Shown: positions 1-64,000 of the stretch, in pieces
Layout of the letters: each line of letters begins with the position of its first letter
How positions within the stretch are numbered: position 1 is the stretch's first letter
Origin: an uncultured Spirochaetota bacterium
GTDB taxonomy: Bacteria; Spirochaetota; B62-G9; DRHN01
Reading direction: 5' to 3'
Length of the DNA: 64,000 nt
Assembly (NCBI GenBank): GCA_964521865.1
Contig: CAZFTJ010000016.1
Coordinates: 20,302 to 84,301 of the forward strand
Notes under the pieces: model-generated
Databases searched by the model: none
Told to the model about the DNA's origin: nothing
The model's input: the letters and a program-made list of their open reading frames with translations, nothing else
Position numbers and translations under genes: made by a program

Positions 1-2
1 CT

Positions 3-602
3 CGAACCGTTTACAATCGCGCCGTATTCGGCATTCAATCCTGCTGCGCTGGCGTCGTTCCAGGGCGCAGTATTGTAATTCTGGGCAATTTTTTTGGCGC
101 CGACACTGGTCGCTGCCAACATGTTTGTTTCATAGGCTTCTACAAGGACCCCCCGGTCGACGTCTGAACCGGCGTTGTCTATCGCTGAGTTGTAATCATC
201 CGCAGCATTCTCGACATTTTCGAAGAATGTGCCGTATTCATCGTTCTGTACGACTGTCGTAATTACATCCGACGGATCATCGAACGCAAGGTTTCCATCG
301 ATGAGATCTCCGATAACCGTATCCAGGTTCGGGGAAGCCCGGTTGAGATAGGCCGACGCCCTGCCGATATAGGCATCGGTCAGATCGCCGCCCGATGCGC
401 TTGCGATGACATCGGTGAAGTAGTCGATGGCCGCATCGTAGTCGCCGTCGGCAAGTGCATTGTACCCGGCATCAAGTTTCGCGTCGTTGCCCATTTTATC
501 CGGATTCACAAAGGGACTGAAAATGTTTATCGGCTTGCAGGATGTAAAAAAAACAATACCGGCGATCAATACGAGAAACAGTATATTCCGTGCGTGTTTC
601 AT
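3..602 (-). CDS. TPR-like lipoprotein (partial, runs off the window start; absent from the ORF track)
   Basis: Manual translation MKHARNILFLVLIAGIVFFTSC-KPINIFSPF...AGYNALADGDYDAAIDYFTDVI...AYIGRASAYL. ATG at 602 with GGAGA upstream, hydrophobic signal ending in Cys22, TPR-like helices, open to the window edge. Confidence 0.8.
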   Translation of the reverse strand, partial: MKHARNILFLVLIAGIVFFTSCKPINIFSPFVNPDKMGNDAKLDAGYNALADGDYDAAIDYFTDVIASASGGDLTDAYIGRASAYLNRASPNLDTVIGDLIDGNLAFDDPSDVITTVVQNDEYGTFFENVENAADDYNSAIDNAGSDVDRGVLVEAYETNMLAATSVGAKKIAQNYNTAPWNDASAAGLNAEYGAIVNGS

Positions 603-998
603 GGCGTCTCCATAAAAAGGAATAGTGGTTTTGAACGGGCCGGTTCTTACATAAAATTATAACACAGTTGTCCTGTATATTCAATATGACCTGAAAGTGT
701 CTCATTTGTGCGCCGTCAAAACCCTGTTGCAATTTTATTCTCGGTCGGTATAATAGAGTTTACCCGGGCACATATAGTTTGAATAATGCTGCCGATGCAA
801 ACCGAAAAGCGGATACGGCTCCTGCTTGCTTGATGCGGAAAACATGCCGCTTTACGGCGGCCGTACGCCGGAATTTAAGAAACACAGACAAATTTATTGT
901 GTGAATTTTGTTCCGCTCCTTATAAATTATCGGCATATGCATACAGGTTTATCGAGGGGTTTTTTAAGCGGGACGGAACAGTGGAGGAGGCTGATGAT

Positions 999-1037
999 AA
1001 AAAGAAGCCCCCCCGAAAAGGAGGAAAACGGGGAGGC
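999..1037 (-). terminator. Intrinsic terminator after the tRNA pair
   Basis: Minus strand GCCTCCCCG...CGGGGGGGC stem followed by TTCTTTTT, 10 nt after tRNA-Glu. Confidence 0.7.
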
Positions 1038-1046
1038 AAAAAACAG

Positions 1047-1118
<72 letters not shown>

Positions 1119-1121
1119 ATC

Positions 1122-1194
1122 TGAGCCGCGAAGGAATCGAACCTTCGACCCACGCCTTAAAAGGGCGTTGCTCTACCGACTGAGCTAGCGGCCC
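1122..1194 (-). tRNA. tRNA-Lys (TTT)
   Basis: GGGCCGC/GCGGCTC acceptor stem, TAGCTCAGTCGGTAGAGC D-arm, CTTTTAA anticodon loop, GGTTCGATTCC T-arm. CCA not encoded; 3-nt spacer to tRNA-Glu. Confidence 0.95.
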
Positions 1195-1205
1195 TGTCCT
1201 CGCAA

Positions 1206-1234
1206 AATATAGTAACCATAAAACGTGCGGTCAA
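1206..1234 (-). promoter_or_regulatory. sigma70-type promoter for the tRNA pair
   Basis: Minus strand TTGACC-N17-TATATT ending 11 nt before the tRNA-Lys 5' end. Confidence 0.65.
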
Positions 1235-1293
1235 GAATAATTTGGGCGAAGCTCGAGCTTGACGAGAACTGCACCGTAACAGGGAGACGGAAT

Positions 1294-2160
1294 GTGTACA
1301 GTATGACCGGATTTGCATTCAGGAGTTTCGAGTTTGAGGATTGCACACTGTTCATTGAAATAAAATCTCTGAACAACAAGTTTCTGGAGATGCGTTTCAA
1401 GCTTCCTCTTCAGATGGAACATTTCGAAGAAATGATCAGAAGTATCGTTAAAAGGTATGTAAAGCGCGGAAAGCTCGATGTAAACATTCGTGTCGTTGCC
1501 AAGGAACAGATGGAGTATAACTTCATGCGCGCTCTTTTTCGAAAATACAGCGGTATAATACGAACGCTCGAAAAGGATACCGGCTATTCTCTGAATATTT
1601 CGGTTTCGGATCTGTTGTCCCTGATATCTTTTTTTAACAGTTACAGTGATAGCGCCGTTGTCTCAATTCCTGAGAATGCCCTGCAGGAGGCGTTTGTCGA
1701 AACGATTGGAGAGTTCCAGGATTCACGGTTTCGGGAAGGTAAGAATACTAGGGATGACATTACGGGGTATATTCATACAATACTCGAATCTGCAGGAGCG
1801 GTAGAAAGCATGTCGCCGGCAATTATCGACAGGTACAAAGCCCAGCTTCGCGAAAAAATCAACGAGCTCATAGACGGCAGGACGGACGAAACAAGGGTTC
1901 TGATGGAAGTCGGAGTTTTCGCCAATAAGATCGACATCAGTGAAGAGGTATCGCGGATAAGGGGACACCTGAATAAGATGCTTGACCTCATACGAACAAA
2001 TGGATCGTGCGGCAGAGAGCTTGATTTCATGTCACAGGAGGTAAACAGGGAAATCAACACCATCGGCGCAAAAGTTCCCGATTACAGTATTTCAGAGAAA
2101 GTCGTTGAAATGAAGACGATTCTTGAAAAAATCAAGGAACAGGTGAGAAACATTGAATAG
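1294..2160 (+). CDS. yicC: YicC/YloC family endoribonuclease
   Basis: YSMTGF start and DISEEVSRI...GRELDFMSQEVNREINTIGAK C-terminus. Start moved to GTG 1294 after GGGAG. Adjacent to gmk. Confidence 0.9.
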   Translation: MYSMTGFAFRSFEFEDCTLFIEIKSLNNKFLEMRFKLPLQMEHFEEMIRSIVKRYVKRGKLDVNIRVVAKEQMEYNFMRALFRKYSGIIRTLEKDTGYSLNISVSDLLSLISFFNSYSDSAVVSIPENALQEAFVETIGEFQDSRFREGKNTRDDITGYIHTILESAGAVESMSPAIIDRYKAQLREKINELIDGRTDETRVLMEVGVFANKIDISEEVSRIRGHLNKMLDLIRTNGSCGRELDFMSQEVNREINTIGAKVPDYSISEKVVEMKTILEKIKEQVRNIE

Positions 2161-2713
2161 AGAGGCGATTCTTCTCGTTATTACCGCACCTTCGGGAACC
2201 GGGAAGACGACCATTTACAGGAAGCTGATGGCAAAGCGGTCCGACCTCTCCTTCTGTGTGTCGTGTACAACCAGAAAAAAGAGGTCTGGTGAGAGAGAGG
2301 GTGTGGACTACCACTTCATCGGCAGGGAGCATTTCGAGGAAAAGGTGAGGCGTGGGGATTTTATCGAATGGGCCGAGGTTCACGGAGAGCTCTACGGTAC
2401 CGACAGAGAAGCATTCACTCGGTGTGTTGAAATCGGCAGGGTATGCATCTTCGATCTCGATGTGCAGGGCGCGCTCAACTTCATGAGGGAATTTCCTGAA
2501 GCGGTAACGATATTTATTGAACCGCCCGGCATCGATTCTCTCAGGGACCGTCTTTTGACGAGGGGAACCGAAGATGCCGATACCATCAAAAGACGTCTCG
2601 ATAACGCGCGGAAGGAGCTTGAAAAAAAGGATTACTTTCAGTATATTGTAGTGAATAAAAAAGTTGATGATGCCGTTGAGGAAATAGAGAGGATAATCGA
2701 CGGTCAATCGTAA
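2153..2713 (+). CDS. gmk: Guanylate kinase
   Basis: APSGTGKTT P-loop, SCTTR...GEREGVDYHF, EWAEVHGELYGT. Confidence 0.97.
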   Translation: MNREAILLVITAPSGTGKTTIYRKLMAKRSDLSFCVSCTTRKKRSGEREGVDYHFIGREHFEEKVRRGDFIEWAEVHGELYGTDREAFTRCVEIGRVCIFDLDVQGALNFMREFPEAVTIFIEPPGIDSLRDRLLTRGTEDADTIKRRLDNARKELEKKDYFQYIVVNKKVDDAVEEIERIIDGQS

Positions 2714-2731
2714 AAGAGGAAGGTCTTACCG

Positions 2732-2929
2732 ATGCTTACCGTCTACAAAATTATCGATTATACCGAAAACCGATACCTGCTTGCGAGGGCCATAATGATT
2801 CGCGCACGGCAGATTAATTTTTTAGGCGATGACAAGCTGGAAAAATACGGGGGCAAAATCGTATCGCTTTCCATGCAGGAAGTGCTCGATAATGAAATCA
2901 AGTATAAACTCAGTACCGTGAAAAAGTGA
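2732..2929 (+). CDS. rpoZ: RNA polymerase omega subunit
   Basis: NRYLLARAIMIRARQI motif, 65 aa, directly after gmk. Confidence 0.8.
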   Translation: MLTVYKIIDYTENRYLLARAIMIRARQINFLGDDKLEKYGGKIVSLSMQEVLDNEIKYKLSTVKK

Positions 2930-3032
2930 GAAAAGGCATTTGCATGCCGAAGTTTCTCTTTAGATACCCGCCGCACTCAACCGCACTCGGGCTATTTAAC
3001 TGTATACAATAAAAATTCAAAAAAGGGCAGCA

Positions 3033-3959
3033 ATGGACGCGGCAAAGAGGGTTGTGTTCATATTCGGTCCAACCGGAGTGGGGAAAACGGAGCTTGCGGT
3101 GAAGGCGGCAGAAGGTATTGGAGAGATCGTATCCGTCGATTCAATGCAGGTCTACAGGGGACTTGAGTGCGGCACTGCAAAACCAAAAGACGATCAGCTG
3201 GACAGGGTGAAGCACCACCTTGTGAGTATCGTGCCCCCGGATTTCAGATTCAGTGCAGGCGATTTCAGGCGCCGTGCACTCAGAGCAATCGATGAAATTC
3301 ACCTTCGCAAAAAAGTTCCGGTGCTTGTCGGAGGGACCGGGCTCTATTTCAGGGCGCTTGAATACAACCTCTCCGGGGCGCCCGATGCGGATGTCGGCCT
3401 TCGTAAACGGCTGTACGAACAGGAGGAGCTGGAAAAGGGAGTTCTTTATCGAAGGCTGCAGGAAATTGATCCCGATACTGCCGCCGATCTTCACCCCAAT
3501 GACCTCGTTCGGATCATCCGTGCACTCGAGGTATTCATACTTTCGGGCGGAACGTTCTCCGCTTTTATACGTGAAAGCGGTGCTTCGACTGTGACGCCGC
3601 TTAAACTGGGCGTCACCATCGACAGACGGAGGCTGTATGAAAAACTCGAGCACCGCTGCAGGGGGATGATCGACAAAGGTCTCGACAGAGAGGTGTACCG
3701 GCTCCTGCAGGAGGGGTATGACGAGAAGTATCCGAGCATGAAGGGCCTGGGCTACAGTCATTTTATTCAATATTTCAAGGGGTGCCGTTCGTACGGTGAA
3801 ACGGTCCGACTTTTCATCCGGGATACGAATCGTTATGCAAAGAGGCAGTACACCTGGTTCAGGAAGGAGCAGGATGCCTTGTGGTTCGGGCCGGATGAGC
3901 ACAGCCGCGTCAGGGACTGTATTGAATCGTTTATGGGCATTCATAAGGAGGGCGTCTGA
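3033..3959 (+). CDS. miaA: tRNA dimethylallyltransferase
   Basis: GPTGVGKT, DSMQVYRGL..GTAKP, VGGTGLY, YAKRQYTWF. Confidence 0.97.
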   Translation: MDAAKRVVFIFGPTGVGKTELAVKAAEGIGEIVSVDSMQVYRGLECGTAKPKDDQLDRVKHHLVSIVPPDFRFSAGDFRRRALRAIDEIHLRKKVPVLVGGTGLYFRALEYNLSGAPDADVGLRKRLYEQEELEKGVLYRRLQEIDPDTAADLHPNDLVRIIRALEVFILSGGTFSAFIRESGASTVTPLKLGVTIDRRRLYEKLEHRCRGMIDKGLDREVYRLLQEGYDEKYPSMKGLGYSHFIQYFKGCRSYGETVRLFIRDTNRYAKRQYTWFRKEQDALWFGPDEHSRVRDCIESFMGIHKEGV

Positions 3960-5032
3960 TGTATGTTGTGATAATAGCAGGTGGGAAAGGCGAACGGTTC
4001 TGGCCGAAGAGCACCCTGGCATTGCCGAAGCAGTTTCATACAATAGTGGCCGAACGGACTATGATACAGGAAACATTTTACAGGGTGTATCCGGAAATTG
4101 GACCTGACCGAATCTTTATCGTCGCCCCGCCGCATCTACGGGAGATCATTCTGCAGCAACTTCCAGAACTGGTGGAGGAAAACCTGGTTGTTGAGCCTGC
4201 GGGTAAGAATACCGCACCTGCAATCGGACTTGCGACGGTGTACATACATAAAAAAGATCCGGATGCAACAATTGCCGTGCTTTCGGCGGATCATGTTTTA
4301 CAGCCGAAAACAAGTTTTTTAAAAGCCCTCGAGAATGCTGGTGATGTCGCCGGTCGGGGATATGTCGTTACATTCGGCATACAGCCTGTCCGACCGGCGA
4401 CCGAGTTCGGTTACATTGAAACCGGCGGGGCACTTGAAGGGCAGTACGATTTTACCGTACTCCTGGTAAAATCTTTCAGGGAAAAACCGGACGCAGAGAC
4501 GGCCCGGGATTTCGCTCGAAGGGGAACATTTTTATGGAATTCAGGTATGTTTATCTTCAGAGCGGATGTAATGCTTTCAGCCGTTGAAAGGCATATGCCG
4601 GGCATGTACCGGGGATTGATGCGCATAGAGAAAAGTATTAAAACGACCGGAGAGCAACGGGTAAAGGAGGAGGAGTACGACGGTTTTGAAAGCATCTCCA
4701 TTGATTACGGCGTTATGGAGAAAATAGAAAATATTGCATGCATACGGCCGGAATTCGAGTGGGACGATGTGGGTTCCTGGGGAGCGCTCGGCAGGCACTG
4801 TGACACGGATGACGCAGGAAACGTGGTTCGTGGAAACGCAGTTCTTTTAGAAGCCGAATCCAATATAATCGCCGGCGACGACGATACACTCATCGCCCTT
4901 ATCGGTATAAAGGATGTCGTTGTTGTGAAGGAAAAAAACAGGGTGCTGGTCTGCAAACGGTCGATGGATCAGAGAATCAAGGAGGTACTCGGGGAGATAG
5001 CGAAGCGGTCGGACGGCCGCCGGTACCTGTAA
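3959..5032 (+). CDS. Mannose-1-phosphate guanylyltransferase
   Basis: IAGGKGERFWPKS..PKQF, EPAGKNTAPAI, FREKPD, WNSGMF, WDDVGSW. Confidence 0.92.
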   Translation: MYVVIIAGGKGERFWPKSTLALPKQFHTIVAERTMIQETFYRVYPEIGPDRIFIVAPPHLREIILQQLPELVEENLVVEPAGKNTAPAIGLATVYIHKKDPDATIAVLSADHVLQPKTSFLKALENAGDVAGRGYVVTFGIQPVRPATEFGYIETGGALEGQYDFTVLLVKSFREKPDAETARDFARRGTFLWNSGMFIFRADVMLSAVERHMPGMYRGLMRIEKSIKTTGEQRVKEEEYDGFESISIDYGVMEKIENIACIRPEFEWDDVGSWGALGRHCDTDDAGNVVRGNAVLLEAESNIIAGDDDTLIALIGIKDVVVVKEKNRVLVCKRSMDQRIKEVLGEIAKRSDGRRYL

Positions 5033-5119
5033 TGAATTTGAAAAACAGACGGGTTTTATTTATATTATACAGGCCGTAGCTGTTTTCTCGCAAAATGAGC
5101 GGTATGAGGGGAATTTCAG

Positions 5120-5536
5120 ATGTCAGATAAAGATTCGTACGTTCCGGAGGCGTCTTTTTCATCCCTTGTGCTTACATTGAGCTCATCGGCATGGGTCGGA
5201 CTCGGCAAGATAGCAGACCCCCTGTCGGGTGAGATAAACAAGGATTTAAAATCCGCAAAGTTTACAATCGACACCCTGATAATGCTGAGGGAAAAAACAA
5301 GCGGGAACCTCTCCGACGATGAGAAAAAGCTGCTTCAGGTGGTGCTCGGCGATCTCCAGGGAAATTACGCTGAAGCCGTATTTACGGGGGAGGAGTCGGC
5401 TGAAAAACCCGCTGAAGCAGCCCGGGAAACTTCAGCAGGGGCGGATGCAGGGGAGAAGAGTGCGGGATCGGGTGATTCGAAGAATAGAGAAGCCGAAACG
5501 GACGGGGATCAAAAGGCCTCGGGAAAAAATCGGTAA
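5120..5536 (+). CDS. DUF1844 family protein with a low-complexity C-terminal tail
   Basis: LGKIADP...AKFTIDTLIMLREKTSGNLSDDEKKLL pattern. Confidence 0.8.
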   Translation: MSDKDSYVPEASFSSLVLTLSSSAWVGLGKIADPLSGEINKDLKSAKFTIDTLIMLREKTSGNLSDDEKKLLQVVLGDLQGNYAEAVFTGEESAEKPAEAARETSAGADAGEKSAGSGDSKNREAETDGDQKASGKNR

Positions 5537-5594
5537 ACATGAAGATCGAGGGGCTGATAATTATACGGGTACGTATATCAATTGAGGAGGGATG

Positions 5595-5684
5595 ATGCCA
5601 TCAGGCAAGAAACGGAAAAGGCAGAAAATTGCGAATCACAAGAGAAAGAAACGTTTACGGAAAAACAGGCATAAGAAAAAGTAG
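5595..5684 (+). CDS. 30S ribosomal protein bS22-like (AURKAIP1/COX24-type) basic peptide, 29 aa
   Basis: MPSGKKRKRQKIANHKRKKRLRKNRHKKK after GAGGAGG. Below the ORF-track length cut-off. Confidence 0.85.
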   Translation: MPSGKKRKRQKIANHKRKKRLRKNRHKKK

Positions 5685-5875
5685 GCGCTAAATTCCCGCA
5701 ATCACGGTACAGCACTTCCACGTGCCTGATGGGTTCAATCCATATAAACGGCGTCGTTCGGGCGGTGGCAATACATTGATATTTAACCAGTAGAAACGTA
5801 GAGGATGTTTCCGCCTGTGAACCGGGTTGTTCCGCTTGACCGGAATTTCAACGGATAAAACCATAGGACGATCAT

Positions 5876-6700
5876 TTGGCTGTTTCTCTTCCAATAGGGG
5901 AAAGAACCCTCATAATGGGAATCATCAATGTCACCCCCGATTCATTCTACAGCGGGAGCCGGTCCGGCGGGGTACGAGAGGCGGTTGAAAAGGCATTAGG
6001 CTTCGAAGAGCACGGTGCCGATATCATTGATGTCGGCGGGGAATCGACGAGACCCGGATCATCCGCGATATCCGTCAACGAAGAGATCAGTCGGGTTATT
6101 CCTGTTATCGAAGAAATCAAAAAGCGCACGCACTGCTTCGTTTCTGTCGATACCTATAAGGCCCCGGTTGCCAGACGGGCGGCAGAGCTCGATGTGCATA
6201 TCATAAACGATATTTCAGGCCTCAAATCGGAAACGTCGGTAGATCTGGCGCGTATTGTCGCTCAAAATGATATGTACATTATTCTCATGCATATGAGGGG
6301 GAAACCTCAAAATATGCAGGATTTTGCCCGGTACACCGATGTTTTCAATCAGGTGTCCGTGGAGATCGATGAATCGATACGTATAGCAACTCAGGCCGGC
6401 ATTGCAAAAAATAGAATAATTATAGATCCCGGAATAGGATTTGCAAAAAATGCCGGGCACAATCTCAGTCTTCTCAAACACCTTCCGGACCTGCGCAGCA
6501 AGGGGTATCCTGTTCTCGTCGGTTTGTCTCGGAAATCCTTTTTGAAGCCCTACTCCGGAGACGATCCTGAGGCACGGCTCATTTCAACAGTGGCAGCTAA
6601 TGCTATATCTATCTACCAGGGCGCCGATATTATAAGAGTACACGATGTAAAAGAGGCGGTGGAAACGGCGCGCCTCGTAGACGATATCAAAAATGCGTAA
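5876..6700 (+). CDS. folP: Dihydropteroate synthase
   Basis: IMGIINVTPDSF, DVGGESTRPG, DPGIGFAK, GLSRKSF, IRVHDV. Confidence 0.97.
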   Translation: MAVSLPIGERTLIMGIINVTPDSFYSGSRSGGVREAVEKALGFEEHGADIIDVGGESTRPGSSAISVNEEISRVIPVIEEIKKRTHCFVSVDTYKAPVARRAAELDVHIINDISGLKSETSVDLARIVAQNDMYIILMHMRGKPQNMQDFARYTDVFNQVSVEIDESIRIATQAGIAKNRIIIDPGIGFAKNAGHNLSLLKHLPDLRSKGYPVLVGLSRKSFLKPYSGDDPEARLISTVAANAISIYQGADIIRVHDVKEAVETARLVDDIKNA

Positions 6701-6740
6701 TGCCGCCGGTGAGCGGCACTGTGTGCTTGCCGGCGGCATT
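6699..6740 (+). repeat. REP-like GC-rich hairpin, copy 1
   Basis: AATGCCGCCGG...CCGGCGGCATT inverted repeat. Its first 20 nt recur at 8542-8561. Confidence 0.55.
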
Positions 6741-6827
6741 ATCCGAAGCAAACGTCCTGACAACAGTGAATAAGGAGCCGGCTGCAGGGTGTTCGTTTAT
6801 TGACTATATTAATCGACGAATTTCGCC

Positions 6828-7592
6828 ATGAATGCCATTTATAATATTCCCTGGGTAAAAACGTATCTCCTTCCGGTGATCGACATTATAATTATTGCTT
6901 TTGTGATATATAGAATTTACACAATGATTTCCGGGACACGGGCCATTCAGGTTGTAAAAGGTCTTGCGTTGATCATATTCGCCGCCTGGCTGTCCCGTTT
7001 TTTACATCTGGAGACCGTAAGCTGGCTTCTCAACCAGCTTATTCAGGTTGCCGCAATTGCGGTTATTATTCTTTTTCAGCCCGAGCTGAGACGGATGCTG
7101 ACCAGGTTGGGACAGAACAGGCTGCTCGGTGCCTTCTTCAGGGAAAGCGTCAATATAATAGACAGCATAACAACGTCCGTTGAAGAGCTTTCCAATAAAA
7201 AAATAGGGGCCTTGATCGTTATAGAGTCGCATGTGGGTCTCAAGACCTACATCGAAACGGGAGTGCATCTCGATGCTCTTCTTTCGAGTGAACTTATTGT
7301 GTCGATTTTCAAGAAGGATTCTCCCCTGCATGACGGTGCCATGATTATCAGGAGAGACAGGGTAGTGGCGGTGAAATGCATTCTTCCTCTCACCGACCGC
7401 ACCGAGGTTCTCGAGGGGTACGGCACACGTCATCTGGCTGCACTGGGTCTTGCGGAAGAAACGGACGCGCTCGTTATCGTGGTATCCGAGACAACGGCAA
7501 AGATATCGATCGCATGGAATGCGCATATTGAGACGGGTGTGTCCATAAAGCGTCTGGCCGAGAGGCTCAACGAGCTTTTAATGCAGAAATAG
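6828..7592 (+). CDS. cdaA: Diadenylate cyclase
   Basis: N-terminal TM helices, FQPELRR, PLHDGA and GTRHLAALG motifs (canonical RHR is RHL here). Confidence 0.93.
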   Translation: MNAIYNIPWVKTYLLPVIDIIIIAFVIYRIYTMISGTRAIQVVKGLALIIFAAWLSRFLHLETVSWLLNQLIQVAAIAVIILFQPELRRMLTRLGQNRLLGAFFRESVNIIDSITTSVEELSNKKIGALIVIESHVGLKTYIETGVHLDALLSSELIVSIFKKDSPLHDGAMIIRRDRVVAVKCILPLTDRTEVLEGYGTRHLAALGLAEETDALVIVVSETTAKISIAWNAHIETGVSIKRLAERLNELLMQK

Positions 7593-7606
7593 GAATAGTG
7601 TAACCC

Positions 7607-8530
7607 ATGAAAATACTCGGCAAGATTACACATAACTGGCACATAAAGCTCATTTCTCTTGCCCTTGCTTCCATAGTATGGATCTACGTGAACAGCCTGC
7701 AGGAAAAGGAGAAGTTTCTCTCCGTGCCCCTGTCGGTCGTCCATGTGCCGGAGGACTACCTCATTGCCAGTGAAATTCCGCAAACCGTGAAAGTTGTTCT
7801 CAGGGGAAGTGAAGAGAAGCTCGCGCTTGTGAATGAGGAAAAAATTGCCGCTGTTATCGATCTGAAAGAAAGCGGCGCCGGGCAGGTAAAAAAAAGAGTT
7901 AAGATCGATGAGAGCACAGTCCCGCAGAATGTCTCCATCAAGGAAATAACTCCCCGGACAATTGACATACTGCTTGAAAAAGCTCTCACAAAAAGCGTCA
8001 AGGTCGTTCCGGTGATTGTAGCAGACCTTCCATACGGGTACAACCTGGAAGATGTCGTTATCGAGCCCGACACGGTCGAGATACGGGGACCGGAGTCGTA
8101 CCTTAAAACCGTTGAGTCCGTATATACGCGGGAGATAAATCTGAAAAACGTAACGGAAACGACTATTTTCAAGGTAAACATCGATACATCGAACCCCAGG
8201 ATTACCCTGGGCGAGGTGCAGAGTGTGAACGTTCGGGTTGTGGTAAAAGAGGAATTTGTGGTAAAAAAGGTTGCAGGAATTCCCGTCTATGCTATGAATT
8301 TAAAGGATAATCTTACCTTTTCCATAAACGATATAGAGGTGTCTGTTCTTCTGAAGTTGCCGAAGAGAAAGGAGAAGGATTTTACGGAAGATCTGGTGTA
8401 TGTCTATGTTGACTGCGAGGATATAGAAAAACCCGGAGTGTACCATTTGCCGCTGCTGTTCAGATCCGAACGTGAAGATATAACGCTCGTGAAGATCGAG
8501 CCTGAAACAGTGCCTGTTGAAATCAAGTGA
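7607..8530 (+). CDS. cdaR: CdaR/YbbR family regulator
   Basis: KLISLALASIVWIYV anchor, YbbR-type beta repeats, follows cdaA. Confidence 0.88.
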   Translation: MKILGKITHNWHIKLISLALASIVWIYVNSLQEKEKFLSVPLSVVHVPEDYLIASEIPQTVKVVLRGSEEKLALVNEEKIAAVIDLKESGAGQVKKRVKIDESTVPQNVSIKEITPRTIDILLEKALTKSVKVVPVIVADLPYGYNLEDVVIEPDTVEIRGPESYLKTVESVYTREINLKNVTETTIFKVNIDTSNPRITLGEVQSVNVRVVVKEEFVVKKVAGIPVYAMNLKDNLTFSINDIEVSVLLKLPKRKEKDFTEDLVYVYVDCEDIEKPGVYHLPLLFRSEREDITLVKIEPETVPVEIK

Positions 8531-8541
8531 GAAGAGGATCG

Positions 8542-8561
8542 AATGCCGCCTGTGAGCGGCA
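8542..8561 (+). repeat. REP-like hairpin, copy 2
   Basis: AATGCCGCCTGTGAGCGGCA, 19/20 identical to 6699-6718. Confidence 0.5.
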
Positions 8562-8657
8562 TATGTTCATACGCCTGCGGTATGGCAAGCCGGTATTGCG
8601 CCGGCTGTATTTATGACGGTGTTGTCGGTATGAAGGAGGCTTCACAGGAGTAAACCG

Positions 8658-9515
8658 GTGGGGAAAGCAGAATTAAAGATTTCATATTACCTCAAGAATC
8701 CGTTGACCTGTCCGGTGTGCGGGACCGCATTTAAAAAGGAGGAGATGTTTTCGGGCGGAGGCCGGCTTATTGCCGGAGATATAAGCGACGAGCTCAGGCG
8801 CAGTTACCAGCCGAGCAGGAAAGTCGGCGAGATATACCCTCTCATCTTTCCTGTTACGGTGTGTCCGGAATGCCTGTATGCCGCTTACAGTGAAGATTTC
8901 ATTTTTATAAAAGAAAAGAACAAACCGGCTGCGCTCTCACAGAAGATCAAGAGACAGCGGGATATAAAGCTTGTTTTTCCTATAGTCGATTTCAGGAAAC
9001 CGCGTAATCTCTTCACCGGTGCTGCCGGTTATCTTCTCGCAGCCAGCTCGTATTCATTTCTCGGCAAGGAAAGGGCGCCCACCTTCAAGAAGGGGCTTTC
9101 ATGTCTCCGGGCTGCATGGCTCTTTGACGATCTCAATAGAAAATACCCCGGTCAGAACTACGATCGTATTAAGCTCATACTGTATAGAAAGGCTATGTCC
9201 TACTATGAAAAAACGGTATATATCGCCCAGACCGGAGAAGAGCGCATCGATTCGGTGAAAAATTTCGGCCCCGATCTTGACAAGAATTACGGATTCCAGG
9301 GCGTTCTCTTCATTTCCACTCTGCTCATGTATAAGTACGGCAATGAGGAAAATACCGAAGAACGGATTGCGAAACTCGAAGGGGCAAAAAGGATAATCAG
9401 CAAGGTGTTCGGTTCGGGAAAGTCGAGCAAGTCCAAACCTTCGTTTATTCTCGAGGCCTCGAAGAACCTCTATGAAAAACTTAATGAAAAGATCGCGGAG
9501 CTCGGCGGCGGATGA
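8658..9515 (+). CDS. DUF2225 family protein
   Basis: CPVC...CPECLYAAY zinc motifs and LRAAWLF, typical of the spirochaete DUF2225 family. Confidence 0.8.
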   Translation: MGKAELKISYYLKNPLTCPVCGTAFKKEEMFSGGGRLIAGDISDELRRSYQPSRKVGEIYPLIFPVTVCPECLYAAYSEDFIFIKEKNKPAALSQKIKRQRDIKLVFPIVDFRKPRNLFTGAAGYLLAASSYSFLGKERAPTFKKGLSCLRAAWLFDDLNRKYPGQNYDRIKLILYRKAMSYYEKTVYIAQTGEERIDSVKNFGPDLDKNYGFQGVLFISTLLMYKYGNEENTEERIAKLEGAKRIISKVFGSGKSSKSKPSFILEASKNLYEKLNEKIAELGGG

Positions 9516-10243
9516 GAAACATCGTCCTGGAGATAGCCTATGACGGAAGCCGATTTGCCGGTTTGCAGGTGCAGAATAATGCCGTGACCATACAGGGGAT
9601 CATTGAATCAGCGCTCGAGATAATTCTGAAACGGTTCGTAAGAATCAAATACGCGGGAAGAACCGATGCGGGTGTTCATGCTCTCGGGCAGGTCGTTTCA
9701 TTTTCGGCGGAAGGGGCAATGACAGGCCGGCAGTTTGTCAGGGCGCTGAATTCGCTTCTTCCGATGGATATACGGGTGCACGGCGCATTTGAAGCAGCGC
9801 CTGAATTCCATCCCCGCTACAGCGCAAAGAAGAGATGGTACCGGTATATCATAAGCACTTCGGAAGTACAGGTGCCATTTTTCAGGAATTATGCTCTCTG
9901 GATAAGGAGAAGTATTGATATTGATCTTTTGAACAGATACGCCGGAATCATTGAGGGACCGCATGATTTTACGAGTTTCGCCCGGTGCGAGCCCGGTCAA
10001 AACCCCCTTCGGGAGATGTATGAGTGCCGGATATGCAGAAAGGGTGATTTTGTTGTACTGGATTTTGTCGCAAACAGCTTTTTGAGAAAGATGGTTCGAA
10101 CGATAATCGGCACCTTCCTGGAGCTCGAGCGGGAAGGGGAATCTCCCCATCGGATCGAAGAGATACTTCATGCGGTGAACAGGTCACAGGCAGGAAAAAC
10201 GGTTTTCCCAGGCGGGTTGTATCTGATGAAGGTGTTCTACTAA
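9512..10243 (+). CDS. truA: tRNA pseudouridine(38-40) synthase
   Basis: IAYDGSRFAG, AGRTDAGVHA, HDFTSF, FLRKMVR. Confidence 0.97.
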   Translation: MRNIVLEIAYDGSRFAGLQVQNNAVTIQGIIESALEIILKRFVRIKYAGRTDAGVHALGQVVSFSAEGAMTGRQFVRALNSLLPMDIRVHGAFEAAPEFHPRYSAKKRWYRYIISTSEVQVPFFRNYALWIRRSIDIDLLNRYAGIIEGPHDFTSFARCEPGQNPLREMYECRICRKGDFVVLDFVANSFLRKMVRTIIGTFLELEREGESPHRIEEILHAVNRSQAGKTVFPGGLYLMKVFY

Positions 10244-10261
10244 AGAAACAGGATTACTTGT

Positions 10262-11611
10262 ATGGTTGCAGTCATCATAGTTCTATTGGTTGTCATTCCT
10301 CTGATCGTCGCCGCCTTCGTTATCAGAGCGCAGACGAGAAGCAAGCTCGAGAAAGCGCTGAAACTAATTGAAGATGGGGAGTATGAGCGCGCTCTCGGTA
10401 TATTAAATGAGCTTTCAAAAAAAAACCCCGGGAACCGTTCCTACAACTGGTATCGGGGGCTGTGTTATGAAAAACTGGAAAATCTGGAAATGGCGCTTGT
10501 CGAATTCAACAATGCCTCTTTCAGTACAACATTCAGGCATCCCCTCAACGAAGTCGAGATTCACAGAAAAATAGCGAATATAAACCTCAATCTGGGAAAT
10601 GATAAAAAAGCTGAAAGCGAGTTTTTACTCATTGCAACGCTCGATTCGGCGGATTCTGATGATAGGGCCGAAGCATACTACTATCTCGGCATTATTTTGA
10701 GAAACAGGAACGAGCTTCAGAAAGGGGTCGATTATTTTACCCGCGCCATTCAGCTCAGACCGAACTTTCCGCAGGCCTATCTCGAGCTCGGAAAATTGAA
10801 TTATCAGCTCACCAACTTTGAAGCCGCCAGAAAGGCTCTTTTAAAGGCAGTTTCGGATGATTCCGACCTCGTGGAGGCGCATTTTTATTACGGTGTGCTA
10901 CTCGAGAAGGACAGGAGCTTCAAGAAGAGCATAGAAGAGTTTGAAATTGCAATGCAGGACGATCGGTTTAAATTCAACAGTTATTTTCATCTCGCCCTGA
11001 TACATATGGAACTTTTCGATAGGGAGCTTGCGTTTGATTTTTTCGAGAAGGCGCTCGAGCTCTCAACCCCGGATCAGCAGATGCTGCTGGACTTAAAATA
11101 CAGGTACGCAAACTTTCTCGTCGATGCCGGAAATATCAACAGGGCTATTGACCTATGGAATCAGCTACAATCGGCACAGCCCGGATACAAGGACACGGAA
11201 AGCAAGTTGAGGATTTACATCGAGGTCAGCAGAAGCGTAAACCTCTCCCGTTTTATCACGTCTGCGAAACAGGAGTTCCTGGAGACCGGGCGTGCGCTTT
11301 GTGAGCTTTTGCATGTACATGTTGAGGATCACAGGTTCGGCGAAGAGAATTTCATCGAGTTCAAAGGCATGCTGTCTCTGGGCGGAGGTGAGAGGATGTG
11401 CATCGTTCATCTCGTTCGCTGGACCAACCAGGTCGGAGAAATTCCCGTACGAGAGCTTTTGGAGAGAATGACGGGGGAAAACGCACCGCGGGGAATATTC
11501 ATCACGTCTTCACAGTATTCAGAAAAGGCGCTGGAACTTTCGAACATTCGTCCCATAGAACTTATCGCACGAGAGCGGCTCGAGAGATTGCTGACAAAGG
11601 TATACGGGTAG
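10262..11611 (+). CDS. Membrane-anchored TPR protein with a C-terminal Mrr-like domain
   Basis: N-terminal TM, multiple TPR repeats, C-terminal VGEIPVREL...GIFITSSQYSEKA...IELI. Confidence 0.75.
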   Translation: MVAVIIVLLVVIPLIVAAFVIRAQTRSKLEKALKLIEDGEYERALGILNELSKKNPGNRSYNWYRGLCYEKLENLEMALVEFNNASFSTTFRHPLNEVEIHRKIANINLNLGNDKKAESEFLLIATLDSADSDDRAEAYYYLGIILRNRNELQKGVDYFTRAIQLRPNFPQAYLELGKLNYQLTNFEAARKALLKAVSDDSDLVEAHFYYGVLLEKDRSFKKSIEEFEIAMQDDRFKFNSYFHLALIHMELFDRELAFDFFEKALELSTPDQQMLLDLKYRYANFLVDAGNINRAIDLWNQLQSAQPGYKDTESKLRIYIEVSRSVNLSRFITSAKQEFLETGRALCELLHVHVEDHRFGEENFIEFKGMLSLGGGERMCIVHLVRWTNQVGEIPVRELLERMTGENAPRGIFITSSQYSEKALELSNIRPIELIARERLERLLTKVYG

Positions 11612-11775
11612 CCCATTTCGCTTTTTCCCTTCAGATTGTAATTTTTTATTGGAATTTTTGTGATTTGTGTTTATATTTCTACGCTGTCGGAGAAGCTCTA
11701 TTACATGAATTTCAATAAAATGCCGGAATTTCGTACGGCGCCCATTTTGAATCCTTTTCATGAAGCTGAGAGAGT

Positions 11776-12147
11776 ATGGAGGTGATTATGAAAAAAAGGG
11801 TTATGGATTCCATACGGAAAAAGCTGCTCTGGAAGATGAACGATATACTGGATATGTTTGAAAAGGAGGAACTTGAAGAGATCGGAGAAGTAGAGAGTGA
11901 GAATGTAATCGGCGATATAGTCGATAAAGCGAATACAGTGTATGAAATGCAGATAAACGAGAAGCTCAATGAGACCGAGCGTGTCAAGCTTCTGGAAATT
12001 CAGGAGGCTCTGAAAAGAATAGAAGAAGGTGTGTATGGAAGATGTGTGGTATGCGGGAAGCAGATTGAAGAGAAGAGACTTCTCGCGATTCCGGAAGCGA
12101 AGATGTGTATTCAGTGCAAGGCCGCTGCGGAGAGGAAAAAGTTCTGA
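11776..12147 (+). CDS. dksA: TraR/DksA family C4 zinc-finger regulator
   Basis: DIVDKA coiled-coil tip; CVVC...RLLAIPEAKMCIQC. Confidence 0.85.
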   Translation: MEVIMKKRVMDSIRKKLLWKMNDILDMFEKEELEEIGEVESENVIGDIVDKANTVYEMQINEKLNETERVKLLEIQEALKRIEEGVYGRCVVCGKQIEEKRLLAIPEAKMCIQCKAAAERKKF

Positions 12148-12193
12148 TCCGGCCGGCGGAGTCGGTTTCCCGTCGGCAGGGAGGGCGGGTATC

Positions 12194-12850
12194 TTGAATA
12201 TTAAAAAGGAGTACAGCTCCCTCATTGACGACGCCCTGCAGTATATAGGGACCGGATTCAGGAGAAAACGGACAAACGGCTCTTCAAAAGTCGAGCTGAT
12301 GCGTGAAATCGAGGGGCAGGTGAGAGAATGCCGGAAGTGCCGTCTGTACGCCGGAAGGAGGATGGCGGTTGCAGGGGAGGGAAACTGCGATGCCGATATT
12401 CTCCTGATTGGTGAAGGGCCGGGAGCCCGGGAGGATGCAACCGGGAGGCCTTTTATCGGCAAGGCAGGACAGCTTCTTACCCGCATGCTTGCCGCCATTA
12501 AACTGACAAGAGAAGAGGTGTATATTACCAATATTGTCAAGTGCCGACCCCCAGAAAACCGCGACCCGTTCCCCGAAGAAGTGCAAACATGCCTGCCCTA
12601 TCTTGAACGGCAGATAGAAATCGTTCAGCCCCTCGTTATTGTATGCCTCGGCCTCCCCGCACTCCGAACGCTCACCGGAACGAATCAGGGAATTTCCAGA
12701 CTGCGGGGAACATTTCAACAGTACAGAGGGTATCCCGTCCTGCCGACCTATCATCCGGCAGCGGTTTTACGTTTTCCCGAAAAATACAAACGTCTGGTAT
12801 GGAATGATCTCAAAATGCTCAGGGATTACTACACGGATGTGAAAAAGTAG
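12194..12850 (+). CDS. Uracil-DNA glycosylase, family 4
   Basis: CRKCRL, GEGPG..ED..GRPFIGKAG, NIVKCRPPENR, TYHPAA. Start moved to TTG 12194 after GGAGGG. Confidence 0.93.
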   Translation: MNIKKEYSSLIDDALQYIGTGFRRKRTNGSSKVELMREIEGQVRECRKCRLYAGRRMAVAGEGNCDADILLIGEGPGAREDATGRPFIGKAGQLLTRMLAAIKLTREEVYITNIVKCRPPENRDPFPEEVQTCLPYLERQIEIVQPLVIVCLGLPALRTLTGTNQGISRLRGTFQQYRGYPVLPTYHPAAVLRFPEKYKRLVWNDLKMLRDYYTDVKK

Positions 12851-14905
12851 ATGTTCGCAGATGTTGCATTCAACAGGCCTATTGAACCTCTCACCTACGA
12901 AGTACCGCGGGGTATCGATGTAAAACCCGGGATGCGTGTACGGGCAAACCTCAGAAACAGAGATTCCGTCGGGATTGTATACCGGCTTGCAGACGAGACC
13001 CGGCTGACCAGAGTGAAAGAGATAGAGGAGGTGTTTGACAGAGAACCGGTTCTCAATGAAGACCTCTTCGAAACAGCTAGATGGTTGGCACACTACTACC
13101 TCTGCTCCATAGGAGAGGCTCTGTGGACGATTGTGCCGAAGGGCATCAAGCGGAGGGACAGGAAGCTGCAGTTTCAGGATGACTTTCCTCCCGAAACGGG
13201 GTTTTTGCTGACATCCGATCAAGAACGGGTTCTGGAAGTACTGTTGCAACCTCTGAAAACCGGCACGGGAGAGAACTTTCTGCTCCACGGTGTGACGGGA
13301 AGCGGGAAGACGGAGATATATCTCCGGATCATTCATGAAGTTGTTCGCCGGGATCTGGGTGCTATTCTTCTCGTGCCGGAGATATCGCTCACACCGCAGA
13401 CGGTTCGGTACTTTTCGAGGAGAGTGGGAGACACACTCGCCCTTCTCCATTCGAGGCTTACGAAGGCGGAGAAAATAAACGAGTGGTACAGGATACTTTC
13501 CGGTGAGAAGCGGATTGTAATCGGAGCCCGTTCGGCAATCTTCGCCCCTCTCGACCGAATCGGGATCATCATTATTGATGAAGAGCATGAAACGAGCTAT
13601 AAATCGGATGAAACGCCCCGCTACAGTGCACGCAGCGTGGCATTCTTCAGATCGAAGCGACACAACGCTTCACTCGTTCTGGGCAGCGCCACACCGTCTG
13701 TCGAATCCTACTACCTTGCCAAGCAGCAGAAACTGAAGCTGCTCCATCTCCCGGAGCGGGTGTTGAATCAGAAGCTGCCGAAGACGCATATCAGCGATCT
13801 GAGGAAGGCTCGGAGCGAGAAGTATGTCTCACGACCTCTGCTTGGTGCGATCGAAGCCAGGCTCAGGCGAAGCGAGCAGATCATCCTGTTTTTGAACAGG
13901 CGCGGCTTCTCTCCCCACGTGTATTGTGAAAACTGCGGTCATGTGTTTCGCTGCGAAAATTGCGATATAACCCTTACCTATCACAAACATATGGGTAAAA
14001 TGATATGCCATTACTGCGGGTATTCGATATCGCCCCCGGACTCTTGTCCAAATTGCGGGTACGAAGGAATCGGGTTTTCGGGTTTCGGCACGGAAAAGAT
14101 TGAAAAGATACTCAATGAGCATTATCCCGGGGCGGTAATTGTCCGTATGGACACCGATACGGTAAAGAAGCGAACCGCTATTTCCCAGATACTCACTGCA
14201 TTTGCAAAGAAGCAGATCGATATTCTCCTCGGTACGCAGATCGTGTCGAAGGGCCTGCATTTTCCGAATGTAACACTCGTCGGTGTGCTCAATGCGGATA
14301 TTCCGCTGAACTTTCCCGATTTCCGTGCTGCGGAACGGACATTCAACCTCATCACCCAGGTCTCGGGTAGGGCCGGAAGAAGCGAAAAAGGCGGTGAGGT
14401 CATAATTCAGACGTATAATCCTGTCCACTACGCGATACAGACGGCGAAAAGCCAGGACTACGAGGAATTTTTTACACGGGAGATAAAGTTCAGACAGGCG
14501 CTCAACTATCCGCCATTCTGCAGGATCATACGTCTCGTATTCAGAGGCAGGAACGCCGCGTATCTGATGGACCTCGGCAGGAACGCTGTTTCATTCTTGA
14601 CCGATCGGCTGCAGACGGCCGGTACACCTGACGGAAAAAGGAGTGCTGAAAACGGGAGCACGCTTTCGGAAATTTCAGCGGGTGTGCAGTCATCGAGACG
14701 GAAGACACACCTTTCATCGGTATCAATGCTCGGTCCCATCGAGTGCCCCATTTCCCGCATGAAGACCTACAACAGGATACATGTCATTATAAAGACGAGT
14801 AAGATTGGGCCCGTTCTACCGCTCATAAAGGATTTTCAGCAGAGCGTGCGTATACAGGCCGACTGCTACATGGAAATAGACATCGACCCGATCTCAATGT
14901 TGTAG
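12851..14905 (+). CDS. priA: Primosomal protein N'
   Basis: HGVTGSGKT, DEEHE, two CxxC pairs, GTEK, DFRAAER, QVSGRAGR. Confidence 0.97.
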   Translation: MFADVAFNRPIEPLTYEVPRGIDVKPGMRVRANLRNRDSVGIVYRLADETRLTRVKEIEEVFDREPVLNEDLFETARWLAHYYLCSIGEALWTIVPKGIKRRDRKLQFQDDFPPETGFLLTSDQERVLEVLLQPLKTGTGENFLLHGVTGSGKTEIYLRIIHEVVRRDLGAILLVPEISLTPQTVRYFSRRVGDTLALLHSRLTKAEKINEWYRILSGEKRIVIGARSAIFAPLDRIGIIIIDEEHETSYKSDETPRYSARSVAFFRSKRHNASLVLGSATPSVESYYLAKQQKLKLLHLPERVLNQKLPKTHISDLRKARSEKYVSRPLLGAIEARLRRSEQIILFLNRRGFSPHVYCENCGHVFRCENCDITLTYHKHMGKMICHYCGYSISPPDSCPNCGYEGIGFSGFGTEKIEKILNEHYPGAVIVRMDTDTVKKRTAISQILTAFAKKQIDILLGTQIVSKGLHFPNVTLVGVLNADIPLNFPDFRAAERTFNLITQVSGRAGRSEKGGEVIIQTYNPVHYAIQTAKSQDYEEFFTREIKFRQALNYPPFCRIIRLVFRGRNAAYLMDLGRNAVSFLTDRLQTAGTPDGKRSAENGSTLSEISAGVQSSRRKTHLSSVSMLGPIECPISRMKTYNRIHVIIKTSKIGPVLPLIKDFQQSVRIQADCYMEIDIDPISML

Positions 14906-15154
14906 CACCGGAAGGCTCAGCCGCTGTTTCCCGCGTTCTTCGGAGAATTGCATCGCCCTGTCGAGCGGCGCACAGCGTACACATTCCTCCTGCATGTGTT
15001 CGGCCTGATGAGGCGGACATAGCGCATGCGCACGGCAAAATACCTGCATTCCCCCCACAGAGCGATTCTTTATGTATTGATGGCACCTTGAATATTGATT
15101 AAATTATGATAAAAACAACCGGACAGGTGACGGTTTATATGTTTACCTGTCCCG

Positions 15155-15679
15155 ATGTATACCATGAATACAGTACAAATAGTAAAATACCCGGATCCCT
15201 TTTTGCGTCTGCACGCTTCGGATGTGGAGTACGTCGATGAGGAAATCAGCGCTCTTATTGAAAACATGTTTCAGGTCATGAAAGAGGAGCGGGGGATCGG
15301 GCTGGCGGCCCCCCAGGTCGGCGTATCGAAACGGGTTATAGTTGTTTCCATCGAGGAGAAAGGCGTCGACAGACTGGCGCTCATCAACCCGGTAATCGAA
15401 TACCTATCCGAAAAGACGGACGTGATGGAGGAGGGGTGTCTCAGTATACCCGGCGTCAATGCAGATGTCGTGCGGTCGGTCGATGCAGTGGTGCGAGGCA
15501 TGACAAAGAGCGGTAGGATAATTGAGATGGAGGCTCATGATCTGTTCGCCAGGGTACTGCAGCATGAAACGGATCACCTTAACGGTGTGTTGTTCATCGA
15601 CAGGCTGGATCCGAACCAAAAAAAGAGGGTCGCATCGGAGTTGAGAGATCTCGAAAATCAGTTTGCCTCTCTAACCTGA
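15155..15679 (+). CDS. def: Peptide deformylase
   Basis: GIGLAAPQVG, EGCLS, QHETDH. Confidence 0.97.
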   Translation: MYTMNTVQIVKYPDPFLRLHASDVEYVDEEISALIENMFQVMKEERGIGLAAPQVGVSKRVIVVSIEEKGVDRLALINPVIEYLSEKTDVMEEGCLSIPGVNADVVRSVDAVVRGMTKSGRIIEMEAHDLFARVLQHETDHLNGVLFIDRLDPNQKKRVASELRDLENQFASLT

Positions 15680-15776
15680 CAGGGATACTATTCACCGCAG
15701 TGTATGTATGAATCGGAATTGGAATTTATTTCTTTTTTTTGTGTCGATCGCCGTAATCTTTCGGGCCCGGGTATCT

Positions 15777-16733
15777 ATGAATCAGAATCCGAACATTGCC
15801 TTCTTTGGATCTCCGCTGCTTGCCGCGGAATGCCTTCGCCGGCTCATTAAATCATTTACCGTCTCCATGGTCATTACAAAGCCCGATCGGAAAGCGGGAA
15901 GGGGGATGAAGCCCGTCGCAACTCCGGTAAAAGAGGCCGCCGTCGATCACGGCATCGATGTTTATCAGCCTGAAAGGCCGGATGAAGACCTCGTGCAGAG
16001 TATGGCCGTGCATCGTGTGGACCTCATTGTTGTGGCTGCGTACGGAAAAATACTCCCGGAATCCGTTATTGCCCATCCTGCACTGGGGGGCTTCAACCTT
16101 CATACGTCGCTTTTACCGAAATACCGCGGACCGTCTCCCATTGAAGCTTCGATCCTTAACGGAGAAAAAAACACCGGCATCACGGTCCAGGTCATGACCG
16201 GAAAGATGGATGCAGGCGACATTCTATCGCAGAAGGTGATTCCCCTGACGCTTGACATGAATGCCTCGGACCTACTGAAAGAAATAATACGCATCGCCCC
16301 GGAATTTCTTCTGCAATCCGTCCTCCGGTACGCGGAAGGTGTACTCCGGCCGCAACCTCAGAACGAATCGGAGGCGACCTACTGCGCGCAGATACGGAAA
16401 GAAGACGGATGGATCGACTGGCACGACAGCGCATCAGTCATCTTGAACAGGATCAGGGCATTTGATATATGGCCGGTCGCTTGCTCGATGCTCGAGGGGA
16501 AGCGCGTGAGAGTGTACCGGGCCCGCGTCGCGGACCTGCCCACTGATGAAGATGCATTGCCGGGACAGATAGTCGGCCTTGACAGAAATAAGGGGGTCCT
16601 CGTCCAGACTGGCGGGGGGATTATCGGTCTTTTGGAATTGCAGCCGGAAAACAGGAAGAGGATGGGGTTCAGGCAGTTTATAAACGGCTACCGGGGCATA
16701 GAGGGGAAACGTTTGAGGACTCCCGGCAGGTGA
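15777..16733 (+). CDS. fmt: Methionyl-tRNA formyltransferase
   Basis: FNLHTSLLPKYRGPSPI, MDAGDI, follows def. Start moved to ATG 15777. Confidence 0.95.
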   Translation: MNQNPNIAFFGSPLLAAECLRRLIKSFTVSMVITKPDRKAGRGMKPVATPVKEAAVDHGIDVYQPERPDEDLVQSMAVHRVDLIVVAAYGKILPESVIAHPALGGFNLHTSLLPKYRGPSPIEASILNGEKNTGITVQVMTGKMDAGDILSQKVIPLTLDMNASDLLKEIIRIAPEFLLQSVLRYAEGVLRPQPQNESEATYCAQIRKEDGWIDWHDSASVILNRIRAFDIWPVACSMLEGKRVRVYRARVADLPTDEDALPGQIVGLDRNKGVLVQTGGGIIGLLELQPENRKRMGFRQFINGYRGIEGKRLRTPGR

Positions 16734-16846
16734 TGCATCGAAGCGACCCGGACTTAACGGTGCGAAGACGAACAGCTTTTCGGTATCCGGTATTTGCCTT
16801 ATTTAAAAATGATTGATATACTTACACACACATACGGCCGAGGGGA

Positions 16847-17881
16847 TTGATGGGTGATTTTTTAAAAAGAGTGAAGGGTGTTTTCCGCATATTCAACAAC
16901 TATGTGGTAACCAATTCCAGGCTGATTATTCGAAACGTCATTATTATACTTTTCCTGGCCGTTGTGGTGCTTGTTTCGGTTTCAATACTTGTATTCGTCA
17001 TCGTCAGAAAAGGCCCTCCTGAAGTGAGCGTTCCAAAAGTAACGAGCAAGGACCTCATTGAAGGGCTCCTCATACTGCAGAAGAAAAAGCTCAACAGTAC
17101 GATCGATCCGAGGTACTTCAGCGACAAGGAGAAAAATATTATTGTAGAGCAGGAACCGAAACCGGGGAGTTCCGTGCGGGAGGGGAAATCCATAAAGCTC
17201 GTTGTGAGCAAGGGCCCGATAATATCAATAGTCGAGGATTATACCGGCAAGACTGTTGCCTTCGTACAGAACCGGCTCCAGGAAATATTTTCATTTCAGG
17301 GTAAAACAATCAAAATCGGTACTGTCGCAACGATTGCTTCCAAAGAGCCCGCAGGGACGATCATCGGTCAATCGCCGCCTCCGAATACCCCCATCACCAA
17401 TGTGGATACGATCGATCTCGTGGTCAGCAAGGGGCCGGAGATACAGGCCTTTTATCTCGGCAATTACATCGACCAGAACATAAACGATGTAATGCAGACG
17501 CTCGCCCTGCGCGGTGTACTTGTGAACATCATTCCCGAGGATACAAACGACCCGGCACAAAACGGTATTATTATCGCTCAGGAGCCTCCGGAGGGAACGA
17601 TTGTAAAGCGAAACGAGAGCGTCACCTTCTACGTGGGCTACCTTCCGTCGGAGAAGGAAAAGGACAAGCTCTATGCCCGCGTTCTCAACTTCGACGTGCC
17701 CCAGGATCTTAAAAAGGCACGCGTCCGCATCGTCGTCAAGGATAAGATCGGCGAAAGAGAGATATACAACGACGAAAACAGCGGCGGCGACAGCCTCTCC
17801 ATTCCCTTCAAGAGCTACTCAAATACAACGGTGTACATCTATCTCGATGATGGGGTGTATGAAGTAAGAAAGATACAGTAG
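16847..17881 (+). CDS. PASTA domain-containing membrane protein
   Basis: One TM helix followed by three PASTA-like repeats (EQEPKPG...LVVSKG; QSPPPN...LVVSKG; QEPPEG). Confidence 0.85.
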   Translation: MMGDFLKRVKGVFRIFNNYVVTNSRLIIRNVIIILFLAVVVLVSVSILVFVIVRKGPPEVSVPKVTSKDLIEGLLILQKKKLNSTIDPRYFSDKEKNIIVEQEPKPGSSVREGKSIKLVVSKGPIISIVEDYTGKTVAFVQNRLQEIFSFQGKTIKIGTVATIASKEPAGTIIGQSPPPNTPITNVDTIDLVVSKGPEIQAFYLGNYIDQNINDVMQTLALRGVLVNIIPEDTNDPAQNGIIIAQEPPEGTIVKRNESVTFYVGYLPSEKEKDKLYARVLNFDVPQDLKKARVRIVVKDKIGEREIYNDENSGGDSLSIPFKSYSNTTVYIYLDDGVYEVRKIQ

Positions 17882-18105
17882 TATGTTCTTTGTGAGACGC
17901 TTTTCCCGGAACACTGCTTCATGTTTGTTCGGTCCGGATGCTGAATATTCATCAGGCCGCCGGGACGTGCAATTCACTTTTAAAATCGAAACGCAGAGTG
18001 TATGCGGGTTGCCTTGACAAATGGCGTACAGGCGGTTACCCTATCATCAATGAACCCCTGCCGAAAGGTCAAGCGGTTCTATTTCCTCCTGCAGCGGCAG
18101 TAACA

Positions 18106-19884
18106 ATGCTGAAAATCATCAGATTCAGACTGAGCCTGAAGATATTTTTCTCTTTCCTTCTAATCATAATCGTACCTGCGCTTATCTCCTTTTTAATCAG
18201 TTATTCACTTGTCAAGAGAACAATAGAGTATGAAGTATCGCTCAGGCTGAAAGCGAGCATGCAGGGATTTGATGAAGAGATAAAATCAATCGAAGAGAAA
18301 TGTCTGAATGTGGCGAACACGCTCGCTGAGGATGATGAAATTCGCGGTATGGTGAGAAGAAAGGAATACGACAACCTCAAAAAAAAGCTCATGGAAATAT
18401 ACAGGCTAGGGGCTGTCGACATTATCGAGCTCGAGAATATACACGGCCAGGTGCTCTTGAGAGGACATAATCCGGATCTGGCGGGAGACATAAAGGTGGA
18501 CCAGGATATCGTTAAAAAAGGGCTGGAGGGAAAAAGCGTGGTAAGCTATGAAAGGGGGAAATCCGGATTTGCCGTGAGGGCGGTTTCCCCAATTCAGGAA
18601 GACGGCGTCACCATCGGGCTTATTATGGCGGGCAATCTCTTTTCAGAAAGGTTTGTAAATCAGATTAAAGATCTGACAGGTATGGATAGTGCCGTATACA
18701 AGGGGCATGCCAAAATAATTTCGACCTTTTCCGGACTCGATACTCTCAAGCAGCCTCTTGCCAGCAGACTGATAAAAGACGAAATGGTTGTGATGAAAGA
18801 ATCCGACATAGCTAATGAGCCCTACTATGTGATTTTTAAGCCCCTGTTTCTCAAGGATGGGACATACTGGGGCGGGCTGGCACTGGCCATGTCGAGGCGT
18901 GAAGGGGAGCGCTACCTTCGTTATTCGGTGAATACACTTTTATTCATGACAGCAGGAGGTGTATTCATAGCGCTTCTCATCTATATTCTGCTTGCAAAAA
19001 ACATAAACACATCCCTAAAAAAAATTATCACCGGGATAAACAGCATTAATATGAGCAATTTTTCAACGCGGATTGATATCAAGCGGAAGGACGAGTTCGG
19101 AAGTATCGCAGACAGCCTGAACCGGATGGTAAAGAAAATCCGTCTCTATAACAGAAGGATAAAAAAGCTCCAGGATGAGATGATCAAGTCCGCCAAGCTC
19201 AATACTGCAGGCCAGATAGCTGCCGGGATCGCCCATGAGATTCGGAATCCTTTGAGCTCCATTAAAATGATGGTGCAGGTTTTGAAAAACCGTTATGTGC
19301 CGGTGAAAGGTGCTCATGAAACAGCGGTGATAATGAATGAGATAGACAGAATCAACAAGCTGGTAAAGGAGCTTTTGGAATATTCGAAACCGAGCCCCAT
19401 GCATTTCATCAAGCAGGACATACACCGGATTATCAACGATTCACTCGATATCCTTCAATACAATATAAAGCATCAGAATATCGAGATTAGAAAGCGGTTT
19501 TGGCAGGGGCTTCCTCTTGTCGATCTCGACCCCGAGAAGGTTCAGATCGTTTTCATCAATCTTATTATAAACGCGTTCGAGGCCATGCCGGACGGAGGAG
19601 AGCTTGCGATAGAAACGGCGCAGGAGAGTGAAGAACGAATACGCGTTCAATTTTGCAATACAGGTGGAAGTATTGACAAAGCGGACCTTGATTTCATTTT
19701 CGAACCCTTTTTCACCACGAAAAAGGATGGAACCGGCCTGGGCCTTGCCCTGGTCAAGATGGTTGTGGAGAGACATTTCGGCAGGGTGGAGGTGAAAAGC
19801 GGCGGGGGTGAAACCTGCTTCACAATTTTCTTTCCCGTGCGGAGGCCGGATGCAGAAAGGCCGGGATACTTTCAATTGAAATAG
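18106..19884 (+). CDS. Sensor histidine kinase (Cache-like sensor, HAMP, HisKA, HATPase)
   Basis: Two TM segments, HAMP (DEFGSIADSLNRM), H-box AHEIRNPL, FEPFFTTK..GTGLGL. Start moved to ATG 18106. Confidence 0.92.
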   Translation: MLKIIRFRLSLKIFFSFLLIIIVPALISFLISYSLVKRTIEYEVSLRLKASMQGFDEEIKSIEEKCLNVANTLAEDDEIRGMVRRKEYDNLKKKLMEIYRLGAVDIIELENIHGQVLLRGHNPDLAGDIKVDQDIVKKGLEGKSVVSYERGKSGFAVRAVSPIQEDGVTIGLIMAGNLFSERFVNQIKDLTGMDSAVYKGHAKIISTFSGLDTLKQPLASRLIKDEMVVMKESDIANEPYYVIFKPLFLKDGTYWGGLALAMSRREGERYLRYSVNTLLFMTAGGVFIALLIYILLAKNINTSLKKIITGINSINMSNFSTRIDIKRKDEFGSIADSLNRMVKKIRLYNRRIKKLQDEMIKSAKLNTAGQIAAGIAHEIRNPLSSIKMMVQVLKNRYVPVKGAHETAVIMNEIDRINKLVKELLEYSKPSPMHFIKQDIHRIINDSLDILQYNIKHQNIEIRKRFWQGLPLVDLDPEKVQIVFINLIINAFEAMPDGGELAIETAQESEERIRVQFCNTGGSIDKADLDFIFEPFFTTKKDGTGLGLALVKMVVERHFGRVEVKSGGGETCFTIFFPVRRPDAERPGYFQLK

Positions 19885-19896
19885 AGGAGAAGCGCA

Positions 19897-21273
19897 ATGG
19901 CTCATATCCTGGTGGTTGACGATGATAGAAGCATAATTGAGAGCTTTCAATCACTTTTCAGGAGTCTGCATACGGTTCTCGGAGCGTACAACGGGAAAGA
20001 GGCGATGACTATACTCCAGGAGAACAAGGTGGACCTGGTTTTTCTCGATTACAGAATTCCCGGGGATGACGGTCTTGAAGTTTTAAAAAAGATCAGGAAG
20101 TCCGATCCGGATGTGTACATCATCGTCATATCGGGATACGGGAATTTTGAGACCATCATACAGGCAATGGCGCTCGGCGCGTTCGAATATATCGAGAAAC
20201 CGCTCGATGCGGAGAAAATCAGTTTTATAACGAAGAGGGCGCTGGAAATGAGGAAGGCAGCCTCATACGTAAAGCTCATCAAGGACCGGGAGATAGAGAC
20301 GTACAACCTGAAACGGATCATCGGAAAATCCGCAGTCATGCAGGAGGTGTTCAAGAATATAGGCAGACTGGTGAATAACGACGTATCAATACTTATTACC
20401 GGAGAGAGCGGAACCGGAAAGGAGCTCGTGGCAAGGGCGATACATTACAGCGGCGCCAAGAGGGGGGAGCCGTTTATGGCGGTGAACTGTTCCGGATTAT
20501 CCGAGACTCTCCTTGACAACGAGCTGTTCGGTCACGAACAACAGGCATTCACCGGTGCGGAGAGCCTGAAGCAGGGGAAGTTCGAGGTGGCTGGAGAAGG
20601 AACTATATTCCTCGATGAGATAGGAGATATGCCGCTTTCGATCCAGAGTAAGCTCTTGCGGGTGCTTCAGGAGAAAGAGTTTCACCGGCTCGGCGGAACG
20701 AGAATCATTCGGCTTAAAGCGCGCATTATTGCAGCGACGAATAAAAAGCTTTTCGAAGAGGTGCGGAAGGGGAATTTCAGGCAGGATTTGTTTTACCGGA
20801 TAAATGTGGCCACAATCGAAATTCCTCCGCTCAGGGAACGTCCGGGCGATATACCGCTGCTCGTCGATTACTTCATAAAAAAGGCCAATTTGAAATTAAA
20901 AAAGAATATCAAGGGTATCTCCAAGAAGGCCCTGGACGAGCTTTCGCGGTATCACTGGCCGGGTAATGTAAGAGAGCTCGAGAACATCATCGTAAATATC
21001 TGTATACACCTTCAGGGCGATTTTATAAACAGTATCCCTCATTTTCATCCGGACTACGGTACCGGGGGAGATATTTTCAATGAGTTCATCGAAAAATTCC
21101 TCGTGCAGTATGGCGGAGAGGGAAACACCTATCGGATATTGATTTCCAGGCTGGAAAAAGCGCTGTTGAATCGGATAGGTCCCAGATTTAATGATAACAA
21201 GAGTGAAATAGCAAGGTTTCTCGGCATAAGCAGAGTGACGCTTCAGAAGAAGCTCGAAGACCTGAAAAGTTAA
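19897..21273 (+). CDS. NtrC-family sigma54-dependent response regulator
   Basis: Receiver (VDDD, FLDY), Walker A GESGTGKE, QAFTGA, FLDEIGD, WPGNVRELEN, Fis-type HTH. Confidence 0.95.
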   Translation: MAHILVVDDDRSIIESFQSLFRSLHTVLGAYNGKEAMTILQENKVDLVFLDYRIPGDDGLEVLKKIRKSDPDVYIIVISGYGNFETIIQAMALGAFEYIEKPLDAEKISFITKRALEMRKAASYVKLIKDREIETYNLKRIIGKSAVMQEVFKNIGRLVNNDVSILITGESGTGKELVARAIHYSGAKRGEPFMAVNCSGLSETLLDNELFGHEQQAFTGAESLKQGKFEVAGEGTIFLDEIGDMPLSIQSKLLRVLQEKEFHRLGGTRIIRLKARIIAATNKKLFEEVRKGNFRQDLFYRINVATIEIPPLRERPGDIPLLVDYFIKKANLKLKKNIKGISKKALDELSRYHWPGNVRELENIIVNICIHLQGDFINSIPHFHPDYGTGGDIFNEFIEKFLVQYGGEGNTYRILISRLEKALLNRIGPRFNDNKSEIARFLGISRVTLQKKLEDLKS

Positions 21274-21426
21274 ATATGTTTACACATGCTGTACATATAT
21301 TGAGTGTTTAACCTGCCGACTGCAAAGCAGCCGGGCCTGTCCATATCCAACCCCGTTTCGCAATTTATAGATATATATATAATTAAAAGTTCTGCCGATC
21401 CGAGGCCGTCTATACGGCGATCGGCA
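21038..21426 (+). repeat. 389-bp direct repeat, left copy
   Basis: CTCATTTTCATCC...CGGCGATCGGCA appears identical at 27014-27402 (offset 5976). Confidence 0.95.
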
Positions 21427-21901
21427 CGAGATCTTGAGAGTGTATCGAATAAAGCTTCAAAACAGAGCTTGGAACGCCTTATCCAGAAGATGTATGAGAT
21501 TGATCCACTGGTATGTCCAAAATGCGGCCATGAAATGCGGGTAATTGCAATAATCACTGACCCTTATGAAGTAAACAAAATATTTGAATGTCTCAAAAGA
21601 AACAATGCACCACCCTTCGATAAAGTAGTCACAAAAGCATCTTGATCCTCATTTGCTTACATATCAATGAAAGAAGAAATATCCCAGGGTGAAATATGCC
21701 CGTCCATATTTTTAGAGGTACCCTGGAAGCTTCACATTTTCTTTATTCTTGACAGAATGTTCTACTACGGGTAGCATATTTATAATAAATCCGTCATTTT
21801 TCGGGAGGAAAAACATTCGTGAATATTTCAGGGGTAAATCATGGGCTTTTGGTGGTTTTTTTGCTTATTTTGGCGAATCTCAAATTGCAAAAATTCCTAT
21901 C
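21427..21901 (+). mobile_element. IS91-family (Y2/rolling-circle) element remnant: transposase 3' end plus putative ori end
   Basis: RLIQKMYEIDPLVCPKCGHEMRVIAII C-terminal motif ending at the stop at 21645. AAAAATTCCTATC at about 21889-21901 resembles, from memory, the TTCCTAT oriIS core. Confidence 0.65.
21749..21777 (+). promoter_or_regulatory. sigma70-type promoter reading towards the Rrf2 gene
   Basis: TTGACA-N17-TAGCAT. Confidence 0.5.
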
Positions 21902-22122
21902 AATTTGTTGGCGTACCCCTTTTTATAATGGTTGTTAAAAACAAGTAAATCAGGCGAAATCCTCACGAAAAGAAAAATATCCCGGAGAATTTATCACCAC
22001 AAGTTATACCATAGAGGACCAGGAGAAAGAAAATAAACAAAACCAGGAGTGACTGTTCGTTACTATATTCAGGTGCATCTACTTGGTATTCTAATTCAAT
22101 ACACTGAAACCCGGATAAAAAC

Positions 22123-22530
22123 ATGAAATTATCCCACCGGGCTGAATATGCATTGCTTGCTCTCATCCATCTTGCCGAGAATTACAGGAACGAGCTCTGT
22201 AAAATCAGCGATATTGCCATGGAAAAGCACATTCCCAGGAAATTCCTGGAGCAGATACTCATTGTACTTAACAGGGCAGGATATGTGCGGAGCAGGAAGG
22301 GTTCGCGGGGAGGATACATGCTGGCCAAACCACCCAACGAAATCACTCTGGCAGAAGTTATCAGGCTTATTGATGGAGCCCTGGCCCCAGTGGAGTCAGC
22401 AAGTACCTACTTTTATGAGCCCACTCCCCTGGAACAAAACAAGCCGGTTATGCAAATTTTCAAGGAAATCCGCAACTACATAGCAGACAGGCTTGAACAC
22501 ACCAGCCTGGCTGAACTCATTGAAGGCTGA
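22123..22530 (+). CDS. Rrf2 family transcriptional regulator (CymR-like, no Fe-S cysteine triad)
   Basis: KFLEQIL..L...GYVRSRKGSRGGYMLAKPPNEITL. The Cys triad region reads ESASTYFYEP. Confidence 0.92.
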   Translation: MKLSHRAEYALLALIHLAENYRNELCKISDIAMEKHIPRKFLEQILIVLNRAGYVRSRKGSRGGYMLAKPPNEITLAEVIRLIDGALAPVESASTYFYEPTPLEQNKPVMQIFKEIRNYIADRLEHTSLAELIEG

Positions 22531-22802
22531 AGCCTTCCATCTTTCCTCTCCCCTGCATTACTTTTTTACACCCATATTTTCCAAACTCCTTGCTTCCCTG
22601 CACGGTCACTTCTTCAGGACATTCCTCTCTCATGTTTTACTTTTTCACACCCTTTTGTCCTCAAATCTTTGCTTTTTACACCGTTACTGGCTTTAAACTT
22701 TGGGGCCCCATTAACCCTACTCCCCACCTCCCCACAAATCCAATCCCTCTCTTATCAGTGATATTACACAATAATACTTATTTCACCAGGAATATAAAAT
22801 TT

Positions 22803-22884
22803 TCTACTAAATCGGTAGAAATTATAAACTATTTTTATTTGACAAGATGTGCTTTCTGGTTTATTATTCTACTAATTCGGTAGA
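22803..22884 (+). promoter_or_regulatory. sigma70 promoter flanked by two 17-bp palindromic operators
   Basis: TCTACTAAATCGGTAGA (22803-22819), TTGACA-N17-TATTAT (22839-22867), TCTACTAATTCGGTAGA (22868-22884). Confidence 0.8.
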
Positions 22885-23032
22885 CAATATATACTATTCT
22901 ATCAGATATATTCATAAACCAATACGAGCACACAGGAAGCAAGACGTGCATAAATCTCAACTACTGTGCAGCCGTTAAGAAAAATATCTACTTAATCTAT
23001 AGGAAAAGAAGAATATCAAATTAAGGAGGCAG

Positions 23033-23392
23033 ATGGTGCGGAGTCTCAATTACCTCGTAAAGGGAAAACCAACCAGGTTTGACGACTGCATCGACTATAC
23101 CCATACATCAAAACCCCACTGTGTATCTGTAGAACTATCCTACAGGGAAATGATCGGATATAGCAGCATCTCCACCTACCTGCTGGCAAAGTACCTGTGG
23201 GAGTTTCCTGAAAGGAAGGTGGAGTGCCAGAACTGCTATGGAGTGGTATTCTTTGATCAGCCCCCGGAAAAACAGAAGCAGTGCATCAAGAGGGCAAATG
23301 CCAGGCTTCAGGAAGACCTGACACGCCTGCAGGCCCTGGGAGTTATAATAAACCAGAACCATTCGGCATTCACCTGTTCTGCCATTTATTAA
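23033..23392 (+). CDS. Hypothetical Cys-rich protein
   Basis: Strong RBS AAGGAGG, 119 aa, 6 Cys including CQNC, first gene after the operator-flanked promoter. Confidence 0.75.
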   Translation: MVRSLNYLVKGKPTRFDDCIDYTHTSKPHCVSVELSYREMIGYSSISTYLLAKYLWEFPERKVECQNCYGVVFFDQPPEKQKQCIKRANARLQEDLTRLQALGVIINQNHSAFTCSAIY

Positions 23393-23441
23393 GATAGGTA
23401 AATTTTTTTTGTGGGCACTCTGTTGAAAAGGAGCTAAAGCA

Positions 23442-24290
23442 ATGTTGGAAGCGGTACAGCAGTCAATAGGAATGGGAATACTCATTATGGTACTGGCATT
23501 TTTTGCCGAATATGTCGATTCCACTCTGGGGATGGGTTATGGGACCAGCCTAACCCCTATCTTGCTGTTATTTGGATATCAGCCCCTTCATGTAGTACCG
23601 GCTATTTTGCTTTCAGAGCTTCTAACAGGGATTCTGGCTGGAGTTGTTCACCATGCCATTGGTAATGTGGATTTTAAGTCCAAAACCACCAGCCTGAAAC
23701 ACATCACCAGTAAATTAAAACAGCTTGGACTGGTCGAATGTGCCCGACTCGGGCTTTCAGAGCATCTCAGGATTGCCCTTGTTCTGGCATTGTGCAGCAT
23801 TGTTGGGATTGTACTGTCTGTCATCATTGCCTTAAACCTCCCTGCATTTTATGTGAAGTTGTACATAGGAATACTGGTTACTATTGTAGGAGCAGCCATT
23901 CTCATAACCATGAATAAAACATTTGTCTTCTCCTGGTCGCGGATTGTTGGACTGAGTCTTATTGCCTCATTCAATAAAGGGATAAGCGGAGGCGGGTACG
24001 GCCCTGTGGTAACCGGCGGGCAGCTTCTTTCAGGGGTTGAAAGCAGAAATGCCATAGGTATCACCTCCATGGCAGAGGGGCTCACTTGTATGGTGGGATT
24101 TGGGGTCTACCTCCTTTCATCGAGTACCATTAACCTGGGGCTGGCACCTCTACTGGTAACAGGAGCACTGCTTTCGGTCCCCTTTTCCGCTCTTACAGTA
24201 AAGTGTGTACGGACCGGGGCACTCAAAAGTGTTATAGGGATAGTCACCGTTTCACTGGGTCTCATGGTAATTGTGAAGATGGCCCTGTAA
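23442..24290 (+). CDS. Sulfite exporter TauE/SafE (TSUP) family protein
   Basis: DSTLGMGYG...ISGGGYGP motifs, multi-pass membrane protein. Confidence 0.88.
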   Translation: MLEAVQQSIGMGILIMVLAFFAEYVDSTLGMGYGTSLTPILLLFGYQPLHVVPAILLSELLTGILAGVVHHAIGNVDFKSKTTSLKHITSKLKQLGLVECARLGLSEHLRIALVLALCSIVGIVLSVIIALNLPAFYVKLYIGILVTIVGAAILITMNKTFVFSWSRIVGLSLIASFNKGISGGGYGPVVTGGQLLSGVESRNAIGITSMAEGLTCMVGFGVYLLSSSTINLGLAPLLVTGALLSVPFSALTVKCVRTGALKSVIGIVTVSLGLMVIVKMAL

Positions 24291-24371
24291 GGATACAGAC
24301 CAATCGTTCCGGTATGCATAAAGTGGAGTTTAATTCCAAATCAGGTTCGACACCTGAATAATAGGGGATAT

Positions 24372-24839
24372 TCAGGCAGATTCGAGTTTTTCTAAAAATT
24401 GGGAGACATCTCTTTTATAAACACGTTCCAGTTGCAATGTAATTTCAAAAAGGTCCTTGAGCTTTTTTGTTTCCAGCTCATATCCATATGCATGCCGAAA
24501 ATAATGTCTGAATGCCCTTAGCTCATCCAGGATTTTATAAGAGTTATTACCTAACAGAGGAGGTCGAATACCTTCAATATCCAGTTTCATTCTTCTTAAC
24601 AATTCCCGGTGGTATGCTCTTTTGTTCTGTATTGTATTTTCAAAATAACCTGCTACAATTTCAAAGAGGTCTTCGAAAGCACAGTATAAAGAATGCAGCT
24701 TAAAACCCAGTGATTCTCTTTTTATAACATCGTTATCGATCCCACTGGCACGTATTTTAATATCCTCAAACAATTTTTTTATAATATTTTCCTGGTCTTT
24801 CATCTCTGCTTTAAGCAGAGCTAATTTCCCTTGGTCCAT
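24372..24839 (-). CDS. HEPN ribonuclease toxin (HepT-like)
   Basis: R-x4-H motif (RHYFRH), YCAFEDLF, overlaps the MNT gene. Confidence 0.85.
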   Translation of the reverse strand: MDQGKLALLKAEMKDQENIIKKLFEDIKIRASGIDNDVIKRESLGFKLHSLYCAFEDLFEIVAGYFENTIQNKRAYHRELLRRMKLDIEGIRPPLLGNNSYKILDELRAFRHYFRHAYGYELETKKLKDLFEITLQLERVYKRDVSQFLEKLESA

Positions 24840-25165
24840 TTGATACCCTCTGTTTTTATTTTCTCCTGAAAGTGGACATCTTTCAAGTCTATAACATCAA
24901 CCTCCATTCCCAGTTTTTCCTCTATAAACGCCTTGAGTTTAAAAAAATGCCCTGGGTCTACGCCTTCAACTGCAATATCAACATCTGACAGCTCAGTAAA
25001 CCTGCCCGGTGAAGACAGAGACCCGAAAATATAGGCTGCAGTAAAAGGATAGACTTTTTGTGCACTGGAAAGTGCCTTGTTAACTTCGTTAATAAGGCAC
25101 TTTCTTTTTTCTTCGAGTTGTTTTTTTTTCGCAGTAATGATTTGGTCAAGAAGCTCTGTGCTCAT
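24821..25165 (-). CDS. Minimal nucleotidyltransferase antitoxin (MntA-like)
   Basis: FGSL...SDVDIAV and VDVIDL motifs. Confidence 0.88.
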   Translation of the reverse strand: MSTELLDQIITAKKKQLEEKRKCLINEVNKALSSAQKVYPFTAAYIFGSLSSPGRFTELSDVDIAVEGVDPGHFFKLKAFIEEKLGMEVDVIDLKDVHFQEKIKTEGIKWTKGN

Positions 25166-25321
25166 CTGAAACGTTAATCCTTTTACACTGGTATACCGTA
25201 TAACATACTACCAGATACAACACTTCCCGGTTTCTTACGATAATAAATAAGCCTGCTGGATGGTTTAGTCAATTTCTTTTACCTTTTCAAACCGGAATTG
25301 TTAAAGTAAAGTATATTTGCA

Positions 25322-27013
25322 CAGCAATTCTAAATTTGCAAGCATAGCAGCACCAAGAGGATAGTCACAGCAAATTATAACTGTATACTTTTTTATACAT
25401 CTAGACTTTTTCTCCTTTTTCCTGGATATTACTTACAATGGACATACAGGGAGGGGACATTTTCAGCACCGTATGCTCTTTTCTCACCACCACTATCCAA
25501 TCGTTTCCCGACCTCAGAAGTGGTAAGAATACACAGTACTCGATGAAGGACATTGCCCTCTCTGCGTTTGGGGCATTCTTCTGCCAAAGCCCGTCCTTTT
25601 TAGCCTATCAACGCCTTATGCAGGAGGCCCGAGGCAGCAATAACGGCAGGACGCTGTTTGGGCTTCAGAAGCTTCCTACCGACAACCAGATTCGCAATCT
25701 CTTGGACCCCGTAGATCCGAAGCTGTTGTGGCCAGTCTATCGGCAAACCTTCAGGTATCTGCAGAAGCAGGGAGTGGTGAAGAGATTTCGCAGTTTCGCC
25801 AACATGCTTTTTGTGGCGATAGATGGCACGGGATATTTCTACTCCGAATCGATTCACTGTGATCAGTGCAATGTTGCACACCACCGAGATGGGGGTGTAA
25901 CCTATTCGCATACGGCGTTGATGCCGGCGGTAGTCGGACTCGACATACCGCAGGTGATTCCCCTGGAGCCTGAGCTCGTCACACCGCAGGATGGGTACAA
26001 GAAACAGGACTGTGAAGCAGTGGCAGCCAAACGGTGGATTCGCAGCATGGGCAATCGTTTAAGCCCTCTGGGGGTCACACTTTTGGGCGGCGCGCTCTAC
26101 GCAACACAGACCATGATCAAGGTGGTAGTCAAAAAGAAGCTTAATTACCTCTTTGTCGCTAAGCCTAAGCATCATAAATATTTATACGAGGAGCTTCAGT
26201 CCTTTGAGAAGCTGGGGGAGATACAGAAGCTCAAACGCACACAGTGGACCGGCAAGAAACACCGCCACCTCCTCTACCGCTATATCAACGGGGTCCCGCT
26301 CGTGGATGCAGAGCATCCTATCGAAGTGAACTGGGTTGAGTTCAGCATAGCAAATGACAAAGGTGAAACCACGTACCGAACCGCCTTCATCACCAATCAC
26401 CTCATTACGGAACAGAATGTGGAAGATTTGGTCAAAGCGGGACGGTGTCGCTTGAAGATCGAAAACGAGGATATCAATACCCTGAAGACCAAGGGATATC
26501 ATTTTGAGCATAACTTCGGCCACGGTACGCAGTATCTGTCTCAGCTGCTTTTGTCGCTGAATATCCTGGCCTTCCTGTTCTACACGGTGCTGAAGTTGTT
26601 AGATAAACGATGCACCCTGCTCCGAAAAACCCTCCCATGGCGTGATACCTTCTTCCAGCATATCTCCGCACTGACACAATACCTGTGCTTTGAAAGTTGG
26701 CAGCATCTCATGCTGTCTATGCTCACAGGCCTGAAGCTGCAAGACCCGTATGCCAATCCTCCTTAGCGGTGGCATGCCCCCGTTTCATGAAATCCTTTGT
26801 GCTGTCCCTGTATACACACCCTCATCCGTTTGCCACTGAGTATCCCTGAAATTTAATAACGTATGTTCGTCCGGTTCTTCGATGTGTTCTTTAAATCGTT
26901 GTGCTCCCATTGGTACTGTCAAAGATCTTGTGCCATGAGATTAACATGTAGGCATCTTATATTGTCCGATCGCTATCAATTATCTTCCCATACCCCCATA
27001 TTTAGAATTGTTG
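25322..27013 (+). mobile_element. ISNCY-like insertion sequence, 1692 bp
   Basis: Terminal inverted repeats CAGCAATTCTAAATTTG and CATATTTAGAATTGTTG (15/17 match) enclose the transposase. No target-site duplication visible. Confidence 0.8.
25438..26766 (+). CDS. DDE transposase (ISNCY-like), probably inactive
   Basis: FPDLRSGKN..YS...SPSFLAYQR, AIDGT and KIENE present. The expected GDxLY reads GGALY. Confidence 0.88.
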   Translation: MDIQGGDIFSTVCSFLTTTIQSFPDLRSGKNTQYSMKDIALSAFGAFFCQSPSFLAYQRLMQEARGSNNGRTLFGLQKLPTDNQIRNLLDPVDPKLLWPVYRQTFRYLQKQGVVKRFRSFANMLFVAIDGTGYFYSESIHCDQCNVAHHRDGGVTYSHTALMPAVVGLDIPQVIPLEPELVTPQDGYKKQDCEAVAAKRWIRSMGNRLSPLGVTLLGGALYATQTMIKVVVKKKLNYLFVAKPKHHKYLYEELQSFEKLGEIQKLKRTQWTGKKHRHLLYRYINGVPLVDAEHPIEVNWVEFSIANDKGETTYRTAFITNHLITEQNVEDLVKAGRCRLKIENEDINTLKTKGYHFEHNFGHGTQYLSQLLLSLNILAFLFYTVLKLLDKRCTLLRKTLPWRDTFFQHISALTQYLCFESWQHLMLSMLTGLKLQDPYANPP

Positions 27014-27249
27014 CTCATTTTCATCCGGACTACGGTACCGGGGGAGATATTTTCAATGAGTTCATCGAAAAATTCCTCGTGCAGTATGGCGGAGAGGGAA
27101 ACACCTATCGGATATTGATTTCCAGGCTGGAAAAAGCGCTGTTGAATCGGATAGGTCCCAGATTTAATGATAACAAGAGTGAAATAGCAAGGTTTCTCGG
27201 CATAAGCAGAGTGACGCTTCAGAAGAAGCTCGAAGACCTGAAAAGTTAA
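27014..27249 (+). pseudogene. Duplicated C-terminal (HTH) fragment of the sigma54 response regulator
   Basis: HFHPDYGTGG...ARFLGISRVTLQKKLEDLKS is identical to the end of 19897-21273. Confidence 0.9.
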
Positions 27250-27402
27250 ATATGTTTACACATGCTGTACATATATTGAGTGTTTAACCTGCCGACTGCA
27301 AAGCAGCCGGGCCTGTCCATATCCAACCCCGTTTCGCAATTTATAGATATATATATAATTAAAAGTTCTGCCGATCCGAGGCCGTCTATACGGCGATCGG
27401 CA
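27014..27402 (+). repeat. 389-bp direct repeat, right copy (duplicated regulator 3' end plus upstream region of the PiT operon)
   Basis: Starts at the base after the IS right inverted repeat. Identical to 21038-21426. Confidence 0.95.
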
Positions 27403-27413
27403 TGAAATTTGCC
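27397..27413 (+). promoter_or_regulatory. sigma54 (-24/-12) promoter
   Basis: TCGGCATGAAATTTGCC with GG 27399-400, N10, GC 27411-412. RBS AGAGG and ATG 27438 follow. Confidence 0.7.
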
Positions 27414-27437
27414 TTTAAAAAATAGAGGTAAAAACCC

Positions 27438-28046
27438 ATGCGTATGTTTGCCGGCATCATGAAGAAGAGGGTTGAGCTGGAACAGGGTGTCATCGGCGTT
27501 ATTGCAGAGCTGCAACAGTTCGTAGAGATACTTCTGGAATCGGAAGATTACGATACCCTGCAGAGAAATTTCAACAGGATCATTGAAATTGAAGCTGATT
27601 TCGAGAGCTCGGTGAATATGTTTAATGAAAAACTCGTCAATCGGTACAACCTGCCCTTTTACTGGCAGGATATATATGCCGTCGTGCAGTGTATGGAAAA
27701 ATTGAACAGCCTGCTCCATATCTACTACAATAAATATCTGATATATAAAAATACGGTTTCCTATAGAATATTACTCGATATAGAGCGTACCAGTCTGATC
27801 AACCTGAAGAACTTTTTTACGTATTACTTGAAAAACAGAAAGTATGTATCCGAGCTCTTGAAGAACAATCGGCTTCTGCTCAAGGACTTTTTGCGCGAAT
27901 ATATCCGGATTGTCGGTGCAACGCTATTCGACGGGTTTTCGCACAGGGGGTGTTATGAAATCGGGGAGGTCTTTGAAAAAATGAACGATGAAAATGAAAA
28001 TATCCATACCATGCTGAATAAAATATTCATCGGCGTAAATTTATGA
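27438..28046 (+). CDS. Divergent DUF47/PhoU-like phosphate transport accessory protein
   Basis: IEIEAD...NRYNLPFYWQDIYAVVQCME pattern, helical, precedes PiT. Confidence 0.6.
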   Translation: MRMFAGIMKKRVELEQGVIGVIAELQQFVEILLESEDYDTLQRNFNRIIEIEADFESSVNMFNEKLVNRYNLPFYWQDIYAVVQCMEKLNSLLHIYYNKYLIYKNTVSYRILLDIERTSLINLKNFFTYYLKNRKYVSELLKNNRLLLKDFLREYIRIVGATLFDGFSHRGCYEIGEVFEKMNDENENIHTMLNKIFIGVNL

Positions 28047-29047
28047 TTGATTTGGTGCTGTTCGTTTCAGTCGCACTTGTCCTGGTGTTTTCATTTTCAA
28101 ACGGAATGAAAGACGGATGTAACGTTACAGCCACGGCCATTGCTTCGCGATCGTTTTCCAGAAGAAATGCGATGCTCATAGTCGTCTCTGCGGAATTTCT
28201 CGGGCCTTTTGTGCTGGGTACGCCGGTTGCCATTACCGTTGCAAGCGGAATAATCAATATAGATATTTTACCGGTCGGAAAGGAGGCAGTTCTTTTGATC
28301 CTTGCCGGGATTACGGGGGCGCTGTTATGGAACGTTGTAACATGGGTGTTCAGGCTGCCGACAAGCTCATCATTTGCCCTCGTCGGCGGCTTGATAGGAC
28401 CGCCTCTCTATCGGTTTGGAGCTGCGGCTGTGCCGTGGAAAATATTTTGCACCAGAGTGATCGGCGCACTGTTTTTTTCACCGATTTTCGGCATGATCTT
28501 CGGTTATCTGTCATACAGGATGCTCGAATATTTTTTCAGGAATGCATCGTTCAGGGCAACGAAATACATCATGAAGGGACAGATTGCGAGCCTTGTTTTT
28601 CTGGGGCTCAACCATGGAAGCAATGATTCTCAAAAAGCAATGGGAATTATCGCCCTTCTCCTGTTTCTCGGGGGGAAAACGGCGGGGATCCAGATTGCTT
28701 CATGGATAAAAATGGCAAGCATCTCATCGCTTGTCCTGGGTATAACGATGGGCGGGGTTAAAATTATAAAGACGGTAGGTTATAGTATCTTTCAACTTCG
28801 TCCGATTCATTCGCTTTCTTCACACATATCGGCATCCGTTGTTCTGCTCTTTTCGAACATGGCCGGTGCGCCGGTGAGCACGACACAGGTCATTACCTCG
28901 TCGGTAATGGGAGTCGGGAGCGCATTCAGGGTAAAGAGCGTCCGCTGGTCGCTTATTTTCATAATTATCTGGAGCTGGATTCTTACGATACCTCTCTCTG
29001 CGCTCGTTTCCGTCATCATATACATCTTTATTATCGCAATATTTTGA
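28043..29047 (+). CDS. Inorganic phosphate transporter, PiT family
   Basis: NGMKDGCN..AT, PTSSSFALVGG, HGSNDSQKAMG, PVSTTQV signature. Confidence 0.93.
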   Translation: MIDLVLFVSVALVLVFSFSNGMKDGCNVTATAIASRSFSRRNAMLIVVSAEFLGPFVLGTPVAITVASGIINIDILPVGKEAVLLILAGITGALLWNVVTWVFRLPTSSSFALVGGLIGPPLYRFGAAAVPWKIFCTRVIGALFFSPIFGMIFGYLSYRMLEYFFRNASFRATKYIMKGQIASLVFLGLNHGSNDSQKAMGIIALLLFLGGKTAGIQIASWIKMASISSLVLGITMGGVKIIKTVGYSIFQLRPIHSLSSHISASVVLLFSNMAGAPVSTTQVITSSVMGVGSAFRVKSVRWSLIFIIIWSWILTIPLSALVSVIIYIFIIAIF

Positions 29048-29685
29048 AAAACAGGGCAACAGAAATGAGAAAACATATATTTTTCATGAAAAGAAACAGA
29101 GTCGATTTTTATCAGCTGCTTATCGATCACGCCCAAAAAGTATATGAGGCATACAAGTTTCTTGTCGATTATCTGGAACAAAATTCAAACAGCGATCCGG
29201 AAAGTATATTTTTTCTGGAGAGAGAGGCGGACGATCTGCGCAGAATACTCATAGAGAATCTGAACAAAACACTCATCACGCCTTTCGACAGAAAAGATAT
29301 ATTCGCACTTTCACGAGCAATTGACGATATCATCGATGCGGCAAAGAGCACAATCGAGGAGATCCGCCTTTTTAAAATTGAGCACACAAATGATCTTCTG
29401 CTGAAATCGAAGACCCTGAAAGCCGGCACACTTGAAATTTATGATGCTCTGAAAAATATGAAAAAGAATCCGGAAGTTGCGATGGAGCACGCAAAAAGGG
29501 CAAAGGCAACGGAAAACCAGATGAACATACTCTATCTGGAATCTCTTGCACAGCTCTTCGAAAACGATGAAAACACACCTGCATTCATGATGAAAATGCG
29601 TGAATTGTACAGGCATTTAAAACGATCTGCAAACAGATGCGACGAGGCGGCCAATATCATTTCCGATATAATCGTGAAATCCTGA
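29044..29685 (+). CDS. DUF47 family protein
   Basis: LEREADDLRR...LITPFDRKDIFALSRAIDDIID. Confidence 0.9.
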   Translation: MKNRATEMRKHIFFMKRNRVDFYQLLIDHAQKVYEAYKFLVDYLEQNSNSDPESIFFLEREADDLRRILIENLNKTLITPFDRKDIFALSRAIDDIIDAAKSTIEEIRLFKIEHTNDLLLKSKTLKAGTLEIYDALKNMKKNPEVAMEHAKRAKATENQMNILYLESLAQLFENDENTPAFMMKMRELYRHLKRSANRCDEAANIISDIIVKS

Positions 29686-29748
29686 TTTTTTAAATCCCAT
29701 CCGGCTCAAGGGTACCATGCAGAATAGTACGGCGTGAAACCATCTCTT

Positions 29749-31503
29749 TTACAGTTTGCTGCCGGCCTTTTTAATATGTTTCTCTATGAATTGGAGGAGA
29801 AGGAGGAGGTGCTTCTGCATGGATGCGCTGCGGCTGTAGATCCTGGACGCCTCGAGTGTGCTGTCTTTAAGAAAAGCGAACCTGTCAATAAATGCTCGAA
29901 TATCAAGAGTGTGTTCGTTGAGGTGTGATTTTGCATCGTCGACCTCTTTCTTGAGAGTATCGAGGAACAATGAGGCGTTTTCACGGCTCAGGGAATGGGT
30001 GCGGCGAAGCCGGAGGGGAGGTTTTTTCTTTTCGACGAACCCATAGCCGGCAAGCTCTTCCAGATTGCGGCGGGCGATACCGGCGATATCAGCACCCGAT
30101 TTTGTAACATTGATAACCCTGTTTCTGTAATTTATCCTCGACTCGATCCATTTCAGATAGTTGATGAATACAAAGTCCGATAAAACGGGTTTTCCCTCGA
30201 TTCCGCGCACAAATGCGACGTCTCTTTTCTTTATCGAATTCGCTAGTCCGGTGTGCAGGGTGCTGAACCTGTTGCTCGTTCTGAACAGCTCGTTATAAAA
30301 GGGAGAGGAGGCCACGTGCGTTGCGTATCCCGTGTATGAAAGGTCGAGGCCCGTGACGAACACCGGGTCTGCGCCCAGGTAGAGAGCGAGCTCCATGGCA
30401 GTTGTGGCAACGGAGCCCCCGCATTCGAGTGACCCGGTGCCGCGAAAATGTTTGTGCAGAATCGGTGAGAGTGAGTGGGCTTTCCGCTCTTCTTCCCCGT
30501 AGAATCCTGTGCGATCGAAAGCAGGTGAGTAGGAGGTTTCACTGAAAAATACTCCGCCTTTCCAGTTTTTTAGAATGAGCGGGCAGGCAACGATATCGGC
30601 AACGAGAAGGGAGCGCCGGTACACCGTTTCAGCCGTCCGAGTATCGGTAAAGAGAGTGAAAAAGTCGTAGGTGTTGAAGTACTGTGCGTCGAGAGTGACG
30701 ATAAAATCGGGAATAATGCCTCCGAGCACGAGCGGCCCGACTGCTGTGTCGACGGCAATGATGTGCACAGCCTGAGCTATTGGTGCAATAAGGGGAAGCT
30801 GGTTTTTCAGTGAGGGGCCTGCCCCTATTACGAGCGCAGGGCTCTGCGCGAGTGTGTTTTTCAGAGCCGCGATCGTTCTCTTTCCTGCAAGGAGGGGGAT
30901 GTTGTCGATGAAATTTTTCAGCCACAGACTTTCAAAGGCAAACCGGGTGAGCATGTCGGAGAGCCTCGCTGACATGCGTGCGGTAAATGCCGTCTGTATC
31001 TTCGTGTAGTAGTCCCCGAACAGATCGAATGCCCCGCGGAGCCTGATTATGCGGTGCCCTCTGAACGATACGGGATTTATAGCGTCAAAGTACTCGACAA
31101 CAGAGGAGAGGTCTTCGCCGATGAAAAGTTTTACCCCACGCAGAAAACGGATATCGCGATTGTGTACCAGGATGGTGAATGCTTCAACACTTCTTTCAAC
31201 AGCAACCAGCTCCATTCCGGCGGTATCGTACAGCTGTTTGAACCTTTCGACATGATACCCTAAACCCAGACCGAGAAAAAGAACGAGAGTGCCTTCCCGT
31301 ACTGGGATATTCTGAACCGATCTTTGCGCCTCGCTCTCAGGATTGGCTTTGGAGTGAAATGCGTGCTTGCCGCGGTAAATGTTGGGGGGTGGACCCTGCA
31401 CGAAGGTGTACGGCACCAGTCTGTCCGGAGGAAGGAGCTTTTTCAGCAGGCCGGTAAAGTGGGCGGCGAGAAATTCGATATTTTTATCGAACGGTGATTC
31501 CAT
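29749..31503 (-). CDS. Motility-associated factor (MAF/DUF115, MptE-like) glycosyltransferase-family protein
   Basis: FLGLGLGYH, IGAGPSL, IAVDTA, GGSVAT, GLDLSY. Confidence 0.82.
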   Translation of the reverse strand: MESPFDKNIEFLAAHFTGLLKKLLPPDRLVPYTFVQGPPPNIYRGKHAFHSKANPESEAQRSVQNIPVREGTLVLFLGLGLGYHVERFKQLYDTAGMELVAVERSVEAFTILVHNRDIRFLRGVKLFIGEDLSSVVEYFDAINPVSFRGHRIIRLRGAFDLFGDYYTKIQTAFTARMSARLSDMLTRFAFESLWLKNFIDNIPLLAGKRTIAALKNTLAQSPALVIGAGPSLKNQLPLIAPIAQAVHIIAVDTAVGPLVLGGIIPDFIVTLDAQYFNTYDFFTLFTDTRTAETVYRRSLLVADIVACPLILKNWKGGVFFSETSYSPAFDRTGFYGEEERKAHSLSPILHKHFRGTGSLECGGSVATTAMELALYLGADPVFVTGLDLSYTGYATHVASSPFYNELFRTSNRFSTLHTGLANSIKKRDVAFVRGIEGKPVLSDFVFINYLKWIESRINYRNRVINVTKSGADIAGIARRNLEELAGYGFVEKKKPPLRLRRTHSLSRENASLFLDTLKKEVDDAKSHLNEHTLDIRAFIDRFAFLKDSTLEASRIYSRSASMQKHLLLLLQFIEKHIKKAGSKL

Positions 31504-31671
31504 AGATACATTACAGCGATGTCATCGTCTAAACTCTGTTCCTCCGGTCTCTTATGGTTTTATACGTTGTAATATCGGCATTCATGCCGGAGAACGCTAG
31601 CTCGTCCGACCTGCGGCCGCCTGAATGGGTTCACCGTATCTCGGGAGGCCGAATAAAGGACATGAGTCCGA

Positions 31672-33126
31672 TCAGCCCTTTTTGGCAAAAACCTTGTTGA
31701 AGTTGTCGACGATTTTCGAGTTTCTCAGAGCAGCCTGATACCAGTCATTGAAAAGATAGTTCTGCTTTAAATTCGTGTAGACCTGATACATGTAATCCTT
31801 TGCTTTTTCAAAATCGTCCTGATTGAATTTCTTTTCATCGACGACTTTGAAGATTATTTCGCCGTTGGATGACGTGAGCGGACCGCCGACCTGATCGATG
31901 TTTGTCGAGAAAACAATTTCTGGAAGGTTTTTAATTCCCATGAGATCGTAGAGCGGCAGCGAACGATCCTCATTCAGGATGTACTGGCCTTCGAGGGATA
32001 TGTAATCCGTTTTTTCCAGCTTTAGCCCCCCCTTTTTTACAATATCTTCAAAAGAGCCCGGTTCTTTGGCGGCCTTTGCAAGGATCTCTTTTCCCTTTTG
32101 GGCAACCCTCCGTTCGACTTCATCCCGATGTGCATTTACATACTCCTGCTTCACCCTGTTTATAGCTTTGTCATAACTCAGTTTCTGCACGTCATCCAGA
32201 GCTTCTATAATATGATAGCCGAATACCGTTTTTACGGGTGTGCTTATTTGCCCTTTTTTCAGCTTGAAAGCAGCTTCGGAGAACTCTGGGACCATGTCCT
32301 TCCTGTAGAACCAGCCGAGATCTCCTCCCTTGTCCGCTGTAGGATCCTGCGATTCTTTTTTTGCGATTTCCTCGAAACGGGATGGATCTTTCATAACTTC
32401 TTCGTAGATCTGGTTTGCTTTTTTCTCGTTGCCCTTGATCAGGATGTGCGCCACATGAGCTCTTTCGAACAGCTTCGGGTTTTCCTCATAAAAGGTTTTC
32501 AGCCGGTCCTCCGGTACGTCATCGTATCTCAGGAACACGTATTCGATCTTTTTTCCATACGAGTAGAGCTGATAGAACGAGCGTATCTCGAGGTCGGTGA
32601 CAAGGGTGTTTCGTATAAATTCATCGATGAACATACCGATGATGAGCTGTTCCTCCTCCGCCTTGTAGATGCGTTTTTTATCGGATTCGGGTGTGCTCAT
32701 GTACCGTTTCTCATCGAACTTCTTGTTGGGTGTGGCGTAGTAGCCCTTTTCTATGATCTGTTCCAACACCATATCCTTGCTTACCCTGACGCCCTTTTTT
32801 TTTGCATACTGAAGAATCAGGGTTCGCTGAATTACGGTATCCAGCGCCCTGCGCAGCAACTGGAGGTTTTTCTTCTCCGTCATGTTTTCATCGCCGTTTT
32901 TTTGCCGCTCTTCCTCGTAGTACTGTCTATAAAAATTTGCGAACAGAGAGTCGCTTCCCATGGAGACTGTTTCGCCGTTAATAACGGCGACATTCGGGCC
33001 GCCGCCCCGCTGCTTTGCGGCATAGTTGTAGGCAAAGCTGCCCACAAAGGCGACTGCGACGAACCCGATTATAGCAGAGACGAAGTATTTTTTTATCTGA
33101 GACTGCTTTTTTTTCTTATCCGCCAT
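31672..33126 (-). CDS. Parvulin-type peptidyl-prolyl isomerase (SurA/PpiD-like)
   Basis: N-terminal TM, SurA-like domain, AHILIK...GGDLGWF...MVPEFSEAAF...KTVFGYHII. Confidence 0.9.
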   Translation of the reverse strand: MADKKKKQSQIKKYFVSAIIGFVAVAFVGSFAYNYAAKQRGGGPNVAVINGETVSMGSDSLFANFYRQYYEEERQKNGDENMTEKKNLQLLRRALDTVIQRTLILQYAKKKGVRVSKDMVLEQIIEKGYYATPNKKFDEKRYMSTPESDKKRIYKAEEEQLIIGMFIDEFIRNTLVTDLEIRSFYQLYSYGKKIEYVFLRYDDVPEDRLKTFYEENPKLFERAHVAHILIKGNEKKANQIYEEVMKDPSRFEEIAKKESQDPTADKGGDLGWFYRKDMVPEFSEAAFKLKKGQISTPVKTVFGYHIIEALDDVQKLSYDKAINRVKQEYVNAHRDEVERRVAQKGKEILAKAAKEPGSFEDIVKKGGLKLEKTDYISLEGQYILNEDRSLPLYDLMGIKNLPEIVFSTNIDQVGGPLTSSNGEIIFKVVDEKKFNQDDFEKAKDYMYQVYTNLKQNYLFNDWYQAALRNSKIVDNFNKVFAKKG

Positions 33127-33246
33127 CCCTTCTCCCGACAAAAGTCAAGGATACAATAACCTACTATTCACCTGAAGGACAGTCAATTAAAACCTTTTTA
33201 TATTGAAATTTTTGCAGTATCCTAGTATGTATCAGTGTTCCAATGA

Positions 33247-34542
<1,296 letters not shown>

Positions 34543-34628
34543 GATGGGATGTGGGACAACCATGATGAGAAGCGTGTTTTGAGCGGAAAGGCTCTCATTT
34601 AATACGTATATTTATCGGGGAAACAGGG

Positions 34629-36317
34629 ATGAAAAAGACAAAGTACGTGATTGGTGTGGATTTCGGTACGGACTCCGTGCGTTCAATCGTAATCGATGCG
34701 GAAAACGGGAAGGAAGTGTCCTCCTGCGTATCGAACTACAAACGATGGGGCGAGGGCGCTTTCTGCGACCCGTTTAAAAACAGGTTCAGGCAGAACCCGC
34801 AGGACTTTATCGAAAGCCTCGAGGAATCGGTGACCGGTGCGCTGAAAGGTCTCGGGGATGAGGAACGTGAAGGTGTTGTCGGCATCGGAGTCGATACAAC
34901 AGGGTCAACTCCGGCCCCGGTCGACAGGGAGGGGACCGTTCTTGCCCTGAAAGATGAGTTCAGGGATAATCCAAACGCCATGTTCGTGCTCTGGAAGGAC
35001 CATACGGCTGTTGAGGAGGCGGAGGAGATAAACAGAGTTGCACGAACCTGGGGCAGTACTGATTTTACGAAGTATGAGGGGGGGGTCTATTCATCGGAGT
35101 GGTTCTGGGCCAAGATACTGCATATTCTTCGGGAGGATGCAGCGGTGAGAGAGGCTGCCTTCTCATGGGTCGAGCATGCGGATTGGATACCGGCCCTTCT
35201 CACCGGGCATCTCGATCCGCTGACACTCAAAAGGAGCAGGTGCGCCGCAGGGCACAAAGCAATGTGGCATCAGGAGTGGGGAGGGCTGCCTCCGGAGGAG
35301 TTTCTGGTTGCCGTTGACCCGCTTTTAAAGGGTCTCAGAGCTCGGCTGTATACAAAAACCTTTACCTCGGACGAAAGTGCCGGCGGCCTGAGCGCTGAAT
35401 GGGCCCGGAGGCTCGGTTTGAGAGAAGGCGCTGCAGTTGCTGTCGGTGCGTTTGATGCCCATATGGGGGCTGTGGGCGCTCAGGTTCGGGAAAAATCATT
35501 TGTAATGATACTAGGCACATCGGCCTGTGATATGGCGGTTGCATCTGTTGATGTGGTGGGTGACAAACTTGTCGGCGGTATCTGCGGGCAGGTGGACGGG
35601 TCCATCCTGCCCGGAATGATCGGTCTCGAGGCCGGGCAGTCGTCGTTTGGAGACGTGTATGCCTGGTTCAGGGATGTGGTCATGTGGCCTATGAAAAATA
35701 TGCTTGCCGACACCCCTGCAGGAGGAAATCAAACGGTTGAGAAAAGCATAGAACAAATAGAAGATACGGTTGTGACGCGGCTTTCAGAGGAAGCGTCAAA
35801 ACTGGATGCTGAAGAATCGTGGCCCGTATCGATCGATTGGCTGAACGGCCGGAGAACCCCCTATGCGGATCAGAGGATGAAAGGGGCTGTCGTCGGCCTC
35901 AGCCTGGGCACGGATGCGGTGCGGATTTTCAAGTCTCTGGTGGAGTCGACCGCTTTCGGCGCGCGGGCTATAATCGAGCGGTTTCAGGACGAGGGTATCG
36001 AGATCGAGGAGATCGTCGCAGCGGGCGGTATTCCGAAGAAATCTCCGTACGTGATGCAGGTGCTGAGCGATGTGATGGGAATGCCGGTAAAGGTGACGCT
36101 CACGGACCAGTCTGGCGCTCTGGGCGCCGCGATGTTTGCTGCGGCTGCAGCAGGCCTGTACGGGACGGTCGGAGAGGCACAGGAAAAGATGGGAAGCGGG
36201 TTTATCAAGACCTACAAACCGGATGCAGAGCGCACGGCATTCTATAAGAGAATGTACATCAGGTACGGGGAGATCGGTTCGATGCTCGAGGAACAGTTCA
36301 GGCGACAGGCGGATTGA
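34629..36317 (+). CDS. araB: Ribulokinase
   Basis: GVDFGTDSVR, LWKDHTA, GGVYSSEWFWAK, DWLNGRRTP. Confidence 0.95.
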   Translation: MKKTKYVIGVDFGTDSVRSIVIDAENGKEVSSCVSNYKRWGEGAFCDPFKNRFRQNPQDFIESLEESVTGALKGLGDEEREGVVGIGVDTTGSTPAPVDREGTVLALKDEFRDNPNAMFVLWKDHTAVEEAEEINRVARTWGSTDFTKYEGGVYSSEWFWAKILHILREDAAVREAAFSWVEHADWIPALLTGHLDPLTLKRSRCAAGHKAMWHQEWGGLPPEEFLVAVDPLLKGLRARLYTKTFTSDESAGGLSAEWARRLGLREGAAVAVGAFDAHMGAVGAQVREKSFVMILGTSACDMAVASVDVVGDKLVGGICGQVDGSILPGMIGLEAGQSSFGDVYAWFRDVVMWPMKNMLADTPAGGNQTVEKSIEQIEDTVVTRLSEEASKLDAEESWPVSIDWLNGRRTPYADQRMKGAVVGLSLGTDAVRIFKSLVESTAFGARAIIERFQDEGIEIEEIVAAGGIPKKSPYVMQVLSDVMGMPVKVTLTDQSGALGAAMFAAAAAGLYGTVGEAQEKMGSGFIKTYKPDAERTAFYKRMYIRYGEIGSMLEEQFRRQAD

Positions 36318-36569
36318 AGTTTCCCCACTACCAGGGTGGGCCCGGATCCATCTTTGTTACGGGCATCAAGGGGTGCAGCAGCACGGCTCGAGGAGCCCGG
36401 GCACCGGTGCTTTGTGGGACGAAGGCGTCTTTTCGGCAATAAAAGCCGGAAACAGGTACCGAAACGGCTTTCATCCGCCGGACGCACGCGCTCTGTAGAA
36501 TGCCGTCGTCAAATGGGTAATAAACTGCTTTCGGCACTTTCAGCTCGGGTAACTCGAAAGGATGAGAGA

Positions 36570-37268
36570 ATGGCTGAAAAACTGGAAAAACTGCGGTACG
36601 ATGTGTACAGGGCCAATATGGAGCTTTTTGAAAAGGGGCTGGTCATATATACCTTCGGAAACGCATCCGGCATCGATCGTGGGAGCGGCACCGTTGTTAT
36701 AAAACCGAGCGGCGTCGATTACGACAGGCTCTCTCCTGACAACATGGTGATGCTCGATCCTGACGGAAAGGTTCTTACAGAGGGGTACAACCCCTCATCC
36801 GATACGAAAACCCACCTCAGACTGTACAGGGAGTATGAAGGAATAGGCGGTGTGGTGCATACGCACTCCCGGTACGCAACCGCATGGGCACAGGCAAGAC
36901 GCTCTCTGCCCTGCCTGGGAACGACTCATGCCGACTATTTCTACGGCGAAGTACCCTGCACACAGGTCGTCAGTGACGAGCAGATCATACGCGATTACGA
37001 GGGGGAAACGGGTGCCGCCATTATAGAGAGGATGAAAGGGCTGGATGTCGATCACATGAAGGCAGTGCTCGTTGCCTGCCACGGGCCCTTTGTCTGGGGA
37101 AAGGACCCGGATGAGGCGGTGTATCTGAGCGTCATGCTCGAGGAGATCGCGCATATGGCCTATGTGTCCGTTTTGATGAATCCTGAAGCGGGGAATATCA
37201 AAAAGACCCTTCTAGACAAGCATTATCTCAGAAAGCACGGGGAAAACGCATATTACGGACAGAAGTAG
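36570..37268 (+). CDS. araD: L-ribulose-5-phosphate 4-epimerase
   Basis: TFGNASG, IKPSGV, PSSDTKTH, VHTHS, GTTHADYFYG, KHYLRKHG..AYYGQ. Start moved to ATG 36570. Confidence 0.95.
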   Translation: MAEKLEKLRYDVYRANMELFEKGLVIYTFGNASGIDRGSGTVVIKPSGVDYDRLSPDNMVMLDPDGKVLTEGYNPSSDTKTHLRLYREYEGIGGVVHTHSRYATAWAQARRSLPCLGTTHADYFYGEVPCTQVVSDEQIIRDYEGETGAAIIERMKGLDVDHMKAVLVACHGPFVWGKDPDEAVYLSVMLEEIAHMAYVSVLMNPEAGNIKKTLLDKHYLRKHGENAYYGQK

Positions 37269-37468
37269 GGAGGTTTACCGGATTCTCAACCGTCAAACCT
37301 TTTGCTTTTCCGTGAAATCGAACGGAGCCGGACAATACACGGCTTTACTCGCGACTTTATCGGATTATAAATAAGCTCGCTCTCGATTGCCGACCACATC
37401 CCGAAAAGGAATTTATATTTGTATTTTTTTTGACATGATGGTATACTTCGGTGAGATAACATGTAATA

Positions 37469-37491
37469 ACAAGATTATGGGATAATATGAT
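37469..37491 (+). promoter_or_regulatory. Putative operator, shared with 53549-53571
   Basis: ACAAGATTATGGGATAATATGAT downstream of TTGACA (37430); 20/23 match to the other copy. Confidence 0.55.
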
Positions 37492-37607
37492 AACGTATAA
37501 AAAATCCCGGTGCGTGCACCAGTGGTATGATCCGGATGCGACACCTTCGTATAATAAAGTATTCAAGACATTAATAAAATTACGTTAAGAGAAAGGGAAC
37601 ATAAAAA

Positions 37608-38447
37608 ATGAACATCGACCGATTGAGCGTGTGTATTGAAACAATCTTTCCCGGCAGGGTCCCCTATGAGAAACAGATACGCACCTGCGCATCATTAGGA
37701 TTCAAAGCGTATGAATTCTGGTATCATGATATGCAGCGGGACCCCAAAGGCGGCTGGATAGAAAAGGAAGATGCCAAAGACCTCGACGTGATATACCGTC
37801 TGAATCAGGAGCTGGGACTGAAGCTCGTTACTTTCACGCTGAATTCGCCGCATGCGGATCACGGCGGTAATCTCGTAGATGACCGGGGAACCGACATGAT
37901 GATGAGGGAGCTTGACCGCCTGATTCCGACAGCACAGAAGCTAGGCGTGCAGCAGCTCATTACATTTGTAGGCAATGAGCGACCGGACATGACACGATCC
38001 GAACAGATGAAAAAGGTGGTTCTGTCACTGAGAAAGATGGATAAGATGCTGGATGAAACCGGTGTGGAGCTGACGATCGAGCCTCTCAGCCACCCGAAGT
38101 ACAGGGGCTGTCTGCTTCCGACAATCAAGGATGCGGGAGAGCTCTGCCGCGAGGTCGGGGGAAAACATATAAAGATTCTGTACGATTTCTATCATGTGCA
38201 GATCATGACAGGTAATCTGCTAGCTTATCTCGAGAAATATATCGAGCATATCGGGCACATTCATATCTCCGGCGTTCCAGGTCAGCACGAGCCTGCGGAG
38301 GGTGAGATAAACCTTCCGTTTGTTCTTAAAAAACTCCCTGAAATGGGGTATCCCGGGTATTTCGGTCTCGAGTATTATCCTCTCAAAGACCCGGTGTTAT
38401 CACTCAATGAGACTATAAAATATCTTGCGGATGTGGCGTATTTTTAA
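37608..38447 (+). CDS. TIM-barrel sugar-phosphate isomerase/epimerase (Hyi-like)
   Basis: TIEPL, YDFYHVQ, GHIHIS.VPGQHEP..GEIN, GLEY. Confidence 0.85.
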   Translation: MNIDRLSVCIETIFPGRVPYEKQIRTCASLGFKAYEFWYHDMQRDPKGGWIEKEDAKDLDVIYRLNQELGLKLVTFTLNSPHADHGGNLVDDRGTDMMMRELDRLIPTAQKLGVQQLITFVGNERPDMTRSEQMKKVVLSLRKMDKMLDETGVELTIEPLSHPKYRGCLLPTIKDAGELCREVGGKHIKILYDFYHVQIMTGNLLAYLEKYIEHIGHIHISGVPGQHEPAEGEINLPFVLKKLPEMGYPGYFGLEYYPLKDPVLSLNETIKYLADVAYF

Positions 38448-38540
38448 TTTGTTTGCTAAAATTTAAATAATTGATACAGAAGTTGATAAAGGTGAATAAC
38501 AGTGCTATTTTTTTAATAAAATTAGAAATAATACCGGTTG

Positions 38541-39758
38541 CTATGAATTTGCATTATTAGAATTATAATACTCAATCAGAATATCCAACACCTCTGGACG
38601 GCTAAATTGGGCGGGTGGCTTGCGTCCCTCTGAAAGCATCTTGCGTAATTCTGTGCCACTGATGAGCAGGTGATCTTCATCAGAATGGGGGCATGTATTT
38701 TTTGAACACATCTGTTCACATGTATTACACCAGAATGTCCAATCGATTTTAAGCGGTTTAATAAATAGTTCATTTGGAGAAAATTGATCAAATATTTCTT
38801 GTGCATCAAACGGACCGTAGTAATTCCCGACTCCAGCATGATCCCTGCCAATTATGATGTGACTGCAGCCGAAATTCTGACGTATAATTGCATGTAATAC
38901 CGCCTCCCTGGGACCTCCATACCTCATTTCCATGGGATATACCTTTAGGATGACTTTATTTTTCGGGTAGTATTTTTCGAGAAGCGTATTATAGCATTTT
39001 ATTCTTACTTCAGCGGGAATATCTCCTTCTTTTAACTTCCCAACGATTGGATGAATAAAAAGACCATCATACATTTCCAATACGATTTTTGTAATATATT
39101 CATGAGATCGATGGATGGGATTTCTTGTCTGAAATGCGACTATAGTCTCCCAACGTCGTAATTGGAACAGCCTCCGTGTTTCGATTGGCCGGGCATATTG
39201 AGGAAATTTTACAGGATATTTTCCCTCATGAAAAACACGTACTTCTCCTCCAATATAAACATCCCCCTTTTCATAGATCTTTTTCACACCTGGATGTTTT
39301 TCATCATCTGTTCCGAATATTTTTAAAGCCTCTTCTTCTTTATCATAAGAAAATTTTTCCCTCACCTGCATGGTACCAATAATGTTTTCCTTTTCAGGTC
39401 CTATGAGTGCAATTTTATCATTTTTCCTAATCAAATCCGCTTCCTCTTTTGAAATTGAAAGAGTAATGGGCATTGGCCATAGGGTACCATTGTTCAGGTG
39501 CATAGTATCGAGAACGCAACGGTAATCTGATTTAATCATAAATCCGTTTAAAGGACTAAATGCGCCGATTCCGAGCATGATTAGATCTGACGTTTCAAGT
39601 GTGGTTAATTTGATTTTTTTTAATGTATGTGCTTCATTGATCAGAATCTTTTGCTCATCTTCTTCATTCACAAGAAGTTCTTGGAAAATACCCCCACCAT
39701 GAAAAGGAACTATCATGTGATTATTATTAAGCTGATTTCTATTTTTTTTATTATTCAA
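38541..39758 (-). CDS. sat: Sulfate adenylyltransferase (ATP sulfurylase)
   Basis: FQTRNPIHRSHE, MRYGGPREA..HAIIRQNFGCSH.I.GRDHAG. Confidence 0.95.
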   Translation of the reverse strand: MNNKKNRNQLNNNHMIVPFHGGGIFQELLVNEEDEQKILINEAHTLKKIKLTTLETSDLIMLGIGAFSPLNGFMIKSDYRCVLDTMHLNNGTLWPMPITLSISKEEADLIRKNDKIALIGPEKENIIGTMQVREKFSYDKEEEALKIFGTDDEKHPGVKKIYEKGDVYIGGEVRVFHEGKYPVKFPQYARPIETRRLFQLRRWETIVAFQTRNPIHRSHEYITKIVLEMYDGLFIHPIVGKLKEGDIPAEVRIKCYNTLLEKYYPKNKVILKVYPMEMRYGGPREAVLHAIIRQNFGCSHIIIGRDHAGVGNYYGPFDAQEIFDQFSPNELFIKPLKIDWTFWCNTCEQMCSKNTCPHSDEDHLLISGTELRKMLSEGRKPPAQFSRPEVLDILIEYYNSNNANS

Positions 39759-39807
39759 TGATCAATTCCTATTTATAATTATTTAAAAGCTATCTTATAT
39801 ATTTCCT

Positions 39808-41067
39808 TTATTCAAGAGACTCCCTCCCCTCAATTGCCTTGTTGAAAAATTCGGCAATATTTTTTATATTTGCACTTCTTGGATTGTATTCAGACATAGA
39901 GTACATCTCCTCAGCACGTCGTAATATATATTGAGCAAGTTTAGTAATGTCTTTTTTTGAAATACCGAAATCTTTTAAGCTTGTGGGTATGCCAATATCC
40001 TCTAGTAATTCGAATGTTTTTACTACAACCTTTTTCGAAGATTCTTTTGCATTCGATCCTGATATATCAGCACCCATTGCCTCAGCAATTTTTATTAATT
40101 TTTTTCTGGCATATTCATTCGAGAAATTATACCAAAATACGTATGGTAATAAAACACCGCAGGTTTCACCGTGTAACATACCATGCAGAGCTGAGATGCC
40201 TTCTGAGGCTACATGTCCAATCAAAGCCGGTCCTGCAATCCAAGGATAACTTATTACTATACCTCCTATTGTTGCTGCTAGGGACATATTCCATCGTGCT
40301 ATCATATCATTTCCCTGCTTACAGGCTCTTCTCAGGTTATTAGCTATCAGCTCTATTGCTTTCAAAGCCAAAGCATCAGATATTGGATTGGCCTGGAGGG
40401 AGAGAGCAGCTTCTGCGACATGACTCATTGCATCCATTCCACAGCATGCCGTTTGTTTTTTCGGTAAACCGGTTATTAGATTCGGATCGATTATTGCTGC
40501 ATCTGCCATGACTGAATCCCCCGCCATCCAGGTTTTTATTAATCCAATGCTTTCATCCTTTACAATAACAACGGCAAAATTTGAGCATTCACTGCCTGTT
40601 CCTGAAGTTGTCGGTACCATTATTTTTGGTTTTGATTTTCCCAAAGGCTTATCAGTAGGACAGAGATAGTCTTCTACTTCACCGGAAGTATTCGCCATTA
40701 CTGCTGCTATTTTTGTGATATCCATAACAGAACCACCGCCGATTCTAATGAAAAGGCCATAATTACCTTTTCTTGCTTTTTCGATAGTTTGATGTACTTC
40801 TGCAATATCTGGTTCATGTGGCGCCGTACTAACAATGTCAATGTTAAAACCTGTATTTTTCAGGGATTTTGTCGGTTGTTCGATCAATCCCAGCTTTTCA
40901 ATATTGTTGTCTGTAACCAGCATAATGTTCTTATTTTCCGCCAATTCATGTGCCAGATTATTCAATTTACTGATGATGTTAATACCCATAAAAATTTTTG
41001 GTACATTACTATACTCATCCATTCTATTCAGTATATTTTCACCCATCCTCCTATCTTGATCACACAT
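39808..41067 (-). CDS. Iron-containing alcohol dehydrogenase
   Basis: IGGGSVMD, PTTSGTGSE, GMDAMSH.AE, HG...HG metal-binding motif. Confidence 0.92.
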   Translation of the reverse strand: MCDQDRRMGENILNRMDEYSNVPKIFMGINIISKLNNLAHELAENKNIMLVTDNNIEKLGLIEQPTKSLKNTGFNIDIVSTAPHEPDIAEVHQTIEKARKGNYGLFIRIGGGSVMDITKIAAVMANTSGEVEDYLCPTDKPLGKSKPKIMVPTTSGTGSECSNFAVVIVKDESIGLIKTWMAGDSVMADAAIIDPNLITGLPKKQTACCGMDAMSHVAEAALSLQANPISDALALKAIELIANNLRRACKQGNDMIARWNMSLAATIGGIVISYPWIAGPALIGHVASEGISALHGMLHGETCGVLLPYVFWYNFSNEYARKKLIKIAEAMGADISGSNAKESSKKVVVKTFELLEDIGIPTSLKDFGISKKDITKLAQYILRRAEEMYSMSEYNPRSANIKNIAEFFNKAIEGRESLE

Positions 41068-41111
41068 TTATCCGCACTCCTTATCTAAATAATTTACCCA
41101 ACCCGAGTTGT

Positions 41112-42443
41112 TTACCATGAATGATGCAACATGTTCAATGTTTCTTCAAAGGCCTCAAGGATTTTATTGTAGTCATCATCCGTATGTTTAATTGAAAGAT
41201 GAATTGTCTCTGTCGCATCCCCTCCCACCATTATTACTCCCTTGTTCAGCATGGTGATGAAAAATTTATGCCATAATGAACGATCTGCTGTTGCCATCGT
41301 TCTGTAGTCCACTACCTTTCTGTCTGTAAACACCATTCCGCCTATGGCGCCCAGATGATTTACCTGAGCAGCCACTCCTGTTTTTTTAATAATATCCTTC
41401 ATAGCTTCAAACATATAATCTGCCTTTTTTATTAATGTTTTTGTTACTTCCGGGGTAAGAACAGCTCTTAGAGTGGTGAGGCAGGCGGTTATACCGACAG
41501 GATTGGCGTTGTAAGTGCCGTAATGTGCAACAGATCCTTCGAACTGTTTCATTATTTCTCGTTTTCCACCGAAGGCTGCTATTGAAAACCCCCCACCGAT
41601 GGCTTTTGAAAGTGTAATCAGGTCCGGCATAACATTGAAAAATTCAGAGGCACCACCGTATGAAACCCTGCATCCTGTTATTATTTCATCGAAAATAAGA
41701 ACAATATTTTCCCTTTCTGTAATCTCTCTTACTTGCTTTAAATACCCTTCCTTGGGAAGTATAACACTCGCCTTGCCCATTACGGGTTCCATGATAAAGG
41801 AGGCGATTTCACCCTCATGCTTGCGGACTGCATATTCAAGAGCCTCAATATCATTAAAAGGGACAACAACAATAGTTTTCCCCACGCATTCAGGGATTCC
41901 TTCAGATATTTTAACAGTACTTGGTAATCGAGCAGGCCCTCTTTCTTCCTTGCTTGAATGTATGCTCTAGAGAGCATAGTCCTGAGGGCCATGATACCCG
42001 CCTTCCAGTTTAATGATTTTATTCTTACCCGTATATCCCCTTGCCGCTCTGATCGCATGCATAGTCACTTCTATTCCGGAATTGCCAAACCGAACCATTT
42101 CCATAAAAGGAAATCTCTTCTGTAGCTCTTTAATAGCAAGAAATTGTTTTTCATAAGGCATTGCATAGGTGCTCCCTCTGCCAAGCTGTTCTTTTACCGC
42201 TTCCATTATCTGAGGGTGGGCATGACCAACGATCAAGGGGCCATATGCACACTGGCAATCAATATATTCATTACCATCGATGTCCCATCCTTTGGAGCCC
42301 TTACCCTCTTTTATAAAAAACGGATATGGAGAAAAGGCTCTCACATTACTCCCGACCCCCGATGGCATCACCTCTTTCATCTTTTCCCAGGCAATTTTCG
42401 ATTTTTGATGTTTTTGAATATATTCCTCTTCATAATCTTTCAT
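41112..42443 (-). CDS. Class III PLP aminotransferase (glutamate-1-semialdehyde aminomutase-like) interrupted by one in-frame TAG; pseudogene or read-through
   Basis: ORFs 41967-42455 and 41112-41885 are in the same frame: ...GYHGPQDYAL*SIHSSKEERGPARLP...GIPECVGKT. DEIITG and DLITLSKAIGGG are intact. Confidence 0.85.
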
Positions 42444-42483
42444 TTGTATTAACAACCTTCTTTATAGAGAGTTATTTTGTAAT

Positions 42484-42531
42484 AAAAATCCGAGAAGGGC
42501 AGCATGGCTATACTGACCCTTCCGGATTTTT
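42484..42531. terminator. Stem-loop between the sulfotransferase and aminotransferase genes
   Basis: AAAAATCCGAGAAGGGCAG...CTGACCCTTCCGGATTTTT with A/T tracts on both sides. Confidence 0.55.
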
Positions 42532-42594
42532 CAAAATATTCGTTACTCAGTCATAATGTTTGGTTATTTTATTTTTTATCTACCGATGGACACC

Positions 42595-43332
42595 TCACTT
42601 TCCTCCAATTCTATTTTCATGCATCAGCTTATAAAATGGGAGATGGTAGTTGTAGTACTCTCTGAGATGCGGTTTGTCATCAAGGGTGATCTCGAACTTC
42701 TCCATATTTTTCACAATCCCACTGCTCTTTGCCGCATCGGTGTGCCATTCTTTCCATGAATCCCATTCTGATTTATGACCCGGTTGCCATGTTAGCGATT
42801 CAGGTAAAAATTCGATGCTTAACGCCTCACAGTAGGCTTTGACGACCCTCTCAGGATCGTCCTCCAGATCATCAGCATCAATGACTGCAGGAGTCTTTCC
42901 CGTCAATTTCTTCACCTTATCAAAGATTTTCCACTGTAGCTCGAAACCGATTTCCACAGAAGTGACTTCGGGATTTACTGTGTAATGTGAAAGTATTGTT
43001 TTTTCTGGGTCGCGTATTAGAAAAGTATTTTCTATTGAATTAAGGAATGTATCATCATCTATTATATGATCAAAGCAGTGAAAGCACATATCCTTGAAGT
43101 ATACAAGAGCCTTCTCAGCTTCAGAGAGAATGTAATTTTTAATATCCGGGTAAGTCTGTGGATGATTCGGATCTTGGTGCCCATACGGGATTGGAGCACG
43201 TTTTTCATGGAAGTAAAAGAGATAGGAGAATGGTTCATGAAGAATTGTAAAATCTCCCCTCTCCATGAATATCCTTTCCATAGCGGTTGAAAGTGACCTA
43301 GGATGGACCCATAGTGCTATAGCCTTGTTCAT
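42595..43332 (-). CDS. Sulfotransferase-family protein (Sulfotransfer_5-like)
   Basis: WVHPRSLSTA P-loop-like motif, LHEPF, FKDM, FLIRDP, VIDADDL..DP, W...W..WH...SSG. Confidence 0.8.
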   Translation of the reverse strand: MNKAIALWVHPRSLSTAMERIFMERGDFTILHEPFSYLFYFHEKRAPIPYGHQDPNHPQTYPDIKNYILSEAEKALVYFKDMCFHCFDHIIDDDTFLNSIENTFLIRDPEKTILSHYTVNPEVTSVEIGFELQWKIFDKVKKLTGKTPAVIDADDLEDDPERVVKAYCEALSIEFLPESLTWQPGHKSEWDSWKEWHTDAAKSSGIVKNMEKFEITLDDKPHLREYYNYHLPFYKLMHENRIGGK

Positions 43333-43414
43333 AATTGATTCTCCTTAAATATGTAGTGTTATTTTAGGATATTCTATCTAAACATCTGGTTAGTAAGGCA
43401 TGTTTTTACGGTGC

Positions 43415-43588
43415 TTATGGAGGATCAGATTCTATCCAGTTGATTGTTAAATGGGAGTATTGTTTAAAAAACCATAACGGAACATATCTTATTTTTACGA
43501 AAAGAAGTAGTCTATTGAATTCGCAACTTAAAGTTTTATCAGTTAACGGGAGAAAAAATCTGCGTTTACTTTTTTCCCTTATCATCAT
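43415..43588 (-). CDS. Small ORF, putative leader peptide B (up to 57 aa, ends LWFFKQYSHLTINWIESDPP*)
   Basis: Intergenic, same strand as the operon, ATG after AAGGAAG, homologous to 47924-48013. Start uncertain. Confidence 0.65.
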   Translation of the reverse strand: MMIREKSKRRFFLPLTDKTLSCEFNRLLLFVKIRYVPLWFFKQYSHLTINWIESDPP

Positions 43589-43629
43589 CCAACTTCCTTC
43601 ATTACTGTGTAGTCTTAATATGTACAATA

Positions 43630-44505
43630 CTAACCAGCCCTCTTTCGACTCATAATAACCAGACCGACAAGAGCCAGAAGTGAAGTACCCCCCATGAGTG
43701 CAACACTTATAGCATTAATCTGCGGGGTTATCTGAAAACGAAGCTTGGAAAAAAGATATATAGGTATAGTCGGTGTATGACCTATGAGAAATAGAGTTAT
43801 TGGAAAATTCTCAAAAGAGAGGAGAAACGATATAACAGCCGCACCTAAGAGTGATGGAATTAAATATGGTATCGTCACCTGGAAAACAGCCCCCCAGCGG
43901 CTTGAACCGAGATCCATTGCTGCCTCTTCCAATTCTATGGGAAATTTCCTTAAGCGTGCACTGATAATAAGTGTTCCCATGGTACCGATAAAACTGAACT
44001 GTCCCAGAACCACAGGTAAAAACCCTGGTTGCAGCATCTTAACGATTGGCATTGCAAGCCCCGGCCCTAACAACGACCTGAAAAGACCGATCAACCCGTG
44101 AAAAAAAACCAGTATTGCGATGCCGGTAATAATACCAGGAATAACGAGTGGTGCGATTATAGCAAAGTGAAACAAACGTTTTCCAAGGAATTTTTCACGT
44201 ACAAAGAGAAATGAGCTCAGTGTACCAGCAGTCACACTCAAAATACTTACCAACAGAGCTACCCTTAGACTCATACCCAAAGCCGTGATCATTACTGTGT
44301 CATTAAGAACTCCGGTTCTTTTATCGTTTAAACTATAAAACCAGTCCAGGGTAAATCCACGCCATGGAAGAGAGGGAGATTCTGAATCGTTGAAGGCAAG
44401 AATTCCGTTTATTATCAATGGAACGAAAAGGAACAGTAAGAATGCCGATATGTAGACAATATATATAATTTTTAATGTGGAAGAACTCCCAGGTTTTTTC
44501 CTCAT
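43630..44505 (-). CDS. Polyamine-type ABC transporter permease (PotC-like)
   Basis: FTLDWF, LEEAAMDLG EAA loop, TPQINAIS. Confidence 0.9.
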   Translation of the reverse strand: MRKKPGSSSTLKIIYIVYISAFLLFLFVPLIINGILAFNDSESPSLPWRGFTLDWFYSLNDKRTGVLNDTVMITALGMSLRVALLVSILSVTAGTLSSFLFVREKFLGKRLFHFAIIAPLVIPGIITGIAILVFFHGLIGLFRSLLGPGLAMPIVKMLQPGFLPVVLGQFSFIGTMGTLIISARLRKFPIELEEAAMDLGSSRWGAVFQVTIPYLIPSLLGAAVISFLLSFENFPITLFLIGHTPTIPIYLFSKLRFQITPQINAISVALMGGTSLLALVGLVIMSRKRAG

Positions 44506-45419
44506 TTAATGATCTCCGTAAGTTTCTGGTTGGTGAGTTTTAACCCGAGGAATACAATGATACAGCTTAAAAGAAGAAGTAGGAAACCAAAGGCCGCCCC
44601 CTGGTTCCAGTTCCATACAACATTGAATTGGTCGTATATAATTTCAGTAAAATAGAGGCTGTTTTTCCCTCCTAGAATAGTAACTGTAAGATAATTACCA
44701 AGGGTCATCATAAATACAATGATACAGCCGGAAGTTATACCGGGAATACTGTGTGGCCAGATCACCTCCCAAAGTATTGTCCAGCGGTTTGCCCCGAGGT
44801 CTTGTGCCGCCTCGATCAAGGAATCATCAAAACCTTCAAGAACGCCATAGATTGGCATTAGCATGAATAACATAGAAGCGTATACAAGGCCTACGAAGAT
44901 TGCGTAATCGTTATAGAGCATTTCAATAGGTTGTTTTAAAATACCAATCTTAATAAATATCCAGTTTAACACACCACTCTCACGCAACATTATCATCCAG
45001 CTGTACGTCCTGACAAGTTCGCTTATCCAGAAGGGAAGGATTATCATAAGCAATAAAGCAAGCTTGCTACGACCTTTTGCAACTTTTGCAAGAAAAAATG
45101 CTGTTGGAAAACAGATGCACAGCGCCATGATGGTTGTTCCAATTGAATACATGGTGGTTCTCAAAAAAACGTGCCAGTATAAAGATTCAGAAAAAAATTT
45201 TATATAATTTCCGAAATAAATTCCCTCTTCAGGATGCCGATTTTTTAAGAATGAAATGATAAAAAGCTGTAGCTGTGGAATTGCAATAAGGAAAAGAACC
45301 CAAAAAATAAGCGGAATAAAGCAAACGATTTTAAACCAGTTTATCTTTTGGAAGGAAATAGTAACTTTTTTTACTACTATGAATATAATATTATGCGATT
45401 GTATATCCTCTTTTACCAT
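44502..45419 (-). CDS. Polyamine-type ABC transporter permease (PotB-like)
   Basis: LPFWISELVRTYSW, LIEAAQDLGA, WNQGAA. Confidence 0.9.
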   Translation of the reverse strand: MVKEDIQSHNIIFIVVKKVTISFQKINWFKIVCFIPLIFWVLFLIAIPQLQLFIISFLKNRHPEEGIYFGNYIKFFSESLYWHVFLRTTMYSIGTTIMALCICFPTAFFLAKVAKGRSKLALLLMIILPFWISELVRTYSWMIMLRESGVLNWIFIKIGILKQPIEMLYNDYAIFVGLVYASMLFMLMPIYGVLEGFDDSLIEAAQDLGANRWTILWEVIWPHSIPGITSGCIIVFMMTLGNYLTVTILGGKNSLYFTEIIYDQFNVVWNWNQGAAFGFLLLLLSCIIVFLGLKLTNQKLTEIIK

Positions 45420-46561
45420 TATTCTCCCTCTCCGCCTACACTCATATCAATATCTTTTAATTGTTTTGTGGAGAAACAAAGGGTGTCGCTAATTTTCCAA
45501 GAAATATTTACTCTATCATGTGGTGATAACAAGGAGATGTGTGAAGCTTGTTGCACAAATATTTTTATTAGTAAATTTTCAGTTACTTCAACTATATATG
45601 TTGTTTTTGAGCCTTCAAAGATTGCATTTTTTACTAAACCATTATAGGACTGATAATCCTTTGTAAGACTATTCTCAGGAGGATTTATCCGAATATTCTC
45701 AGGACGTATAAAAACGAGAGCATCGTTACTATTGAATAGATCTGGCTGGGGTATTCCTTTTACCTTAATTGAACCCACTTGTACAGTAACGATATTAGCA
45801 GCCTTTGAAAGAATCTTTCCTAGCAAACGGTTAGAATCTCCAACAAAAGCAGCAACAAAAGAAGTCGCCGGTTTATTAAAAAGATCATAAGGGCTTCCAA
45901 TTTGTTCAAGCTTTCCGCTCAGCATGACTGCAATATTGTCGCTCATTGTCATGGCTTCACCCTGATCATGGGTTATATAGATAAAAGTAGTTCCCACCCG
46001 TTCTTGTAGGTTCTTCAACTCTATTTTCATATGTTCGCGAAGTTTGAGGTCAAGTGCTCCAAGAGGTTCATCAAGGAGCAATACTGTGGGGTCTAAAACC
46101 AGACAACGGGCAATGGCAACCCTCTGCATTTGCCCACCGGAAAGTTGATGAATTGCTTTGTTTCCAAAACCAGAAAGCCCCACCTTGTTAAGTATTTGTA
46201 ATACACGTTTATTTATTTCATTTTTTGTAACTTTTCTCCTTTTCAAACCAAAGGCGATGTTTTCATAAACGGATTTTAAGGGGAAAAGTGCAAGGTGCTG
46301 AAATACGAGATTCGTCCGCCTCCTATTTGGAGGAATATTATTTACTTTTTCTCCGCCTATATACACATCTCCTTCATCAGGGGTCTCAAACCCTGAAATC
46401 ATCCTTAAGAGTGTGGTTTTACCACATCCACTTGGACCGAGAATTGAGAAGAAATTACCTTTTGATACAGAAAAGGAGACATTTTGAACTGCTGTGAATG
46501 TTCCGAATTTTTTGGTTAAGTTATGTACTGAAATGTCTATTTTATCATTGCGGTTATCCAT
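45419..46561 (-). CDS. Polyamine-type ABC transporter ATPase (PotA-like)
   Basis: GPSGCGKTT, LSGGQMQRVAIAR, LLLDEP, YITHDQ, TOBE-like tail. Confidence 0.93.
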   Translation of the reverse strand: MDNRNDKIDISVHNLTKKFGTFTAVQNVSFSVSKGNFFSILGPSGCGKTTLLRMISGFETPDEGDVYIGGEKVNNIPPNRRRTNLVFQHLALFPLKSVYENIAFGLKRRKVTKNEINKRVLQILNKVGLSGFGNKAIHQLSGGQMQRVAIARCLVLDPTVLLLDEPLGALDLKLREHMKIELKNLQERVGTTFIYITHDQGEAMTMSDNIAVMLSGKLEQIGSPYDLFNKPATSFVAAFVGDSNRLLGKILSKAANIVTVQVGSIKVKGIPQPDLFNSNDALVFIRPENIRINPPENSLTKDYQSYNGLVKNAIFEGSKTTYIVEVTENLLIKIFVQQASHISLLSPHDRVNISWKISDTLCFSTKQLKDIDMSVGGEGE

Positions 46562-46605
46562 GGGACTTCCTCTTGTTATGCATGAATACGAACTAATTAA
46601 TGATT

Positions 46606-46627
46606 AGGGGAGACATATGCCTCCCCT
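46606..46627 (-). terminator. Hairpin between the binding-protein and ATPase genes
   Basis: AGGGGAG-N8-CTCCCCT. Confidence 0.4.
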
Positions 46628-46640
46628 TTATAAAAGTTAT

Positions 46641-47777
46641 TTATTTAGCAACTTTCAATTTTTCTTCCATTTCAGAGTTTATTTCGTTTATGTAACTAAC
46701 AAGTGGGGCATACCAGTTGATATTATCGACTGCTTCTGGTGGATAAGCATCGTTAATTACTTTCTGACGGTCTTCAGGTAAAAGGTTTACTGCTCCTTTT
46801 ACCGCAGACATATACCCGGTTTTATCCATGATCTGTGCACCTTTTTCCTCTGTTAACATCCAGTTGATCCATGTATATGCTGCATCGAGATTTTTTGCTC
46901 CTGCTGATATTGTGTACGTGTCAATCCAGCCGAGAGCCCCTTCTTTCGGACAAAAAAATCTAATGTGTGGGTTGGTTTTATTTAGAAGAAATCCCGTTCC
47001 ATCCCAACCCTGGGAAATCCAGCACTCTTCTGTTGTCATTAAATCAAGCTGTTCCTGTCTTGTTGTCCAATATGTTTTAATGCATGGTTTCCTTGAGATT
47101 AGAAAATCGAGGATCTTTTCCATCATTTTTCGATATGATGATTCATTGCCGTAATTACCGAAAAAATCAATACCCATTCCGTATGCTGCACCAGCAAATG
47201 TAAACCATGTATACCTGGTTGTTACTTTTCCACAGTACTTTTCATCGTATAGATCCATAAATGAATATGAATCTTTTTTTATACGATCAGTATTAACAAT
47301 CAGGCCGACAGTTCCCCAGGTGTAGGGGATAGAGTATTGTTTTCCATCAATGGTGGTGGCCTCTTTTGTCCCCCTGGCTAATGAAGGAATAATATTGTTT
47401 ATAACTTTAATTTTTGAAAAATCAATTGGCTGATAAATACCGAAAGCCTTCTGAGCATCAGCAACCTGGTTGAAGGTAGGCTGGACAAGATCATATCCTT
47501 CTCCTTTTGTAGCTCTCATTTTGCTTATGCACTCGCCATTTTCAGCAAAATAAGTTACATGGACATTAATACCGGTTTCATTTTCAAAATCAGCTTTCAT
47601 TTTCTCCGGTACATATCCCTCCCATGTAAGGATTGAGAGCTCTTTCGCTTTTTCTTTTTCACCACCTGCAAACCCATAAAAAGCGCTCCCGAAAAGAACT
47701 AATAAAACGATAAAAAAAAGAATACTCTGCCAAATCCATTTCCTGTGTTTCATCTGTAAAAAATTTGTTTTGTTCAT
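46641..47777 (-). CDS. Polyamine-type ABC transporter substrate-binding protein (PotD-like)
   Basis: Signal/TM segment, TWEGY, PYTWGTVG, PKEGALGWID, AYTWINW. Confidence 0.9.
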   Translation of the reverse strand: MNKTNFLQMKHRKWIWQSILFFIVLLVLFGSAFYGFAGGEKEKAKELSILTWEGYVPEKMKADFENETGINVHVTYFAENGECISKMRATKGEGYDLVQPTFNQVADAQKAFGIYQPIDFSKIKVINNIIPSLARGTKEATTIDGKQYSIPYTWGTVGLIVNTDRIKKDSYSFMDLYDEKYCGKVTTRYTWFTFAGAAYGMGIDFFGNYGNESSYRKMMEKILDFLISRKPCIKTYWTTRQEQLDLMTTEECWISQGWDGTGFLLNKTNPHIRFFCPKEGALGWIDTYTISAGAKNLDAAYTWINWMLTEEKGAQIMDKTGYMSAVKGAVNLLPEDRQKVINDAYPPEAVDNINWYAPLVSYINEINSEMEEKLKVAK

Positions 47778-47804
47778 TGCTTTCTCCTTATAAATAATTT
47801 TTAG

Positions 47805-47837
47805 CGTTAATACTATTTTATAAAAATAGTATTAACG
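47805..47837. repeat. Perfect 15-bp inverted repeat just upstream of the binding-protein RBS
   Basis: CGTTAATACTATTTT-ATA-AAAATAGTATTAACG. Confidence 0.85.
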
Positions 47838-47923
47838 ATTTTTCATATAATTTTTATCTGGTAGTAGGACCTGATTAGTACTTTTTTGTAGTTACATAAA
47901 TTAAGCAGGAATGTAAAATGGAG

Positions 47924-48013
47924 TTACTTCTTCCACGGTGGATCTGATTCAATCCAATCAATAGTAAGGAAGTCATAGTGTTGGAGAGACCATAGTAGGC
48001 GGGACTTTATCAT
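47924..48013 (-). CDS. Small ORF, putative leader peptide A (29 aa, MIKSRLLWSLQHYDFLTIDWIESDPPWKK)
   Basis: RBS AAGGGAG 8 nt before ATG; lies between the promoter and the potD-like gene; homologous to 43415-43588. Confidence 0.75.
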   Translation of the reverse strand: MIKSRLLWSLQHYDFLTIDWIESDPPWKK

Positions 48014-48062
48014 TGTTACATCTCCCTTTCTTTGTCATTTATCAGGAGATGAAAAACATTGT

Positions 48063-48102
48063 GTTGTAGTACAACTGTACACCATTACGAAAATTTGTCA
48101 AT
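48063..48102 (-). promoter_or_regulatory. sigma70-type promoter with a palindromic operator near +1
   Basis: Minus strand TTGACA-N16-TACAGT overlapping the palindrome GTTGTA-C-TACAAC (48063-48075). Confidence 0.6.
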
Positions 48103-48322
48103 AAAAAAATATAATATTTTTTCTTTTTTCAACTTGTTGTACGTAGAAAAATGTGAATAAGTACCATATTTTAAGTCTTAATTGATAATAGATAGTGCCT
48201 ACAGGACCTAAAACTATAATTGTTTATATATTTAGAAAAACACATTTAATATATTGAAAATATTATGAATGCTTTATATATTATAGACTTTGAACTCCTT
48301 AGGATGCACTGTCTACTGACAT

Positions 48323-49054
48323 TTAATAATTAACCAATAAAAATACACCTGTAGCAAGTAATATACTACTGATAGCAGCTCTAAATCCTTTTTCGTTAAT
48401 TCTGAAATGTACTGATTTTCCAATGAATGCTCCAAAAAAAGAAGCAGGAAGCATAAAAAGGCTTATTTTTATAATATCAATATTTATTAATTTTAAATAT
48501 ATATAGGGTATAATCCTGACCGTATCGACTATAAGGAAATATGATAACATTGTTGCTCGTAAAATATGTTTTGCAGTAAGCTGGTTTTCAAGATAAATAG
48601 CAATTGGTGGACCCGCGGTACCAAAGAGACCACCTAAAACTCCGCCCAGTACACCAGATAGATAACCAAAAAACGCAGGCCACTTTTTTCTTGTAGTTTG
48701 TCCTTTTAACAAATTAAGAATTATTCTCAAAGCAAATAGTATGGTGAATCCACCGAAAACTCGTTTTAAAACATCACTATTGAAGTTGACAAGGATGAAA
48801 GATCCAACAGCTACTCCAATGATGCTTATCGGAAGAACAATTAAAAGGGATCGTTTGTCGATATTTTTTCTTGCTTGAATAGTAACAACGATTCCCCCAG
48901 CAATTTCAGTTATCGCAGTGATTACGACAACAGTTTTAATCTCAAATATCAATAGTAATAAGGGAGTCATAACAAGAGCAGAGCCAAATCCTGTAAGTCC
49001 ACGTATAAAAAGGCCTATAAAACCAATGATTGAAGCAAATATGATTTGAAGCAT
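48323..49054 (-). CDS. Sulfite exporter TauE/SafE (TSUP) family protein
   Basis: RGLTGFGSAL, GGLFGTAGPP, multi-pass membrane protein. Confidence 0.88.
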   Translation of the reverse strand: MLQIIFASIIGFIGLFIRGLTGFGSALVMTPLLLLIFEIKTVVVITAITEIAGGIVVTIQARKNIDKRSLLIVLPISIIGVAVGSFILVNFNSDVLKRVFGGFTILFALRIILNLLKGQTTRKKWPAFFGYLSGVLGGVLGGLFGTAGPPIAIYLENQLTAKHILRATMLSYFLIVDTVRIIPYIYLKLINIDIIKISLFMLPASFFGAFIGKSVHFRINEKGFRAAISSILLATGVFLLVNY

Positions 49055-49617
49055 AAAGATTTTTTTGCCCTTAACGTAGGAATTGATATTTTTTTTAATT
49101 CTTGATTAGAATTGATCCAAGTTTAGATTTATTATAAAATTCAAGTAAGAATACTTATTGCCTTTTTAAGCTGCGTTGTTAATGATAGAGATAAAGTTAA
49201 ACATCTGAATTACATATGTATATCCTTTCGTTTTCAAACATATCATGTTTTCATCTTATTTGTTTTTATTTTATTTACCTGTGATTTCACCCTTGTTTGA
49301 ATGCTTTAAAAGACTTATAAAAGGTTCTGTAATTTTACTCCGTATCGTTATTGCAATCAATAACTACTTGAGTGGGTTGAGGTTTAACAAATAACCTGAA
49401 TTCATATTGATTCGTGCAAAAAATTATTGTAACGCTACGGAACATAGTAAATATTTAACAGTTGATTAATATAAGAGGAGATATTTGAATACGTAATATC
49501 GATTGTCTCTGTATCCATGTATACACTGCTTATGCAGTGTAGAGAGATTATCAAGGGAATCCAAGCGTATCGGAGAAAGTTAATGATAGATAGTATTCTA
49601 TCAGTGGAGGGAGGTCC

Positions 49618-50643
49618 ATGAAATCGGCATGGGTTACAGGTAGAAACAGAATAGAGATCCGCGAGCAGGACATTTCCCATCCCGGGCCGGGAGAGGTGCT
49701 GGTTAAAATCAAGGCCTGCGGGATATGCGGCACCGACCTGCACTTCTACCGTGACTATCCCTACGGAAAACCGATCCCCCTCGGGCACGAGGTATCCGGT
49801 ATTGTCGTGGATTTTGGACCATCGGTCACGGACCTTAAAGAGGGAGCCGCTGTCGTTGTACAGAATCATGTCATATGCGGGAGGTGCGCATCCTGTCTCA
49901 ACGGCGAGTGGAACCGCTGTCTGAACATACAAACATATATGAACGACAGGGCCGGGATGGCTGAATACCTGAGAGTGCCCCGTGAAATGGTGCTGCCTTT
50001 CGAGTCTCTCGATTTCGTCCGGGCTGCGGTTGCGGAACCGGTGACTGTGGCGCTCGACCTCATGAAACAGGCCGATCTGAACATCTATCAGGATGTGCTC
50101 GTTTCGGGCCCGGGGATCATCGGGCTCGTCTGTGTGCGGATCGCAAAGCTGTCCGGAGCCGGAAAGGTTGCCGTTCTGGGGCGGGCGAAAAAATCACCGC
50201 GGGGGAGAAAACGTATGGAGACTGCCCGCCGTATGGGAGCGGACCGGGTGTACGATACAGATAAACCGGGATGGAAAGAGGAGGTCAAGAGTGATTTTCC
50301 CCGCGGATTCCAGAGAATAATCGTTACTTCTCCGCCGTCGAGCATACCCGATACCCTGGACCTTGCCTCTTTCGGAGCATGGGTGGTATATAACGGAATC
50401 AGCTTCTCCAAGGAAACGGTAACATTCAACGCAAACAGCTTTCATTTCAGGAAGCTCAGGCTCATCGCCTCCCACGCCATACCGAACTGGGGCTTTCCCA
50501 TGGCCTTCGAACTGATCAAAGATAAACAGGTCGATGCCGAGCAACTGGTTACCCACACCTTCCTCTTTCCTCATGTGGAAGATGCGGTTAAAGCAGCTTC
50601 CGCCCGGGAGCTCGAGGTGATCAAGGTAGTCGTTACCTTCTGA
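49618..50643 (+). CDS. Zinc-dependent (GroES-like) polyol/sugar dehydrogenase
   Basis: CGICGTDLH, GHE, CGRCASC...C, GPGIIG. Confidence 0.92.
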   Translation: MKSAWVTGRNRIEIREQDISHPGPGEVLVKIKACGICGTDLHFYRDYPYGKPIPLGHEVSGIVVDFGPSVTDLKEGAAVVVQNHVICGRCASCLNGEWNRCLNIQTYMNDRAGMAEYLRVPREMVLPFESLDFVRAAVAEPVTVALDLMKQADLNIYQDVLVSGPGIIGLVCVRIAKLSGAGKVAVLGRAKKSPRGRKRMETARRMGADRVYDTDKPGWKEEVKSDFPRGFQRIIVTSPPSSIPDTLDLASFGAWVVYNGISFSKETVTFNANSFHFRKLRLIASHAIPNWGFPMAFELIKDKQVDAEQLVTHTFLFPHVEDAVKAASARELEVIKVVVTF

Positions 50644-50753
50644 TCTTTTATTCCCGTATCCGTTGCGCGATCTTGATGGCTCTCATTCGCCCGCAGGCGG
50701 ATCGGCCCGCTTTTCAACGGGCGCATCCTCAACCGATGATCCGCGAGCCCGCG

Positions 50754-51989
50754 TCACCTGTCCGAGCCTATAATGTGAACAACGTTGGTGGTTGCACAGC
50801 CGCCGATGTTGAGGGTTGCAGCCCTTTTCGCCCCCGGAACCTGGTAATCGCCTGCCCTGCCCGATACCTGCAGGTACGCGTCGAGAAGCTGCCTCGTTCC
50901 GGTTGCACCGACTGGATGTCCTCCTCCTATCAATCCTCCCGACGGATTGACGGGACAGCGCCCGTTGAAATCGATGACCCCGTCTTCAATTGCCTTCCAG
51001 CTCTCACCGGGCTTTGTAAAGCCGAAATGATCGATTGCGGCATATTCAGTGATGGTGAAGCAGTCGTGGGTTTCAATGCATGCAATATCCCCGATCCCGC
51101 CGATTCCGGCACGGGTGTACGCATCCAGAATCGCTTTCCGGGTATAGGGCAGCGGGTACTCGTTTTTCCCGGCGTCCGCAATTTTGTCGTCCGTCAGGAT
51201 GGGTGCTGTCGTATGGCCCCATCCCTGTATATACGGCGTACCGTCCAGTTTCAAACCGTGCCCGACGCAATATTTTCGGGCATAGTCCTGTGAAGAAAGG
51301 AACAAAGCGGCAGCGCCGTCCGTCACCTGACAGCAGTCCGTCGTGCGGAGAGTGTTCCCGATGGCCCTGTTGAACTCACCCGTGCTGCAGGCGTGCCGTT
51401 TATTCATGTACCAGTCCCTTGTCTGCGCTTTCGGGTTTCTCTTTGCATTCGTGTAATTGATGGCTGAGATCTGTGCCAGATGCTCGTAGTCGACACCGTA
51501 CAGATCGTTGTAGAGATCGTATATACGGTCGAACAGCTTTGGAAAGGGAAAGCTGACCCACCTGCACTCCTTTTCGTAAAACGCCGCTGTTCCGAGATAA
51601 TCGCCGCCGGTCTTCGAATCGACGCTTTTCATGAGCTCTACGCCGAGTACCAGGACAAGGTCGTGAATACCGGCCTCGATTTCAGTCCGCGCGACAAGGG
51701 CCGCAATCGACCCGGAAGCGCAGGCAGCTTCGTGCCGCGCCGTGGGAATACCGCGCAGCGCAGGGTCGTAGTTTAAAACCAGTGCTCCGAAATGAGCCTG
51801 CATGGTAAAGAGTTCTCCGGCAAAGTTGCCGACATGGGCAGCCTGTATCTCCCCGGGATCGATTTCTGCAGCGGCAAACGCTCCCTCCATCGCCTCGTTT
51901 ATCATTGCCTGTACGCTCTTCCCTTCTCTCGTCCAGTTTCGCGAAAAGTCTGTCTGAAATCCTCCAAGTATGTAAACTCTTTTCCGCAT
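50754..51989 (-). CDS. Thiolase, SCP2-type (acetyl-CoA acetyltransferase)
   Basis: EAACASG, ETHDCF, GGHPVGATG. Start moved to ATG 51989 after GGGAG. Confidence 0.9.
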   Translation of the reverse strand: MRKRVYILGGFQTDFSRNWTREGKSVQAMINEAMEGAFAAAEIDPGEIQAAHVGNFAGELFTMQAHFGALVLNYDPALRGIPTARHEAACASGSIAALVARTEIEAGIHDLVLVLGVELMKSVDSKTGGDYLGTAAFYEKECRWVSFPFPKLFDRIYDLYNDLYGVDYEHLAQISAINYTNAKRNPKAQTRDWYMNKRHACSTGEFNRAIGNTLRTTDCCQVTDGAAALFLSSQDYARKYCVGHGLKLDGTPYIQGWGHTTAPILTDDKIADAGKNEYPLPYTRKAILDAYTRAGIGGIGDIACIETHDCFTITEYAAIDHFGFTKPGESWKAIEDGVIDFNGRCPVNPSGGLIGGGHPVGATGTRQLLDAYLQVSGRAGDYQVPGAKRAATLNIGGCATTNVVHIIGSDR

Positions 51990-52145
51990 GTTGTATCTCC
52001 CGTACATCCACGGTTTGTTATAATGCCGCCGGTACAGTACAGCACAGGTATTCTGAACGGAAGCCCTGCGCTATTCCCTCCTGAAGAATTGTGTCACAGG
52101 GTCCCGTACATCCAGGTGAAGGCTCACGGCTGCATGACATAGTGC

Positions 52146-53432
52146 TTAAACGGCGATAAAAAATCGCGTTATATCGGGAACCCTGCACAACTTTGTTTCC
52201 GGCAGGTTGCGCAATGCTTCCGGAACAGGCAGGTGCGCCTCCTCGATCAGGTGTACGGTTTTTTTCGGACCGCCCAGAAAATCGACCCACCCCGACGGAG
52301 GCATCCATGAGAATCCGTATGCCATAACCCTGTCGATTCCATGAATGCCGTTCTCTTCAGGAGTAACCTCACCCACCCGGAAAAAGCTGTATGAAACATA
52401 TCCCAGGATGAAATGCCGCGCTATGGACGCATCTTCCGAAGGATCGTCTTTCATTACTGAAACCGCTTTATTGTAGTTCCCATCGTGAATATACCGCTTA
52501 ATACGTTCTATCACGTCATTTTTTACATACACGGTTTTACGATATTTCAGGGTTGAAGGCTCAAGGACGTACCTTTTTTTCTTCTCGTCCGTATAGTAAA
52601 ATCCGCCGTTTTTCGGCGTTTTCAATCCCAGCATATTGCGGTCTATCATTCTCTGCAGATACTCCGGCATTTTGTACGTTTCATGTCTTTCATCACTTGT
52701 TTTTTCAAATATGTTTTGTACAATTGCACGGTGAACGTCCAGGCCGACGAGGTCAAGCGTCGTGAGCGGCGGCAGTGCCCTGCCCGTGTACGGCCCTATC
52801 AGGTAATCTGTTCTGTCGACTCCGAGACGCTCTGCATGGAGGCAGGCCTCGTTTAAGAGCTGGAATCCTATTCTGTTGCCCGCAAAACCTGGCGTATTGC
52901 GGGCAACAACGTTGACCCGCCTCAAAACGTTTTTACAAAAATCACTGACATTCTTTTTGAGCTTCTCGGAATTATCGGGATGGTATACGAGCTCGTTGGC
53001 GATGAGTTTGCCCGGCGGATTGAAAAAGTGCATTCCGAGAAAGTGGGCTTTAAAGTCGCTGCTGCGATTTTTCGCCAGCTCTTCAATCGACAGGCCCGAA
53101 GAGATGGTTGAAATAATGCTCCCATTCCTGCGGAAATTGTCGACTTTTTCCAGATAGTACCTCTTTAGATCGATGTTCTCGGAAAGGGCTTCCAAAATCC
53201 AGTCGCAGCCCGAAAGCTCTTTTTCGAGGTCGTCGTACGTTGCGGGAACGATGTATTCACGCAAAATTGTACTTTTTGCCTGTTTGACCGCTTTTTCAAT
53301 GCCCTGTTCGGCCTCGTCTATGGTTCGCTCGAAATATATACAGTGGATGTTCGCCTGAGCAAATATACCGCCGGAGAGTGAACCCATGGTGCCGTTGCCG
53401 CCCAAAACGGCAACTTTATTAATTCGGAACAT
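52146..53432 (-). CDS. 3-hydroxyacyl-CoA dehydrogenase family protein
   Basis: LGGNGTMG, EALSE, MHFFNP, PGFAGNRIG, DLVGLDV. Confidence 0.88.
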   Translation of the reverse strand: MFRINKVAVLGGNGTMGSLSGGIFAQANIHCIYFERTIDEAEQGIEKAVKQAKSTILREYIVPATYDDLEKELSGCDWILEALSENIDLKRYYLEKVDNFRRNGSIISTISSGLSIEELAKNRSSDFKAHFLGMHFFNPPGKLIANELVYHPDNSEKLKKNVSDFCKNVLRRVNVVARNTPGFAGNRIGFQLLNEACLHAERLGVDRTDYLIGPYTGRALPPLTTLDLVGLDVHRAIVQNIFEKTSDERHETYKMPEYLQRMIDRNMLGLKTPKNGGFYYTDEKKKRYVLEPSTLKYRKTVYVKNDVIERIKRYIHDGNYNKAVSVMKDDPSEDASIARHFILGYVSYSFFRVGEVTPEENGIHGIDRVMAYGFSWMPPSGWVDFLGGPKKTVHLIEEAHLPVPEALRNLPETKLCRVPDITRFFIAV

Positions 53433-53507
53433 GTGCGTTTCCCTGGGGGGTATGCTGCTTAGTCTGAATAGTGTACTGATTCGCACGTTTGCATACCCAT
53501 TTTTTTC

Positions 53508-53571
53508 TTGACAGCATCAAACAATACGATATGATGATACATATCATTACAGGATAATAGGATAATATGAT
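53508..53571 (+). promoter_or_regulatory. Promoter with palindrome and shared operator
   Basis: TTGACA-N16-TATGAT, palindrome ATGATA-CA-TATCAT (53534-53547), ACAGGATAATAGGATAATATGAT (53549-53571). Confidence 0.6.
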
Positions 53572-53640
53572 TATATTTTGCTTAACAAGCGTTTTTAATT
53601 CAGCCGCTTGAATGTTTTATTCATCCGGAGGAGCAGATGC

Positions 53641-54396
53641 ATGCCGGAATTAAGCGAAAAATCGGCTGTTGTGACCGGTTCCAGTTATGGAATCGGTAAA
53701 TCTATTGCGCTTCTTTTTGCAGAGAAAGGAGCTCGTGTACTTGTAAATTATTCTAAATCGGAAGAAAAAGCAAACGAGGTTGTTTCAGAAATAGTAAGAA
53801 AGGGAGGCACGGCGATTGCTCTGAAGGCGGATGTGTCGAAATCAGCGGATGTAAAATTGATGATGGATACGTGTCTGAAGAATTTCGGTCGAATCGATAT
53901 TCTGGTGAATAATGCGGGAATTTTACCCTTCGGACAGATCGAAGAGATCACAGATGAAATTCTGGAGCGGGTTTTTCGGGTTAATTTTTTCGGTGCGTTT
54001 TACTGCTGCAGAGAAGTCGTGCCCGTTATGAAAAGGCAAAAATACGGGAAAATCGTCAACATCTCGTCTATAGCCGGTCAGCAAGGCGATCATTCGACTG
54101 CGCCCTGTTACGGAGCTTCGAAAGGAGCTCTGTCGGTACTGACGAAATCGCTGGCCCGCCGGCTCGGACCCTCTGGAATAAATGTCAATGCCATCGCTCC
54201 GCATGCTGTGATAACACCGATGATGGATTACTGGGATGATGAAAAAAGAGAAAGGATGCGGAAAGAAATACCCGTCAGGCGCCTCGGCACTCCCAAAGAT
54301 GTTGCCGCAGCTGCGCTGTTTCTCGTATCGGATGAATCGGATTATATAACAGGGCAGATTATCGGTGTCAACGGCGGGTATCTGATGGACTCTTGA
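53641..54396 (+). CDS. Short-chain dehydrogenase/reductase (FabG-like)
   Basis: VTGSSYGIG, LVNNAG, YGASKG, NVNAIAP, GGYLM. Confidence 0.92.
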   Translation: MPELSEKSAVVTGSSYGIGKSIALLFAEKGARVLVNYSKSEEKANEVVSEIVRKGGTAIALKADVSKSADVKLMMDTCLKNFGRIDILVNNAGILPFGQIEEITDEILERVFRVNFFGAFYCCREVVPVMKRQKYGKIVNISSIAGQQGDHSTAPCYGASKGALSVLTKSLARRLGPSGINVNAIAPHAVITPMMDYWDDEKRERMRKEIPVRRLGTPKDVAAAALFLVSDESDYITGQIIGVNGGYLMDS

Positions 54397-54491
54397 TTGA
54401 TCGGATACTGTATCCTGTTAATTCATGATTCTTCAGCAGGGAGCTTTCCCGGTACAGAGGCACAGAAAGAACAGATGGTGAAAGGGGCACC

Positions 54492-55271
54492 ATGAAAGAC
54501 AACTACCCGAACGAGGAATTCCAAATCGACAGGGAGAGTCCTGTACCCTATTATCATCAGCTCAAGCTTTTTTTACTCGGCGAAATTCGATCGGGCAGAC
54601 TGAAACAGGGGCAGAAGCTGCCCTCCGAGGCGGAATTATGTAATACGTATACCATAAGCAGAACCGTGGTGCGGCAGACAATAAAGGAGCTGCAGAATGA
54701 AGGCTATTTGACAACGGAAAAGGGCAAAGGGACCTTCATTTCACGGCCCAGAATAGTTGAAGGGTTTGTGCAGAGCCTCTCTGGATTTTATGAGGACATG
54801 ATGAAGCGGGGATACAGGGTATCGACGCATATATTGAAACAGGAATTAATCCCGTCTTCGCATCATATTTCACAACAGCTTCGCATAGAAGAACGTACGC
54901 CGGTTGTCGCAATCAGCCGCATACGGAAACTGGATGATGAGCCTTCGGTATACGTCACCACGTATGTACCGCAGGAAATCTGCCCGAAGTTGCTGAATGC
55001 CGACCTGGAAAACAAATCCCTCTATTCCTTTCTCGAACAAAACTGCGGTCTTGAAATTTTCAGGGGGCACAGGTATATCGGAGTTGCCCTTGCAAACGAA
55101 TATGAAGCCTCGCTTCTGAATATAGATGTGGGATCCCCACTGATCGAGCTGGAGAGCGTCAGCTACCTCAGGGACGGGAGACCGCTTGAATACTTCCATG
55201 CGCTCCATCGGGGTGACAGAACGAAATTCGAAGTGGAGCTCGTACGATTCAAAGCCAGAGGGCGGGAATGA
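54492..55271 (+). CDS. GntR family regulator (HutC/UTRA subfamily)
   Basis: LPSEAELC..Y.ISRTVVRQ...GKGTF plus UTRA domain. Confidence 0.93.
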   Translation: MKDNYPNEEFQIDRESPVPYYHQLKLFLLGEIRSGRLKQGQKLPSEAELCNTYTISRTVVRQTIKELQNEGYLTTEKGKGTFISRPRIVEGFVQSLSGFYEDMMKRGYRVSTHILKQELIPSSHHISQQLRIEERTPVVAISRIRKLDDEPSVYVTTYVPQEICPKLLNADLENKSLYSFLEQNCGLEIFRGHRYIGVALANEYEASLLNIDVGSPLIELESVSYLRDGRPLEYFHALHRGDRTKFEVELVRFKARGRE

Positions 55272-55301
55272 CTGAATTTCTTGTTGAACAAGGATGAATG
55301 T

Positions 55302-56303
55302 ATGCCGCGAGTGAAGGAACTTACCTACGTAGAGGCGATAAACGAAGCCCTGATGGAGGAGATGACAAGGGATGAACATGTATTTATCTTTGGAGAGGAC
55401 ATCAGGGTGGGATACGGCGGCGGAGGAATATTCGGTGCGACGAAGGGTCTGGTGGAGAAGTTCGGCGAAGAACGTGTTATAGACACGCCCCTGTCGGAGG
55501 TGGCGATAACCGGAGCTGCGCTTGGTGCCGCACTTTTGGGGCTGCGGCCGATTGCGGAGATAATGTTCGGAGATTTTATATCTATCATTATGGACCAGCT
55601 CGTGAACAATGCCGCGAAGATGCGCTGGGTGTTGAATGGTGAAGTCGATGTGCCGATTGTGTACAGGACGGCATACGGCGGAGGCATAGGAGCAGGGTTT
55701 CATCATTCACAGAGCTTCGAGGCGTGGCTTGCACACGTACCGGGATTGAAGGTGGTGATGCCTTCTGATCCAGCGGATGCGAAGGGGCTTTTGAAGACAT
55801 CGATTCGGGACAATGATCCCGTTATGTTTATGGAGCACAAGCTGCTGTACAAACGGTCCAGCGGCCCGGTGGCGGAAGATGAGGTGCTGATACCTCTCGG
55901 AAAGGGCGCCGTCAAGCGGACCGGGCGGGATGTGACGATAGTTGCGACGGGGGCGATGGTCAAAAAGGCCCTCGAGGCGGCAGATGTGCTTGCAATGAAG
56001 GGAATCTCCGTGGAGGTGCTGGACCCCCGGACGATACTGCCGCTCGACGAGGAACTGATACTGGAATCGGTGAAGAAAACAGGACGCATAGTGATCGTGC
56101 ATGAGGCACCCGTATTCGGAGGTTTCGGAGGCGAGATAGCCGGGATAGTCGCGGATAAAGCCATTGATTACCTTGACGGCCCTGTAAAGAGGGTGGGGGC
56201 GCTCTTTACCCCGATTCCCAACTGGAACAAAATGGAGGAGTACTACCTCCCGGACGTGAAGAAGATTGTCGATGCAGTCAGAGAGGTGATACGGTTCGAA
56301 TGA
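55302..56303 (+). CDS. 2-oxoacid/acetoin dehydrogenase E1 beta subunit
   Basis: FGEDI, DTPLSE, EIMFGDF, HHSQSFEAW, VVMPS, FMEHKLLY. Confidence 0.93.
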   Translation: MPRVKELTYVEAINEALMEEMTRDEHVFIFGEDIRVGYGGGGIFGATKGLVEKFGEERVIDTPLSEVAITGAALGAALLGLRPIAEIMFGDFISIIMDQLVNNAAKMRWVLNGEVDVPIVYRTAYGGGIGAGFHHSQSFEAWLAHVPGLKVVMPSDPADAKGLLKTSIRDNDPVMFMEHKLLYKRSSGPVAEDEVLIPLGKGAVKRTGRDVTIVATGAMVKKALEAADVLAMKGISVEVLDPRTILPLDEELILESVKKTGRIVIVHEAPVFGGFGGEIAGIVADKAIDYLDGPVKRVGALFTPIPNWNKMEEYYLPDVKKIVDAVREVIRFE

Positions 56304-56313
56304 GGAGGTACGG

Positions 56314-57543
56314 ATGATTGAGGTGCGGATGCCCGAGGCTGGTTTCAGTATAACGGAGGGTACTGTAGTAGAGTGGCACAAGAAGGTCGGGGATGCGGTG
56401 AACGAGGGGGAAAATGTGGTGAGTGTGGAGACGGACAAGATAACGGTCGATATTCCCGCTGAAAAAAAGGGTATACTCGAAAAAGTGTTGTACAATGCAG
56501 GTGAAGTCGTGCCCGTCGGTGATGTTCTCGGCGTAATAGCGGAGTGGGGCGATAGAGTATCCGAAAGTTTCGAAAAGGGCGTTAAAAAAGACGCGGACAA
56601 AGAGATTATTCCCACCGGCAGTGTACGCAATACAGCAGTCGGAAGAGACGGGAGAAAAATTTCGCCCGCCGCCAGGGCAACAGCCAGGGTGCATGGTATT
56701 GATGTAACCGGGATAAAAGAGGGAAGCGGACCGGGTGGAAGGATCGTCAAGACGGATGTGCTTTCCTATCTGGAAAAAATCAAAGACAGAGAAGTGAAGA
56801 AGGTTTTTTCCGAACAGAAGGCTTTGAAAGGAAAATTCACGGGTACCGCCGATACGAAAGAGAGGAGGGTGGAGTTTACAGGCTGGCGCAGGGTAATAGC
56901 GGAGCGCATGGTTAAGAGCACCACCGAGGTGCCCCATTACATGATGTCGGTTGACGCCGATGTGACTGAGCTCGGGGCGGTTGTGGAAAGACTGCACGTA
57001 AAGGAGGGTCTTCACATAACCTATCTGCCCTTCATGATGAAAGCGATCGAGGCGGGCATTGAAGATGAGCCGCTGATAAACGCCTGGTGTGACGGAAGCG
57101 GGTATACTATCAAGGAGGATCTGAATATAGGAATAGCGGTAGATCTCGGGGAGAAACTTCTTGTGCCGGTGGTGAAAGATGTGCGTGGAAAGTCTGTGCT
57201 GGAATTGACGGGGGAGCTCGAGGAGTTGATACGGAAAACACGTCAGGAAAACCTTGAGACTGCTGATGTGGAGGGAGGCACGATTACACTGACCAATGTG
57301 GGGATGTTTGCGACATCATATGCAACATCGGTCATAGTGCAGCCGCAGGTTGCAATCGTATACATGGGTACTGCGACCGAAGCTCCCGGCGTAATGGACG
57401 GTGCAGTTGCGGTCAGGAAAAAAATGACGTTCGGAGCGACGTTCGACCACAGGGTGGTAAACGGCGCTGCCGGCGGGAGGTTTCTCAAGAGAGTCAAGCA
57501 ATGTCTGGAGGATACGGGGGAACTGGCGGCGAGGCTGCGGTAA
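56314..57543 (+). CDS. Dihydrolipoamide acyltransferase E2
   Basis: Lipoyl motif VETDKITVDIP, E3-binding domain (SPAARATA...GPGGRI), TFDHRVVNG. Confidence 0.93.
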   Translation: MIEVRMPEAGFSITEGTVVEWHKKVGDAVNEGENVVSVETDKITVDIPAEKKGILEKVLYNAGEVVPVGDVLGVIAEWGDRVSESFEKGVKKDADKEIIPTGSVRNTAVGRDGRKISPAARATARVHGIDVTGIKEGSGPGGRIVKTDVLSYLEKIKDREVKKVFSEQKALKGKFTGTADTKERRVEFTGWRRVIAERMVKSTTEVPHYMMSVDADVTELGAVVERLHVKEGLHITYLPFMMKAIEAGIEDEPLINAWCDGSGYTIKEDLNIGIAVDLGEKLLVPVVKDVRGKSVLELTGELEELIRKTRQENLETADVEGGTITLTNVGMFATSYATSVIVQPQVAIVYMGTATEAPGVMDGAVAVRKKMTFGATFDHRVVNGAAGGRFLKRVKQCLEDTGELAARLR

Positions 57544-57661
57544 CTTGGGATGATGCCCGCGCCATTACGGAAGGTTTTTTCTGCAAAAAAAATTAAATCA
57601 CCAGATCTCATTATTGGAGTGCATCCGTTTTTACGGTGATTGTATAAATGGGGAGCAATGC

Positions 57662-58645
57662 ATGAAGGTCGGAGCTCGGGATAAAAAAAAGATGATGTAC
57701 TGGCTCGTTCTCGGGAGAAGGATAGAGGAAAAGATAACTGTGCTGTTCAAGGAGGGGCGGCTCAGGGGTCATCATCATCCGGGAATAGGGATAGAGGGTA
57801 TACATGTCGGAACGTGTTACGGGTTGAGCAGGGAGGACGACTATGTGGTGCCCTCCCATCGGGGGAAGCTGCCGGAGCTGATGATGGGAGTAGAGCTGCG
57901 TGATTTGATGGCGGGATATTACAACAGGCGCGAGGGACTCGGCGGCGGGCGCGTACCGACAGGATCGCACATGTACGGAGATATAAAGAAGCATGTAATA
58001 CCGGGAACAGGGATTATAGGGTCTCTGATACCTGTGGCGACAGGCGCCGGACTGGGGCTGAAGCTGAAGCATGAGAGGGGAGTTGTTGTTGCGTTTTTCG
58101 GGGACGGTGCAGCAAACAGGGGAGATTTTCATGAAGGTATTAATATGGCCGCGGCGTTCAGGCTTCCGGTCTTGTTTGTGCTGACCAACAATAAGTACTC
58201 GATATCCGTGCCGGTTGAAGAGGCGACCGGTATGGAGCGGCTGTCGACGCGCGCCGCAGGATACGGCATACCGGGGAAAACATTGGACGGGTCGGATGTT
58301 CTCGGCATATACCGTGAAACTGAAAAGGCGATAAAACGGGCGCGAGAGGGGAAGGGGCCCACATTGCTCGAGTGTATGTGGCACCGGTGGACCGGGCATT
58401 CGATAAGTGATGCCGACATATACAGAACCGATGAAGAGAGGAAAGAGGGTGAGAAACACTGCCCGGTTGCGGCATTCAAAAAGCAGCTGCTTGCGGATGG
58501 CGTGCTGACGTCGAAGGAGTATGAGGATATAGAGAAGCGGGCTGCTGAAACGATCGAGGATGCAGTTCAACACAGTGAAGAGGAGTGCACCGACCCGGAC
58601 CCGGCCGATATACTCAGAGGCGTCTACGATGAAAAGGGGTCCTGA
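57662..58645 (+). CDS. 2-oxoacid/acetoin dehydrogenase E1 alpha subunit
   Basis: GRLRGHHH, TPP motif GDGA...TNN, RWTGHSISD. Start moved to ATG 57662. Confidence 0.93.
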   Translation: MKVGARDKKKMMYWLVLGRRIEEKITVLFKEGRLRGHHHPGIGIEGIHVGTCYGLSREDDYVVPSHRGKLPELMMGVELRDLMAGYYNRREGLGGGRVPTGSHMYGDIKKHVIPGTGIIGSLIPVATGAGLGLKLKHERGVVVAFFGDGAANRGDFHEGINMAAAFRLPVLFVLTNNKYSISVPVEEATGMERLSTRAAGYGIPGKTLDGSDVLGIYRETEKAIKRAREGKGPTLLECMWHRWTGHSISDADIYRTDEERKEGEKHCPVAAFKKQLLADGVLTSKEYEDIEKRAAETIEDAVQHSEEECTDPDPADILRGVYDEKGS

Positions 58646-58670
58646 TGTAAAACCAGGAGAGGTTCAGGCT

Positions 58671-60230
58671 ATGAAAACCGAATATGTGCTCGCTCATGAT
58701 CTCGGAACATCGGGAAACAAGGCGACGCTGTTCGATTCCGAGGGAAGACTCGTTGCAAGCAGCTTTACCGGATACGATACTGTGTACCCTCATCCGGGGT
58801 GGGCGGAGCAGAAGCAGGGCGACTGGTGGGATGCAGTAAAAGCATCGACAGTCGGTCTTTTAAAAGAGGTGCCGAATGCGTACAGCAGCATTGCAGCCAT
58901 AAGTTTCAGCGGACATATGATGTGCTGCTCGCCCATAGACGAAGAAGGGTCCCCGCTCTGCAATGCAATCATCTGGAGCGACCAGAGGGCGGATAAACAG
59001 CGGGACAGGCTGTCGCAGACAGTGGGCGATGAAACGGCGTACAGGGTTACAGGGACGGTTTTTGTTGCAAACTATTTGGCCGCAAAAGTATTGTGGCTGC
59101 AGGACAACCGCCCGGACGTGTATAAAAAGGCCTATAAATTCCTCCAGCCCAAGGATTACATCGCATACCTCCTAACGGGGGAATTCGTTACCGACTACTC
59201 CGATGCATCCGGTACGAATCTGTTCGATATACAAAAAAAGGCGTGGAGCAGAGAAATAATTTCAAGCAGCGGGATCGATCCATCGAAGCTTCCGGAGGCG
59301 CTGCCCTCGACGCGGATTGCAGGGAAACTCATAAAATCGGCGGCTGAACAGCTCGGGCTTCCTGCCGGAATACCGGTTGTAATCGGAGGAGGCGACGGTC
59401 CCTGTGCAACCGCCGGCGCCGGAGCTTCAAAGGCGGGTGATTGCTATACCATATACGGCACCTCGGCCTGGACGTCTGTAACAACCGACGCACCTCTGTA
59501 TGATCCGTTGCAAAGGACGTTCATTTTGAATCACCTCGATGAAAATCTTTACATGGGTGTCGGTGCCATGCAGTCTGCAGGCGGGAGCTTCGAATGGCTG
59601 AACGGGTGGATCGGCAATACCGAGGGCTCGCTTGGAAAAAGCATAGGTTTGTCGCCCTATGATATTCTCTCACTGGAAGCGGAACAATCACAACCGGGGT
59701 CGAATGGGGTGCTGTTTCTCCCCTATTTGATGGGAGAGAGGAGCCCGTACTGGGACAGCGAGGTCAAGGGAGCTTTTCTCGGATTGACGCGCGTTGCGGG
59801 AAGACATCAAATCATCCGATCGGTTCTTGAAGGGGCGGTGTATCATCTAAAGATAATTCTCGATATATTGGAGGAGAACGGAAGCAGAGTCGATGAGGTT
59901 CGATTGATAGGCGGCGGCGGGAGGAACAGGTTTCTCAGAAAACTCATGGCCGATATCTGGGGGAAACCGGTTGTCGAAATGGAGTATATGGAGGAGGCAA
60001 CCTCCCTCGGTGCCGCGATTGCCGGTTTTGTGGGCGTCGGGATTAAAAAGTGTATTGGCGAAGCCGAATCGATGATACGGAAAAAAAGTGTCGTGAATCC
60101 GGATGAGAAGAATACCGAGCGGTACGGAAAAATGTATGAAATTTTCAAAAAGTCCTACGTGGCACTAAAACCTGTTCACCATAAACTTCATATACTTATG
60201 AACGAACTACGCCGAGCAAGGGAGGAATGA
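58671..60230 (+). CDS. FGGY carbohydrate kinase (xylulokinase-like)
   Basis: HDLGTSGNK, SFSGHM, WSDQRA, TDYSDASGT, LPYLMGERSP, GGGG. Confidence 0.92.
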   Translation: MKTEYVLAHDLGTSGNKATLFDSEGRLVASSFTGYDTVYPHPGWAEQKQGDWWDAVKASTVGLLKEVPNAYSSIAAISFSGHMMCCSPIDEEGSPLCNAIIWSDQRADKQRDRLSQTVGDETAYRVTGTVFVANYLAAKVLWLQDNRPDVYKKAYKFLQPKDYIAYLLTGEFVTDYSDASGTNLFDIQKKAWSREIISSSGIDPSKLPEALPSTRIAGKLIKSAAEQLGLPAGIPVVIGGGDGPCATAGAGASKAGDCYTIYGTSAWTSVTTDAPLYDPLQRTFILNHLDENLYMGVGAMQSAGGSFEWLNGWIGNTEGSLGKSIGLSPYDILSLEAEQSQPGSNGVLFLPYLMGERSPYWDSEVKGAFLGLTRVAGRHQIIRSVLEGAVYHLKIILDILEENGSRVDEVRLIGGGGRNRFLRKLMADIWGKPVVEMEYMEEATSLGAAIAGFVGVGIKKCIGEAESMIRKKSVVNPDEKNTERYGKMYEIFKKSYVALKPVHHKLHILMNELRRAREE

Positions 60231-60234
60231 GAGC

Positions 60235-61179
60235 ATGAAAGCGAAAAAACTTGGATGGACGGACCTTGAGCTCACGCGTATCGGACTTGGAACATTTGCC
60301 ATAGGAGGGCCCGACTGGCATGCAGGATGGGGCCCTCAGGATGACAACGATTCCATACAGACGATACGGCGCGCCGTCGAGCTGGGGATCAACTGGATAG
60401 ATACCGCTCCGGTATACGGGCTTGGAAAGTCAGAGGAAATTGTACGCGAAGCCCTCACCGGCGCGAAGAAAAAACCGATTATTGCGACGAAATGCGGACT
60501 GGTCTGGGACGATAAAAGAAATGTCAGCCACAGGTTAAAGCGGGAGAGTGTGCTGAGGGAAGTGGATGCGAGTTTGAAAAGGCTCGGAGTCGAGGTTATC
60601 GACCTGTATCAAATACACTGGCCGAATCCGGATGAAGATCTGGAAGAGGCCTGGTCTGCGATGTCTGACGCTGTGAAAGCGGGGAAGGTACGCTATATTG
60701 GCGTGAGCAACTGCAATGTCGGGCAGCTTGAACGTCTCGGAGGTATTCACCCTATTGCCTCTCTTCAGCCACCCTACAGTATGATACTTCGGGAGGTGGA
60801 GAAGGAAATTCTGCCGTACTGCGAAGCACATGACATAGGCGTTATTCCGTACAGCCCGATGCAGCGAGGCCTCCTGACAGGCAAATACACGCGGGAGAAC
60901 ATCGGGCAGCTCGACAAAAATGATCATCGACTGCGCGAGCCGTATTTTCAGGAGCCGGATCTGAGTGCACACCTCGCATTTATAGATCGGTTGCGGCCGA
61001 TTGCCGGGAGGAACGGGAAGTCTCTTGCACAACTGGCTATAGCGTGGGTCCTTCGGAGGCCGGAGGTTACTGCAGCGATTGTCGGCGCCCGGCGGCCCTC
61101 TCAAATTGAGGAAACTGTCGGTGCTGCCGACTGGGTGCTCGAACAGGAAGATATTCGTGAAATCGACTCTGCAAGATAG
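60235..61179 (+). CDS. Aldo/keto reductase
   Basis: IGLGTFAIGG, DTAPVYG, IATKCG, DLYQIHWP, YSPMQRGLLTGK. Confidence 0.93.
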   Translation: MKAKKLGWTDLELTRIGLGTFAIGGPDWHAGWGPQDDNDSIQTIRRAVELGINWIDTAPVYGLGKSEEIVREALTGAKKKPIIATKCGLVWDDKRNVSHRLKRESVLREVDASLKRLGVEVIDLYQIHWPNPDEDLEEAWSAMSDAVKAGKVRYIGVSNCNVGQLERLGGIHPIASLQPPYSMILREVEKEILPYCEAHDIGVIPYSPMQRGLLTGKYTRENIGQLDKNDHRLREPYFQEPDLSAHLAFIDRLRPIAGRNGKSLAQLAIAWVLRRPEVTAAIVGARRPSQIEETVGAADWVLEQEDIREIDSAR

Positions 61180-61298
61180 ATGTGAAGCCGACTGCAGAGT
61201 TTTCGAGTACGCCATGAGCGGTGAAGGCCTGAAAACGGTTGTCGAATTCGACAAAAACGACCTTTGTCCTGCGTGCATTCGCCGAAGGACTGTACACC

Positions 61299-62351
61299 AT
61301 GACCGAAAAACAAAGAATTAAAGCGTGTATAGAGCATAAAAAAACGGATAAAATCCCGTGGCAGATCGACTGTACCAGCCGTACCGCGCTCAGAGTCATG
61401 AAAGACCGCAATCTACCTGAAAAATCATACCCTGTTCTCGGGAAGAATGTCCTCCGGTACAGTGCCCTCGACGACTACTTCGGTAATCATATCTGCTATA
61501 TACGGAGCACCGCGGTGGATGAAGCGAAAGAGGTTAAACCGGGTTTCTGGGAGGACGAGTGGCGCGTGGTTTGGGACAGACGGATCGATATGGACATCGG
61601 CACTCCGACGAACCGCCCCCTTGAAAAAGCGGATATCCGCGGATTTTCATTCCCCGATCCTGATCAAAAGACGCGGTATCTGCACTTCGAACCACTGATC
61701 AAGGCAAACCCGGACAGATACGTTGTCGTTAAGCTGTCCAGGTGTCTTTTCGAGCGGGCGTGGTCTCTGAGGGGCATGACGCACCTCATGATGGATTTTA
61801 TAGAAAATTCTTCCTTTGTGCACGAGCTTTTTGAAGTCATAACCGATTTCAATATGAGACTGCTCGAGCGTGTGCTACGGTATCCTGTAGACGCGGTACG
61901 ATTCAGCGACGACTGGGGTGGACAGCTCGGGCTCCTCATGAGCCCGGATACGTGGAGAAGGTTCATCAAACCCTGCCTGAAACGGATGTACGACCTCACG
62001 CACGATAACGGGTGTGCGGTATTTATCCATACCTGCGGCGATGTGAGCGCCGTCCTTGACGACCTTATCGAAATCCGGGTAGATGTGTTCAATCCCTTTC
62101 AGCCCGAAGCGATGGACATCGAGTCGATCATGGAAACGTACGCAGGAAGACTCGCGTTTCACGGAGGGCTGAGCATTCAGAAGACCCTTCCCTTCGGGAG
62201 CCCGTACGAGGTGAAGCTGGAGGTGCTGCACCGACTGGAGCTTGCAAGACGATACGGCGCATACATCATAGCTCCGTCGCATGACTTGCCGCCTGACATC
62301 CCAACGGAAAATATCCGAACGATGAGGGATGCACTCGTCGGTCAGGGATAG
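61299..62351 (+). CDS. Uroporphyrinogen decarboxylase / MtaA-CmuA family protein
   Basis: LFERAWSLRGM..LMMD, SDDWGGQ..LLMSP, IHTCG, NPFQPE. Confidence 0.85.
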   Translation: MTEKQRIKACIEHKKTDKIPWQIDCTSRTALRVMKDRNLPEKSYPVLGKNVLRYSALDDYFGNHICYIRSTAVDEAKEVKPGFWEDEWRVVWDRRIDMDIGTPTNRPLEKADIRGFSFPDPDQKTRYLHFEPLIKANPDRYVVVKLSRCLFERAWSLRGMTHLMMDFIENSSFVHELFEVITDFNMRLLERVLRYPVDAVRFSDDWGGQLGLLMSPDTWRRFIKPCLKRMYDLTHDNGCAVFIHTCGDVSAVLDDLIEIRVDVFNPFQPEAMDIESIMETYAGRLAFHGGLSIQKTLPFGSPYEVKLEVLHRLELARRYGAYIIAPSHDLPPDIPTENIRTMRDALVGQG

Positions 62352-62409
62352 ACGGCTTTACAAAGAACGATATCCGCATTGAAGAGGATATATCTAATGA
62401 GGAGGGACT

Positions 62410-62940
62410 GTGGCGATAAATGATCATGATAATGTAAAGGATGATGCCGTCAGAGTCATGAAGGAGTATTTCGGCGACGAACGGTATATAAACCACACGT
62501 TGAAGGTACTCGATCATGCGGAGAGGATCCTCCACGGGGAGAAGATCGAGGGGGGTTTTCTGATATCGGTAGTTACCCTGTCGTGTATTTACCACGATAT
62601 AGGAATCCCGGAGTCGGTGAAAAAATATTCGTCGACGGGCGCCCGCTGCCAGGAGAAGGAAGGTCCGCCAGTGGCTCGCGAGCTGATGAAGAAGATCGGC
62701 GTGAGGCCTGATGTCCTTGAAAGGGTCTGTTTCATCGTCGGGGCCCACCACACGAAGGAGAAGGTGGACGGGATTGATTTTCAGATTGTCTGGGAGGCGG
62801 ATTTCATCGTCAACATCGACGAAAAAAACATCGTGTTGAAAAAGGATGATATTCAGAATGCACTCGAAGAAAACACGCTTACCGCCACAGGAAGAGGCCT
62901 GGCTTCCGAGGTTGTGAAACGCATGTATTCATCCGAATGA
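62410..62940 (+). CDS. HD-domain phosphohydrolase
   Basis: INHTLKV, YHDIG, GAHH, EADFIVN. Confidence 0.85.
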   Translation: MAINDHDNVKDDAVRVMKEYFGDERYINHTLKVLDHAERILHGEKIEGGFLISVVTLSCIYHDIGIPESVKKYSSTGARCQEKEGPPVARELMKKIGVRPDVLERVCFIVGAHHTKEKVDGIDFQIVWEADFIVNIDEKNIVLKKDDIQNALEENTLTATGRGLASEVVKRMYSSE

Positions 62941-63151
62941 CGCACCGCCGGAAGATCGTCCTGATCATCGCCCTGCATGTTTCTCCTGTTCATGCATTGT
63001 ACACGTTGTTCGTGTAATTTTTTCTTGACAGGAGGGAAGAGCAGTGATACAAGTAAGGCTAGTTCTAATTTTGTACGTACATTCTAACATACTGAAGTCA
63101 TTATAATTAATTGTGCGCGAGTCTCTGTACTACGCGGAACAGGGGTCGCTC

Positions 63152-64000
63152 ATGTATAAGACAAAAATCGTGTATTTCGGGACCAGAGGACAGGAGCTGA
63201 CGGGCTTTCACCTGGACAGTTTTGTGAAGCACGGTGCTCACTTTGTCGGATTCGTGGAGGCACCTCCCGGATCCATGTCGACCACACATAAAGTGAAGGA
63301 CTCCCATGACGGCATCGATGTTGTTGCCGCCCGTCTGAAGCTCCCTCTTTTATGCCCGGAAAGTCCGAAGGACCCTTCCTTCATTCGGGAGATCAGGAAG
63401 CTCGAACCTGATGTGATCATCGTCAACTGCTACCAGTTCTATCTGCCAAAAGAGCTGCTCGATATTCCCCCGCTGGGTACGATAAATTTTCATGCGTCTT
63501 TGCTGCCGCGGCACGCCGGTATGCACCCGAACTTCTGGGCCATCTGGTACGGAGACGGCGAAACAGGTATGGTGGTTCACTATCTGGATGAAGGGATAGA
63601 TACCGGTGATATTATATATGAGACGAGAGTACCGATTCTACCCGGCGACACCGTCAACGAGCTCTACCATCGCATTTTCAAAACCAGCATGCCCCTTGTG
63701 AAACGCCTGCTCGACGATCTCGATGCCCGTGTCCTTCCGCGAAGGCCGCAGGATCCGACGAAATACTTCTATAATTATGAAATCGAGGAGAAGGATTACG
63801 AGCTGGACTTCCGGCAGCCTGCCCGTGTTCTGTCGGGAAGAGTAATGATGGCTCCCGGTAAGTTCTTTTTCACATTGAACGGAGAAAAATATTTCGTAAA
63901 AGAGTGCTCGGTCATCGACGAGCATGTCAGCACGAGGAGATTTCGTACCGGAGTCCCGTTTGCCGTGAACAACAGGCTGACGTTCGTCACACCAAGGCTG
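63152..64000 (+). CDS. Formyltransferase (Fmt/ArnA-like), partial at the window end; absent from the ORF track
   Basis: MYKTKIVYFG...INFHASLLPRHAGMHP...HYLDEGIDTGDII, open to position 64000. Confidence 0.88.
   Translation, partial: MYKTKIVYFGTRGQELTGFHLDSFVKHGAHFVGFVEAPPGSMSTTHKVKDSHDGIDVVAARLKLPLLCPESPKDPSFIREIRKLEPDVIIVNCYQFYLPKELLDIPPLGTINFHASLLPRHAGMHPNFWAIWYGDGETGMVVHYLDEGIDTGDIIYETRVPILPGDTVNELYHRIFKTSMPLVKRLLDDLDARVLPRRPQDPTKYFYNYEIEEKDYELDFRQPARVLSGRVMMAPGKFFFTLNGEKYFVKECSVIDEHVSTRRFRTGVPFAVNNRLTFVTPRL

Follow-up and report, generated by a model that had tools for sequence, protein, structure and literature searches.

How does a segment of DNA that encodes no integrase come to lie between identical direct repeats of 389 bp? 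The question arises from a locus in the window (the whole stretch of 64,000 nucleotides that was analysed, from an uncultured Spirochaetota bacterium), in which a sequence, R, is found at positions 21038–21426 and again, on the same (+) strand, at 27014–27402. The identity of the two copies, as claimed in a sequence-only reading of the window, was borne out by sequence comparison (389/389 positions), and repeat comparison places the ends of identity exactly at these bases, with 0 identical bases beyond the borders on both sides. Self-BLAST of the 4.22-Mb genome gives R as the sole 100%-identical repeat of more than 210 bp, and a genome search finds no further copy of it.

The repeat, its native flanks and the empty site

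R comprises the final 236 bp of a regulator gene together with 153 bp of downstream DNA. The gene (19897–21273, + strand) encodes a sigma54-dependent (NtrC-type) response regulator with Pfam matches to Response_reg, Sigma54_activat (3.7e-66), AAA_lid_14 and HTH_8. It is intact at 458 aa, the same length as its orthologue in G001, one of two genomes from other species of the same genus that served as empty-site comparators (the other being G002), and its last 78 codons (381–458) lie inside the left R copy. The right copy holds an orphan 3′ fragment of the gene (27014–27249) and the native upstream region of an operon (27438–29685, + strand) for a 202-aa protein, a PiT phosphate transporter (Pfam PHO4, 2.1e-67) and a PhoU_div/DUF47 protein (Pfam PhoU_div). 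A putative sigma54-type promoter, GGCATGAAATTTGCC (27399–27413, + strand), detected as a pattern match and conserved in both comparators, runs across the end of R, such that within GGCAT-N5-TTGC the repeat stops between the −24 GG and the −12 GC. The function of this promoter is predicted from its motif, and rpoN is found in the genome. It had been claimed that both the regulator gene and a downstream promoter are preserved, and this is indeed the arrangement: the left copy completes the 458-aa gene, and the sigma54 promoter remains intact at the right copy alone.

A search of related genomes for the empty site, proposed in the same reading, was successful. In both same-genus genomes R occurs once and is joined straight to the phosphate-transporter operon. 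In G001 the regulator gene, one R-equivalent and the 202-aa/PiT/DUF47 genes are colinear, these three genes following directly after the regulator gene, and G002 has the same GATCGGCA|TGAAATT junction. Joining 21426 to 27403 in silico gives a sequence which aligns to G001 at 77.8% over 2168 aligned positions. The right R copy meets 27403 onward at the ancestral 3′ junction, which G001 and G002 also have, and the left copy is native by its similarity to G001 (71–73% identity, against 76–80% in the flanks). Since the relatives carry R once, joined directly to the operon, the segment between the R copies is an insertion, of 5,587 bp (21427–27013).

Cargo and borders of the insert

On the comparisons made here, the insert is foreign DNA. 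The cargo DNA has no match in 40 relatives other than an IS91-type end and weak, partial HepT/MNT matches in three of them (66–79% identity), and none in 72,556 plasmids and 50,697 phages; in a set of 5.8 billion proteins, the TauE transporter has no homologue closer than 63% identity. On the + strand, the cargo carries genes for an Rrf2-family regulator (22123–22530; Pfam Rrf2, 2.9e-34), a 119-aa ORF without match in Pfam and NCBIfam searches (23033–23392) and a TauE/SafE-family membrane transporter (23442–24290; Pfam TauE, 3e-18), followed on the − strand by overlapping genes for a HepT-like toxin (24372–24839; Pfam HepT-like_2, 1e-26) and an MNT nucleotidyltransferase antitoxin (24821–25165; Pfam Polbeta and NTP_transf_2). 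The absence of an integrase, as originally claimed, holds in that no cargo ORF of at least 60 aa matches a recombinase family among the Pfam and NCBIfam profiles; likewise, no cargo ORF matches a replication or partition family. There being no recognised replication gene, and the two borders of the insert, J1 (left) and J2 (right), being the sole cargo junctions in the genome, the cargo must therefore be carried integrated.

J2 (27013|27014) interrupts regulator codon 381 and falls exactly at the terminus of a complete, 1692-bp IS4-like insertion sequence (IS-B; 25322–27013, + strand, transposase gene 25438–26766), the right R copy starting, as had been noted, at the first base past it. The ends of IS-B were set from its inverted repeat (CAGCAATTCTAAAT / ATTTAGAATTG(C/T)TG) and from the copies L025, L026 and L027, 93%-identical copies being present in two unrelated contigs. 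In its terminal inverted repeats, its DDE-type transposase and a relative with a 9-bp target duplication (TCTGGTAAG in L027), the element resembles an ordinary IS4-family insertion. Unlike such an insertion, however, it is enclosed, together with 3.9 kb of extra DNA to its left, by a 389-bp repeat, far longer, as had been argued, than a normal duplication (9 bp in this family), and no 9-bp duplication surrounds it, the flanks being ..ATATTTGCA and CTCATTTTC... From these unmatched flanks it follows that there was no simple IS hop, and that the left side of the IS stayed attached to the cargo. A classical DDE transposon insertion was rejected on these grounds (unmatched IS flanks, an insert left end that is not an IS end, no 9-bp duplication), as was a composite transposon, the end elements being from different families and one of them a fragment. 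There is no homology at J2. The IS-B transposase carries 10 private substitutions, D218G among them, at columns invariant in 19 homologues, and is probably dead.

J1 (21426|21427) lies between the −24 and −12 boxes of the putative promoter, at the 3′ foot of a hairpin, TGCCGATC-CGAG-GCCGT-CTAT-ACGGC-GATCGGCA (21393–21426, + strand; second copy at 27369–27402), which forms the end of R. The hairpin has 13 paired bases and a dG of −13.4 kcal/mol as DNA (z = −4.0; 0/200 shuffled sequences fold equally well), is unique in the genome and is lineage-specific, with none at the corresponding position in either G001 or G002 (dG −1.3 and −1.7). From 21427, the first base past the left R copy, the sequence is homologous to an IS91-family 3′ end, in agreement with the earlier statement that this copy ends at a hairpin foot where a truncated IS91-like gene starts. 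The element (IS-A; 21427–21905, + strand) is 5′-truncated and retains the last 72 transposase codons (stop codon at 21643–21645) and ~260 bp up to a conserved oriIS-type end, ...AAAAATTCCTATCAAT. Copies in 18/41 related genomes (70–81% identity) have a common right end and variable left ends; this common right end, together with Y2_Tnp (PF04986) matches immediately 5′ of the G002:C6 and G001:C32 copies and weak ISCR and IS91 NCBIfam matches, points to the IS91 family. Within the genome, tblastn with the 72-aa transposase fragment finds itself alone. An unrelated IS91-family gene is present in the genome. Microhomology at J1 amounts to at most about 1 nt, as judged only against an IS91-type relative of 81% identity.

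The two borders hold clues to how the insertion formed, and in this regard it may be asked whether one coordinated event with a 389-nt stagger, in effect a giant target-site duplication, could account for both. Here, the IS right end would be joined to the top strand between 21037 and 21038, and the 3′ end of the target released thereby would prime displacement synthesis through R; this synthesis would be halted at 21426, by the copied hairpin or by bound sigma54 holoenzyme, and the strand then joined to the donor inside the IS91 remnant. The polarity fits, in that the 3′-OH of the right end is attached to the beginning of what is duplicated, just as happens in an ordinary target duplication; the stop point, the far (3′) foot of the hairpin, is the first place at which a nascent or displaced strand can fold, and it also lies at the −24 box; and J2 lacks homology, as expected of a transposase. 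Nevertheless, the IS-B family gives 9-bp duplications when both of its ends are used, the left end of the insert is unlike the IS4-like left end (~3/10 bases alike, by eye), the transposase of this IS-B copy is probably inactive, and the scheme draws on a single instance. Moreover, one-ended events are not known for IS4-type transposases. A single coordinated transposition is, on balance, unlikely.

Site-specific integration by an integrase acting in trans would make R an attachment site, at which the element brings a replacement 3′ end for its target gene. The order of parts is that of such elements, namely gene 5′ part, replacement 3′ end, element and orphan native 3′ end; indeed, prophages e14 and 21 carry a replacement 3′ end of their target gene icd. 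Yet an integrase is absent from both the cargo and the neighbouring genes, the borders of R fall at the terminus of one IS and within a second one and not at a shared core, the R copies are 100% identical and not diverged, and R is absent elsewhere in the genome, all of which makes this explanation highly improbable. An integrase-mediated island or prophage was set aside likewise, with no recombinase present and with IS sequences at the repeat borders.

Integrated structure or product of assembly

The source genome (4.22 Mb in 40 contigs, 1.7% contamination) is probably a bin from a metagenome. A second, independently made k = 31 assembly (Logan, run SRR14802574) agrees with the window at 100% identity, and its contigs break k−1 = 30 nt inside the ends of R, one stopping at 21067 and another beginning at 27373; as the breaks lie there, the boundaries of R are places at which the read data truly branch. 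In the k = 31 graph R has two entries and two exits, which fits the integrated form and a circle plus empty site alike. In other words, the topology is exactly that which an assembly loop would give, where R plus cargo existed apart from an empty-site chromosome, as a 5,976-bp circle or a tandem array, and had been threaded into it once by the assembler. Other contigs of the assembly end at 200–350-bp repeats, which suggests a short-read assembly and speaks for such a loop, and a circle with R on it would move into and out of the chromosome by recombination. Nonetheless, the loop is improbable since the insert has no recognisable replication gene, nor does any cargo ORF match a partition or recombinase family. 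A non-replicating circle could not keep enough read depth for two independent assemblies, the plasmid and phage collections hold no match to the cargo, and an R-bearing circle would anyway be in equilibrium with the integrated form. Recombinase-less inserts flanked by repeats between 46 and about 420 bp in length are known from many bacteria (PMC2853133), and this, like the lack of a replication gene, counts for a real insertion.

A metagenome bin of this make-up might also join two strain haplotypes that never co-occurred on one chromosome. The chance of such a chimera is slight: any haplotype with J1, J2 and a single R is the circle just described, no other linear arrangement uses both junctions, and all pieces are found at 100% identity in the single run containing the organism. 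The sequence-only reading had named three origins, a one-ended IS insertion, integration of a circle and an assembly chimera, with no choice among them; the evidence overall favours a real integrated structure.

Formation of the duplication and related systems

[quoted passage not shown] J2 would have been made by transposase, joining the IS4-like right end into regulator codon 381. J1 would be illegitimate, joining the hairpin 3′ foot to the interior of the IS91-family element with little or no homology, downstream of an intact regulator gene on a separate locus copy from J2. In the target, J1 would lie downstream of J2 by 389 bp and, since each join kept its own ancestral flank, the DNA between the two would be present twice. 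We infer this order and enzymology, and several routes, given here unranked, may lead to it: unequal exchange between two sister chromosomes, one intact and the other carrying an IS-mediated cointegrate; repair of the disrupted regulator gene with wild-type DNA that entered the cell and was joined by homology at one end and illegitimately at the other; or formation of a circle carrying R, followed by single-crossover (Campbell-type) re-integration. The product presumably survived because the regulator gene (left) and the operon's upstream sites and sigma54 promoter (right) both stay intact, and the toxin–antitoxin pair may penalise loss of the segment. Against this model, at least two events are needed, and no formation intermediates were found in any collection searched. 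IS4-family elements also move, as a rule, by cut-and-paste, so that a cointegrate-type or one-ended event is not typical of them. Moreover, the IS transposase has decayed (10 changes, D218G included) yet the R copies differ at 0/389 positions, a mismatch which would require that J2 predates the duplication, that gene conversion homogenises R, or that transposase acted in trans.

Insertions with long target duplication were reportedly described by Nobusato et al. in Gene in 2000. They are the closest known systems, described and mechanistically unexplained, and the present locus would be a new example. The reported repeat pairs include 417/423, 388/397 and 384/412 bp (Furuta, Abe and Kobayashi 2010, PMC2853133). 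Of the properties by which that study defines the class, the locus has direct repeats of more than 30 bp (389 bp, 100% identical), a single repeat copy in the insert-free genomes G001 and G002, and an insert below 20 kb without a site-specific recombinase (5,587 bp). It is further alike in repeats far above transposon duplications, in possible excision or amplification by homologous recombination, and in an addiction-type module aboard, though one of a different kind. The class is, however, defined as having no other mobile elements, whereas both ends of this insert are IS sequences (the IS91-family remnant left, the IS4-like IS right), and the restriction–modification genes of the class are replaced here by Rrf2, the 119-aa ORF, TauE and HepT/MNT. 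Restriction-induced breaks have been proposed as the origin of long target duplications (PMC2853133); here, a border exactly at an IS terminus points instead to a transposase-made join.

A comparable order is found in ISCR1 complex class 1 integrons, where, in the Toleman 2006 model as outlined in PMC6834847, a rolling-circle product (a circle of gene, truncated 3′-CS and ISCR1) is rescued by homologous recombination and leaves a duplicated 3′-CS. The succession on that outline, of repeat, IS91-family element (ter side missing, ori end towards the cargo), cargo, and repeat, is matched by R (21038–21426), IS-A (21427–21905), cargo (21906–27013) and R (27014–27402), and a lack of target duplication and of integrase is likewise common to both. 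Unlike ISCR1, which has a complete transposase in that account, IS-A keeps only the last 72 codons, and the genome has no full-length copy of the IS91-type element to provide a functional transposase. Moreover, the cargo ends on its far side at the terminus of another IS, a border not predicted by the rolling-circle model so outlined.

With respect to selection, the abstract of Takahashi et al. 2011 (PMC3031569) describes a non-replicating plasmid with an addiction module, for which IS-linked chromosomal integration yields survivors selected by post-segregational killing. The likeness lies in non-replicating foreign DNA made chromosomal, there by IS-mediated cointegration or by crossovers at 1–3 bp of identity. 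That work differs in being an experiment in E. coli with IS1, IS5 and a restriction–modification system, and its abstract mentions no long target duplication.

More generally, and with little confidence, long target duplications in bacteria may be the footprint of one-ended strand transfer, in which target-primed displacement synthesis runs to a roadblock (here a hairpin or promoter-bound sigma54 holoenzyme) before an illegitimate join to the donor; alternatively, the present unit may be a recombinase-less, homology-guided cassette which cycles in and out by RecA and is held by its toxin–antitoxin pair. Were the footprint version true, the length of the duplication would record the distance travelled by the polymerase, and at this locus both ends of such an event could be read for the first time.

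The repeat, its insert and the ancestral arrangement

As the sequence-only reading had claimed, 21038-21426 and 27014-27402 hold two copies of the repeat R that agree in all 389 bp; the identity ends sharply at these bases on both sides. The copies lie 5,976 bp apart from start to start and form the sole 100%-identical repeat longer than 210 bp in the genome (4.22 Mb, 40 contigs). R consists of the 3' 236 bp of a regulator gene (codons 381-458, a linker and a Fis-type HTH) together with the next 153 bp. At the left copy this gene is intact (19897-21273, 458 aa, an NtrC-type, sigma54-dependent response regulator) and has a histidine-kinase gene upstream; 3' of the right copy lie a 202-aa gene, a PiT phosphate transporter gene and a DUF47/PhoU_div gene. 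Between the copies, the insert (21427-27013) comprises, from left to right, the final 479 bp of an IS91-family element (its 3' part), starting at 21427; an Rrf2 regulator gene, a 119-aa ORF without family and a TauE transporter gene; a HepT/MNT toxin-antitoxin pair, as overlapping genes on the opposite strand; and a complete IS4-like IS of 1,692 bp (25322-27013). The earlier claim that this cargo has no integrase stands, in that no insert ORF of >=60 aa matched an integrase, resolvase, relaxase or replication family. Rfam matched no family in 19500-29000. Within the 500 bp that separate the Rrf2 gene from the 119-aa ORF lie two direct-repeat pairs, at 22543-22674 and 22802-22898 (53 nt, 75%; 32 nt, 88%), possibly operators for the Rrf2/TauE module.

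Two genomes of other species in the genus, G001 and G002, the latter from the closest related species, carry a single R. In G001 the gene row reads regulator, single R-equivalent, 202-aa gene, PiT, DUF47; when 21426 is joined to 27403 the resulting sequence is colinear with it (77.8% over 2168 aligned positions), and the junction in G002 matches as ...GATCGGCA|TGAAATT.... Since both genomes share it, the junction 27402|27403 is ancestral. Judged from these alignments, J1 (21426|21427) and J2 (27013|27014) are the novel junctions. R itself, which is 71-73% identical to its G001 equivalent where the flanks are 76-80% identical, is native sequence.

The search for a cargo donor among relatives, plasmids and phages gave no DNA match to one. 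The IS91-type end aside, the cargo has only weak matches (66-79%) in the 40 relatives, to parts of the HepT/MNT genes in three of them, and zero matches in plasmid and phage collections, and among 5.8 billion proteins no homologue of its TauE protein exceeds 63% identity. In the search for other assemblies, a 50-mer taken from mid-R had no exact match in the metagenome or genome contig collections, and neither the exact regulator protein nor the product of an ORF crossing J2 has a second record. In the 90% clusters, regulator, 202-aa protein, Rrf2 and HepT have no partner from outside the studied genome, and the kinase's cluster pointed to the G002 species alone.

In the G002 species an MNT gene (94 aa) and an HEPN-like gene (148 aa, RNSIAH motif), ~830 bp in all, are inserted precisely at the stop codon of the regulator orthologue, which is thereby extended to 473 aa (contig C130 of G002, L012, 1499-2226; also L035, L036 and L037; three independent assemblies). 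This insert ends with just a short AAAAG-type repeat. One intergenic spot has therefore gained a nucleotidyltransferase toxin-antitoxin pair twice, independently.

Two unlike borders

The ends of the IS4-like element are defined by three other copies, namely a 93% copy adjoining ftsH on a JGI contig, a copy on a Logan contig and an 82-84% copy, all of which start CAGCAATTCTAAAT and end ATTTAGAATTGCTG. The base after this terminus is the first base of the right R copy, such that the sequence-only reading was right to let R follow the IS directly. It was also right that R is far longer than a normal duplication: on either side of the 82-84% copy stand the same 9 bp, TCTGGTAAG, a perfect duplication and normal behaviour for the IS4 type, against 389 bp here. 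The flanks of the window IS, ..ATATTTGCA and CTCATTTTC.., are unrelated to each other, and one of the two IS junctions is therefore secondary. A relic IS right end immediately to the left of the element was considered and rejected, its local alignment score being no better than that of shuffles. There is no long duplication around the 93% copy (contig L025).

Compared with 19 homologues (57-93% identity), the IS transposase (25438-26766) differs by private substitutions at 10 columns that are invariant in all of them; five control sequences show 0-2 such changes. The 10 include D218G in the GD.LYA motif, W339L and R401W, D218 being probably the second catalytic Asp. Moreover, the genome holds two further relics of this type, at C1:129904-130383 (DGT to YGT) and C33:18004-18105. 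Together these features point to an old copy, probably an inactive relic. In contrast to this decay, the R copies do not differ at any of their 389 bp.

On the R side of J1 lies the 3' foot of a 34-nt hairpin (21393-21426, with its second copy at 27369-27402; 13 paired bases, -13.4 kcal/mol, z = -4.0), and IS91-type homology begins at 21427-21431, which bears out the earlier placing of the left border between a hairpin foot and a truncated IS91-like element. The hairpin is missing at the homologous position in G001 and G002. It is not a dispersed REP-like repeat, since it was found genome-wide in R only. Relative to G001, about 10 substitutions within 34 nt gave the 13-bp stem in the window lineage, overlapping a -24 box; it could have arisen by template-switch 'perfection' of a quasi-palindrome, or could be a regulatory structure.

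The right arm of the hairpin holds the -24 GG of a predicted sigma54-type promoter, GGCATGAAATTTGCC (27399-27413), which both relatives have kept; the genome also carries rpoN. The end of R falls between the -24 and -12 boxes, such that the predicted promoter is whole at the right copy only; at the left copy IS91-type sequence stands in place of the -12 GC. In other words, regulator and downstream promoter are both preserved, as had been proposed, the 458-aa gene at the left copy and the predicted promoter at the right. Across J2, a 128-aa ORF (26863-27249) starts inside the IS right end and continues in the reading frame of the orphan regulator fragment. Its product would be the Fis-type HTH alone (HTH_8, 7e-06), which, if expressed, could act as a competitor of the full-length regulator for the latter's binding sites.

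The IS91-type homology reaches a conserved end, ...AAAAAYTCCTATCAAT, at ~21905. Copies in 18 of 41 related genomes have a common right end and variable left ends, and in G002 and G001 the longer copies have Y2_Tnp matches directly upstream; the window copy is therefore a 5'-truncated IS91-family element, with only the last 72 codons of its transposase. The right end is likewise constant in five copies in the genome (C15:986-1278, C15:12735-12880, C15:18830-18996, C20:80243-80478 and C25:50870-51160), none of the copies in the genome being full-length. Such a constant terminus with variable 5' truncation would fit rolling-circle transposition that ended prematurely, or else an outward promoter under selection. 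The 3' ends (21614-21905 in the window, and the genome copies) share a conserved promoter-like core, TTGACA...TA..AT, and such ends recur in many genomes within the family. The sequence at 21427 was rejected as a surrogate IS left end, with ~3 of 10 bases resembling that end by eye.

Probable integration and a proposed route by two joins

Loci of this kind are typically ambiguous in short-read assemblies. In run SRR14802574, the Logan contigs match the window at 100% identity and break at 21067 and 27373, exactly 30 nt (k-1) inside either end of R, which makes R a true branching node of the read data, with two entries and two exits. This topology is compatible with an integrated copy and with an empty site plus a 5,976-bp circle alike, and the basis for integration is thus a biological argument. 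Integration is favoured because the cargo has no recognisable replication function, has J1 and J2 as its only junctions anywhere in the genome and is covered enough for two independent assemblies. We put at roughly 85% the probability that the integrated form is present in at least part of the population.

Each R copy retains one ancestral flank, a topology that a target duplication and a single-crossover integration have in common. As to the origins offered by the sequence-only reading, whose interpretation is partly supported, a real integrated structure is favoured; a single coordinated transposition is unlikely, given the 9-bp duplications of the IS family and an insert whose left end is no IS terminus. 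Nothing supports an integrase route, there being no integrase family among the insert ORFs. Rolling-circle capture by the IS91-type element alone was rejected, given a cargo border exactly at the terminus of the other IS and no transposase for the element.

What best fits is two different joins, on two copies of the locus. J2 would have been made by a transposase, because it lies at the exact IS terminus, shows no homology and leaves donor DNA still at the left flank of the IS. J1 would be an illegitimate join of the hairpin foot to the interior of the IS91-type element. The joins might have been combined in one of three ways. An IS-mediated cointegrate could have formed on one of two sister chromosomes and then undergone unequal illegitimate exchange with the other, intact one; incoming wild-type DNA could have repaired a disrupted regulator gene, through one homologous and one illegitimate end; or a circle bearing R could have re-entered via RecA, as in the ISCR1 model. 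All three routes are ones that we infer, and we do not rank them. Selection probably explains why this product is seen, because plain insertion at either border would destroy the regulator or the promoter, and the HepT/MNT pair may penalise loss of the insert.

Related insertions and other repeats in the genome

Insertions with target duplications of hundreds of bp have reportedly been catalogued since 2000, and in the published cases the borders are, to our knowledge, anonymous. Here, one border is the terminus of an IS that normally duplicates 9 bp and the other is the foot of a lineage-specific hairpin in a sigma54 promoter, and the two yield a concrete, testable proposal: a transposase join and an illegitimate join on two copies of the locus. 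The structure is moreover an inbuilt RecA substrate, by which the unit could be amplified, or lost as a 5,976-bp circle that leaves a perfect empty site.

Members of an established class, 'insertion with long target duplication', come from Helicobacter, Haemophilus, Neisseria, Burkholderia and others; they have repeats of 46 to ~420 bp, no recombinase and an unknown mechanism, for which Furuta et al. 2010 suspected DNA breaks made by the restriction enzyme (PMC2853133). The present locus has the structure that defines this class (PMC2853133) and is a further member of it with unusually informative borders; unlike the class, it has IS sequences at both insert ends, and its cargo is toxin-antitoxin rather than restriction-modification, which widens the class accordingly. 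Such cargo agrees with a view in which IS elements and addiction modules aid each other's establishment. IS-linked capture of a non-replicating plasmid into the chromosome under addiction selection has been obtained experimentally (PMC3031569). ISCR1 complex class 1 integrons (PMC6834847) have the same order of parts; unlike them, the present locus lacks the IS91-type transposase and has another IS as its far border.

The same architecture was sought elsewhere in the genome, and the long repeat pairs on C1 and C6 were rejected as 98% paralogous gene fragments without IS borders. The C6 pair is a 356-bp direct repeat (C6:108585-108940 and C6:113799-114154, 98% identical, 5.2 kb apart), the second copy of which is an internal piece of a membrane-protein gene with two tandem paralogues and adjoins a primase-like gene. 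The C1 direct repeats (C1:104642-105615 and C1:116507-117683, ~975 bp, 98% identical, 12 kb apart) belong to what we take, from the translation, to be a disrupted gene resembling pRiA4b ORF-3. A dispersed repeat of ~165 bp, present in at least nine copies of 95-99% identity (for example C1:45544-45709, C1:175645-175811, C1:378046-378215, C4:239747-239914, C5:48625-48791, C5:173408-173575, C10:37798-37964 and C13:82669-82835), looks like a miniature transposable element.

Follow-up and report, generated by a model that had tools for sequence, protein, structure and literature searches.

The window, i.e., the whole 64,000-nt stretch of DNA that was analysed, carries on its minus strand an operon combining an amine-type importer with a sulfotransferase. 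The order of genes begins with a TauE/SafE-family anion exporter (48323-49054, identified with Pfam), which lies 5' of the leader of the first of two short peptides. The PotD/PotF-like ABC importer that follows (43630-47777) was identified from Pfam, NCBIfam and the closest solved structures, which are putrescine/spermidine-binding proteins; it consists of a binding protein (46641-47777), an ATPase (45419-46561) and two permeases (44502-45419 and 43630-44505). The downstream block (38541-43332; Pfam and NCBIfam) encodes a Sulfotransfer_5 protein (42595-43332), a HemL-like class-III aminotransferase (41112-42455), an Fe-alcohol dehydrogenase (39808-41067) and an ATP sulfurylase (38541-39758). 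The aminotransferase gene has an in-frame TAG at 41967-41969. The operon lies in a low-GC island, with 37.5% GC vs 48-52% in the flanks.

The two short open reading frames occupy gaps in this operon, on the same strand. Peptide A (47924-48013) has 29 residues, MIKSRLLWSLQHYDFLTIDWIESDPPWKK, and its ATG is preceded at 8 nt by GGGAG. Upstream of it lies the best sigma-70-like match of the operon strand, TTGACA-16-TACAGT (48074-48101; 10/12), although promoter-like matches across the region are not more frequent than in shuffles. Between its stop and the start of the binding-protein gene there is a spacer (47778-47923) with a perfect 15-bp AT-rich palindromic hairpin (47805-47837); the sequence of this spacer shows no conservation between lineages. 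Peptide B (43415-43588) has 57 residues from its ATG, ending in RYVPLWFFKQYSHLTINWIESDPP, and lies in the gap that separates the second permease gene, with its stop at 43630, from the sulfotransferase gene (start at 43332); an 82-nt spacer (43333-43414) intervenes before the latter. Its C-terminus, translated from the minus strand, reads PLWFFKQYSHLTINWIESDPP up to the stop, and its frame is open further, from a TTG at 43627 that is 2 nt past the permease stop. Searches with the Rfam covariance models gave no match at E<=1 in positions 43200-48400 of the window, both peptide spacers included, and a single, chance-level match inside a coding region in positions 7700-13000 of the related locus L092. 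By these models, the leaders appear to be free of riboswitches or other Rfam elements that could otherwise account for regulation.

The C-terminal 21 codons of the peptides form a conserved core, defined by codon alignment and substitution statistics. In peptide A (47936-47998), the last Pro codon (47936-47938) is followed by a Trp codon (47933-47935); in peptide B (43418-43480), the Pro-Pro is followed directly by the TAA stop (43415-43417). The cores share 13 of their 21 residues, and 9 of the 11 identical residues with degenerate codons use different synonymous codons. Searched for in back-translated form, the WIESDPP pattern has two occurrences in the window, for 0.00 expected from 100 shuffles. 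Judged from these comparisons, the similarity between A and B is due neither to chance nor to conservation of the DNA. The original prediction was exact as regards the coordinates of the two frames, the 13 shared residues and the nine synonymous differences, and the codon-level comparison bears out its claim that conservation is at the protein level. Each frame has a start codon with an SD-like sequence, and the positions described for them hold: A between the promoter-like site and the binding-protein gene, B in the gap before the sulfotransferase.

The peptides recur in all the related TauE/ABC/sulfotransferase loci that were recovered from metagenomes, with orthologues at the matching two positions in loci L001-3, L006-8, L092-97 and L102. 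This amounts to eight distinct copies from about four lineages, which we call A-type and B-type after the peptides of the window. The A-type orthologues read MKYIPPPWFLNHYDFLTIDWIESDPPWKVL in L092-97, MNYIPPPWFLNHYAFLTIDWIESDPPWEFPQSNSSSSLV in L008 and MKIFFLPWFFSHYAFIIIDWIESDPPGLLPA in L102. The B-type orthologues end in IPFWFFHRY[SA]KSTIDWIESDPP in L001-3, L006, L007 and L092-97, and the one in L102 reads MLWLKAQYYWFLKKYLLDTINWIESDPP. In all loci of this operon type that cover the gap in question, A-type copies have a TTGACA-containing region on their 5' side and the binding-protein gene on their 3' side, and B-type copies lie about 72-82 nt 5' of the sulfotransferase start. The TTGACA hexamer is at a similar distance from the A-type peptide in L092, L008 and L102, and the order TauE, peptide A, binding protein is repeated in L008 and L092-97. 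In L102, both copies are in tandem in a single leader 5' of the sulfotransferase. All copies start with ATG or GTG, either with an SD-like sequence or 2-6 nt past the preceding stop. The peptide was not found at 80 GTDB loci and at L004, L005, L103 and L104, which encode Sulfotransfer_5 homologues with 39-70% identity, nor was it found 5' of those PotD-like homologues that are closest but belong to operons of other types. The original prediction passes its own check on homologous loci, as the motif is present at every one recovered with this operon type. It is not present with the other homologues of the sulfotransferase (80+) or of the PotD-like protein, and the family is much narrower in distribution than was implied.

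The core, i.e., about the last 21 residues, has the consensus [PL]xW[FS][FL]xxYxxx[TI]I[DN]WIESDPP, with a Tyr that is invariant in 8/8 copies. Apart from the D/N alternation, the amino acids encoded by the final nine codons (I[DN]WIESDPP) are the same in all eight distinct copies. Variation there is concentrated at third positions, of which 8/9 vary, including every degenerate one, as against 1/18 at first and second positions (Fisher p=3.5e-5). For the full core of 21 codons, pN ranges from 0.02 to 0.33 and pS from 0.7 to 1.1, with synonymous sites saturated across copies; about four lineages is too small a sample for covariation or a robust dN/dS. Among B-type copies, pN/pS is 0.06 in the core vs 0.5-1.6 in the N-terminal codons, which suggests that their N-terminal extensions evolve near neutrally. 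These extensions vary in length from about 6 to 36 residues. Conservation stops abruptly at the Pro-Pro in all copies. The four distinct B-type sequences all continue with a stop codon (TAA or TGA), and the A-type ones with Trp or Gly and then an unrelated tail of 2-12 residues: KK, KVL or EFPQSNSSSSLV past PPW, and GLLPA after the Pro-Pro in L102. The copies thus end in DPPW (peptide A of the window, L092 and L008), DPPG (first copy of L102) or DPP-stop (all B-type). A second polyproline run, IPPPW, is found near the N-terminus of the A-type copies of L092 and L008. What these comparisons establish is that the peptides exist, are syntenic in several lineages, are under strong selection at the amino-acid level and cease to be conserved beyond the DPP site.

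Neither peptide matched Pfam-A (E<=1) or NCBIfam (E<=0.001). Among 1.84 billion representative proteins, we found no larger protein with the motif as a domain, the matches being unrelated repeat proteins. The motif was not found in the protein and RNA family libraries, the protein database or the literature, and the peptides are credibly a previously undescribed family with a narrow distribution.

What could such peptides do? Since they are conserved at the protein level, recur at homologous loci, have start codons with SD sequences and end at DPP, a cis-acting nascent-chain element fits best. We consider it moderately probable that A and B are cis-acting, pausing leader peptides that control the downstream genes and are likely tuned by a ligand, and a new family of ribosome-pausing control peptides is the most likely interpretation of the sequences. 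Both frames would be translated and work in cis, and the core, when inside the ribosomal exit tunnel, would cause the ribosome to pause or arrest once the final Pro occupies the P site. The A site would then hold the stop codon in B-type peptides, resulting in a termination arrest like that of E. coli TnaC; in A-type peptides, it would hold a Trp or Gly codon, resulting in an elongation arrest like that of P. vulgaris TnaC. The arrested ribosome would set the expression of the ABC importer (A) and of the sulfotransferase and ATP sulfurylase (B). The part of the original prediction that presented DPP and PPW as strong EF-P-dependent stalling contexts agrees with published work, which also includes PPG in this class (PMC4739656), and another article reports, citing Hayes 2002, that a C-terminal Pro slows or impairs termination (PMC7246954).

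The core and its anatomy resemble a nascent-chain arrest peptide, and the closest parallel in logic would be TnaC. In both cases, a short open reading frame lies between a promoter and catabolic or transport genes, and the key residues are spread over the last 13-19 positions: an aromatic, an Asp, the final Pro and, five positions ahead of it, an Ile. TnaC arrests with peptidyl-tRNA-Pro in the P site, as we propose for the peptides described here; in TnaC, the inhibition of release or peptidyl transfer depends on L-Trp. Leader frames of this kind end in Pro-stop or in Pro and one or two codons, features with counterparts in the placement of the A-type copies and in the PP-stop of the B-type copies; the Pro-stop form of E. 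coli parallels the B-type, and the elongation form of P. vulgaris, reportedly described by Cruz-Vera in 2009 (ref. 17 of PMC3902921), parallels the A-type. The likeness does not extend to sequence, where no relationship is detectable and no Pfam or NCBIfam model matches. TnaC conserves W12, D16, I19 and P24, which places W, D and I at distances of 12, 8 and 5 residues from the final Pro (PMC10941005). In our peptides, the corresponding distances are 13 for Tyr, 7 for D/N and 5 for Ile; additional Trp residues lie at 6 and 18, the conserved part ends in Pro-Pro, and the register is shared by the Ile and the Pro alone. They also differ in having two copies for two segments of one operon, and in their setting, metagenomic genomes of Desulfobacterales-like type in which they accompany genes for a sulfotransferase and an amine-type importer.

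How an arrest would be coupled to expression was analysed by placing a 30-nt ribosome footprint at the Pro-Pro in thermodynamic folding models of seven loci. In this model, the probability that the downstream RBS is unpaired shifts by <=0.02 in 7/7 loci when the ribosome is parked there; if footprints at all positions are ranked for RBS accessibility, the one at the stall falls in the middle of the range. Because of this, the commonest coupling mechanism, the unmasking of the RBS, is not supported, the RBS being left unopened in the footprint-constrained folds of the seven loci. Of the original claim, the cis-acting nascent-chain element at two control points is the best fit, and the sensing of an amine, a polyamine or EF-P status is speculative. 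The same result separates the peptides from SecM, MifM and ErmCL, which also have a conserved C-terminal arrest segment ending in Pro after a variable N-terminal part: here, the downstream RBS is not predicted to open, and 75-288 nt separate the arrest site from the start codon that follows (75-85 nt, counted from the Pro-Pro, for the B-type). Attenuators of the codon-run type (trpL, hisL, pheL) were also rejected: the peptides have no codon run, their Trp codons are scattered, and conservation is just as strong at other residues. From the peptides to the gene that follows, the operon strand showed no intrinsic-terminator-like site. The sole terminator-like hairpin there is the AT-rich palindrome at 47805-47837, flagged on the opposite strand and without a clean U-tract on the operon strand. 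In stability, the folded leaders do not stand out clearly from shuffles (z = -0.8 to -2.4).

The most likely route would be one where the arrested ribosome keeps the transcript covered and coupled, avoiding premature Rho-type termination or decay in the C-rich, unstructured spacer. In the 60 nt past the Pro-Pro, C exceeds G in 10/10 copies, as it would in a rut-like segment, yet the excess is only 2-8 bases and the bias is modest (62nd-93rd percentile of each locus), giving a faint hint of Rho shielding. Such shielding would recall the tna operon, whose spacer has a rut site beside the stop that is hidden by the arrested ribosome (PMC10941005), and SpeFL, the ornithine-sensing leader of speF-potE, which regulates by blocking Rho (bioRxiv 10.1101/604074). 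SpeFL is also a leader peptide 5' of genes for amine metabolism and transport, and a similar sensor might be formed here by the nascent chain and the tunnel, although SpeFL is unrelated in sequence and in arrest site and has nothing equivalent to the second, intercistronic copy.

We infer translation, pausing, ligand dependence and the coupling route from the sequences, with most doubt attached to the ligand. Since a plain polyproline pause would not require the conservation of the 10 or more residues 5' of the DPP, a small molecule connected with the operon probably tunes the arrest. More specifically, but only as a tentative suggestion, the core and the exit tunnel could bind the transported amine or its metabolite, the same sensor being used twice, in elongation mode (A) and in termination mode (B). 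If so, one ligand would act on two independently set control points within an operon.

The pauses could instead be constitutive polyproline or Pro-stop pauses, independent of any ligand, that report the general capacity for translation (EF-P activity or the status of Pro-tRNA or release factors), or that simply keep transcription and translation coupled, the mRNA stable or the operon segments in stoichiometric balance. The copies do contain XPPX motifs of the strong class (DPP, PPW, PPG, PPP), and the conserved DPP followed by W or G unites contexts documented as strong (PMC4739656). According to this work and to PMC7246954, DPPW, DPPG and PP-stop are enough for a pause; the additional IPPPW of L092 and L008 goes in the same direction, and the sequence itself allows no inference on a ligand. 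Yet, about 3-4 residues are all that a plain polyproline pause needs, much less than is conserved here: W(-18), Y(-13) and TI[DN]WIES are also kept while synonymous divergence is saturated, which points to specific contacts with the tunnel, as in the ligand pockets built by TnaC (PMC10941005) and SpeFL (bioRxiv 10.1101/604074). B-type copies also differ from such motifs in their PP-stop, which would be a problem of termination rather than of peptide-bond formation. We regard constitutive pausing as unlikely. The idea that the peptides are non-functional remnants or chance, for instance pieces of a longer gene, or DNA repeats like an operator or the end of a mobile element, is very improbable. 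The operon does lie in a low-GC island (37.5% vs 48-52%), the motif has a weak GGAT...ATCC symmetry, and there is no annotated homologue. However, the restriction of variation to third positions in eight copies (p=3.5e-5) excludes both DNA-level conservation and neutral decay and effectively refutes this explanation; the symmetry is broken where Asp is encoded by GAC (L006, L008), the frame, start codon and PP end are kept in about four lineages, and no larger protein bearing the motif is found among the 1.84 billion representatives.

Alternatively, the products could act in trans, either as small accessory or regulatory proteins of the transporter or, as the original prediction also proposed, as ribosomally made, Tyr-sulfated substrates of the sulfotransferase, with the ATP sulfurylase supplying activated sulfate. 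This would resemble RaxX/RaxST, where a small Tyr-containing peptide gene adjoins sulfotransferase and sulfate-activation genes. The Tyr is invariant in 8/8 copies, a Sulfotransfer_5 gene is present in every peptide-bearing locus that extends far enough (and ATP sulfurylase where covered), the B-type is about 72-82 nt 5' of that gene, and in L102 the tandem peptide genes directly precede it, as in clusters of precursors or peptide substrates. Conservation of amino acids is equally compatible with a mature product. Against this, the more than 80 homologue loci (39-70% identity) without the peptide nearby imply that the enzyme family, which is not that of RaxST, does not need it. Among the genes of the cluster, there is no dedicated leader peptidase or other protease, no peptide exporter and no recognition-domain gene, the ABC system being an importer of the PotD/PotF type. 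The N-termini are not signal-peptide-like, and the Tyr contexts (HYD, HYA, QYS, RYS, RYA, KYL) are not consistently acidic. A free peptide is unlikely to tolerate 6-36 N-terminal and 0-12 C-terminal unconserved residues, which argues against a mature product, and conservation halts exactly at the PP, followed by a stop, W or G. A trans-acting product is thus rather improbable, and the sulfotransferase-substrate alternative less likely than a cis-acting leader.

In picornavirus 2A 'StopGo' peptides (D[VI]ExNPGP), a nascent segment of about 20 residues disturbs peptidyl-transferase chemistry with Pro as the acceptor, on eukaryotic ribosomes and with release of the peptide without a stop codon. 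Our core has a similar local [VI]-E-S-[ND]-P-(G)-P pattern (IESDPP vs VESNPGP in FMDV 2A), a likeness of six residues that may be coincidental and for which we claim no homology. Finally, sequence and folding suggest a possible hairpin (48019-48051, minus strand) in which the SD of peptide A (GGAGATG, 48025-48019) could pair with a 5' anti-SD (CATCTCC, 48051-48045); in L092 and L008, the models indicate that the SD of peptide A may pair instead with the downstream CCCUCCUCC codons.

The two peptides lie in gaps of a single minus-strand operon that opens with a gene for a TauE/SafE-family exporter (48323-49054). Peptide A (47924-48013) separates this gene from that of a PotD/PotF-like binding protein (46641-47777), whose nearest solved structures are putrescine- and spermidine-binding proteins, and which is followed by an ABC ATPase (45419-46561) and two permeases (44502-45419 and 43630-44505). 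Peptide B (43415-43588) lies between the permease genes and that of a Sulfotransfer_5 protein (42595-43332), after which come a HemL-like class-III aminotransferase (41112-42455), an Fe-alcohol dehydrogenase (39808-41067) and, last, an ATP sulfurylase (38541-39758). The original prediction presented the peptides as real ORFs conserved at the protein level, and our analysis confirms and strengthens both points. Peptide A translates as MIKSRLLWSLQHYDFLTIDWIESDPPWKK-stop and peptide B ends in ...PLWFFKQYSHLTINWIESDPP-stop; the two agree at 13 of 21 residues, 11 of which have degenerate codons, and at 9 of those 11 the synonymous codons differ, exactly as first counted. Against an expectation of 0.00, the window has two matches to the back-translated WIESDPP pattern. 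Peptide B is not a readthrough product or fusion of the preceding permease, because the frames differ both in the window and in L006, a related locus.

We recovered related loci by way of homologues of two of the operon's proteins, the sulfotransferase and the binding protein, and by scanning with an exact DNA pattern. All recovered loci of the same operon type encode peptides at the same two positions, as far as they cover them, and the WIESDPP motif is present in each of them (family string TGGATHGARWSNGAYCCNCC). In L092-97, whose binding protein and sulfotransferase are 81% and 80% identical to those of the window, the A-type copy (MKYIPPPWFLNHYDFLTIDWIESDPPWKVL-stop) lies between TauE and the binding-protein gene and the B-type copy (...IPFWFFHRYSKSTIDWIESDPP-stop) between permease and sulfotransferase. 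Loci L001-3, L006 and L007 have B-type variants, the A-type region being outside the loci covered, and L008 has an A-type copy (MNYIPPPWFLNHYAFLTIDWIESDPPWEFPQSNSSSSLV-stop) after TauE, the B-type region being outside the locus covered. In L102 (sulfotransferase 76% identical), the A-type (MKIFFLPWFFSHYAFIIIDWIESDPPGLLPA-stop, 169-264) and B-type (MLWLKAQYYWFLKKYLLDTINWIESDPP-stop, 472-561) copies stand in tandem in one leader (59-640) upstream of the sulfotransferase gene. No ABC transporter genes separate the two; such genes were either inserted between the leaders elsewhere or deleted in L102. The peptides thus form a conserved, syntenic family.

The family is narrow, comprising so far about four uncultured lineages. 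The motif expected upstream of homologous genes held for this operon type; neither it nor a divergent peptide was found upstream of 80 other Sulfotransfer_5 loci or of related PotD-like operons. No copy accompanies the sulfotransferases of 80 GTDB loci (at most 63% identical) or those of L103 and L104 (70% and 67% identical), and none occurs in the paralogous contexts L004 and L005 or in L098-101, which carry the nearest binding-protein homologues in a different gene order. Searched as an exact DNA pattern, I[DN]WIESDPP had no match in 185,579 GTDB species genomes and six in JGI metagenomes. Three of the latter (L009-11, ...YEDINWIESDPPCSG...) were set aside as chance, being without the remaining core or any operon gene; the matching stretch (...LLQYEDINWIESDPPCSGQ..., e.g., L011 4219-4244) has no nearby stop or start, and is probably unrelated DNA. 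No protein homologue of either peptide was called among 5.8 billion clusters, and a profile search of 1.84 billion representatives yielded no homologue, its five matches all being long repeat proteins. One of these, P0244 (582 aa, haloarchaeal-type repeat 'YDALTIVWEESDPAG'), has four copies of 'EYDALTIVWEESDPAGLY', which agrees with the YDFLTIDWIESDPP segment at 10 of 14 residues. This is probably chance, given that 2.4e11 residues were searched and that its repeats inflate the score. The peptides have no match in Pfam or NCBIfam, the leaders contain no Rfam element, and the motif was not found in a literature search.

It is the amino-acid sequence of the last ~21 residues that is under selection. 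In all eight distinct copies, W(-18), Y(-13), I(-8) and [DN](-7), counted back from the final Pro at position 0, are invariant, as is the WIESDPP that follows. In the last nine codons, 8/9 third positions vary versus 1/18 first and second positions (Fisher p=3.5e-5), and all four TCN codons occur at the Ser and all four CCN codons at the final Pro. Synonymous divergence is saturated (pS 0.7-1.1), with pN across the 21 codons of 0.02-0.33. In B-type copies, pN/pS is almost neutral in the 35 codons upstream of the core (0.5-1.6), versus 0.06 within it. Such synonymous variation rules out the motif as a DNA palindrome or operator, and its weak GGAT...ATCC symmetry is lost wherever Asp is GAC.

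Conservation ends exactly at Pro-Pro, which is followed by a stop codon (TAA or TGA) in B-type copies and by Trp (three lineages) or Gly (L102) in A-type copies, whose subsequent tails of 2-12 residues are unrelated. N-terminal to the core, the copies carry anywhere between about 6 and 36 additional residues. In the A-type copies of two lineages (L092 ~8025-8036, and L008), residues 4-8 form a second polyproline run, IPPPW, where the window has SRLLW, just before the conserved core. DPP, PPW and PPG are strong EF-P-dependent pause contexts (PMC4739656), and a C-terminal Pro stalls termination (Hayes et al. 2002, as cited in PMC7246954). Judged from sequence, this anatomy is the signature of a nascent-chain arrest peptide, since a conserved C-terminal segment of tunnel length follows a free N-terminus and ends abruptly at a hard P-site/A-site pair. 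The nascent core would pause the ribosome at Pro-Pro, with a stop codon ahead in B-type copies and Trp or Gly in A-type copies, and the extent of conservation beyond DPP suggests that arrest may depend on a ligand.

The original prediction of a stalling sensor is the best-supported reading on conservation and anatomy, and we regard it as moderately probable; the family is narrower than proposed, and unmasking of a ribosome-binding site is not supported. A constitutive polyproline pause is possible, but would leave the conservation of W(-18), Y(-13) and TI[DN]WIES unaccounted for. That the peptides are remnants or chance resemblances is excluded by the codon-position pattern. A product acting in trans, such as a Tyr-sulfated peptide, would fit with the invariance of the Tyr, with the sulfotransferase and ATP sulfurylase genes that always accompany the peptides and with the tandem copies of L102, and would, if true, define a new class of peptide natural products. 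We consider it less likely: more than 80 loci encode sulfotransferases 39-70% identical yet have no peptide, neither a protease nor an exporter for it is encoded in the cluster (the ABC system is an importer), and both peptide termini are unconserved.

For a stalling sensor, the pause would have to be read out downstream. Forcing a 30-nt ribosome footprint at Pro-Pro shifted the predicted accessibility of the downstream ribosome-binding site by at most 0.02 in seven loci, so SecM/Erm-type unmasking is not supported. Conserved RNA structure was rejected for the leaders, as their folds show no clear gain in stability over shuffles (z = -0.8 to -2.4) and spacer sequences show no conservation between lineages. 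In all ten copies the 60-nt stretch that follows Pro-Pro has 2 to 8 more C than G (62nd-93rd percentile), a bias weakly compatible with a rut-like segment. By elimination and analogy we favour a route in which the paused ribosome would guard the transcript from premature termination or decay, through shielding or coupling.

To our knowledge, few ligand-sensing arrest peptides have been described, the main examples being TnaC and SpeFL, and each is informative on how the exit tunnel recognises small molecules. The nearest known logic is that of TnaC, whose arrest at Pro and whose termination and elongation forms would have their counterparts here. TnaC has conserved W12, D16, I19 and P24, arrests on peptidyl-tRNA-Pro, and keeps a rut site next to its stop codon hidden under the arrested ribosome (PMC10941005); its termination form is that of E. 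coli and its elongation form that of Proteus vulgaris (cited as reference 17 in PMC3902921). The WIESDPP peptides are not members of this family but candidate analogues: their residue register differs (Y(-13), D/N(-7), I(-5)) and they have no TnaC profile match. They have no sequence relative and offer unusually clean evolutionary evidence for a peptide-borne function, and one operon holds both forms of the same candidate sensor, making a side-by-side mechanistic comparison possible. They also mark an uncharacterised amine-import and sulfation pathway of Desulfobacterales-like bacteria as tightly regulated, and an inducer would be a handle for finding its substrate. The present weight of these points is limited by the narrow distribution and by a reading drawn from sequence.

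The region's best sigma-70-like site (TTGACA-16-TACAGT, 48101-48074) lies upstream of peptide A, whose ATG is preceded by GGGAG. This Shine-Dalgarno (SD) sequence could pair with a nearby CUCC-type anti-SD (window 48019-48051; L092 ~8000-8035; L008 minus ~870-905), hinting that leader-peptide translation may itself be gated. In the window the anti-SD is an upstream CATCTCC; in L092 and L008 its place is taken by the IPPP codons CCCUCCUCC, which lie downstream. A perfect 15-bp AT-rich palindrome (CGTTAATACTATTTT-ATA-AAAATAGTATTAACG, 47805-47837) precedes the SD of the binding-protein gene by 15 nt and might serve as a hairpin for attenuation or pausing, or as a protein operator; it scans as terminator-like only on the opposite (+) strand. 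The L092 spacer has another AT-rich hairpin, imperfect and with GC clamps.

The operon (38541-49054) has 37.5% G+C (33% in TauE) versus 48-52% in its flanks and 55% in the adjoining Zn-ADH gene (49618-50643), so it looks like a horizontally acquired island. The orthologous operon of L092 is closer to its flanks (43.9% versus 46-48%). Literature and solved structures held nothing informative on Sulfotransfer_5 function, and exact-protein look-ups returned no record for the window sulfotransferase and no DNA for P0122, a retrieved protein. The nearest binding-protein homologues outside the peptide-bearing clade (L098-L101; 74% and 64% identity) stand last in an ATPase-permease-permease-SBP order, beside Dimeth_Pyl (dimethylamine methyltransferase-like), Aminotran_3 and aldehyde:ferredoxin oxidoreductase genes, neighbours which hint that this transporter family takes small (methylated) amines rather than classical polyamines. 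The aminotransferase gene of the window is a single continuous frame but for a TAG at 41967-41969 (minus), aligned opposite a Trp (TGG) of the L097 homologue; this TAG may reflect a nonsense mutation or pseudogene, an error of sequencing, or recoding. Since L098 and L099 carry split Dimeth_Pyl (pyrrolysine-type methyltransferase) genes, the group could conceivably decode amber codons.
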